DNA of 32,000 nt, taken from assembly GCA_963931495.1 (NCBI GenBank), contig OZ007020.1, positions 810,001-842,000 on the forward strand, read 5' to 3'. Positions 1 to 32,000 of this stretch are shown one piece after another (positions within the stretch are counted from its first letter, which is position 1; each line of letters starts with the position of its first letter). Source of the stretch: an uncultured Alphaproteobacteria bacterium (lineage in GTDB: Bacteria > Pseudomonadota > Alphaproteobacteria > Rs-D84). The notes under the pieces were generated by a model. It was given only the letters and a program-made list of their open reading frames with translations, made no database searches and was not told the origin of the DNA. Made by a program: the position numbers and the translations under genes.

Positions 1-1567
1 TATCACTGGACACCAACGCAGTGCGTGCCGACGGAAAACGCGCAGCAACTTCTTCTTGAATCTTTTCCAGTCCGGCCCCACGTAACGATACCGTGTCACC
101 ACAGCATGGACATCGTGATGGCATCGGCATCATACGACCGCACATGTGGCACATCAATTTATCCGTCCGCTTATGATATGTCATACCAATACTGCAATCA
201 GGACACTGGGCAACCCAACCGCATTTCTTGCACTGTACAATTGGGGCAAATCCACGCCGATTGATAAATAACATCACTTGATGTCCGGCGCCCAGCGTCC
301 GGGTTATTGCATCACACAGAACCGGTGATAAATATCCTGTGCGTGGTGCATCAGAATCATCATCGCCCATCATCGTATACGGCATTGGGCGATGTTCACG
401 TAAATCAATTGTTTCAATTGTTGGCAACGATGCCCCGCCAAATCGCGATGTTAATTTCAGACGCCGATACTTGCCATCGGCAACATTTTGCAATGTTTCA
501 GCAGATGGGGTCGCACTGGCCAACACAATCGGAAAGCCAGAAATCTTTGCACGCAGCACCGCCATGTCACGCGCATGATAATTCCCCATGTCTTCTTGTT
601 TGTACGATGTATCATGTTCTTCGTCCACGACAACCAACCCCAGGTTCTGCCACGGTAAAAACAGCGCACTGCGTGTGCCAACAACCATGCGTATTTCACC
701 GCGCAGCACCCCACGCCATATTTCCCGTCGTCGTGCCGCGGTTAAATTACTGTGCCATACCACCGGTGGCGCACCAAAACGCGCCGCATATCGTGACATA
801 AATTGCGCCGTCAGTGCAATTTCAGGCATCATCAATAATACCGAACGTCCCATACTGTATGCACGCCATGCCGCATCAAAATATACCTGGGTCTTGCCAC
901 TGCCGGTTATGCCATCCAGTAAAAATGCCGAATATCCACCGCGTTCAATTGCCGCACCAATTTCGTTCGCCGCCAACGCCTGTTCAGAATTCAAACGAAC
1001 ATTACCAACGTCATTGTATTGGTAATGTGTAAAGTCTGATTCTTGGGCACGGACGTCACACGGAACCAGAATTCCACGCTGGATCATTGTGCGCACAACC
1101 GCACCACTGACATGCGCGATATTTTGAATATCTGATACAGACATCGCGTCATTTTCGTTTGATGCAAATGCATCGGCCACAGATTGACGCGCGTCCGTCA
1201 TACGAACACCAGTATCAGAAATGTATTTATATAATTGTTCTGTCTTGGGCGGCAAAAACGCATCAGGAACATTCACAATCAATCGTAACACAGCGCCAGG
1301 GGTCATCAATGTCCATTCAGACATTTTTTTTATCCACTGTAAATCATGCACAGATAAATGATATGGAAAAACATCCGTTGTGTTTTTTATCTTGTCATGG
1401 TCCAGGCCACTGTCACCAATACCGTATACGACCCCAATGTATGGCCGCGACATCACCGTTACACGAACGAATGTACCCAATTCTGCCGGCGCAGCCAGGC
1501 GATAATCATATCCTGAATTCACCACATTTGGTATCAAAACTTTAACAATATCGCCCGCGTTAAACAT
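1..1567 (-). CDS. priA: Primosomal protein N' / replication-restart helicase PriA (N-terminal ~522 codons; C-terminus beyond window start)
   Basis: Absent from the ORF track because it runs off the window. My minus-strand translation from ATG (1567-1565) is open to position 1: MFNAGDIVKVLIP... It has Walker A GITGSGKT, a DEEH box (VVVDEEHD) and the PriA Cys-rich zinc motif CKKCGWVAQCPDCSIGMTYHKRTDKLMCHMCG..RCPCCG. Confidence 0.93.
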   Translation of the reverse strand, partial: MFNAGDIVKVLIPNVVNSGYDYRLAAPAELGTFVRVTVMSRPYIGVVYGIGDSGLDHDKIKNTTDVFPYHLSVHDLQWIKKMSEWTLMTPGAVLRLIVNVPDAFLPPKTEQLYKYISDTGVRMTDARQSVADAFASNENDAMSVSDIQNIAHVSGAVVRTMIQRGILVPCDVRAQESDFTHYQYNDVGNVRLNSEQALAANEIGAAIERGGYSAFLLDGITGSGKTQVYFDAAWRAYSMGRSVLLMMPEIALTAQFMSRYAARFGAPPVVWHSNLTAARRREIWRGVLRGEIRMVVGTRSALFLPWQNLGLVVVDEEHDTSYKQEDMGNYHARDMAVLRAKISGFPIVLASATPSAETLQNVADGKYRRLKLTSRFGGASLPTIETIDLREHRPMPYTMMGDDDSDAPRTGYLSPVLCDAITRTLGAGHQVMLFINRRGFAPIVQCKKCGWVAQCPDCSIGMTYHKRTDKLMCHMCGRMMPMPSRCPCCGDTVSLRGAGLEKIQEEVAARFPSARTALVSSD

Positions 1568-1631
1568 ACATACAAGTTAAACTGTTTCGTCACATTTTTC
1601 AACCGCATTCGCAAAAGATTATTTTTATAAT

Positions 1632-1661
1632 TTGACAAAACATCCGTTTGTATATTATACT
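1632..1661 (+). promoter_or_regulatory. Candidate sigma70-type promoter for the ORF at 1702
   Basis: TTGACA at 1632-1637, then the A/T block TATATTATAC (1651-1660) offering -10 hexamers at 15-18 bp spacing. It lies in the divergent priA/1702 intergenic region. Confidence 0.3.
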
Positions 1662-1701
1662 GCCAGAGTGTTATTTTTAATCAAACCTGGGAATAAATGA
1701 A

Positions 1702-2241
1702 ATGAATAAAGACCAAGCCGAAATCACAGGAAAGCAACTGTTCAGGTATTATGTTGTGTACATAACTGAAAAAGTTCTGGAAAACGATCAAACACCATAT
1801 TCTAATCCAAACATCATGCGCAGTTCGTGGCGCAACATCATCCCGTACAGCGAACAAATGGAAAAATTTGTTATTTTTGAAACACGTAATTTTATTCATA
1901 TCTTTCCAAAATCAAAAAGTTTGCGATTCTTGAAACATCTGATTGACGGAATGGCCGATTATTTATCTGCGTATGCACAACAAAATCCGGCATTCCCAAC
2001 ACGGCGCGTTGCAAAAAAACGTATTGTCCAGATGTTATTTGATGAAAACCCGTATATTAAATATCTGCAACAATGTCGCGATGATGAATTGCAAATGCGC
2101 GAAGAAAAAAATCAATTGCCGGAAACCCATCGCCCAGCACATAAAAAAAGACAACGAATTAATGTGTCGTCGGGGGAATTTGCGTCATTAAAAAATGCAA
2201 ATATGCAAATCATAAACAGTGCACGCGCAAAGCATCGCTAG
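1702..2241 (+). CDS. Hypothetical protein (179 aa) with a basic C-terminal tail
   Basis: Only long ORF in this interval and fills the priA-miaA gap. No motif I recognise. Its stop overlaps the miaA stop by 4 nt (convergent). Confidence 0.5.
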   Translation: MNKDQAEITGKQLFRYYVVYITEKVLENDQTPYSNPNIMRSSWRNIIPYSEQMEKFVIFETRNFIHIFPKSKSLRFLKHLIDGMADYLSAYAQQNPAFPTRRVAKKRIVQMLFDENPYIKYLQQCRDDELQMREEKNQLPETHRPAHKKRQRINVSSGEFASLKNANMQIINSARAKHR

Positions 2242-3101
2242 GGCACGTAATTAATTTCTGTATCGGCAACGAACTGGGTCCGAAACCATGTTCGTTGTCG
2301 TTTTGCATATTGATTTGTTTTTGTAATCCAATCACGAATACATTCTGTATCAGAAATTTCACCACGAACACGCGCACATAACTGGGCCGCACCAATCGCA
2401 CGTCGCGTATCCCATCCGGCGGCAATTATTGCACGCGCTTCGTCCATTGCGCCACCCGCCAACATTTTTGGTATACGCGCCGCAATACGTGGACGTAATT
2501 CAGACATTTCTGGATTTATCAATATGCGATATGGTGTTGGCGTAATTGCACCAATTCGTGGCAATTTTTGCCACTGGGTCAAATGACGCCCTGTTTCCAA
2601 AAAGACTTCCCACGCACGCGCAACGCGCTGGGGGTCGGTTGCAGTAAAATCATCAGGCAACATTTTACGAACCGCATCAATATCTTCGGCAACCATCTGG
2701 CGGGCACGACGACGATTTTCAATTGATACATCTGGCATCGGCGACAAACCATTTATTATCGCATTTACATAATACCCAGTACCACCAACAAATATCGGCA
2801 CACGATTTGCCGAAATCGCCGCACTGTATTCACGACGCGCCATTTCCAGATAATCTGAAACGCTTATCTGTTCCGACAATGGTAATATTGAAAACAAGCG
2901 ATACGGCACACCGTCAATTGCATCAGATATTTCACGATTGGCAAACGGACTGGCCGATATATTTTCAATACCACGATATATTTGAACACTGTCGCAATTT
3001 ATAATTACGCCGCCCACATCCATCGCCAATTTATGCGCAAATCCAGATTTGCCTGATGCAGTCGGGCCTGTAATTATATAAGATTCATGTTTTTCCATCA
3101 T
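2238..3101 (-). CDS. miaA: tRNA dimethylallyltransferase (isopentenyl-tRNA transferase)
   Basis: P-loop IITGPTASGKS followed by INCDSVQIYRG, the MiaA N-terminal signature. The track ORF begins at a TTG (3158), so I place the start at the ATG giving MMEKHESYIITGPTASGKS (3101). Confidence 0.9.
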   Translation of the reverse strand: MMEKHESYIITGPTASGKSGFAHKLAMDVGGVIINCDSVQIYRGIENISASPFANREISDAIDGVPYRLFSILPLSEQISVSDYLEMARREYSAAISANRVPIFVGGTGYYVNAIINGLSPMPDVSIENRRRARQMVAEDIDAVRKMLPDDFTATDPQRVARAWEVFLETGRHLTQWQKLPRIGAITPTPYRILINPEMSELRPRIAARIPKMLAGGAMDEARAIIAAGWDTRRAIGAAQLCARVRGEISDTECIRDWITKTNQYAKRQRTWFRTQFVADTEINYVP

Positions 3102-3237
3102 ATTAACTGGATTATACACATGCATATATGCAAATTCAAGCCACAACACCGCAAACAAATTTTACCGTTGCACAAATTCTGTACCATGATAAAATACACC
3201 CGTCTGGTTTACAGAAATAACGAAAGGAAAATATAAC

Positions 3238-4239
3238 ATGTCAAAAATAAGAGTTGCAATTAATGGATTCGGCCGCATTGGTCGTTTGGTTCTGCGCGCG
3301 GCATTGGTATCTGGGCGCGATGACATTGAATTTGTTGCGGTTAATGATTTGGCACCGGCCGAACAAAACGCGTATTTGTTACAATATGATTCTGTGCATG
3401 GAACATTGCCAATGGATGTTAAACTGGATGGCGAATACATCATCGTTGGCAATCAGAAAATTAAATGCATCGCAGAAAAAGATCCAACAAAATTGCCGTG
3501 GCGGGATATGGATATTGACGTCGTAATGGAATGCACCGGCATATTTACCGCCGCAGACAAGGCACGCGTTCACCTGGACTGTGGGGCGCGGCGCGTGTTG
3601 GTTTCTGCGCCATCGGCCGGGGCCGATAAAACAATTGTGTTCGGGGTTAATCAAGATACATTAACACCAGATGATATGATTGTGTCTAATGCATCATGCA
3701 CAACAAACTGCTTGGCCCCAGTGGCCCAGGTTCTGGACAATGCATTCGGAATTGAATCAGGATGGATGACAACGGTTCATGCGTATACCGGCGATCAACA
3801 GTTATTGGACAAAAATCACAAAGATTTCCGCCGTGCACGTGCAGCGGGACTGTCTATGATTCCAACCAGCACCGGCGCCGCCAAGGCAATCGGACTGGTT
3901 CTGCCGAAATTGGCCGGTAAATTGGACGGCATGGCAATACGCGTCCCGACCCCGGATGTGTCTGTGGTTGAACTGGTCGTGAATCTGGCAAAAAATGCAA
4001 CGGTGGATGAAATTAATGCCGCAATGCGGGCCGCAGAATCAGAAACATTCGGGTACAACGAAAAACCACTGGTGTCGGTTGATTTCAAAGGCAATGCACA
4101 CAGTTCAATATTTGACGCATCACAAACAAAGGTGTTGGGTGATAAACTGGTGCATGTAACCGCATGGTATGATAACGAATGGGGATTTTCAAATCGTATG
4201 GGCGATACGGCCGTTGCGATTGGAAAATTAATCAAGTAA
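3238..4239 (+). CDS. gap: Glyceraldehyde-3-phosphate dehydrogenase, type I
   Basis: INGFGRIGRLVLRA NAD-binding start, active-site SNASCTTNCLAP, WYDNEWGFSNR near the C-terminus. 333 aa, the typical length. Confidence 0.96.
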   Translation: MSKIRVAINGFGRIGRLVLRAALVSGRDDIEFVAVNDLAPAEQNAYLLQYDSVHGTLPMDVKLDGEYIIVGNQKIKCIAEKDPTKLPWRDMDIDVVMECTGIFTAADKARVHLDCGARRVLVSAPSAGADKTIVFGVNQDTLTPDDMIVSNASCTTNCLAPVAQVLDNAFGIESGWMTTVHAYTGDQQLLDKNHKDFRRARAAGLSMIPTSTGAAKAIGLVLPKLAGKLDGMAIRVPTPDVSVVELVVNLAKNATVDEINAAMRAAESETFGYNEKPLVSVDFKGNAHSSIFDASQTKVLGDKLVHVTAWYDNEWGFSNRMGDTAVAIGKLIK

Positions 4240-4241
4240 AT

Positions 4242-4273
4242 AAAAAAAGCGCCCGTAATGGGTGCTTTTTTTT
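4242..4273. terminator. Bidirectional rho-independent terminator between gap and the small HTH gene
   Basis: A-run, stem GCGCCC/GGGTGC (4249-4254 / 4260-4265, one G-U pair), 5-nt loop, then T8 run 4266-4273. Confidence 0.6.
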
Positions 4274-4496
4274 AACGCATAATACGCCCAAATTCTTCGG
4301 GCGACAAATGTGCCACAGCGGCAATTTTTGATAACGTGTTCCCAGATGGCCAATGTGGTTTACCATATTTTGAAAAGCGCTTGCTTTTATTAAAAGCCGT
4401 CGGGTCCATGCCACATTTCTTTGCCAACCCAGAACAACTTAACCCCAATGTTGCCGCAATTTTATCAACGGCGGCCCATGTACCACTGTGTGTCAT
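4272..4496 (-). CDS. Small helix-turn-helix DNA-binding protein, copy 1 (possibly SciP-like; family name tentative)
   Basis: 74 aa from ATG 4496, preceded by SD AAGGAGAG. Core motif WAAVDKIAATLGLSCSGLAKKCGMDPTAFNKSKR..GKPHWPS. Paralogous to 24971-25222. Confidence 0.75.
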   Translation of the reverse strand: MTHSGTWAAVDKIAATLGLSCSGLAKKCGMDPTAFNKSKRFSKYGKPHWPSGNTLSKIAAVAHLSPEEFGRIMR

Positions 4497-4610
4497 AATT
4501 CTCTCCTTGGATATAGTATGCCTAGACTTAATTCTAGACATAGTTGAATCATATCCTAAAATCGCGTAATTGTACAGGGGTAAAAATTCCTATATATACC
4601 AGGCTGTAAA

Positions 4611-4638
4611 ACCAAAAAAAACGACCCATCTGGGTCGT
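4611..4638 (-). terminator. Rho-independent terminator downstream of tRNA-Glu
   Basis: Stem ACGACCC/GGGTCGT (4621-4627 / 4632-4638), 4-nt loop. On the minus strand it is followed by a T8 run (A-run 4613-4620 on plus). Confidence 0.65.
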
Positions 4639-4647
4639 TACTTATCT

Positions 4648-4723
4648 TGGCAGCCCCAACCAGATTCGAACTGGTGTTCTCGCCTTGAAAGGGCGGTGTC
4701 CTGGGCCTCTAGACGATGGGGCC
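4648..4723 (-). tRNA. tRNA-Glu (anticodon UUC)
   Basis: Minus-strand read GGCCCCATCGTCTAGAGGCCCAGGACACCGCCCTTTCAAGGCGAGAACACCAGTTCGAATCTGGTTGGGGCTGCCA. Cloverleaf folds by hand, anticodon loop CTTTCAA, encoded CCA, 76 nt. Confidence 0.93.
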
Positions 4724-4769
4724 AAAACTGCCGTTCGTTACGATTTCAAAAGAACCGCAACGCCGCCAG

Positions 4770-4798
4770 ATTATAACCGGCATTTAACCCATTGTCAA
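4770..4798 (-). promoter_or_regulatory. Consensus sigma70 promoter driving tRNA-Glu
   Basis: Minus strand reads TTGACA (4798-4793), 17 bp spacer, TATAAT (4775-4770). Both hexamers are perfect consensus, about 45 nt upstream of the tRNA 5' end. Confidence 0.7.
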
Positions 4799-4823
4799 GG
4801 TTTTTATGCCGGCGCACAACAAT

Positions 4824-5297
4824 TTATTCCGCCGTTGTCGGTTCGGCCGCAACAGGAATTGCGACAACATCTTCGGATACTGTTTCATCAACAACTTCGT
4901 CCGTTGGCAGATTTTCAACCTGTTGAAAAACGATTTCCGTACCATCAGCATTTTTCAATGTCAGTCGCCCATCACGCAAATCATATGTTTCAACCGTCGG
5001 CATAAACTGGAAATATTCTTGTTCTGTTTGCATGGCATCCATCGGCCCCATCATCATGGTGGATGCAAACGGACTGAATGATATATGGTTTCCGTTTACT
5101 TCATATGTACCGTTATACAGGTTTACAACCCGGCCATTGACACGCATTTCATTCGCGTCAAACGACAGTGTTATATCCGTACCTTCGGCCGCAGAAACAA
5201 AGTTTGCACCCTTTAACATTTCTGGGTTCGGCGCACCGTCACCACACGCCGCCAGGGCCAGCACACCTGACAATATTGCGAAAGATTTGATGTTCAT
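4824..5297 (-). CDS. META-domain lipoprotein (HslJ-like)
   Basis: Signal peptide with lipobox LALAAC. The pattern ITLSFD..MRVNGRVVNLYNGTYEVNGNHISF..ASTMMMGP...E.EYF resembles META domains. Confidence 0.75.
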   Translation of the reverse strand: MNIKSFAILSGVLALAACGDGAPNPEMLKGANFVSAAEGTDITLSFDANEMRVNGRVVNLYNGTYEVNGNHISFSPFASTMMMGPMDAMQTEQEYFQFMPTVETYDLRDGRLTLKNADGTEIVFQQVENLPTDEVVDETVSEDVVAIPVAAEPTTAE

Positions 5298-5528
5298 ATT
5301 TTCCCCTTTGTTATACGTGGTTTAAGTATAGCAAGACGGTCAAATTTATCAACAGAATATTATTCCGCATAATTTGCAAAAACATATCCTGTATTTCTGG
5401 GGATAATATACTAATTTTTTTCTTGATTAATCTATAAAATTGTAAAGTAAATTTGATGCAAGGTATTCTTGCATTGTGTTGAATATATTGAATAAAACAC
5501 GCAATTCTCAACATTGTTATCAAACTCC

Positions 5529-5564
5529 AACCACCGACATGGATTTGGTGGTTTTGTTATTTTG
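5529..5564 (+). terminator. Orphan hairpin plus T-tract just upstream of the 5579 ORF
   Basis: Stem AACCACC/GGTGGTT (5529-5535 / 5547-5553), 11-nt loop, then TTTTGTTATTTT. No plus-strand gene lies upstream for it to terminate. Confidence 0.35.
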
Positions 5565-5578
5565 TAAAGGAGTATAAC

Positions 5579-5992
5579 ATGACCGATAACATAGTCGCAA
5601 CATTTGGAAATATCACTTTGACTGATAAGTGTATTAAATTTGTATCAAAAAAATTAACAAGTCAAAAAACACAAACAATTTTTTTACAAGATATAAGCTT
5701 GGTGAATATGGATATCAAATCGCATTCTGTATATCTTGTCGTAGCTGCGGTTTGTTTCGCGCTATTATTTGTCGGAATGTCTGTTACAGCTAATCTGATT
5801 TCTTTTGGAATAGGTGTTGCACTGTGTATAGCATTTTGGAAAATAAAAACATACACTTTAATTATAACGCCACATGCTGGTGCTGGGAAAGAAATAGCGT
5901 GTGAAGTAATTGGCGCTGTCAATAAAGAACAAGCCGATGATTTTATGGAAAAGTTAAACACATTGAAAGATAAATATATGAAGCGTAAATAA
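5579..5992 (+). CDS. Hypothetical membrane protein (137 aa, two central TM helices)
   Basis: SD AAAGGAG 6 nt upstream. Hydrophobic segments VYLVVAAVCFALLFVGMSV and LISFGIGVALCIAFW are flanked by soluble segments. Very A+T-rich. Confidence 0.6.
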   Translation: MTDNIVATFGNITLTDKCIKFVSKKLTSQKTQTIFLQDISLVNMDIKSHSVYLVVAAVCFALLFVGMSVTANLISFGIGVALCIAFWKIKTYTLIITPHAGAGKEIACEVIGAVNKEQADDFMEKLNTLKDKYMKRK

Positions 5993-6002
5993 AGGATATA
6001 TA

Positions 6003-6209
6003 ATGAAAGCAATAATTTGCATGGTATTTTGTTTTATATGCATCATTAATGCATACAGCATTAATAATGATGCAGTATCTGTTATGCACCAGATTTATGC
6101 CGGTCAGTGGGGGTTAGCTGCTGTTCTGTTTTTCTGTGCGGCGTTTCTACTGGATGCATTAAATCCCAAAACAAATAAGAAATCTGATGATAAATTAGGA
6201 GAAAAATAA
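6003..6209 (+). CDS. Hypothetical small membrane/secreted protein (68 aa)
   Basis: SD AAAGGA. N-terminal signal-like MKAIICMVFCFICIINAYS and a second hydrophobic segment WGLAAVLFFCAAFLL. Its stop overlaps the next start (TAATG). Confidence 0.5.
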   Translation: MKAIICMVFCFICIINAYSINNDAVSVMHQIYAGQWGLAAVLFFCAAFLLDALNPKTNKKSDDKLGEK

Positions 6210-6535
6210 TGAAAGCATTATTTATGTCTCTTTTTCTATTAATTATAAACGTTCCAGCATATGCACTTACAACAAGAGAAATAAAATCTGTGTGTGCTGA
6301 AATTGCGGCAGAACAGGCTGAAACGGATGAAAGTGTTGATTTACATGTTCAGAAATTAATTGAAAATGCTTGTATTTGTGTCGGGCTAGAAATTCCTAGC
6401 TCTATTTCAAAACAAAAATTTAAGCAATTAATTATGACCGAGGACGAATCAATAACAGATATATACAAAGTTTGTGCCATACAAGAATTGTTTTCAATGC
6501 CGGAAATGCAGCTACTAATGCTGTCAGATTTTTAA
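6209..6535 (+). CDS. Hypothetical secreted protein (108 aa)
   Basis: SD AGGAG. Signal peptide MKALFMSLFLLIINVPAYA. Translationally coupled to the preceding ORF. Confidence 0.55.
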   Translation: MKALFMSLFLLIINVPAYALTTREIKSVCAEIAAEQAETDESVDLHVQKLIENACICVGLEIPSSISKQKFKQLIMTEDESITDIYKVCAIQELFSMPEMQLLMLSDF

Positions 6536-6620
6536 TATAATGATATCTGCAACGGTAAATTCGGTACACACAGTTTCGTTTTAATTGCTGAAAACCAGAG
6601 CTTGTACATTCATTGTTCTT

Positions 6621-6656
6621 ACATAATAAAATCAGCCACCGATATGGTGGCTGATT
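6621..6656 (-). terminator. Rho-independent terminator downstream of tRNA-Asp (could also stop the plus-strand islet operon)
   Basis: Perfect 11-bp stem AATCAGCCACC/GGTGGCTGATT (6630-6640 / 6646-6656), 5-nt loop. T-rich tract follows on the minus strand. Confidence 0.65.
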
Positions 6657-6661
6657 ATTTC

Positions 6662-6739
6662 TGGCGGGATTGACGGGGCTCGAACCCGCGACCTTCTGCG
6701 TGACAGGCAGACGCTCTAAACCAGCTGAGCTACAACCCC
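6662..6739 (-). tRNA. tRNA-Asp (anticodon GUC)
   Basis: Minus-strand read GGGGTTGTAGCTCAGCTGGTTTAGAGCGTCTGCCTGTCACGCAGAAGGTCGCGGGTTCGAGCCCCGTCAATCCCGCCA. Anticodon loop CTGTCAC, encoded CCA. Confidence 0.93.
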
Positions 6740-6756
6740 TGTAAAGCAAGGCATAT

Positions 6757-6783
6757 ATTATACTGTTGTCGGAATAAATGCAA
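6757..6783 (-). promoter_or_regulatory. Candidate promoter for tRNA-Asp
   Basis: Minus strand has TATAAT (6762-6757) about 18 nt upstream of the tRNA 5' end. A -35-like ACTTGCAT lies at 6785-6778. It shares the upstream string AAAAAACACTTG with the tRNA-Asn promoter. Confidence 0.45.
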
Positions 6784-6831
6784 GTGTTTTTTATAAAATT
6801 ATTTATTTATGTCTGACAACATGGCAAACAG

Positions 6832-6861
6832 TTGACTTTCCGCATGTATGACGATTATAAT
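6832..6861 (+). promoter_or_regulatory. Candidate promoter for the small lipoprotein gene
   Basis: TTGACT (6832-6837), 18 bp spacer, TATAAT (6856-6861). Confidence 0.45.
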
Positions 6862-6867
6862 AAACGC

Positions 6868-6987
6868 ATGAAAAAAATTGTGTTATGTGTTTTATTAATT
6901 TCATCACTGGGCGTCGCTGCGTGCGGTGTTAAGTCTGATTTAGAAAAGCCCAACCCATCGTTCCCACGTGAATACCCAGTATATTAA
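6868..6987 (+). CDS. Small lipoprotein (39 aa), LptM/YifL-like in size and shape
   Basis: Not in the track (under 60 aa). MKKIVLCVLLISSLGVAACGVKSDLEKPNPSFPREYPVY has a classical lipobox LGVAAC followed by a short Pro-rich tail. Confidence 0.55.
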   Translation: MKKIVLCVLLISSLGVAACGVKSDLEKPNPSFPREYPVY

Positions 6988-7000
6988 TTTGGGCGCTGTC

Positions 7001-7085
7001 TGGTGCGGGTACAGAGATTTGAACTCTGATGGGTTGCCCCACTGGAACCTAAATCCAGCGCGTCTGCCAATTTCGCCATACCCGC
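7001..7085 (-). tRNA. tRNA-Leu (anticodon UAG), class II with long variable arm
   Basis: Minus-strand read GCGGGTATGGCGAAATTGGCAGACGCGCTGGATTTAGGTTCCAGTGGGGCAACCCATCAGAGTTCAAATCTCTGTACCCGCACCA. Anticodon loop TTTAGGT, encoded CCA, 85 nt. Confidence 0.92.
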
Positions 7086-7113
7086 ATAAAATTTATGATA
7101 TGATAAAAAGTAC

Positions 7114-7142
7114 TTGATTTCCAGTTATTTTTAACCTAAAAT
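7114..7142 (+). promoter_or_regulatory. Candidate promoter for rpmG
   Basis: TTGATT (7114-7119), 17 bp spacer, TAAAAT (7137-7142). Confidence 0.45.
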
Positions 7143-7171
7143 TCCCCCCAGAATAAATAAAAGGTAAAAAA

Positions 7172-7351
7172 ATGGCATCCAAGAAAGGCAGTAAAGAAGT
7201 TATAAAGTTAGAAAATAAAGAAACTGGATACTTCTATACAACAACCAAAAATCCGCGTTCTGAAAATACCGCGGGCAAGATGAAGTTTCGTAAGTATGAC
7301 CCGAAATTGCGCAAGCATGTCGTTATGACCGAAGGTAAAATGCCTCATTAA
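7172..7351 (+). CDS. rpmG: 50S ribosomal protein L33
   Basis: Not in the track (59 aa). [59 protein letters not shown] contains the L33 signature KYDP..RKHV...E.K. Confidence 0.9.
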
Positions 7352-7375
7352 GTGTTGTACAATATGACAATTCAT

Positions 7376-7403
7376 AAAAAACGGCGTGCAAGCCGTTTTT
7401 TTA
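7376..7403. terminator. Bidirectional terminator between rpmG and the convergent lipoprotein gene
   Basis: A-run, stem AACGGC/GCCGTT (7380-7385 / 7392-7397), T-run 7396-7402. Confidence 0.6.
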
Positions 7404-8528
7404 TTTTACCCCGAATGCCACATCCATTCCAATACCATCGGATTCTGTGTACTGAACCGTTCCGACCGCTTCGGTTGGATTCGTTGCAGTTGGTCCATAG
7501 TATTTGACATTCATTGCAACATCCCCGGTACCACTTGGGTTAAACTTTGTATCAATTTTATCATCCGTAAACGTAATTGATGGCGCGCCGTTGCCAATTT
7601 GATTTACGGTAAAACCGTACCAATTTGCGAAATTGGCCGTTAATGTCGTTTTGACATCTGATTCGCGATTATCAAATGTTAATGTCGCTGTGCCATTTTC
7701 CAGCGCCATTGAATCAGTACCATTGTATACATTACCAACCGCGTCACCAGTAAACGTTTTATATGTTACAACACTGGCAATATTTGGGATTTCATGCGTC
7801 GTATATCCACCAGCAAACGCGATTTTATTCGTATCATTCCCAGATTTAATTTGATACATTCCAAAATCAGAATACGATAACTTCAAATCATCTTTGGCGC
7901 CCGATATGTATGTCACAGTGCCATTCTGGTTGGAAAATTTATTTGTTGTTCCGTCGCGTTCGTATTCAACATCATCAATAATTATACTGTCAATGTCACC
8001 ACTGGAATTAACCGTGAACTTTAACTGTGTGTCCGCCACAGATTCAAATACCGCATCGCTGATATTTATACTGTCCGCCCATTCACGCAAATATGCCACG
8101 CGGCGATTGGCCAAATCAGTATTATCCGCGCGCCATTTTGTTATACAGTTTGATATGTCGGCGGCGCCACTGCATGATGAATACAATCCAGAATCAATTA
8201 TGTACAATGCCGGATTCAATAATTCGGAATCAATACCGCTGGTATCACCGGACGCAATCCGGATTGCCAATTTTGCAATGTCTGGATAATTATCACGATT
8301 TTTTTCACCGTTGTAACCACGCAACAAGTATGCAACAACGTCTGTCGCCTGGGCATCATTTGTAATTATCATATTTGTAACGTATTTATTCCCAGACTTT
8401 GCCGAATTTTCAAATGGCTTTTCCCCAGGGCGTAATCCATCCGGACGACCGATGCCCGCCGACGGCGTGCCCAAATCAGCACACCCAACCAATGCCATCG
8501 CCACCAAAAACAATGGAAAAGATTTCAT
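7401..8528 (-). CDS. Lipoprotein with a C-terminal region resembling TbpB/fHbp-type surface-lipoprotein beta-barrels
   Basis: Lipobox AMALVGC. The C-terminal 170 aa show the alternating pattern LSYSDFGMY...AFAGGY...FTGDAVG...GTATLTFD...LTANFANWYGF...YYGP...EAVGTV...GMDVAFGVK, which I recall from transferrin-binding-protein-like barrels. Confidence 0.7.
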   Translation of the reverse strand: MKSFPLFLVAMALVGCADLGTPSAGIGRPDGLRPGEKPFENSAKSGNKYVTNMIITNDAQATDVVAYLLRGYNGEKNRDNYPDIAKLAIRIASGDTSGIDSELLNPALYIIDSGLYSSCSGAADISNCITKWRADNTDLANRRVAYLREWADSINISDAVFESVADTQLKFTVNSSGDIDSIIIDDVEYERDGTTNKFSNQNGTVTYISGAKDDLKLSYSDFGMYQIKSGNDTNKIAFAGGYTTHEIPNIASVVTYKTFTGDAVGNVYNGTDSMALENGTATLTFDNRESDVKTTLTANFANWYGFTVNQIGNGAPSITFTDDKIDTKFNPSGTGDVAMNVKYYGPTATNPTEAVGTVQYTESDGIGMDVAFGVK

Positions 8529-8600
8529 TGCGCCCCCCTTTTTTGGTTATTTATATTATACACGCGATGCAACGATATATTCAACCAATTTATATATGAT

Positions 8601-10832
8601 TTATTTGCCAAACTTACCACTGCGTGGAAAACCAACCGGCACGGTGCGTCCCTGGGATGCACGACGACCCGTCCACGGCGACCAATCGTCCAGTTTTGTC
8701 GTGCCCCGCCCTGTTGTCCATCCAAAACCATCCGACGCGTCAAAGAACATTACATCCAAAACATACGTGCGTTCCGCATTATATTTTTGCAAGATTACAC
8801 CCTTGCCCCGGGTCATTTCAGGAATTTCAGACGTTGGGAATATCAACAACTTGTCATTTGATCCCGACATCGCAACTGTATCACCAGTCACCGGCACGCA
8901 CATTATTGCTGGATTACGTTCATCTGTATTCATAACCTGTTTTCCGGTACGCGTTTGTGCCAAGCAATTTTCACCCGAAACAATAAATCCAGTACCATGA
9001 CGACCAACCAATAAATATTTCGCCGACGTGTCCAGTACAAACGCCGCAACAATATTTTCATCGGCACCAATATCCGCCATCATACGCACTGATTCCCCAA
9101 ATCCACGCGCCGACGGCAAATCATTCGCCCCCAGTGTGAACATCTTGCCCCCACTGGCAAACAAGTTAATTTTATCCGTAGACATGGCATGAAATGCGAA
9201 CAGTTGTTCATCACCTTCTTTGAATTTCAAATCCAAATTATTCAAATCCAAGTGTCCCTTGGCGGCGCGAATCCATCCCATTGCAGACAACACAATCGTC
9301 AGTGGTTCTTTTTCAATAAATTCGTCGGCATTTACAACAATTTCTGTGGTTTGTGGAACCCATTGTGTACGACGACGCCCCAGCGCAGTTTTTTTATCAT
9401 ACTGTTTCTTTATGTCTGCGAACCATGCCTTTAACTGTTCGTTTTGGGCATCGGGACTGGCCAACAAATCTTGTAACTGTTTTTGTTCCGCCAACAATGC
9501 CGCATCTTCGCGCCGGATTTCCATTTCTTCCAGTTTGCGCAATGAACGCAAACGTGTGTTTAATATTGCTTCTACCTGGATTTCTGTCAATTTGAATTCA
9601 GACATCAATACAGATTTTGGGTCGTCTTCGTTACGAATAATTTCAATAACACGATCCAAATTCAGATAGACAATTAACAACCCACCCAAAATTTCCAGAC
9701 GCCGCGCAATGTTCCCCAGTCGCCAATTTGTACGCCGAACCAGAACGTTTTTCTGGTGTGCGATAAATTCACGCAAAACATCACCAATGCCCATAACACG
9801 CGGCACACCACGCGAATCAATGACGTTAAAGTTCATATTAAACCTGTATTCCAGGTCCGTCATCGCAAACAGATGCGCCATCATTTTATCGGCCGGAACA
9901 TTACGACTTTTCGGTGTAATAACAATTCGTACAGATGTTGTTGATTCGTCGGATATATCATCCACCAATGGCAATTTCTTGGCATCAATTAAATTCGCAA
10001 TTTGTTCCACCAGTTTTGATTTTATTATCCCATATGGGATTTCCGTAATTACAACCTGTTCGGCACCACGGTCCAGTTTTTCAATTTCCCATTTTGCCCG
10101 TACACGAAACGCACCACGACCAGTATCGTAATTCTTGACAATCGTATCAAAAGAATCCACCAGAACGCCCCCTGTGGGGAAATCTGGGCCAATCATTTTT
10201 TTCATAATCTGGGTCGTTGTGGCATCTGGATTATCAACAACCAGTGCCAATGCATCACAAACTTCGGCCACGTTATGTGTTGGGATATTTGTTGCCATAC
10301 CAACCGCAATCCCCATTCCACCATTGGCCAACAAATTCGGAAATGCCCCCGGCATGACCATCGGTTCCATCGTTGTGCCGTCAAAGTTCGGCATCATATC
10401 AACACTGTCTTCGTCAATGCCTTCCATAATCAGCATTGCGGCATCGGTCATCTTGGATTCAGTGTAACGATACGCCGCCTGGGGGTCACCATCAATATTA
10501 CCAAAGTTACCCTGGCCATCAATTAATGGGTATCGCACGGAAAAATCCTGGGCCAGACGCACCATCGCATCGTATACCGATGAATCGCCATGCGGATGAT
10601 AATGCCCCAGCACGTCCCCAACAACGGTTGCGCATTTACGAAACGCCGCGTTCGGCGACAACTTTTGGCGCAACATAGAATATAAAATACGCCGATGAAC
10701 CGGTTTTAATCCATCACGCACGTCTGGCAATGCACGCGACACAATTGTACTGACCGCGTATGACAAATACCGCTGGGACAGCGCGTCGGATAATTGCTGT
10801 GAATCAATTCTTTCAATAACTTCCTTGCTCAT
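8601..10832 (-). CDS. parC: DNA topoisomerase IV subunit A
   Basis: [33 protein letters not shown], active-site region [10 protein letters not shown], 743 aa (ParC length rather than GyrA). Start placed at ATG 10832 (MSKEVIE...) because the track extension [13 protein letters not shown] looks non-coding. Confidence 0.9.
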
Positions 10833-10897
10833 GATACCCCAATATTTAGAACATTTGAAAAAAAATAACAACAGAAAAAAACGCGTTCATCGCGCGT

Positions 10898-11176
10898 TTA
10901 TTGATTAAGTTTGTTTTTGATTTCACGAATCCGCGCCAATATTTCGCGTAAATCTGATTCACTGACCTGGGGCGCCGGGCGATTATGTAATTCATCCGCC
11001 AATACAATGCACAGCGTCGCCAACAATGAATTTTCCGGCAATGGGCCAATTTTATCCAGAATTTCGCGCGCACGGGCATCAACCATTTTGCCCAATTCAA
11101 TCAAACGATATTCTTGGCCGTCTTCACAGCCCATCGGATAATTTTTATTCACAATTGGTATAGATACAACACTCAT
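10898..11176 (-). CDS. zapA: Cell division protein ZapA
   Basis: 92 aa. VSIPIVNKNYPMGCEDGQEYRLIELGKMVD fits the ZapA N-terminal pattern (V.I.G..Y...C.DG.E..L..LA..VD). Overlaps the upstream coiled-coil gene by 4 nt. Confidence 0.75.
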   Translation of the reverse strand: MSVVSIPIVNKNYPMGCEDGQEYRLIELGKMVDARAREILDKIGPLPENSLLATLCIVLADELHNRPAPQVSESDLREILARIREIKNKLNQ

Positions 11177-11382
11177 TTCAAATTCTTTAATATATCCAAC
11201 GATTGGTTAATTTTTTCGGTTGCACGCGCGTTTTTATCACGCAAATTTTTAACCTGTTCAGTTAAAATTGCCACTTCTAAATCAGTTTGCTTGCCCGCAT
11301 TCATTGCAAAACCGCGCAATTTCGCCGCGGCATCGTCCAATGCCGCCAGTTCTTGAAATATTTGCTGTTTTATGTCTGTCAT
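11173..11382 (-). CDS. Small coiled-coil protein, DUF4164/ZauP-like (ZapA-upstream protein)
   Basis: 69 aa, heptad-rich, located immediately upstream of zapA and overlapping it, as in Caulobacter zauP-zapA. The family call rests on position and composition only. Confidence 0.6.
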   Translation of the reverse strand: MTDIKQQIFQELAALDDAAAKLRGFAMNAGKQTDLEVAILTEQVKNLRDKNARATEKINQSLDILKNLK

Positions 11383-11467
11383 AGTCCCAGTGTAAGATAT
11401 TTTTTACATGCGTTCAACAGCAAAATGTGATATAATAACCCATATCATATGCGGGGGATTAATTCCA

Positions 11468-12379
11468 ATGAAAACAAAAATCATTTATATTTCGGGTAAT
11501 GAAACGTTTGAAATGGCGGATATTCGCGCGGCTTTTGATGAAGTGCGTGCCACACTGGGGCTGGGGTCGGATACGGTATTGTTTGGTGTACCGGTGGATA
11601 ACGATGATGCACTGGGGGTCGCAACAGATACCCATGTGACCGACGCAACCGATGATGTTCATGCAAAATCTGATACAGTTAATGAAGTAATTACCCCAGA
11701 AGTATCGCCAATCCCCCAAGAATTGTCCGAATCAACCGATGCAGCAAAAGAAATAAAGGTTGATAATGATGAAAAAATTATTCCTATTTTATCAATATTG
11801 GCATCTGGGTCGGATGTATCAGATGTAAATGAAGATGAATCAAGCGTGTCGGACGATTCGTATTCTGGCGATGAATTAATCGTGGATGATGATATTCGTG
11901 ATGACGTATCAACAGGTACGGCGCAAAATGAATCAGATGTACATGATACGGAAACCGTATCAATTACAGATATTATCACAGATGATGCACCAACGGCGCC
12001 AATGGAACTGGAAGATTTGTTGGAAAGCATGGCCCCATTACACGAAGATACAGTTACTGAATCTGGGGCGGATTTTTCAGACACCCAAGATGATGCGTTG
12101 ATTGATACACCCCCGGCACCAAACATTGATGACGGTTCTGATGCAACACTGGAACAATTGGCGGCCGAATTTGCCGAAAAACAAGATGATATCCCAGAAC
12201 CAGAAGCAACCGAAACACACAGTAAAATCGGAAAGTTAAAAAATATTTTGCCATTCAAAAAGGCAAAACGTGAAGACCCAGGTATAATGGGTGATTTATT
12301 TGGATGGGCGGGAATCGCCGCAAATGATGACGATTTTTCAATCCCTGGATTTTTTACCAAGGCGGCATCAAAAAAATAG
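11468..12379 (+). CDS. Highly acidic, low-complexity (D/E/S/T-rich) protein of unknown function
   Basis: Start at ATG 11468 with SD GGGGGA (the track ORF starts earlier). 303 aa. Structured-looking ends (MKTKIIYISGNETFEMADIRAAFDEV... and ...GIMGDLFGWAGIAANDDDFSIPGFF) flank a long acidic middle. Confidence 0.7.
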   Translation: MKTKIIYISGNETFEMADIRAAFDEVRATLGLGSDTVLFGVPVDNDDALGVATDTHVTDATDDVHAKSDTVNEVITPEVSPIPQELSESTDAAKEIKVDNDEKIIPILSILASGSDVSDVNEDESSVSDDSYSGDELIVDDDIRDDVSTGTAQNESDVHDTETVSITDIITDDAPTAPMELEDLLESMAPLHEDTVTESGADFSDTQDDALIDTPPAPNIDDGSDATLEQLAAEFAEKQDDIPEPEATETHSKIGKLKNILPFKKAKREDPGIMGDLFGWAGIAANDDDFSIPGFFTKAASKK

Positions 12380-12396
12380 GCCGAATATGAGCATTT

Positions 12397-13404
12397 ATGA
12401 ATACAGATACAATTCTTAGACTGTTGGAAAATTCCGGATTTCATGTATTGAAATCAGACAGCCAGTTTTTGTATCTGGAAGATCCATCTTGCATTTTACG
12501 CAGTTTTGAAACATTCATTGAATACGCATGGGTTGTTATTGTATGCATAACAGGATTGTTATTGTTCGGTTGGGCAATTTCAATGATTCGTGGCGCCAAG
12601 AATGATTTATTTATCAATCTGCGTAATCTGACGATTATTTTTGGTATCCTGGCGGCGGTCGGCCCAATTGTAAACTTAATCTGGGGGGATGATTTATTTG
12701 CGCGTGGGTGTCGTACAATAACCGTATCCGTTGCCGATGTAAATGAAATAATGGATATGCGCAAATTGGAATTTGCCCCAGAAAATCAATATGCCATATA
12801 CGAACATTTGGATATATATGATTCTGGGGCACCCCACAATGTGCCATATTCTGATGCACCATTAATGGCGGCGGGCAATCCGCCAGAAATCAGTGTCACT
12901 GTTTCTGGGGACAATAATACATGGTTACCACAACCATCAGGCCCAGCATCAGCCAACCCAACCAGCGCCCACGAATCATCACGCGATGTTATATATACAA
13001 ATGCAGATGGTTCGCGATATCGTAAAACAGGCGGATCACGCGCATGGCGAAATACTAATCCAGGGAATATTCGTTATTCGGAATTTTCACGACGCATGGG
13101 CGCCATTGGCCAAGCCGGCGGATTCGCTGTTTTTCCTGACGAAGATACCGGTATGCGCGCAATTGCCGCCCTGTTGCGCAGCAACAGTTACAATCAATTA
13201 ACCATCGCCGGCGCAATCAGTCGGTATGCACCACCCACAGAAAATGATACCGCTGCATATCACCGCCGCATTCAAGAACTGACCGGGCTGTCCATTAATC
13301 GGCGCATGAATGAACTTAGTGATACAGAATTAAACCGCGTTGTTAACGCAATACGCACCATAGAAGGATGGCAAGTCGGCCGCACAGAAATAGTACGAGG
13401 TTGA
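12397..13404 (+). CDS. Membrane protein with a conserved-looking C-terminal domain (WRNTNPGNIRY motif)
   Basis: Two TM helices (AWVVIVCITGLLLFGWAI; LTIIFGILAAVGPIV). The C-terminal block is GGSRAWRNTNPGNIRYSEF..GAIGQAGGFAVFPDEDTGMRAIAALL...ISRYAPPTENDTAAY. Confidence 0.7.
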   Translation: MNTDTILRLLENSGFHVLKSDSQFLYLEDPSCILRSFETFIEYAWVVIVCITGLLLFGWAISMIRGAKNDLFINLRNLTIIFGILAAVGPIVNLIWGDDLFARGCRTITVSVADVNEIMDMRKLEFAPENQYAIYEHLDIYDSGAPHNVPYSDAPLMAAGNPPEISVTVSGDNNTWLPQPSGPASANPTSAHESSRDVIYTNADGSRYRKTGGSRAWRNTNPGNIRYSEFSRRMGAIGQAGGFAVFPDEDTGMRAIAALLRSNSYNQLTIAGAISRYAPPTENDTAAYHRRIQELTGLSINRRMNELSDTELNRVVNAIRTIEGWQVGRTEIVRG

Positions 13405-13406
13405 AA

Positions 13407-14030
13407 ATGAAACACAATAATCAATCAGGCAATGCATGGTTTTACATATTGTTGACAATATTAATTATTGTTATTGGCGTATTGGTATACATTCTGGCGG
13501 GCGGGCCGATGCCGCGCACTGGGGACACTGTTGGTACAAAATCACCAACAATGCAAGTGGAAACAATGCCGGAAACCAGTGGCGAATTTACAGATGGGCT
13601 GAATAATCCAGAATCATCGGAAACATTTCAACTGGACGAATTTGGGGCCGGAATTGCAGAACGTGATATTTTCCGCGTTGACATAAACGGTGATAATCAA
13701 CCAGACCGCATAACACGAACCAGACATGAAAATGGTACTGCGCACTTTTATTATGAATACACCATTGAAATCGCAGACAATGGCCAATTTATCAATATTA
13801 CCCCCAACGGATTCCGAACAACCGAAGGCCCAGAATGCGCATTACAAAAATTACAGTTTACTAATTCACCAAAATTCCATGTTGTAAAAATATCACGCAA
13901 TTGGCGCGACACATGGGAAACACCAACAACGGCAACACGCACTGTATATGAATACCAAGATGGCAAAATCGTCCCAACAGCGCAGACAGAAATGGAACCA
14001 GTGTGTGATGTGCGCGAACTATTTAATTAA
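13407..14030 (+). CDS. Single-pass membrane-anchored hypothetical protein
   Basis: ATG 13407 lies 2 nt after the preceding stop. TM helix AWFYILLTILIIVIGVLVYILAG, then a soluble domain with DINGDNQPDRITRT. Confidence 0.65.
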   Translation: MKHNNQSGNAWFYILLTILIIVIGVLVYILAGGPMPRTGDTVGTKSPTMQVETMPETSGEFTDGLNNPESSETFQLDEFGAGIAERDIFRVDINGDNQPDRITRTRHENGTAHFYYEYTIEIADNGQFINITPNGFRTTEGPECALQKLQFTNSPKFHVVKISRNWRDTWETPTTATRTVYEYQDGKIVPTAQTEMEPVCDVRELFN

Positions 14031-14708
14031 AAACATATTACGCGCAGAATATACGATTCCACCAGAAACCAGATAGTGGTCATATACACTGATATCAAAC
14101 GGTTGTAACAAATTAATTATTCTGTTTGTCATTTCTATGTCAGTGGTTGAAAAAGATGTATTTGGCGTTGGATGATTATGCAACATCACCACAGATTTTG
14201 CCCCAACTTCCAGTGCACGACGTAATATCTCGCGTTCATATATTGCCGCCCAATCATTGGTGCCGGTGCTGTGTAAATCATCGGCAATTAAACGCTTTTC
14301 TGCGTCCAAGTAAAACACATGAAATTCTTCTTTGCTTTTCCCAGACAGCAACATCAGGCAATAATTTGTTAAGACTTTTTCATTATGAAAAATTGGACGT
14401 TCGGTCAGTTCATATTTATATCCATTTAACATAATTTGATGTATCGCCTTGATAAATATTGCGGTATTATGACCAATCCCGGGAAAATTTGTTAATTCAG
14501 AAAACGGTGCCGTCAGTACCGGTGCAATGCCACCAAAATGCTTAATCAAACCATGTGCCAACGGCCGCACATCGCGACGCGGAATTACAAAACTTAGCAC
14601 CAGTTCCAACAATTCATAATCTGCCAATTTATTATCCAAGAATTTTTGGCGTAAACGTTGGCGATGGCCGGAATGAAATGACAAATCATTTTTATCTGGA
14701 TTCATCAT
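14019..14708 (-). CDS. radC: RadC-family JAB-domain protein
   Basis: GHRQRLRQKF N-terminus, helix-hairpin-helix region, and JAMM-like motif VMLHNHPTPNTSFSTTDIEMT. ATG at 14708 (the track start is a TTG). Confidence 0.88.
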   Translation of the reverse strand: MMNPDKNDLSFHSGHRQRLRQKFLDNKLADYELLELVLSFVIPRRDVRPLAHGLIKHFGGIAPVLTAPFSELTNFPGIGHNTAIFIKAIHQIMLNGYKYELTERPIFHNEKVLTNYCLMLLSGKSKEEFHVFYLDAEKRLIADDLHSTGTNDWAAIYEREILRRALEVGAKSVVMLHNHPTPNTSFSTTDIEMTNRIINLLQPFDISVYDHYLVSGGIVYSARNMFLIK

Positions 14709-14723
14709 GGCACCCAATAATTA

Positions 14724-15485
14724 TCAAATCATTTTTTCAGTAAATATTATAACACCATCTTCGGTGATACCCAATGTATGTTCCCATTGTGCCGACAAAC
14801 CGCCATCAACCGTACGTGCCGTCCAACCGTCCGAATCAATTTTACATTCTGGGCGACCGGTATTTATCATCGGTTCAATCGTAAACACCAATCCAGGAAC
14901 CATTTTTACTTTATCCCATGATTTATCATAAAAATGATAAATCTGGGGGTCGTCGTGCATCACTTTGCCAATACCATGACCGACAAAATCACGCGATATT
15001 GAAAAACCGTGTGGCAAAACAACACTTTCAATAGTTTTACCAATTTCCGACAACGGAACACCCGGCCCACAAACAGCGATTGCCGCATTCAGTGCATCTT
15101 GGCATGTTTGAACCAATTCGCGCGCACGTGGCGAAACATTTCCAATCATAAACATGCGCGATGCGTCACCGTGAAATCCCTTGTATTCCGCGGTTAAATC
15201 AACATTTACAATATCGCCATCTTTTAAGATAACATCATCACTGGGGATACCATGCACAATTACATCATTAACCGACGTGCATATACTTTTGGGATATCCC
15301 TGGTACCCCAGGTCAGATGACCGCGCACCATTTTCGCGCAAAAATTCGGCAACCATGCGATCTATTTCCCCGGTTGATATACCACTGCGCACATATGGCG
15401 TAATATAATCAAAGCATCGGGCAACCAAATCCCCGACAACGCGCAAACGCTTAAAATCCTTGGGTGCATATACAGATGATAACAT
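14724..15485 (-). CDS. map: Methionine aminopeptidase, type I
   Basis: VIVHGIPSD..LKDGDIVNVDL, FVGHGIG, FTIEPMIN and EHT metal-ligand motifs. Confidence 0.93.
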   Translation of the reverse strand: MLSSVYAPKDFKRLRVVGDLVARCFDYITPYVRSGISTGEIDRMVAEFLRENGARSSDLGYQGYPKSICTSVNDVIVHGIPSDDVILKDGDIVNVDLTAEYKGFHGDASRMFMIGNVSPRARELVQTCQDALNAAIAVCGPGVPLSEIGKTIESVVLPHGFSISRDFVGHGIGKVMHDDPQIYHFYDKSWDKVKMVPGLVFTIEPMINTGRPECKIDSDGWTARTVDGGLSAQWEHTLGITEDGVIIFTEKMI

Positions 15486-15487
15486 AT

Positions 15488-16477
15488 TTACTTCCTTCGC
15501 TTTACAGACAACTTCATCGCCCGCATTGCCAATTTTAACGAAAAATCGCGCAACAGTATTTCTGATGGCATGCCGGTTGTACGTAATTGTTTTTCAAGTT
15601 CATTTAATCGCTGTAATACTGCGACGATTTCGGATTCATGCCATATCTTTACCGCCATGTTAAATTTTTCAGCAACTTTCCAAAACAAACGTGGTAATTG
15701 CCCATCAACAACCGCCGTCAGTAATTTCTTGAAGTGCGTGTCCAACATACGAACCAACATATTTACATCTGTGTTATCGTATAACAATCGGTCCAGCGCA
15801 AGCATCGTTTGCTGGATATGGCCCGCTGTAAGCGAATATAAGTAATCATCCGTATTCGCCGCCCCAGTATCAGGCAAACATTTTTCAACATCATCCAGTT
15901 CAACAATCTTTTTGTCATCAACGTACAATGCAATCTTGGACAAAAATCCACGCGTAATTCCACGGTCGCCACCCAAATGCGATGTCATATACGCCATTGC
16001 ATCTGGGGTTATTTGTTGAATGCCAGATGCCGCCGACAATTCTTTGCGGATTAACGCCGCCAACGAACGCGCATCATCTGTATAGCATGCCAGTGCCGCC
16101 AATTTATCGTCATTTTCAAATAATGCACGCAATCCGCCACCCGCACGTAAATCGCCCGCCGCCACAATAACCGTTGCGCACAATCCAGAATGCCCAACCA
16201 ATTCAGAAATTATTTTCGCATCTGAATCCCCCGCATTAGATATTATAACCATTTTTCGTCCACCGAACATGGATGGACTGCAACTTTCGGCAAACAGCGC
16301 ATCTTGCTTTTCGCGCAATTCGTCTGAATCCAGCGCGAACAGATTATCTTTATCAATTTCCAGTTTTTCAACCGCACGATCACAATATTCATCAACCTGG
16401 CCCGCATCAGGACCATATATCAAAACCGCACGAATTGATTCAATGCCACTGTTAAAATCAGATTCTTTCCATTTCAT
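15488..16477 (-). CDS. holA: DNA polymerase III delta subunit
   Basis: 329 aa, N-terminal AVLIYGPDAGQV. Its start overlaps the lptE stop (TAATG at 16479-16475), the conserved lptE-holA arrangement. Confidence 0.8.
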   Translation of the reverse strand: MKWKESDFNSGIESIRAVLIYGPDAGQVDEYCDRAVEKLEIDKDNLFALDSDELREKQDALFAESCSPSMFGGRKMVIISNAGDSDAKIISELVGHSGLCATVIVAAGDLRAGGGLRALFENDDKLAALACYTDDARSLAALIRKELSAASGIQQITPDAMAYMTSHLGGDRGITRGFLSKIALYVDDKKIVELDDVEKCLPDTGAANTDDYLYSLTAGHIQQTMLALDRLLYDNTDVNMLVRMLDTHFKKLLTAVVDGQLPRLFWKVAEKFNMAVKIWHESEIVAVLQRLNELEKQLRTTGMPSEILLRDFSLKLAMRAMKLSVKRRK

Positions 16478-16986
16478 TATTCTGTATCTGTCGCACCATT
16501 GGCATTACCAGTATCATTATCAATTTCACCATCCGAATGACGATATGTTTCGGCGATCACACGGGTGCCGATTTTATCGGCCAAAACCTTTATCGTGTTT
16601 TGAATGGCGTTATTATACGATGCGTTCGCCGCAACCAGATATCGCACAAACGTATACGATTCAGACGCACTTTCTGTGCCGCGCGCAATTTCATCGCCAT
16701 CAGCATACAATACATAATTTGCGGTAAGCACGATTTCTTGCCATGTGGCGTCACCGGTTGATTCCAATGCCTTGTACCGTGTATATGGGTCGTGCAAATT
16801 AACATCCAGTGTATAGGTTGCAGTCTTATCATGCACGCCACCAAAACGCGCGTTCAATGTATTGCGCAAATCAATACCATTTATGCCACTGATTGGTTTG
16901 ACATATATATCTGTATCTTGGCCGGTGTACATGGGGCGGAACCCACATGCCGATAGTAATAGTGTTAATACAAGTATCTTTTTCAT
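16477..16986 (-). CDS. lptE: LPS-assembly lipoprotein LptE
   Basis: Lipobox LLLSACGFRPMY, typical of LptE/RlpB. Sits upstream of and is coupled to holA. Confidence 0.8.
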   Translation of the reverse strand: MKKILVLTLLLSACGFRPMYTGQDTDIYVKPISGINGIDLRNTLNARFGGVHDKTATYTLDVNLHDPYTRYKALESTGDATWQEIVLTANYVLYADGDEIARGTESASESYTFVRYLVAANASYNNAIQNTIKVLADKIGTRVIAETYRHSDGEIDNDTGNANGATDTE

Positions 16987-17070
16987 GGCACAACTTTTTA
17001 ATCAGATAATTGTTTTCCTGTTGCTTTTTATGGTTATATTACCTAGACTTTTAATAAATCGCAAGGGGGA

Positions 17071-18318
17071 ATGATGAATATTTTTATGATGATTTTGGTT
17101 GCGGTATTTATGGTTGGTTTTTATATGATAAACAGCCCCAGTCAACGCGTCCCCGAACAGGAAACAGAATACGCAATCAGAATGTCTGATTTACGTTCTG
17201 TGGCTGAATGCGCTGTTGCCGCACATAATGCGAAAATTCGCGGCACAAGTTTCCAAGATATATGCATTGACCAAAATTCTGTGGCCAGCCAATCTGTGTG
17301 TATGAATGCCAGTAAACGTATTACTGAATGTGCAATTGTTAGCAATCGCGCCCCAGAATACAGTTATATTATAACAACAACTGCCCCATTACAGGACGGT
17401 GATTATAACAATATGCTGGAAATTCTGGAAACAAATTTCCCAGATGCGGGAACATTTGGAATATTTCTGGATGGGAAAATAATGCTGGGGGGGATATCCG
17501 GGGCGGCAAATGTACCAGATGCAATTATTAATGAACTGGAATTACAAAACGGGCAAATTGTATATATGACCCAATATGAAATACCGACCACCACAAACGT
17601 TATCACCGCAACCACCGCAGCAAATGGCCAAGATGTCGTATGTCCGATTGGCACAATAAAAACATATCGGTTCAGCCGGTGGCAATGCATCCCATTTAAC
17701 ACACAAACAGACTGTGGCGGTGATATGATATGGGATTCTGAATTACAGACATGTGTGGCCGATGAAAATAAAAAGCCACTGTGCGCCGAACAGCAAACCG
17801 CCGTATTGGTTGACAGTGTGTGGGAATGTGTGAACCCATTCCCAGAAAAGGCATGCCCCAGCGGAATGATTGCGCGATTAAATTATTCAACACTGGAATG
17901 GGAATGCGTGGCAGATCCATCTGTTACGAATAATATAAAGAAGTGCGAAACCGTCACCATCAGTCCAACATTCGGCATCGTTGGGACAACCGCTGGGATT
18001 TCGTCGTCGTCATGCACAGACTGTGAACGCGCAATCATTAATCCAGACACGTGCGCAACAACATGTGTACCCGATCCAACAAAGATAACGGACCCGCGAT
18101 GCTATGGCGATACAGATGCATGTTCGGGTCCAAATCGTGCAATTTATTTCGGATTTCCAAACGCGTCATATGCCGCGAATGTCAGTGAAATAAACGGACT
18201 GCGCATCCCGATTGATTCCAGTCATTCGCAAAACAGAAAATTTAATTGCTTGGATTGCGGTGACGGGGAAATTGATTCTGAACAATCCGTACCGCCATAT
18301 ATTGCGATATGCAAGTAA
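17071..18318 (+). CDS. Cys-rich secreted/membrane-anchored protein with internal W-x-C repeats
   Basis: SD AGGGGG. N-terminal hydrophobic helix MMNIFMMILVAVFMVGFYMI. Many Cys overall, with four tandem ~25-aa modules ending RWQCI / LQTCV / VWECV / EWECV (nt 17641-17913). Confidence 0.7.
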   Translation: MMNIFMMILVAVFMVGFYMINSPSQRVPEQETEYAIRMSDLRSVAECAVAAHNAKIRGTSFQDICIDQNSVASQSVCMNASKRITECAIVSNRAPEYSYIITTTAPLQDGDYNNMLEILETNFPDAGTFGIFLDGKIMLGGISGAANVPDAIINELELQNGQIVYMTQYEIPTTTNVITATTAANGQDVVCPIGTIKTYRFSRWQCIPFNTQTDCGGDMIWDSELQTCVADENKKPLCAEQQTAVLVDSVWECVNPFPEKACPSGMIARLNYSTLEWECVADPSVTNNIKKCETVTISPTFGIVGTTAGISSSSCTDCERAIINPDTCATTCVPDPTKITDPRCYGDTDACSGPNRAIYFGFPNASYAANVSEINGLRIPIDSSHSQNRKFNCLDCGDGEIDSEQSVPPYIAICK

Positions 18319-18325
18319 AAAAAGA

Positions 18326-18348
18326 AACGCCCAATTGGGCGTTTTTTA
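18326..18348. terminator. Bidirectional terminator between convergent genes
   Basis: Stem AACGCCC/GGGCGTT with loop AATT, A-run before and T-run after. Confidence 0.65.
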
Positions 18349-18795
18349 TTTGTCATACTGGTTAATTAAATGTTGCAAATTCACCAGTTCTGTTTTTATA
18401 GCATCACGTTCTTGGGCAAAGCGCTGTTTATCGCGGGCATAGTCCGCACATTGCGACGCATCATATACATTCGTATCCATACTGATATCACAATTTTCCA
18501 ATTTATCGTCCAGTTCATCCACACGGTGCGCCAATTCATCGCGCCGCTTTAACAATTGCGACAGGCGCAATTTCGCATCGCTGTAATTTCGTTGTTTCTG
18601 GGCATTGGTCAGAACAGAATCGGCGTGTGATACACGTGATAAATCTTGTTCCAATTCGTTTATATATTCTTGGGATTCTTTGATATCTGCACTGTCATTA
18701 TGGTTACGCGCGGCAAGCGTTTTTGCCACATCCAGTTCTTGTTTTATATCGCTGATTACATTACCCAGTTTTACTGGTTTTATACTGTTTGTCAT
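18346..18795 (-). CDS. Coiled-coil protein of unknown function (149 aa)
   Basis: Heptad-rich, charged sequence (ELEQDLSRV...LRLSQLLKRRDELAHRVDELDDKLE). Only sizeable ORF in the interval. Confidence 0.6.
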   Translation of the reverse strand: MTNSIKPVKLGNVISDIKQELDVAKTLAARNHNDSADIKESQEYINELEQDLSRVSHADSVLTNAQKQRNYSDAKLRLSQLLKRRDELAHRVDELDDKLENCDISMDTNVYDASQCADYARDKQRFAQERDAIKTELVNLQHLINQYDK

Positions 18796-19109
18796 ATATC
18801 CACCCCATTGTCACCAACAATTATACACTAAAACAGGCTGAATTCATATTACTAAAATAAAAATAGCGTTTTTATGGACAACTTTTTGACGCATTTTGTC
18901 AATATATAGTTATTGATTCGGCAAATAACACCTATATTTTGTATTTTTATATAAAAAACGAATCATTTCCCATCACAAAAACAGGATTTTTTTGACACAA
19001 AAACAGATTTTGTGTACAGACATCATGAATCGCACCTGATTCAATACCGCAGAAATCCAGCATTTCAAAAAGTAAAGCGAAAAATAAAAAAATTTTTAAT
19101 TTTTATATG

Positions 19110-19138
19110 TTGTTACAAAAGCCCATATACTATATATT
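19110..19138 (+). promoter_or_regulatory. Candidate nrdD promoter
   Basis: TTGTTA (19110-19115), 17 bp spacer, TATATT (19133-19138), about 60 nt upstream of the nrdD ATG. Confidence 0.4.
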
Positions 19139-19142
19139 GTTA
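19127..19142. promoter_or_regulatory. NrdR-box-like palindrome 1
   Basis: ATACTATATATTGTTA versus my recollection of the NrdR consensus acaCwAtATaTwGtgt: the core CTATATATTG matches at every position. Overlaps the candidate -10. Confidence 0.4.
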
Positions 19143-19159
19143 TCAAAACGGTAAAAAGA

Positions 19160-19175
19160 CCACTATATGTTGTAA
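19160..19175. promoter_or_regulatory. NrdR-box-like palindrome 2
   Basis: CCACTATATGTTGTAA, with core CACTATATGTTG close to the same consensus. Starts 33 bp after box 1, i.e. about three helical turns, as is typical for tandem NrdR boxes. Confidence 0.4.
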
Positions 19176-19198
19176 TTTATGAGAATCGGAGTGTAAAA

Positions 19199-21247
19199 AT
19201 GTCAGTACCAGGAAACGATAATAAAATTCAAGTGATTCCAACATTTAACACCAAACTGGTTGCGATTCAAAAACGCACGGGGGAAACAGTTCCATTTGAT
19301 GCCAAAAAGATATTTGATGCGATAAGAAAAGCGGTCGCTGTCACCCATGAAATATCTGATGACCAGACGGCAACAATAACGCAAAATGCCATAAAAAAAC
19401 TGGAACAACGATTTGCTGATAAAACGCCATCTGTGGAAAACGCACAAGAATCTGTGATTGAAGCCTTGATGGATGCCCATGCATACAAAACGGCAGAATC
19501 ATACATTGTATATCGTCAAAAACGCACAGAAATTCGTGATTCGTACGTTGATGCGGTTGATGTCATAGAAGGCTATGTCGGCGGTTCAAATTGGCGTATC
19601 AAGGAAAACGCCAATATCGGTTATTCTATTGGTGGATTAATTTTAAGAACATCTGAACGGGTAACGGCGGAATATTGGTTGAACCTGTACCCACGCGAAG
19701 TTGCCGAAGCGCACAAAAACGCATCTATACACATTCATGATTTGGGATGGTTGACCGGGTATTGCGCCGGGTGGTCACTGCGCGAATTGTTATACGAAGG
19801 TTTTAATGGTGTTCCCGGGTATTTACAATGTGCACCGGCCCGGCATATGGCAACCGCTATTTCACATATGGTTAATTTCTTGGGGACGTTGCAAAATGAA
19901 TTTGCCGGTGCCCAGGCGTTTTCATCGGTTGATACATACTTGGCACCGTATGTCCGCGTTGATAACATGTCGTATGCCGATGTAAAGAACGCGATGCAAA
20001 CGCTGGTATTCAATTGTGCGGTGCCATGTCGGTGGGGAACCCAGACGCCGTTTATCAATTTTACATTTGATTGGACATGTCCCGAAGATTTGAAATCACA
20101 ACATCCATTTATTGGAAAGCAACAAATGGATTTTACATATGGTGATTTACAAACAGAAATGGATATGATTAACAAGGCATTTTTGGAAGTCATGTCCGAA
20201 GGTGACGCCATGGGTCGCCCGTTTACATTCCCAATTCCGACGTACAATATTACCAAAGATTTTCCATGGGAACATCCGAATGTAAAACCACTGTTTGATT
20301 TGGCGGCCAAATATGGTACACCGAATTTTCAAAACTTTTTGAATTCGGATTTGAATCCAACGGATGTTCGTTCAATGTGCTGTCGGTTACGTCTGGACGT
20401 GCGCGAGTTGTTAAAACGCGGTGGTGGATTATTTGGTTCGGCGGAAAAGACTGGATCAATCGGCGTTGTAACCATTAACTTGGCCAGACTGGGGTACATA
20501 CATCGTGGTGACCGTGATGGTTTGTTCCGTGAATTAAAACGCTTGCTGGATTTGGCGCGCGATTCATTGGAAATCAAACGTCGCATAATTACCAAAAATA
20601 TGGAACGCGGACTGTATCCGTTTACACGTCGTTATCTGGGGAATTGGAATCACCATTTTTCAACCATTGGTGTAAATGGCGCGAATGAAATGGTTCGCAA
20701 CTTTACAAATGATAAAGAAAATATTGCGACACCGATGGGCAAAAAACTGGTGTTGGATTTAATGGACTTTATACGTGACAACCTGGTCACGTTCCAGGAA
20801 CAGACGGGTAATTTGTATAATCTGGAAGCAACCCCCGCCGAAGGGTGTTCGTATCGCTTTGCCAAAACAGATGTTAAAAATTTCCCGGACATTATTACGG
20901 CGGGAACGCATGATGCGCCGTACTATACAAATTCAACGCAATTGCCGGTGAATTACACAGACGATCCGTTTGTCGCACTGGAACATCAAGAAGAACTGCA
21001 ACGGAAATACACGGGTGGAACAATGTTGCACCTGTATATGGGTGAACCGGTATCCAGTGGCGAAGCCGCCCAGAAAATCGTGCGCACAATATTTGAAAAT
21101 TACAAAATTCCGTACATGACGTTAACCCCAACGTTTTCAATATGTCCAAAACATGGATATATCCCGGGACGTCATGAATTCTGTCCGAAATGCGACGCAG
21201 AAATTGCCGCAAATCAAAATACAGAATCAGAACCAGTTTCACAATAA
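19199..21247 (+). CDS. nrdD: Anaerobic (class III) ribonucleoside-triphosphate reductase, large polypeptide lacking the glycyl-radical tail
   Basis: N-terminal ATP-cone (VAIQKRTGETVPFDAKKIFDAIRKA). NrdD core motifs (YTNSTQLPV, LQRKYTGGTMLHLYMGE, PYMTLTPTFSICPKHGY). Zn-ribbon CPKH...CPKC at the C-terminus. Ends at TAA 21245-21247 before any RxxGY glycyl-radical motif. Confidence 0.92.
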   Translation: MSVPGNDNKIQVIPTFNTKLVAIQKRTGETVPFDAKKIFDAIRKAVAVTHEISDDQTATITQNAIKKLEQRFADKTPSVENAQESVIEALMDAHAYKTAESYIVYRQKRTEIRDSYVDAVDVIEGYVGGSNWRIKENANIGYSIGGLILRTSERVTAEYWLNLYPREVAEAHKNASIHIHDLGWLTGYCAGWSLRELLYEGFNGVPGYLQCAPARHMATAISHMVNFLGTLQNEFAGAQAFSSVDTYLAPYVRVDNMSYADVKNAMQTLVFNCAVPCRWGTQTPFINFTFDWTCPEDLKSQHPFIGKQQMDFTYGDLQTEMDMINKAFLEVMSEGDAMGRPFTFPIPTYNITKDFPWEHPNVKPLFDLAAKYGTPNFQNFLNSDLNPTDVRSMCCRLRLDVRELLKRGGGLFGSAEKTGSIGVVTINLARLGYIHRGDRDGLFRELKRLLDLARDSLEIKRRIITKNMERGLYPFTRRYLGNWNHHFSTIGVNGANEMVRNFTNDKENIATPMGKKLVLDLMDFIRDNLVTFQEQTGNLYNLEATPAEGCSYRFAKTDVKNFPDIITAGTHDAPYYTNSTQLPVNYTDDPFVALEHQEELQRKYTGGTMLHLYMGEPVSSGEAAQKIVRTIFENYKIPYMTLTPTFSICPKHGYIPGRHEFCPKCDAEIAANQNTESEPVSQ

Positions 21248-21280
21248 AACAAAAAAAAACAGAAAGGGAGGAAAAGTATT

Positions 21281-21469
21281 ATGTCAGCATCAGAAAACAC
21301 ACAAAGAACACCATGTGAAATCTTTTCGCGTTCTATGGGTTTTTACAGACCGGTATCTAATTTTAACATTGGAAAATATTCTGAATTCTGTGAACGCAAG
21401 ACATTTACAGAATCTAATTGTCTGACAACCGGTCAACGTCACAGTGAACTGATGAAAAAGGCGGCATAA
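21281..21469 (+). CDS. Stand-alone NrdD glycyl-radical domain peptide (62 aa)
   Basis: CEIFSRSMGFYRPVSNFNIGKYSEFCERKTF matches the NrdD C-terminal pattern E(V/I)xSRxxG(Y/F)YRPV..(W/F)N.GK..E...R. Candidate radical Gly codon at 21338-21340. Strong SD AGGGAGG (21265-21271) 9 nt upstream of the ATG. Same reading frame as nrdD. Confidence 0.8.
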   Translation: MSASENTQRTPCEIFSRSMGFYRPVSNFNIGKYSEFCERKTFTESNCLTTGQRHSELMKKAA

Positions 21470-21474
21470 TAAAA

Positions 21475-22176
21475 ATGCATGAAATTCAGATTGGTGGTTT
21501 GGTTTCGTTCACAACAATTGATTATCCGGGAAAATTGGCCGCGGTGCTGTTTTTGACGGGTTGTCCATTGCGATGCGCGTATTGTTCAAACACCAATCTG
21601 ATAAATGTTCGTGACGGCGAATATGACCCGGCAAAGGTTCTGGAATGGCTGGGGACACGTGTCGGCAAACTGGAAGCCGTCGTTTTTTCTGGTGGCGAAG
21701 CGTTGATGCAGGGCGACGTCGTAATTGAATATATGCGACGTGTGCGCCAGTTGGGTTTCGCAATCGGATTACATACAAACGGCTTTTATCCAGACACACT
21801 GGCACGCGCGGCAGATACAGTTGATTGGATTGGAATGGATTACAAAACAACCAGAAATAAATATGCGGATTTAGTTGGGCAAAACATCGCACATGACCAT
21901 ATGATTCGCAGTCTGGCCGTGTGGCAATCAACCGGCAAGGATTACGAGGTTCGTATCACATGCGATCCGCGATTTGTTACAAAAATGGATTTAATGGAAA
22001 TTGCAAATGACCTGCATTCACGGGGTGTCAAGAATTTTGCGGTTCAGAAATATATTCCTTATTACGAAGACGAAGCGAATACGACGACACCCGATCAACG
22101 GGCCCAGTTTTTTAATGATGATAATTTGCGCAACACAATAAACAAATTGTTTGATTCTGTCACTTGGCGTGAATAG
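21475..22176 (+). CDS. nrdG: Anaerobic ribonucleotide reductase activating enzyme (radical SAM)
   Basis: GGLVSFTTIDYPGKLAAVLFLTGCPLRCAYCSN carries the CxxxCxxC radical-SAM cluster motif. Starts 5 nt after the preceding stop. Confidence 0.88.
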   Translation: MHEIQIGGLVSFTTIDYPGKLAAVLFLTGCPLRCAYCSNTNLINVRDGEYDPAKVLEWLGTRVGKLEAVVFSGGEALMQGDVVIEYMRRVRQLGFAIGLHTNGFYPDTLARAADTVDWIGMDYKTTRNKYADLVGQNIAHDHMIRSLAVWQSTGKDYEVRITCDPRFVTKMDLMEIANDLHSRGVKNFAVQKYIPYYEDEANTTTPDQRAQFFNDDNLRNTINKLFDSVTWRE

Positions 22177-22203
22177 TTTTTTTCAACACATAAACACGGA
22201 TGC

Positions 22204-22225
22204 CCCCGCCGTGGGAGTGGCGGGG
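22204..22225. terminator. GC-rich hairpin between nrdG and the convergent Cys-rich gene
   Basis: Stem CCCCGCC/GGCGGGG with an 8-nt loop. No clean T-run on either side, so terminator function is uncertain. Confidence 0.3.
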
Positions 22226-22256
22226 ACACGGGGCGTGGAAACACGTAAAAAATAGT

Positions 22257-22700
22257 TTAATTTTGGTAATACGCGGCGGATGTGCATGTCCAACTGCCGG
22301 TGCTGTCACTGCCGGTTAATTGGTTGGCGGGAACATAACATGATGTTATTCCGCCACTGCCGTCTTCGCTGGTCCCGGGAGCGGGGCAAGAATAACACCC
22401 GTTGTTATAGTAGTTACCGGCACCACAACCTGCTTCGCATTCATAATATACACAAGTGGAATTTCCGATTTGATGCGATATGCGTCTGTAACCTGAATTA
22501 CATGTGTCGCACGATGTGTATTTTAACCCGTTGTCACACACATACGATGTTTTTGCGCATGATCCGGCAGGTCCGACACCGTTGTTAACAGGGGTATCAA
22601 ATGACGTGCACATACACCCCACCGGCGTCACCGAAATTGCATTGGCGCAAAATGGAAATAACATCATTGCTGAAAGCAAACCACCGTTTGGATTCGGCAA
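22257..22700 (-). CDS. Small Cys-rich secreted protein (up to 147 aa)
   Basis: Hydrophobic N-terminus (LLSAMMLFPFCANA), then 19 Cys including CDTCNSGYRR...CVYYECEAGCGAGNYYNNGCYSCPAPG. The start is uncertain (TTG 22700 or ATG 22667). Confidence 0.55.
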   Translation of the reverse strand: MPNPNGGLLSAMMLFPFCANAISVTPVGCMCTSFDTPVNNGVGPAGSCAKTSYVCDNGLKYTSCDTCNSGYRRISHQIGNSTCVYYECEAGCGAGNYYNNGCYSCPAPGTSEDGSGGITSCYVPANQLTGSDSTGSWTCTSAAYYQN

Positions 22701-22748
22701 AAAACGGGATATAAAAAATGCAGAATTCTGGGATTTTTACAAAAATAA

Positions 22749-22773
22749 AAACCGCCATTATAAACGGTGGTTT
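22749..22773 (-). terminator. Probable ligA terminator
   Basis: Hairpin AAACCGCC/GGTGGTTT (one non-Watson-Crick pair), followed on the minus strand by TTTTTATTTTT. Confidence 0.45.
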
Positions 22774-22926
22774 AGATTAGGCATTAATTTATGCTTTTAT
22801 TCTATATTTATCTGAATTTTATGTCAACAAAAATAAAACGCATAACTTTGTCACGCATCGTTTCAATCTGGCTTTGCGGCGATATATATCGTAACAATTG
22901 CACATTGATAAACATACGAAAATAAT

Positions 22927-25222
<2,296 letters not shown>

Positions 25223-25326
25223 TATTACCCCCCCTATCCCGTTATTTTATTGATTTTTTAGGATTGTATTCTAATTATGATTGAATATTTTCAAAAAATC
25301 AATTATTTTTTATCAGAAAATATTCA

Positions 25327-25359
25327 TAAAAAATCCCGCCAAACGGCGGGACGTTTTTT
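25327..25359. terminator. Bidirectional terminator downstream of fabI
   Basis: A-run, stem CCCGCC/GGCGGG (25335-25340 / 25345-25350), loop AAAC, T-run. Confidence 0.65.
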
Positions 25360-25375
25360 ATCTGTAAATGATATT

Positions 25376-26197
25376 TTACTGATTGTTTTGTTCGTCCAAT
25401 CCGCGTAACAAAACGTCTTTCAAATCATTTGGTATCATCCCAGTCGTGGAATATCCACAATCAACATGATGCACTTCGCCAGTGACCGCACTGGACAAAT
25501 CACTGAACAAATACACGGCCGCCCCAGATACATCATCCAATGTCATATTGCGACGCAGTGGGGTCTGTTCGGCATTCAGACGCAGCATGGATTTCATGCC
25601 GCCAACACCAGATGATGCCAACGTCATAATCGGACCCGCACTGATTGCGTTAATGCGGATTTTATCACGTCCCAAATCTGATGCCAGATAACGAACACTG
25701 CTGTCCAGGGCGGATTTCGCCACACCCATAACATTATAGTTCGGCACAGACTTTTCCCCGCCATAGTATGTTAATGTCACAATACTGCCCCCGTCGGTCA
25801 TCAGTTTTGATGCACGACGCGTCAAATCAACCAACGAATATACAGATACATCCATCGTGTTTTTAAAATTCGCACGCGTTGTGTCGGCATAACGACCGGT
25901 CAGTTCATTCTTGTCTGAAAATGCAATCGCATGCAGCATGCCGTCTAAATGCCCCCATTCCCGTTCAATATTCGCAAACAAAGAATCCATTTGTTCGTCA
26001 TTTTGAACGTTGCATTCCTGGACAAATTTTGCCCCGATTGATTCTGCCAGTGGACGTACGCGTTTTTCCAAATTTGGCATCGCATACGGCATGGCGATTT
26101 CAGCACCTTCGTCATGGGCACGCTTTGCAATTGCCCACGCCATAGACCAATCATTTGCAACACCAGTAATTAAAATCTTTTTTCCTTTTAATAACAT
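25376..26197 (-). CDS. fabI: Enoyl-[acyl-carrier-protein] reductase (NADH)
   Basis: LLKGKKILITGVANDWSMAWAIAK and the catalytic region YNVMGVAKSALDSSVRYLA. Start placed at MLLKGKK (26197). Confidence 0.92.
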   Translation of the reverse strand: MLLKGKKILITGVANDWSMAWAIAKRAHDEGAEIAMPYAMPNLEKRVRPLAESIGAKFVQECNVQNDEQMDSLFANIEREWGHLDGMLHAIAFSDKNELTGRYADTTRANFKNTMDVSVYSLVDLTRRASKLMTDGGSIVTLTYYGGEKSVPNYNVMGVAKSALDSSVRYLASDLGRDKIRINAISAGPIMTLASSGVGGMKSMLRLNAEQTPLRRNMTLDDVSGAAVYLFSDLSSAVTGEVHHVDCGYSTTGMIPNDLKDVLLRGLDEQNNQ

Positions 26198-26277
26198 TTT
26201 GCTTCCTCTATGTTTTTTATTGGACGGGGTGGAATATAGCACTTAAAAAGATAAATCGCAATGAATAAAAAAAACAC

Positions 26278-26306
26278 TTGAAATAGGATAGAAAAGGTTA
26301 TATGAT
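26278..26306 (+). promoter_or_regulatory. Promoter for tRNA-Asn
   Basis: TTGAAA (26278-26283), 17 bp spacer, TATGAT (26301-26306), 11 nt before the tRNA 5' end. Confidence 0.55.
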
Positions 26307-26317
26307 ATGCGAGCTGT

Positions 26318-26393
26318 TCGGGCATAGTTCAGTCGGTAGAACAACGGACTGTTAATCCGTATGTCACTGGTTCGAGTCCAGTTGCCCGAGCCA
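26318..26393 (+). tRNA. tRNA-Asn (anticodon GUU)
   Basis: TCGGGCATAGTTCAGTCGGTAGAACAACGGACTGTTAATCCGTATGTCACTGGTTCGAGTCCAGTTGCCCGAGCCA. 7-bp acceptor stem, anticodon loop CTGTTAA, encoded CCA. Confidence 0.93.
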
Positions 26394-26399
26394 CAGATT

Positions 26400-26424
26400 T
26401 CCGCAGATTTCTGCGGATTTTTTA
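26400..26424 (+). terminator. tRNA-Asn terminator
   Basis: Stem TCCGCAG/CTGCGGA, loop ATTT, then a T6 run. Confidence 0.55.
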
Positions 26425-26515
26425 TTATCTGTCTTCTGCCCTATTTTTATGCAAAATTGGATGAAAATGGCTCTAAATTGCTCTAGTTGTAGAACAAAAA
26501 CACATATTTGACACA

Positions 26516-26593
26516 CAGTAATATATACCATTACTGCTGAAATCATCTCTGATTTCAAGTATGAAATCTGTGTGATTTCAGAGATGATTTCAG
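26516..26593. repeat. Two abutting dyad symmetries just inside the island
   Basis: CAGTAAT-N7-ATTACTG (26516-26536), immediately followed by a perfect 16-bp inverted repeat CTGAAATCATCTCTGA (26537-26552) / TCAGAGATGATTTCAG (26578-26593). Confidence 0.6.
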
Positions 26594-26647
26594 GGGCTAA
26601 AATCGTACCCCTGTTTTAACAAATAAATGATGAACGTATGGTATAAA

Positions 26648-26678
26648 ATGCGTCCAAAAAACAATACCGGGGACGCAT
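26648..26678 (-). terminator. Probable terminator of the T5orf172 gene
   Basis: 8-bp stem ATGCGTCC/GGACGCAT flanking a 15-nt loop. T-rich on the minus strand. Abuts the stop codon. Confidence 0.4.
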
Positions 26679-27298
26679 TATTCTTCTTCGGAATCTTTTC
26701 TTTCTTTTATTTCCGTCAAAACAATACCATTATATTCAAAAAAAGATGGTCCACGATAATGCTTCCAATTATACCCAAGGTCTAGCATCAACTGTTTAGC
26801 AAGCTCGCTTAAAGAATACGTTTTACCCTCATAAATAACGTTGGCTAAATCTGGGGCAACTACACATGTTTTTTCTTTATTTCGTGTAAATGTTAAAATC
26901 GCACCCGCAGGAATCCCATATGTTGCAAAATTAAATCGCTTTGCTGTCACTGATAAATTATCGTTTGTTATTTGAATAGCATTCCCATTTTCATCAATCA
27001 TGTCATCATCTGTTTTTATTTCGGTTCCCAGCATGCATAACACAGAAACCACACGTTCTGGGGCTATTTTAAAGAACTCCCTGTTAGGTCGGATACGATA
27101 GTCAGAAAAAGCATCGTGTACCCTTTTTTCTTTAAATTCACAATTGTCGGTTTCTACTGCATAATGACACCTAAATGGCACCGGAACACTAGTAGAATCT
27201 AGGCTTGTCAAACGCTGTTTAATATCATTTGTTTTTCCAATTTTAACAATGCCTGGCATGGCATCATTAGTTAATACATATAAAATACCCTTTGCCAT
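26678..27298 (-). CDS. T5orf172/MUG113 (GIY-YIG-superfamily) domain protein with an extra C-terminal domain
   Basis: GILYVLTNDAMPGIVKIGKTNDIKQRLTSL...VHDAF..YRIRPNREFF is the T5orf172 pattern. The C-terminal ~95 aa (FNFATYGIPAGAILTF...CVV...VIYEGKTYSLSELAKQL...GPSFFEYNGIVL) resemble the RAMA/DUF4357-type modules often fused to it (tentative). SD AAGGTGG. Confidence 0.8.
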   Translation of the reverse strand: MAKGILYVLTNDAMPGIVKIGKTNDIKQRLTSLDSTSVPVPFRCHYAVETDNCEFKEKRVHDAFSDYRIRPNREFFKIAPERVVSVLCMLGTEIKTDDDMIDENGNAIQITNDNLSVTAKRFNFATYGIPAGAILTFTRNKEKTCVVAPDLANVIYEGKTYSLSELAKQLMLDLGYNWKHYRGPSFFEYNGIVLTEIKERKDSEEE

Positions 27299-27528
27299 AA
27301 AACCACCTTAGTTTAAACACTTTCTTTGTAACTGTTTTAACGATTGACCTGGCCAACATCCAGGTTCTATTGTTATTCCAGATAATTATACGAAATAATC
27401 GCAATTAAATCAAAGCTTATGTTGTATGTAGATGGTTCTAGGTGTATCTGGCAACAAAAGGCTGGAAAAAAAATCATTCCCATACTATTATTAACAAAGA
27501 AATTTACTTTATACAGAAAGGTTTTATC

Positions 27529-30500
27529 ATGACAGCAAATGATTTTCGCTTTTTTACCAATTCTGACAAAGACTCGTTGCTTGAGCGTTTCCAAAAAACA
27601 CTAAGGGGCGCAAAATATTTCGATGTCTTAGTTGGTTATTTTTTTTCCAGCGGTTTTAACAATTTAAGCGATGCCCTTGATTCTGTAGAAAAAATTCGCA
27701 TTCTTGTTGGCCTAAGCACAGATAGGCAAGTAGTTTCTATTTTAGAAGAATACAGAGAACAAGGACAATTAAAACTTTCTCGTCATGATGTAAAAGAAGA
27801 TGTTGCCAATCGCATAAAGAAAGAATATGAAAACTGTGAGGATTCACCTGAGGTTGAGCGAAGCACTGACATTTTACGCAAAATGATAGCAGAAAAACGT
27901 TTAGAAATTCGTGCTTTCCCTGAACGCAACATCCACGCTAAAGTCTATATCACTCGTTACCCAGAAGGAGATCGTGATTTTGGCCGTGTTATTACAGGTT
28001 CTAGTAACTTCTCTGAAAATGGTCTGTGTGCCAATCGTGAATTTAATGTAGAATTAAAAGACGAGCCTGATGTTCGCTTTGCTTTGGAACGTTTTGAAGA
28101 ACTTTGGAAAGACAGCGATGATGTCACCAAGGATTACATTGAAACAATTGACACGCATACCTGGTTAAACCCATCTATCACTCCATATGAAATATACTTA
28201 AAATTTTTGTATGAGTATTTCAAGGAAGAAATCAACTTTGATAAGGAGGGTGGTTTTATGCTACCAGACGGCTTTATGGAGTTGGAATACCAGAAACAAG
28301 CTGTGTCGGCGGCCAAAAAGATTTTGAATGCATACAACGGTGTTTTCTTGGCTGACGTTGTTGGGTTAGGAAAAACCTATATCACATCTTTGTTACTACA
28401 ACAGCTGCCGTCTGAACGCAAGCTTATTATCTGTCCGCCTGTGCTGATGGAAAGCTGGAAAAATGCCGTACGTGATTTTCGTGTTGGTGGCGCCTATGTT
28501 GAATCTCTAGGAAAACTGGATAGAGTTGAACGTGAGGCTGATAATTACGATGTAATTGTAATTGATGAAGCTCATCGTTTCCGCAATGAAGTCACATATG
28601 GGTATGAAAAATTGCAGCGGATTTGCCAAAACAAAAAAGTGGTTCTGGTATCTGCGACACCAATCAACAACAAGTTTGAAGACTTACTTTCCTTGATTAA
28701 ACTATTTCAGCCAGTTAAACAAAGTACAATTCCGGGTATTGTTAATCTTGAACAATTCTTTAAGACACAATCGGCTCGTTTAGTAGGAAAAGAAAAAGGC
28801 ACAAAAGAGTATTTGGACGCTATATCTGAAGCTTCTACAGAAATTCGCAACAAAGTGTTATCCCATTTGATGGTTCGCCGCACCCGCACCGAAATAAAAA
28901 AGTTCTTTAGTAAGGACATAAAAAATCAAGGGCTACATTTCCCTGAACCAGCCAACCCACAACGAATTGTCTATAAATTTGACAAACAGATAGATGCGAT
29001 ATTTAACCAGACCATTGATTTGTTAAAAAGCTTCTCATACTCACGTTATACACCGCTGTTGTTTTTGAAAGAAAAACCAGACCAACTGGTTGAACAACGC
29101 CAGCGCAATATCGGGGGGTTCATGAAGGGGATTTTGGTTAAACGTTTGGAAAGTAGTTTCTACGCTTTTAAACAGTCAACTAACCGTTTTGTGACTTCTT
29201 ATGAACGTTTTATTGATATGTTCCAAAAAGGCACTGTATACATTAGCAATAGGGTCAATGTTTACGATTTATTGGATAATGACCAAGAATCAAAACTGAT
29301 AAAATTGGTTGAAGAAGAAAAGGCAGAACAATACGAATCAAGTGCATTCAATGACGATTTCTTACCAAAATTAAGACAGGACTTAGCGATTTTAAAGCAG
29401 ATTCAAGAATTGTGGGCAAAAGTCAATAAAGACCCAAAAGCAGACGAATTTGTTCATATGTTAAAAACCGATAAGACTCTGGTAGGCAATAAAGTTATAG
29501 TGTTTTCTGAATCCAAAGAAACATCCGATATATTGTATGAACGTTTGTCTAAGGAATTCCCTGGACGTGTTTTACGTTATTCCAGTGAAGGTGCTGATTT
29601 TAATAATGTGAAATTACCGCCAGAAACAGCACGTCAGATTATCAATGAGAATTTTGACCCACGTGAAAAACAACAATCGAATGATATTGATATTTTGATC
29701 ACAACAGACGTCTTGGCGGAAGGTGTTAATTTGCACCGTGCTAATATACTGGTTAACTATGATTTACCATGGAATCCAACACGAGTTTTACAGCGTGTTG
29801 GCCGTATAAACCGTGTAGGTTCTAAATTTACAGAATATTTTGTGTATAACTGTTTCCCTACTGCAGAATCAAACGACCACATCCACTTGGAAGAAAATAT
29901 TATTTCTAAAATTCAGGCATTTCATAACACCTTGGGTAGTGATGCAAAAATTCTATCCGATGGCGAAGAAATAACCAGCCATGGACTGTTTGGACGTTTG
30001 AACAGCAAAAAAGAATTGGAAGGCGAGGACGATACAGCTGAATCAGAATTGAAGTATCTAACAGTAATACGTGATGTGCGTGATAAGGACCCTGCTTTAT
30101 TTGAGAAAGTGAAACGCTTACCACGAAAAGCTCGTACTGCAACCGTTTCTGAAGATAGACCAAACAGCCTTATTAGCTTCTTCCGCAAAGGGGCATTGAA
30201 AAAATTTGTTTATTCTGATGACAAGCGATCTGATGAGATTGACTTTATGACCGCCGCCAAGGCCTTTGAATGTACCAGCGCACAAGAAAAAAAGCCTATA
30301 CCAAAGGAATTCTTTAATTTGTTAAATCGTAACAAGGCGTTCTTAGATGCTCTGACACACACTGAAGAACACATGCCAACAATCCGTTCCGGTCGTTCCA
30401 ATGATTCAAATATTTTGACTGTGGTTAAATTTCTAATGAAAGACACCACCACATTCACAGAGGAAGACGAAGAATTTTTACAGGCTTTACGCAAAACCAT

Positions 30501-30702
30501 TGAAATGGGCATGCTGCCAAAAAAGACTGCTCAGGACACGAATAAAGAATTAAAAAAGCACAACCTGAATGACCGTATCAAAGTTCTGGGGTTGCTAAAA
30601 AGCCGTTTGTCCAAATCAGTCAATTATCGTACAAACACCCCGGAAAAACCTGCTGGGGACGTTCGTGAAATCATATTGTCTGAATACTTTTATGGAGAAT
30701 AA
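27529..30702 (+). CDS. PLD-family nuclease domain fused to an SNF2/DEAH-box helicase (1057 aa)
   Basis: A single HKD motif NIHAKVYITRY...ITGSSNFSENG (His codon 27934-27936). Helicase motifs DVVGLGKT (I), VIVIDEAHRFRN (II, 28558-), LVSATPINN (III), ITTDVLAEGVNL and LQRVGRINRVG (VI). ATG 27529 is preferred over the track start (27442) because the conserved domain begins there and AGAAAGG precedes it. Confidence 0.9.
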   Translation: MTANDFRFFTNSDKDSLLERFQKTLRGAKYFDVLVGYFFSSGFNNLSDALDSVEKIRILVGLSTDRQVVSILEEYREQGQLKLSRHDVKEDVANRIKKEYENCEDSPEVERSTDILRKMIAEKRLEIRAFPERNIHAKVYITRYPEGDRDFGRVITGSSNFSENGLCANREFNVELKDEPDVRFALERFEELWKDSDDVTKDYIETIDTHTWLNPSITPYEIYLKFLYEYFKEEINFDKEGGFMLPDGFMELEYQKQAVSAAKKILNAYNGVFLADVVGLGKTYITSLLLQQLPSERKLIICPPVLMESWKNAVRDFRVGGAYVESLGKLDRVEREADNYDVIVIDEAHRFRNEVTYGYEKLQRICQNKKVVLVSATPINNKFEDLLSLIKLFQPVKQSTIPGIVNLEQFFKTQSARLVGKEKGTKEYLDAISEASTEIRNKVLSHLMVRRTRTEIKKFFSKDIKNQGLHFPEPANPQRIVYKFDKQIDAIFNQTIDLLKSFSYSRYTPLLFLKEKPDQLVEQRQRNIGGFMKGILVKRLESSFYAFKQSTNRFVTSYERFIDMFQKGTVYISNRVNVYDLLDNDQESKLIKLVEEEKAEQYESSAFNDDFLPKLRQDLAILKQIQELWAKVNKDPKADEFVHMLKTDKTLVGNKVIVFSESKETSDILYERLSKEFPGRVLRYSSEGADFNNVKLPPETARQIINENFDPREKQQSNDIDILITTDVLAEGVNLHRANILVNYDLPWNPTRVLQRVGRINRVGSKFTEYFVYNCFPTAESNDHIHLEENIISKIQAFHNTLGSDAKILSDGEEITSHGLFGRLNSKKELEGEDDTAESELKYLTVIRDVRDKDPALFEKVKRLPRKARTATVSEDRPNSLISFFRKGALKKFVYSDDKRSDEIDFMTAAKAFECTSAQEKKPIPKEFFNLLNRNKAFLDALTHTEEHMPTIRSGRSNDSNILTVVKFLMKDTTTFTEEDEEFLQALRKTIEMGMLPKKTAQDTNKELKKHNLNDRIKVLGLLKSRLSKSVNYRTNTPEKPAGDVREIILSEYFYGE

Positions 30703-30705
30703 GTC

Positions 30706-32000
30706 ATGCGTATAGATGAAGCCAAACAATTAGTGACCAACGTATTAAAAAACGGATACGACGAAAATAAATTCCGTGAATTGGTGCGTAATCTGTTCAC
30801 AGACTTTACACCAAAAGATGATGTATACCGTGGCACCCTTATTTGGGAGGCTTTTCGTGAGCACATTTCTTCGTATAAACGTTTGGCGAAATACGAGAAT
30901 AATGGTCAGTCTATTGATGTCTTGGCCGTTTGTGTAAAAAGCGCCAACAAGTTGGAACATGCTCGCACTATGCTGCGTAATTTTGTGTCTAAATACCTGA
31001 ATGGTGGCCGTGGCGGTGTTACTAAAGATGCTGCTTTGGTCGCATTCTATGCACCAGAATGTTCTGATTGGCGATTATCATTGGTCAAAATGGATTACAA
31101 TTACAACGAGGAAAAACAAAGGATTCAAACCGATTTTACACCTGCACGACGCTACTCTTTCTTGGTTGGGGCCAACGAACAAGTTCATACAGCCTGCAAA
31201 CAGTTTTTAGACGTACTTGTAACTGGCGGCAATCCAACTCTACACGAGCTGGAACAGGTATTTAGCATTGAAACTGTATCCAAAGAATTCTTTGAAAAAT
31301 ATAAGGAGCTATTCCTGCGTTTGGTTGATTCTGTCAATGATATCCGTGAGAAAAATGCACGCATCAACTCTGATTTTGAACTCAATAACATAAGCACATC
31401 TTTGTTCTGCAAAAAACTATTGGGACAGATTGTTTTCCTGTATTTTTTGCAGAAAAAGGGTTGGCTAGGTGTAGAAAAAGGCAACCTGTGGGGTACTGGC
31501 GACAAGCACTTCTTGCGTTCTCTGTTTACTATGGCTATATCCAAGGGCGCAAATTATTTCAATGATTATCTCGAACATTTATTCTATGAGGCTATCGCTC
31601 AAAAACGTCCGAATGACTATTTCCCTCTATTTGAATGCAAAATTCCTTTCTTAAACGGAGGCTTGTTTGATCCTATAAAAGATTATGACTGGCGAGGATT
31701 TGACGTTTTAATACCTAATGAGATCTTCTCAAACAAAAATCCGACCAATGAAGGTGATATTGGGGACGGTATACTGGACGTATTTGATCGCTATAATTTC
31801 ACAGTTCGTGAAGATGAAGCGCTGGAAAAAGAAGTGGCTGTCGACCCAGAAATGTTGGGCAAGGTATTTGAAAACTTGTTGGAAGTCAACGATCGAAAAT
31901 CTAAAGGGGCATTCTATACTCCACGTGAAGTTGTTCATTTTATGTGCCAAGAATCCCTCATAAACTATCTGTATAACAAGGTCAATTGTGTTCAAAAAGA
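30706..32000 (+). CDS. Gamma-class N6-adenine DNA methyltransferase of Eco57I/MmeI/PglX/DrmMI type (N-terminal 431 codons; continues beyond window)
   Basis: Absent from the track because it runs off the window. My translation is open from ATG 30706 to 31998. Motifs seen: QIVFLYFLQKKGWLG, IPFLNGGLFD, ILDVFDRYNFTVRED, DPEMLGKVFENLL, and the start of the SAM-binding region GAFYTPREVV (31906-). The ATG lies 3 nt after the helicase stop, with GGAGA upstream. Confidence 0.88.
   Translation, partial: MRIDEAKQLVTNVLKNGYDENKFRELVRNLFTDFTPKDDVYRGTLIWEAFREHISSYKRLAKYENNGQSIDVLAVCVKSANKLEHARTMLRNFVSKYLNGGRGGVTKDAALVAFYAPECSDWRLSLVKMDYNYNEEKQRIQTDFTPARRYSFLVGANEQVHTACKQFLDVLVTGGNPTLHELEQVFSIETVSKEFFEKYKELFLRLVDSVNDIREKNARINSDFELNNISTSLFCKKLLGQIVFLYFLQKKGWLGVEKGNLWGTGDKHFLRSLFTMAISKGANYFNDYLEHLFYEAIAQKRPNDYFPLFECKIPFLNGGLFDPIKDYDWRGFDVLIPNEIFSNKNPTNEGDIGDGILDVFDRYNFTVREDEALEKEVAVDPEMLGKVFENLLEVNDRKSKGAFYTPREVVHFMCQESLINYLYNKVNCVQK

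Follow-up and report, generated by a model that had tools for sequence, protein, structure and literature searches.

In glycyl radical enzymes the radical glycine is buried, and how the activase gains access to it and how far the radical domain moves are long-standing questions. In the single-chain class III ribonucleotide reductases (RNRs), the Gly loop and the C-terminal tail come directly after the Zn-ribbon. Systems of this kind are the NrdD/NrdG pairs of phage T4, E. coli, T. maritima, P. copri, and S. thermophilus, and the locus described here has the same ATP-cone, barrel, and finger-loop Cys, and likewise the Zn-ribbon, the Gly-loop sequence motif, and an adjoining radical-SAM activase. 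Unlike in the single-chain enzymes, however, the Gly loop and the C-terminal tail are here a separate gene product, and the break between Zn-ribbon and Gly loop falls inside the region termed the “glycyl radical domain” (GRD) in P. copri (PMC11226230).

Stand-alone proteins that carry a radical Gly for a radical-SAM activase are represented by GrcA/YfiD and by Y06I of phage T4, and the small protein of our locus appears from its sequence to be of this type. GrcA is a spare for full-length pyruvate formate-lyase (PFL), which has its own radical domain, and acts after oxygen cleavage (PMC13450708). According to a 2026 review, such spare-part proteins are known only for formate lyases, while their existence for other glycyl radical enzymes is not known (PMC13450708). 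In contrast to GrcA, the small protein of our locus is homologous to NrdD and not to PFL, and it would be the sole radical carrier, next to a large chain that has no Gly loop. A second comparison is offered by NrdJa/NrdJb, the class II RNR of Pseudomonas aeruginosa, which is likewise encoded by two genes with a C-terminal module on the second chain (PMC9669993); however, its chemistry is that of adenosylcobalamin, and its second chain consists of Zn-finger and IscU-like domains and not of the radical site. Our literature search, covering a minority of the subscription journals, found no description of a split, separate, or GRD-less NrdD.

The window analyzed in this study is a 32,000-nucleotide stretch of DNA from an uncultured alphaproteobacterium of the gut. 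Within it, the features of the locus are the following.

19127 to 19142, plus strand: NrdR-box-like palindrome 1, ATACTATATATTGTTA, 72 nt 5' of nrdD (pattern scan)
19160 to 19175, plus strand: NrdR-box-like palindrome 2, CCACTATATGTTGTAA, 39 nt 5' of nrdD (pattern scan)
19199 to 21247, plus strand: nrdD, large chain of 682 aa, with its ATG at 19199 and its TAA at 21245 to 21247
21248 to 21280, plus strand: A-rich spacer of 33 nt, with an A9 run at 21251 to 21259 and the Shine-Dalgarno (SD) sequence AGGGAGG at 21265 to 21271
21281 to 21469, plus strand: gene of the small glycyl-radical subunit, 62 aa, with the Gly20 codon at 21338 to 21340
21475 to 22176, plus strand: nrdG, radical-SAM activase of 233 aa, beginning 5 nt past the small open reading frame (ORF)
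22196 to 22229, no strand assigned: G+C-rich hairpin 3' of nrdG, terminator-like on the minus strand (consensus scan)

A preliminary description of this DNA had given the positions of nrdD, the TAA, the spacer, the A9 run, the SD sequence, the small ORF, and nrdG, all of which hold on checking the sequence; the AGGGAGG lies 9 nt 5' of the ATG of the small ORF at 21281. The palindromes resemble the NrdR box consensus, used here as a search pattern. The consensus scan for terminators, whose number of sites equals the shuffle expectation and which is thus weak evidence, gave no terminator-like site in either gap separating the three genes. We conclude that the locus is very probably a class III (anaerobic, glycyl-radical) RNR whose catalytic polypeptide, judging from the sequence, is divided into two gene products, and, as part of the same judgment and with the same confidence, that nrdD, the small gene, and nrdG form one operon behind the NrdR-like boxes.

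The large chain comprises an ATP-cone, a ten-stranded barrel, a finger loop with Cys394 and Cys395, a Zn-ribbon, and a tail of 17 residues. It scores well above the cut-offs of the NrdD families, with 570.7 bits against PF13597 (cut-off 26.2), 1032.5 bits against NCBIfam NF006126 (cut-off 548), and 467.7 bits against TIGR02487 (cut-off 326). The alignments with fused and split relatives show no variation at C395 of the finger loop (R-S-M-C394-C395-R-L) and a conservation of at least 90% at C394. The Zn-ribbon, predicted from sequence as C649-P-K-H652 ... C662-P-K-C665, has C649 and C662 invariant in all four alignments, while C665 is invariant only in the alignment without the CPYPH-type relatives. 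By family cut-offs, finger-loop Cys, and Zn-ribbon, the large chain would thus be assigned to the catalytic subunits of class III RNRs. Its AF2 model is a confident fold even without the Gly loop (pLDDT 88, pTM 0.80), with the finger-loop region (residues ∼390 to 412) as its non-terminal low-confidence stretch of at least 10 residues, and it superposes in Foldseek on every solved class III RNR with TM scores of 0.6 to 0.75.

The preliminary description had noted that the large chain has no glycyl-radical motif and that the motif sits in the next ORF. The Pfam matches agree with this division, given that the large chain matches the ATP-cone model and positions 1 to 529 of the 562 positions of the NRDD model, and the match of the small ORF is limited to positions 532 to 562; in NF006126, the small ORF likewise matches only positions 649 to 682 of 684. 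The small ORF carries the radical Gly at residue 20, within the motif SRSMG20FYRP...NIGK, in a column that is invariant both in the alignments with fused relatives and in those with 48 stand-alone relatives. Around it lies an invariant core of C12, R17, G20, R23, P24, N29, G31, K32, E35, and R39, flanked by a variable leader (residues 1 to 8) and a C-terminal extension ending in RHSELMKKAA. Cys12 is kept in 48 of 48 stand-alone relatives. Only NrdD models match the small chain, with no match to a PFL or Gly_radical family in either Pfam or NCBIfam. Modeled by itself with AF2, the small chain is poorly resolved (pLDDT 61), with short strands flanking Gly20 and helices at residues 30 to 40 and 54 to 61, and a Foldseek search with this model was uninformative. 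The small chain would resemble GrcA in having a Gly hairpin preceded by an N-terminal leader that is disordered or variable.

The third gene, which looked intact in the preliminary description, encodes NrdG, with 177.4 bits against the NrdG2 model TIGR02495 (cut-off 131) and additional matches to Radical_SAM and Fer4_12.

To these data we added a comparison of 81 loci, comprising the window and 80 related species-level genomes of “Candidatus Enterousia” and allies from chicken, human, and ruminant samples, in which the Gly ORFs were located by tblastn and HMM. The large chains of the 81 loci, at 85 to 92% identity, all end past the Zn-ribbon without a glycyl-radical motif, which lies in the next ORF. 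The comparison with the nrdD loci of relatives, which the preliminary description had proposed, shows that the stop codon, the SD sequence, and the ATG are conserved throughout: nrdD is followed by a stop in 81 of 81 loci (77 TAA and 4 TAG), and every locus has the core of a strong SD sequence and a single ATG, with a small ORF of 59 to 64 aa and nrdG starting 2 to 8 nt past its stop. At least one NrdR-like box is found in each of the 81 loci by pattern scan and two in 59, the pair being 33 nt apart in 58 of these 59. Both ORFs are under strong purifying selection, with a dN/dS ratio of ∼0.10 in the small one and 0.036 in the large one. This conservation and selection support the genuine two-polypeptide NrdD that the preliminary description had favored.

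The same loci bear on the other readings considered there. A recent nonsense mutation, marking the onset of pseudogenization, or a mistake in assembly or sequencing would have in its favor only the stop itself, placed within a normally single gene; however, the architecture is common to the 80 other genomes, the spacer holds a conserved SD sequence, the selection just described acts on both ORFs, the identical 62-aa small protein is present on 180 contigs, and its stand-alone relatives form 230 clusters. These data exclude such a lesion or error, whose probability is vanishingly small. Read-through, frameshifting, or other recoding could instead fuse both ORFs into a canonical NrdD, as might be suggested by the window, where the two ORFs share a frame (2082 = 3 x 694) and one TAA and 33 nt of spacer, with an A9 run but no stop, lie between them. 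The shared frame is true of the window but is not conserved, since the small ORF stands in frame 0, +1, or +2 relative to nrdD in 33, 27, and 21 loci, respectively, and is thus out of frame in 48 of 81. This random relation means that the in-frame layout of the window is due to chance. In addition, the spacers range from 21 to 52 nt with 24 different lengths, 13 of the 33 in-frame spacers contain an extra in-frame stop, the small ORF has its own SD sequence and ATG at every locus, and the small gene of other lineages can be found overlapping nrdD, behind nrdG, or 3 to 5 kb upstream. Recoding is thereby excluded as a conserved mechanism, and we consider it extremely improbable as an explanation of the locus.

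Once translated, the two chains could also be united, whether by a split intein or by some other form of ligation. The present NrdD has intein-rich relatives, with 2 to 5 matched stretches and Intein_splicing Pfam matches, and this is the observation that would favor such joining. Against it, neither chain has a Pfam intein match, and there is no room for N- and C-intein halves in a large-chain tail of just 17 residues here, for a protein whose length varies by ∼12 residues among the 81 loci, and a variable small-chain leader of ∼8 to 11 aa. We therefore give ligation only a very small chance, and return to two chains that stay separate.

The split arrangement is widespread in other bacteria and on phage-like contigs. 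Among 150 representatives of the nearest 50%-identity clusters, 73 have the Zn-ribbon and lack the Gly motif, the 8 best matches included. Outside Enterousia, a separate Gly ORF of 46 to 67 aa was found in the DNA fetched for 8 of 10 GRD-less nrdD loci, lying beside nrdD in L081, L083, L086, L089, L092, L093, and L094 and 2.9 kb upstream in L084; no Gly ORF was found at E values up to 50 in the available part of the L090 contig or in the complete 11.8-kb L091 contig. The IMG/VR viral contigs gave a separate Gly ORF at 20 of the 22 loci with a GRD-less nrdD, and none at 1 to 2 of them. The co-occurrence of a GRD-less nrdD with a separate Gly ORF is thus high but incomplete. A profile of the small proteins has at least 7,999 database protein matches, the best 120 of which are all 49 to 92 aa long. 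The cultured bacterium Turicimonas muris, with a predicted small product of 57 aa, shows the identical three-gene order nrdD-small gene-activase, and this operon was also seen in another lineage of bacteria. Among the nearest isolated phages in INPHARED no split nrdD was seen, with phiCTP1, an Oceanotoga phage, and MT835493 looking fused.

This distribution also bears on the possibility that the small protein acts in the manner of GrcA/YfiD, as a spare that rescues another, full-length NrdD after oxygen damage, the truncated large chain not being its usual partner. That a radical domain can stand alone has its precedent in GrcA itself (PMC13450708). However, every stand-alone Gly ORF whose neighborhood we inspected is in a locus with a GRD-less, not a fused, nrdD, mostly adjacent to it and in a few cases 1 to 5 kb away. 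No viral locus combines a fused NrdD with an extra Gly ORF, and the window contains a single GRD copy. A role as a spare part is accordingly highly unlikely, and the sequences point to a family of stand-alone radical-domain proteins for a second enzyme class, in which the small protein would be obligatory and not a spare.

A further reading accepts the two-chain enzyme and addresses the origin of the split, not its nature: the split could be a scar of the “genes in pieces” kind, neutral and without benefit, that dates from the action of homing endonucleases or inteins in ancestral phages. Phage-like contigs account for many of the split loci. In L084 and L098 an HNH endonuclease ORF lies within the small gene, two codons ahead of the Gly codon, compared with an intact small gene in L164 and L165; Rfam detected no group I intron around the interrupted L084 gene. 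In L081, nrdD and the small gene are separated by a DUF7487 gene and nrdG. These loci are paralleled by the class Ia NrdA of Aeromonas phage Aeh1, which is reportedly split by the homing endonuclease gene mobE and still active, although that enzyme is said to be of class I, split in the barrel, and confined to one phage, as opposed to the broad family seen here. Identities of the GRD core suggest at least two independent fissions, and a neighbor-joining tree of residues 420 to 665 scatters the GRD-less forms over several blocks, being too weak for counting fissions. On the other side, the split is kept under purifying selection in reduced genomes of <1 Mb (PMC12306168), it recurs in cultured bacteria, and the stand-alone family has invariant features of its own, such as Cys12. 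None of these points discriminates sharply between a scar and a benefit, and we put the chance of a neutral origin at somewhat short of even.

As to how a two-chain class III RNR would work, we infer docking, activation, and stoichiometry, as well as any advantage of the split. The large chain would supply the allosteric ATP-cone, the barrel with its Cys-Cys finger loop, and the Zn-ribbon, and the separately translated 62-aa chain would supply the buried Gly loop with Gly20 and the C-terminal tail. The small chain may dock non-covalently, with the beta-turn of Gly20 entering the barrel beside Cys394/Cys395, and NrdG with S-adenosylmethionine would take the C-alpha hydrogen from Gly20. As in single-chain NrdD, NTP reduction would then be initiated by a thiyl radical that the glycyl radical generates. 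The reductant is probably of the thioredoxin or glutaredoxin type, because of the adjacent Cys pair and of relatives with fused or neighboring redoxin genes, an assignment that follows the known subtypes of NrdD. An untethered radical domain is plausible given that the single-chain NrdD of P. copri has a highly mobile radical domain at its C terminus, which is invisible in the dATP-bound states (PMC11226230). A possible advantage of the split is that, after oxygen cleaves the radical site, the 7-kDa piece alone could be swapped. We tentatively extend this to a more doubtful proposal, in which the Gly-loop protein of 46 to 82 aa might be a free, exchangeable radical cofactor subunit that NrdG activates off the barrel and that docks afterwards, so that gut bacteria and their phages would make DNA precursors with an obligatory system akin to that of GrcA.

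For genome annotation, the split means that the small genes are easily missed, as at L084; in databases the small proteins are labeled “hypothetical protein” or “anaerobic ribonucleoside-triphosphate reductase.” The large genes pass for complete NrdDs or for truncated pseudogenes, and a survey will misjudge split NrdDs if it selects by length or expects the Gly motif at the C terminus. With an untethered Gly-loop protein of 6 to 9 kDa, activation in the free versus the bound state, exchange, and the cost of oxygen damage become directly testable, and experiments are feasible since the split is carried by T. muris, a bacterium of the mouse gut that can be cultured and is in use in defined consortia. 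If the radical subunit is indeed an exchangeable cofactor, these bacteria and phages would possess an obligatory GrcA-like system in DNA-precursor synthesis that has so far not been described.

The nrdD operon of the window has the layout that the preliminary description gave it.

19199-21247, + strand: nrdD, encoding the large chain (682 aa), with its TAA stop at 21245-21247
After 21247, + strand: A-rich spacer of 33 nt between nrdD and the small ORF, with AGGGAGG at 21265-21271
21281-21469, + strand: small ORF of 62 codons with the glycyl radical motif, the Gly20 codon being 21338-21340
From 21475, + strand: nrdG, encoding the activase, 5 nt past the small ORF and matching TIGR02495

Pfam and NCBIfam models bore out the proposed division of domains: the large chain holds the ATP-cone and positions 1-529 of the 562-position NRDD model, and the small ORF covers positions 532-562 only. 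The large chain scored 1032 bits against NF006126 (cut-off, 548) and NrdG 177 bits against TIGR02495 (cut-off, 131). Every NrdD feature tested was found on the large chain except one, a Gly motif on the same chain; in alignments, the radical glycine of fused relatives, which carry the motif on the NrdD chain itself, corresponds to Gly20 of the small ORF.

With the large chain as query, a scan in which each species was represented by one genome yielded 416 relatives, and we took the best 80 (85-92% identity; all gut metagenome-assembled genomes assigned to “Candidatus Enterousia” or to allied uncultured Alphaproteobacteria). The junction was dissected in each of the resulting 81 loci, including the window. 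All 81 have a stop past the Zn-ribbon (TAA in 77, TAG in 4), a spacer of 21-52 nt (24 distinct lengths), a Shine-Dalgarno core (GGGAGG in 63, GGAGG in 4, GGAG in 14), a single ATG opening an ORF of 59-64 aa, and an nrdG start 2-8 nt 3' of that ORF. This conservation supports the reading preferred in the preliminary description, a genuine two-polypeptide NrdD. Read-through or other recoding at the TAA would join the two ORFs, which do share a frame in the window. Across the 81 loci, the small ORF lies in frame 0 relative to nrdD in 33, +1 in 27 and +2 in 21, and 13 of the 33 in-frame spacers contain an additional in-frame stop, so that the shared frame is due to chance and read-through is not the conserved mechanism. 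A recent nonsense mutation is excluded by the 81/81 architecture, by pairwise dN/dS values of ∼0.10 for the small and 0.036 for the large ORF (dS being near saturation), and by the stand-alone relatives of the small protein. These number 230 at 90% clustering (57-64 aa for most of those listed) and, together with the identical small protein on 180 contigs and the invariant architecture, rule out an assembly error.

Several further observations concern these loci. Two NrdR-box-like palindromes lie 5' of nrdD in the window (19127-19142 and 19160-19175); at least one is present in 81/81 loci and two in 59, spaced by 33 nt in 58 of the 59, and an nrdR gene lies immediately 5' in the distant split locus L092. 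The radical Gly is followed by F-Y in the window (21341-21346, residues 21-22) and in the related loci L002, L006 and L007, and by F-I in the other 77. The neighboring ORFs at 17071-18318 (+), 22257-22700 (-) and 18346-18795 (-) gave no Pfam match, and two of them are Cys rich; a NAD-dependent DNA-ligase-like ORF at 22927-25041 (-) was recognized by eye only. One 90%-identical Enterousia-type operon (L020, CAVGNU010000006.1) sits in a record titled as a Bacteroides fragilis bin, probably a binning or labeling error, and another (L095, IMGVR_UViG_3300029906_000277; 91% identity) on a contig of 23.6 kb that is listed among viral sequences and may be misclassified or carry a prophage-borne copy.

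The split NrdD reaches far beyond what could be seen from the window. A large-chain search of 1.84 billion cluster representatives gave 5,919 matches, and the best 150 (41-65% identical, often intein bearing) were classified: 73, including all 8 top matches, end after the Zn-ribbon with no Gly motif (GRD-less), and 59-62 are fused. Ten GRD-less representatives outside Enterousia were drawn from different tree blocks, and the fetched DNA of 8 contains a separate Gly ORF.

L083, L089, L092 (bacterial-type contigs): Gly ORF directly 3' of nrdD
L086, L093, L094 (phage-like contigs): Gly ORF directly 3' of nrdD or past one small gene
L081: Gly ORF past a DUF7487 gene and the activase
L084: Gly ORF 2.9 kb 5' of nrdD

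The other two, L090 and L091, have no Gly ORF in the DNA available. The best 80 of 396 IMG/VR relatives divide into 58 fused and 22 GRD-less loci, 20 of the latter with a separate Gly ORF within their flanks. A profile built from 16 diverse small chains had at least 7,999 matches (7,999 of 8,000 candidates scored), and each of the best 120 has a length of 49-92 aa. Among the matches is a 57-aa “anaerobic ribonucleoside-triphosphate reductase” of the cultured Turicimonas muris (Sutterellaceae), encoded between a GRD-less nrdD (676 aa) and the activase gene; in a second bacterial lineage, the small gene overlaps the end of nrdD. Genes of two-gene NrdDs are already in databases, named and unremarked. 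In a test for use as a spare part, none of the loci examined encoded both a fused NrdD and an additional Gly ORF.

The large chain alone gave a confident model (pLDDT 88, pTM 0.80; TM 0.6-0.75 against all solved class III ribonucleotide reductases), with a helix (663-675) directly past the Zn-ribbon. Its low-confidence stretches, terminal or of at least 10 residues, are the N terminus, the last 7 residues and about 390-412; the last of these is the Cys-Cys finger loop, expected to lie opposite the Gly loop. The small chain alone was poorly determined (pLDDT 61), with short strands flanking Gly20 and two helices (30-40 and 54-61). In P. copri, whose NrdD is a single chain, the C-terminal domain contains the Zn site along with a Gly loop that is buried and a tail on the surface; this domain is highly mobile and is absent from cryo-EM maps with dATP on the ATP-cone (PMC11226230). 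The break described here falls inside that domain: the large chain keeps the Zn-ribbon along with the barrel, and the small chain consists of the Gly loop and tail. We infer a two-subunit catalytic component plus activase, in which the small chain would dock to place Gly20 next to Cys394/Cys395, NrdG with SAM would generate the glycyl radical, on either the free or the bound small chain, and catalysis would then proceed as in NrdD.

The adjacent Cys pair of the large chain presumably marks the thiol-reductant NrdD subtype. Together with relatives that have fused or neighboring redox proteins, it points to a thiol-based reductant: the fused relative P0131 has a C-terminal glutaredoxin domain (722-770, above the Pfam cut-off), P0155, also fused, a sub-threshold thioredoxin-like match (1059-1119), and a glutaredoxin or Pyr_redox_2 (pyridine-nucleotide-disulfide oxidoreductase) gene adjoins nrdD in loci L087 (2280-2504) and L092 (5360-6280). 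Cys12 of the small chain (21314-21316), located eight residues N-terminal to the radical Gly, is conserved in 48/48 stand-alone small chains, and fused NrdDs often have Thr, Ser or Glu there; this Cys may serve a metal or redox function across the two subunits. Terminal Cys pairs, similar to the tails that act as redox shuttles in class I and II enzymes, recur in small chains (T. muris, ...EEKCGCSK; L125, ...DCSCGCK; L166, ...QSCPSC) and in some GRD-less large chains (P0122, ...QCKACKG; P0128, ...SCCNCE); the Enterousia chains are without a clear one.

The enzyme would work as NrdD does, with the radical motif moved off the large chain. As a stand-alone radical-glycine protein the small chain resembles GrcA/YfiD, but it is a homolog of NrdD, and its partner, the large chain, lacks a radical domain, so it does not belong to that family. 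Among class Ia phage enzymes, one split case is reportedly known. The class II split NrdJa/NrdJb is documented (PMC9669993), the family surveys consulted assign the radical domain of class III to the alpha chain, and a June 2026 review gives spare-part proteins only for formate lyases (PMC13450708). Targeted literature searches, incomplete in coverage and thus no proof of absence, did not turn up any account of a two-gene NrdD.

In its Gly-loop core, the window small chain groups with its T. muris and phage “VMGY” counterparts, at 63-66% identity, and reaches no more than 57% with any fused domain; small chains of “CPYPH”-type large chains are closest to a neighboring fused clade (80%). These groupings suggest at least two independent fissions, the neighbor-joining tree being too weak for counting them. 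In the GRD-less chains P0138, P0147, P0149, P0154, P0165, P0173 and P0179 (L083), C-P-Y-P-H or C-P-Y-E-H takes the place of C-x-x-C in the second half of the Zn-ribbon, followed by TEE(D/E)L.R(F/Y)G. The fused relative P0140 ends in ...RKLYRPDAERKLLLKKAA, sharing its “...L.KKAA” tail with the Enterousia small chain, so the C-terminal extension seems, by this likeness, older than the split and not a compensation for it. The nearest NrdD relatives (P0121-P0270, e.g., P0179 with 1879 aa and P0173 with 1753 aa; L083, L084, L089, L092, L093) are unusually intein rich, matching in 2-5 stretches and with Intein_splicing/LAGLIDADG Pfam matches. In one phage lineage (L084, about 250-1143, and L098), an HNH (NUMOD4/HNH_3) endonuclease ORF interrupts the small gene two codons 5' of the radical Gly codon (...KCEIWTR / VMGYHRP...), and Rfam found no group I intron there; the gene is intact in L164 (5143-5295) and L165. 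The split may have been left behind by mobile elements as a neutral scar, as this interrupted gene and the inteins abundant throughout the family would favor, or it may make the radical module exchangeable and so lower the cost of oxygen damage.

Follow-up and report, generated by a model that had tools for sequence, protein, structure and literature searches.

The right part of the analyzed stretch of DNA (the window, 32,000 nucleotides) carries a gene for a PLD-SNF2 nuclease-motor protein followed by a gene for an adenine methyltransferase, and these two genes form a real and widespread bacterial two-gene module. We consider it probable that this pair is a self-contained ATP-dependent restriction-modification (RM) module, which follows the subunit logic of Type III (Mod + Res) or of a split Type ISP-like system. 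An ATP-dependent restriction-like function had already been suggested when the DNA was interpreted from its letters alone (the sequence-only reading), and it still appears to be the most likely interpretation. The architecture itself is not new: it was catalogued, with confirmed inversion, by Milman et al. 2023 and PADLOC models match both proteins. A functional study of this architecture was not found in the literature. The features of the region are as follows:

26318..26393, + strand: tRNA-Asn (GTT), found by ARAGORN; left edge of a lower-GC island
26678..27298, - strand: divergent T5orf172-domain gene, 206 aa (Pfam T5orf172 3e-16; PADLOC PDC-S57 1e-64)
27529..30702, + strand: PLD-SNF2 nuclease-motor gene, 1057 aa
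27613..28107, + strand: PLD/HKD nuclease domain, residues 29-193 (Pfam PLDc_2, E 5.5e-11)
28288..29820, + strand: SNF2-type ATPase core (Pfam SNF2-rel_dom, E 1.2e-16; ResIII, partial; Helicase_C)
28369-28377, + strand: Walker A GKT, within the ATPase core
28564-28575, + strand: DEAH, within the ATPase core
29455-29820, + strand: Helicase_C lobe with motif VI QRxGRxxR, residues 643-764 (Pfam E 1.8e-17)
29896..30699, + strand: family-specific C-terminal domain, residues 790-1057; no known fold matched
30706..32000, + strand: 5' part of the methyltransferase gene, 431 of 1122 codons, cut by the window edge
30706-31185, + strand: N-terminal alpha/beta domain of the methyltransferase
31186-31890, + strand: helical domain of the methyltransferase
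31906-31923, + strand: motif X GAFYTP of the methyltransferase

The nuclease-motor gene lies in an open reading frame spanning 27442-30702 (+), in which ATG 27529 is the likely true start; this is also where homologues start, and a GAAAGG motif precedes it. Its stop codon (TAA, 30700-30702) is separated from the methyltransferase ATG (30706) by a 3-nt spacer (GTC), as the sequence-only reading had stated, and a GGAG motif is present 8 nt upstream of this ATG. Translational coupling of the two genes is supported.

The fusion of an HKD nuclease to an SNF2 motor, read from the letters before, was borne out by Pfam matches to PLDc_2, SNF2-rel_dom and Helicase_C, and all motifs quoted for the two proteins were located. 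NIHAKVYI...GSSNFS corresponds to residues 134-162 and involves a single HxK...GSSN motif (27934-28008; H136, K138, G157-N160). No other HxK/GSxN motif was found in the whole 1057-aa protein, and a single HKD motif per protomer implies dimerization, as had been predicted. These residues are identical in 106/106 related loci where they are readable. When HxK/GSSN, GK(T/S), DE(A/S)H and motif VI were considered together, the catalytic residues of nuclease and helicase proved conserved on alignment in 105-106 loci. In the family alignment, an invariant R143 stands in place of the canonical D of HxK(x)4D, which counts against the restriction-modification reading. Chd1, ISWI, Rad54 and RapA are PDB sequence matches of the protein. 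In PADLOC, the C3a139 'HKD+Snf2' model matched residues 13-810 (2.8e-60) with no match beyond residue 810, and DrmD, BrxHII, DpdE and HmaA emerged as distant relatives of the helicase (E 1e-36 to 1e-21). For the last ~270 residues, no Pfam match was obtained even at E<=10, and a Foldseek search of the C-terminal domain against the PDB yielded nothing at E<=1e-3; the sequence-only reading had already noted about 300 C-terminal residues with no recognized motif. This domain is conserved across the aligned homologues (AlphaFold2 pLDDT 76), and we propose that it acts as adaptor to the methyltransferase.

To read past the window edge, we used a longer contig (L001), which is identical to the window. 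Here, we found that the full-length methyltransferase comprises 1122 aa with Eco57I, N6_Mtase and TaqI_C domains. TaqI_C is the specificity domain, which agrees with the earlier assumption that the methyltransferase supplies target recognition. FLYFLQKKGWLG, FLNGGLFD, DPEMLGKVFENLL and GAFYTP were all located in this protein, and its motifs X (401), I (516) and IV NPPY (687) follow each other in the order that indicates a gamma-class N6-adenine methyltransferase. These motifs are kept in 83-96 loci. The PADLOC model REase_MTase_IIG (PDLC03596) matched the 431-aa window fragment (1e-133) and the full 1122-aa protein end to end (3e-304, 1010 bits), so that PADLOC would label it a Type IIG enzyme; some database sources name its homologues PglX. 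The N-terminal domain, which in every case forms the very start of a protein of ~1030-1325 aa, gave no Pfam match even at E<=10 (no MmeI_N or nuclease family) and no Foldseek match in the PDB, and a profile search of the PDB with residues 1-380 was also negative. Neither search type links it to MmeI or another solved nuclease. It carries conserved charged residues (D71, E84, K107, D108, D121, K128), and a search for a conserved (D/E)xK was negative. The lack of a canonical nuclease motif does not prove that this domain is inactive, but since no nuclease motif is recognizable there, the two-gene module probably has no nuclease other than the PLD domain.

Downstream of the methyltransferase gene, L001 carries an inverted silent specificity cassette and a recombinase that matched the Mpi-family invertase model (316 bits, cut-off 272), with inverted repeats within and 3' of the methyltransferase gene. 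The sequence-only reading had anticipated that more components may follow, but only cassette and invertase do. DrmA, DrmB/DUF1998, PglZ and BrxC are absent from the 10 kb downstream of the pair, as the extension past 32000 indicated, and a DUF499 ATPase, a DUF1156 methyltransferase and DUF3780 were not found at this module. In a second, near-identical contig (L089), the homology of which begins at 26265, the expressed C-terminal half-domain is identical to the silent one of L001 (132/132), and its silent half-domain is identical to the expressed one of L001 (123/123). Thus, inversion of the half-domains occurs naturally between the two contigs.

When we started from the helicase, the methyltransferase gene was located downstream on the same strand in 72/73 informative loci (genome loci with >1.5 kb of downstream sequence). 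The gap between the genes was <=200 nt in 52/72 loci and >200 nt in the other 20. Ten genes sampled from the larger gaps were of RhuM-Fic, Bro-N, ORF6N, DUF1016, AlbA_2 and ATPase_2 types; these are 'hitchhiker' types of RM operons, and the operon behaves RM-like. In the opposite direction, starting from the methyltransferase N-terminus, the PLD-SNF2 gene was adjacent in 27/28 loci. The pair was found across many phyla. Chance was excluded as its origin by the HMM E-values, ~8000 full-length-type homologues of the nuclease-motor protein and the conserved synteny. No third gene recurs beside the pair among 108 loci, the commonest neighbor being an invertase (8/108).

HKD+Snf2 fusions have been proposed as effectors of methyltransferase-containing systems (PMC12839542), which provides a precedent for our preferred reading. 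According to this reading, the 1122-aa methyltransferase, as sole carrier of a specificity domain, would recognize an asymmetric site and methylate adenine to mark self. The PLD-SNF2 protein would be the effector, brought by the methyltransferase to unmethylated sites, and the two proteins would form a complex, probably via two family-specific domains, the N-terminal one of the methyltransferase and the C-terminal one of the motor. The effector would spend ATP on moving along or remodelling DNA before its PLD domain cuts, and defence would be the likely outcome. Because each protomer contributes one HKD half-site, two protomers would be needed for an active nuclease, and this need may act as an inherent licensing step of the collision type that involves two sites. 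Just past the window, an invertase-driven shufflon would exchange the halves of the specificity domain, so that methylation and restriction specificity would change together. Two further points argue against this scheme: SNF2 enzymes often serve to remodel protein-DNA complexes and not as classical translocating restriction motors, and the B. subtilis DnmA-YeeB-YeeC system, which is similar in composition, shows no restriction (PMC9973331).

As in Type III and Type ISP (LlaGI/LlaBIII) systems, methyltransferase and specificity reside in one component and SF2 ATPase and nuclease in another, and Pfam ResIII partially matches the motor. For these systems and for the present module, asymmetric sites with one-strand methylation are expected, and licensing is expected to depend on ATP-driven communication between sites. 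In contrast to both types, the nuclease is an N-terminal single-HKD PLD domain instead of PD-(D/E)xK or Mrr and an SNF2-type motor is used; a gamma-class, Eco57I/IIG-like methyltransferase takes the place of the beta-class Mod (Type III), and two polypeptides replace the single chain of Type ISP.

The sequence-only reading had held that this layout fits no standard scheme cleanly. Its novelty was overstated, since Milman et al. 2023 list the layout in their Table 3 (PLD+SNF helicase / Cj0031-like Type II RM loci that undergo programmed inversion; PMC9881135), HKD+Snf2 occurs in Type-2 BR and PADLOC offers the IIG label. In the Milman loci, exemplified by Bacteroides ovatus CP083813.1, a large Type II RM/methyltransferase CDS directly follows a PLD (cd09178) + SNF helicase CDS, and a nearby recombinase inverts the specificity region. 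The listed methyltransferase CDS also comprises 3369 nt, this likeness to CP083813.1 being taken from the published listing. Homologues were reported in several phyla (PMC9881135). Unlike in our reading, the locus was catalogued as inversion target only, with no function tested or proposed for PLD-SNF and no mechanism put forward. Type-2 BR systems are DUF499-centred and BREX-related, with an HKD-endoDNase + Swi2/Snf2 effector (Rakesh & Krishnan 2026, PMC12839542). As here, an HKD nuclease forms the N-terminal part of a fusion with a Swi2/Snf2 helicase and an N6-adenine methyltransferase stands alongside in a predicted RM-like system, but the present module lacks the DUF499, DUF1156 and DUF3780 genes, its partner is of Eco57I/TaqI_C type and its C-terminal 250 residues lie outside PADLOC C3a139.

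It is unlikely that the methyltransferase is a self-sufficient Type IIG enzyme with its own N-terminal nuclease, which a separate or accessory PLD-SNF2 defence protein accompanies. Like MmeI, Eco57I and Cj0031, it combines an N-terminal, a helical and a gamma-class methyltransferase part with a TaqI_C-type specificity domain, the Type IIG model fits end to end, the alpha/beta domain with its charged residues occupies the position of a Type IIG nuclease, and stand-alone nuclease-helicase defence proteins (e.g. Hma) are known. However, no nuclease motif and no similarity to MmeI_N or the MmeI helical domain was detected, and classical Type IIG enzymes can do without an ATPase-nuclease, whereas this family obligately has one as partner; together with translational coupling, the linkage in 72/73 and 27/28 loci is much closer than independent systems would give. 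A BREX/DISARM-style mechanism, by which replication of unmethylated DNA is blocked and no simple site-licensed double-strand cut is made, or which needs further host or unlinked factors, appears quite unlikely. The distant helicase relatives and the PglX label point to it, and class 1 DISARM (DrmD, DrmMI, DrmA, DrmB, DrmC) likewise includes a helicase of SNF2 type, a PLD nuclease and an adenine methyltransferase whose core is Eco57I-like. In DISARM, however, the PLD nuclease is separate, and the DrmD model remained far below its cut-off (154 bits vs 610 in NCBIfam), as did PglX, while DrmMI covered the catalytic core only (94 bits vs 1010 for IIG). With DrmA and DrmB/DUF1998 missing, DISARM membership, implied by the earlier term 'DISARM-like', was rejected, as was BREX membership with no PglZ or BrxC after the pair; the lack of a conserved third gene and the invariant PLD residues also speak against such a mechanism.

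We regard it as very unlikely that the phase-variable methyltransferase mainly regulates expression (a phasevarion), with PLD-SNF2 as a relic or in a non-defence role. The invertible specificity domain with its natural variants fits this idea, enzymes of the Cj0031 type are established phase-variable regulators (PMC9881135) and B. subtilis DnmA is an orphan regulator inside a helicase/T5orf172 cluster (PMC9973331). Nuclease and ATPase motifs kept in 106 loci of many phyla contradict a relic, and the island location beside other defence-type genes also argues against the phasevarion reading. It is highly improbable that PLD-SNF2 attacks foreign modified DNA as a modification-dependent, Type IV-like enzyme with the SauUSI layout (PLD, helicase, reader), the methyltransferase having an unrelated role. 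SauUSI, in which we take an N-terminal PLD to be followed by an SF2 motor and a C-terminal domain, would have the same domain order as our protein, the C-terminal domain of which is uncharacterized; the SauUSI paper is among the references of PMC12839542. Against this, an obligate operon with a methyltransferase marks modification-protected systems, SauUSI is absent from the best 60 of 94 PDB sequence matches and the C-terminal domain has no detectable similarity to reader domains.

DnmA-YeeB-YeeC (B. subtilis; Vibrio crassostreae) resembles the restriction-modification module proposed here in combining an MmeI/IIG-like methyltransferase without recognizable nuclease motif with an SF2 helicase gene (PMC9973331). 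YeeB is described with a C-terminal SF2 helicase domain only and no PLD is mentioned (PMC9973331), whereas a PLD domain is present here. A T5orf172 gene is nearby in both cases, here directly upstream (26678-27298), but it is not conserved with the present pair: by tblastn, it was found only in the near-identical L089 and is missing from the other 107 related loci. It is a neighbor and no conserved part of the module. To the right of tRNA-Asn, a terminator-like hairpin is located at 26400-26417, and the GC content is 0.43 to the left of the tRNA and 0.378 to the right. Other defence-type genes share this island with the module.

The PLD nuclease domain and the SNF2 core are encoded by a single open reading frame. 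The ATG at 27529 is preceded by a GAAAGG motif, and since the homologues begin at this position, the product (the motor) comprises 1057 amino acids. The gene and the Pfam domains of its product are as follows:

Window 27442-30702, forward strand: open reading frame of the motor, likely start ATG 27529
Motor residues 29-193: PLDc_2 (42.9 bits, cut-off 27)
Motor residues about 332-494: SNF2-related/ResIII N-lobe (SNF2-rel_dom 61 bits, cut-off 24.9)
Motor residues 643-764: Helicase_C (64 bits, cut-off 23.5)

The ResIII model matched partially (39.6 bits). These three domains and a single HxK...GSxN motif (H136-N160) bear out the sequence-only reading, which had placed a PLD nuclease and an SNF2 core in one polypeptide. 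A motif search over the whole protein did not reveal a second, cryptic HKD motif. The catalytic motif that places the protein in the PLD/HKD superfamily (HxK plus GSxN) is strictly kept, with H136, K138 and G157-S-S-N160 identical in 106 of 106 related loci, and an invariant R143 takes the place of the canonical D after HxK. The motor also carries all elements of an SNF2 family ATPase (SNF2 N-lobe, Helicase_C, Walker A, DEAH, motif VI), and its GK(T/S), DE(A/S)H and motif VI sequences were retained in 105-106 related loci. Its top sequence matches in the PDB were Chd1, ISWI, Rad54 and RapA. The PADLOC model C3a139 ('HKD+Snf2') covered residues 13-810 (2.8e-60), where the alignment ends. Residues 790-1057 are conserved among homologues and were modeled by AlphaFold2 with a pLDDT of 76, but Foldseek returned no PDB match for this model at E<=1e-3. 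The suggestion that the C-terminal stretch lacks any recognized motif was correct, since the last ~270 residues gave no Pfam match even at E<=10.

Three nucleotides (GTC) separate the stop codon of the motor gene (TAA, 30700-30702) from the methyltransferase ATG at 30706, the spacing that had been described, and a GGAG precedes this ATG. All methyltransferase motifs quoted from the sequence alone were present in the downstream frame, which is open to the window end (431 codons); this fragment matched the PADLOC model REase_MTase_IIG (PDLC03596) at 1e-133. On L001, a public contig that continues the locus, the full protein comprises 1122 amino acids with Eco57I methylase, N6_Mtase and TaqI_C specificity domains on one chain, and PDLC03596 spans it end to end (1010 bits, 3e-304). 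The order of its motifs (X-I-IV) is that of gamma-class enzymes, and GxFYTP, DPAxGSG and NPPY were kept in 83-96 related loci. The HKD and helicase catalytic residues of the motor, whose non-conservation would have spoken against the proposal, are conserved, as are those of the methyltransferase, and judged by sequence this conservation of nuclease, ATPase and methyltransferase residues is the pattern of a functional system and not of a relic.

AlphaFold2 modeling of methyltransferase residues 1-431 (pLDDT 78) gave a confident alpha/beta domain for the first 160 residues, followed by a helical domain. The N-terminal domain is highly conserved and lacks a conserved (D/E)xK. It had no Pfam match at E<=10; residues 1-380 had no PDB match by sequence or profile search, and Foldseek found none for the model of residues 1-431 at E<=1e-3. 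Among 1.84 billion representative proteins the domain formed 694 clusters. Within the 150 best-scoring matches it lies at the extreme N-terminus of the proteins of ~1030-1325 residues, and the shorter proteins in this set were mostly 160-950 residues long. Both orphan domains, N-terminal in the methyltransferase and C-terminal in the motor, are particular to this pairing. We infer that they form a putative interface between the two proteins.

The exact motor protein is present on 17 public contigs. L001, an ENA contig of 958 kb, matches window 17529-32000 at 100% identity and extends 10 kb past the helicase gene. Beyond the window end it carries, in this order, the rest of the methyltransferase gene, a 305-codon TaqI_C reading frame on the opposite strand, a serine recombinase, an EcoRI-like adenine methylase and an SNase gene, after which ordinary host genes follow. 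Extension of the contig past 32000, which had been proposed as a check, thus revealed no DrmA, DUF1998, PglZ or BrxC in the 10 kb past the helicase. The EcoRI-family methylase and the SNase gene occupy L001 18214-20201; the methylase (265 amino acids) has no obvious cognate endonuclease, and the SNase-domain protein (389 amino acids) has a signal-peptide-like N-terminus.

Motor and methyltransferase are tightly linked. About 8000 database relatives of the motor were retrieved, and full-length relatives with more than 50% identity occur in Chloroflexota, Margulisiibacteriota, Nitrospirota, Syntrophales and other groups. When one genome per species was scanned, at least 583 species had a relative. 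Among the 80 best loci, 73 were informative (downstream sequence longer than 1.5 kb), and in 72 of these 73 a methyltransferase homologue followed on the same strand. The gap between the two genes was 200 nt or less in 52 of the 72 loci and larger in the remaining 20. Ten genes sampled from the larger gaps, among loci L015-L086, encoded proteins of the RhuM-Fic, Bro-N, ORF6N, DUF1016/YhcG, AlbA_2(-HATPase_c_4) or ATPase_2 types. Such genes are common insertions in restriction-modification operons, also inside those of Type I. Examples are:

L020 3451-4506: gap gene
L041 11219-12301: gap gene
L018 4335-5168: gap gene

The reverse search, started from the N-terminus of the methyltransferase, found the PLD-SNF2 gene adjacent in 27 of 28 loci, down to ~25-30% identity. 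Further components had been considered possible, but all-against-all clustering of the neighbouring reading frames in 108 loci yielded no third recurrent gene; the commonest neighbour was an invertase (8/108). Plasmid relatives were found at 37% identity or below, and two records were sampled. The helicase-methylase order is kept in the Parabacteroides distasonis relative (31%), whereas in the Allomeiothermus silvanus relative (29%) the only DNA methyltransferase genes are located on the upstream side of the helicase. On the P. distasonis plasmid (NZ_OY725763.1, 8989-15652) an SNF2-related protein is followed by an N-6 DNA methylase. TIR-domain and AAA proteins come after this pair, an HTH regulator and an 'RNA-binding domain' protein come before it, and these flanks suggest a larger defence island.

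The second part of the locus lies outside the window:

L001 15624-18094 (about 33150-35620 in extended window numbering): shufflon
L089 8447-10914: shufflon on a second contig

On L001 three inverted-repeat pairs (291, 45 and 47 nt) lie in and after the methyltransferase gene. The 305-codon frame is a silent TaqI_C cassette, and the serine recombinase belongs to the NCBIfam 'master DNA invertase Mpi family' (316 bits, cut-off 272). L089 is 99% identical to window 26265-32000 and differs from L001 in that an 801-bp segment, with the 45-nt repeats as its boundaries, is inverted. Its methyltransferase is intact (1131 amino acids) and consists of the L001 N-terminal half-domain (176/176) joined to the silent C-terminal half of L001 (132/132), while its silent cassette is the expressed half of L001 (123/123 identical). 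The exchange is exact and reciprocal, affects the C-terminal half of the specificity domain and leaves both frames intact; the crossover falls inside a conserved NDF(A/Y)KQKI(M/V)Y. Repeats, silent cassette, invertase and both orientations are all present, as is expected of an invertible specificity shufflon. This inversion, like the domain content, the motif conservation and the gene linkage, is directly observed. Short-read contigs end inside the 291-nt arm, at codon 898 in L002, L003 and L005 and at codon 879 in L006. These ends correspond to L001 15815-15872 and come from independent assemblies. Such breaks would be expected if the region were heterogeneous in the sampled populations. Four more distant loci (L107, L108, L112, L114) carry an invertase at 60-68% identity, and L107, L108 and L114 also have an inverted cassette. 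The locus is a two-gene module with an optional shufflon. The variable specificity element resides on the methyltransferase only and, in the simplest interpretation, would direct methylation and restriction alike.

The sequence-only reading had concluded that the layout fits none of the Type I, II, III, ISP, BREX or DISARM schemes cleanly. This conclusion held for DISARM, BREX, ISP and Type III, as defining features of these schemes, and also of Type-2 BR, are missing, and the Type IIG scheme is matched in its methyltransferase and specificity part. As a statement of membership, the label DISARM-like was mistaken. Neither DrmA nor DrmB (DUF1998) occurs in the 10 kb of L001 past the helicase or recurs in the 108 related loci, and the class 1 models stay far below their cut-offs on the motor (NCBIfam DISARM_DrmD 154 bits against 610; DrmD_b 82 against 950). 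PADLOC DrmMI reached 94 bits on methyltransferase residues 637-754 only, compared with the end-to-end match of the Type IIG model. BREX was rejected because PglZ and BrxC are absent from L001 and the NCBIfam PglX models scored 34-48 bits on the methyltransferase against cut-offs of 400-900. The pair is not a Type ISP enzyme, since it consists of two polypeptides and has a PLD instead of an Mrr nuclease, but in other respects it has equivalent functional modules. Type III systems have an analogous composition of two subunits, but there the classification fails because the nuclease is an N-terminal PLD domain and not the C-terminal PD-(D/E)xK domain of Res, and the methyltransferase is gamma-class and not a beta-class Mod. 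The motor has the fused HKD and Swi2/Snf2 domains of a Type-2 BR effector, but the DUF499 ATPase, DUF1156 methyltransferase and DUF3780 protein of these systems are absent from L001 and not recurrent in related loci.

The pair is probably an ATP-dependent restriction-modification system resembling Types III and ISP. The methyltransferase would recognize and methylate an asymmetric site, and the PLD-SNF2 subunit would be recruited to unmethylated sites, hydrolyze ATP, communicate along the DNA and cut. Here, complex formation, translocation, a two-site rule, cleavage and a role in defence are what we infer. Nuc, BfiI and similar PLD nucleases combine two HKD motifs into one active site, and with a single motif per motor two protomers would be required. 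Such a need would be in line with collision-type licensing between two sites, by which Type III and ISP enzymes cope with methylation of one strand only. According to a rival explanation, the methyltransferase would be a Type IIG enzyme that suffices by itself, and the motor an accessory protein. The methyltransferase indeed carries methylation and specificity domains (Eco57I, N6_Mtase, TaqI_C) in one polypeptide as Type IIG enzymes do, but its near-obligate pairing with an ATPase-nuclease speaks against cleavage that is independent of ATP and of other subunits. Other rivals are a BREX- or DISARM-like block without cleavage, a locus that acts mainly as an epigenetic switch and a Type IV-like enzyme.

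Beyond the restriction-modification assignment, we tentatively put forward a more specific reading, to which we give somewhat less than an even chance. The pair might represent a distinct and very widespread ATP-dependent class, currently misfiled as 'Type IIG RM' plus 'helicase-related protein'. A PLD half-site on an SNF2 motor would cut only when two methyltransferase-loaded motors complete the HKD dimer, the two orphan domains, previously undescribed, would act as coupling interface, and the half-domain shufflon would re-programme methylation and restriction jointly. Carried by an SNF2 motor, a PLD half-site would tie cleavage to two sites in a novel manner, and two-site dependence bears on the question of how self-attack is avoided when a system methylates one strand. 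The half-domain shufflon constitutes a natural experiment linking specificity to methylation and restriction. The pair is found in genomes of at least 583 species from many phyla. Defence-finding tools would report the 'Type IIG' enzyme alone and ignore the nuclease-motor, and thus such calls may be two-component, ATP-dependent systems with other cutting rules.

This architecture has been noticed before. Table 3 of Milman et al. (2023; PMC9881135) lists a Bacteroides ovatus locus (CP083813.1) as target of a programmed inversion confirmed by long reads, with reported homologues in three phyla. Its methyltransferase CDS (3369 nt) has the same length as ours and its architecture is the same, but it was catalogued there and not studied. 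HKD-endoDNase and Swi2/Snf2 fusions have been described as effectors of the DUF499/DUF1156/DUF3780 'Type-2 BR' systems (Rakesh and Krishnan, 2026; PMC12839542); the motor is a relative of these proteins, as its C3a139 match indicates, but its partners are different. The DnmA-YeeB-YeeC cluster is a compositional analogue of the locus, with a T5orf172 protein, an SF2 helicase and a methyltransferase that is MmeI-like but has no nuclease motif. It did not restrict in B. subtilis, but its deletion is reported to affect phage sensitivity in Vibrio crassostreae (PMC9973331). A named, characterized system with exactly this pair was not found in the searchable literature, and as far as this literature shows, the pair is abundant and has been noticed but is unnamed and uncharacterized in function and mechanism.

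The pair lies in a small island, as indicated by a tRNA gene, an adjacent hairpin and a drop in GC content from 0.43 to 0.378 at window 26265-26420:

26318-26393: tRNA-Asn with a terminator-like hairpin beside it, left edge of the low-GC island
26678-27298, reverse strand: T5orf172/PDC-S57 gene between tRNA-Asn and the helicase gene, divergent

A direct repeat of the tRNA end, which was sought to fix the right edge of the island, was not found. The T5orf172 gene recalls YeeC. It was rejected as a member of the module because none of the other 107 related loci has it beside the pair. The homology of L089 (IMG/VR) to the window begins ~50 nt before tRNA-Asn. To the left of it (L089 1-1560), one short reading frame looks, by eye on the translation, like an N-terminal integrase fragment and another like an AlpA-type excisionase. 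Three tRNA genes at window 4648-7085 on the reverse strand (tRNA-Glu, tRNA-Asp and tRNA-Leu) are embedded in low-GC sequence (0.36 over 5001-7000) and are unrelated to the pair.
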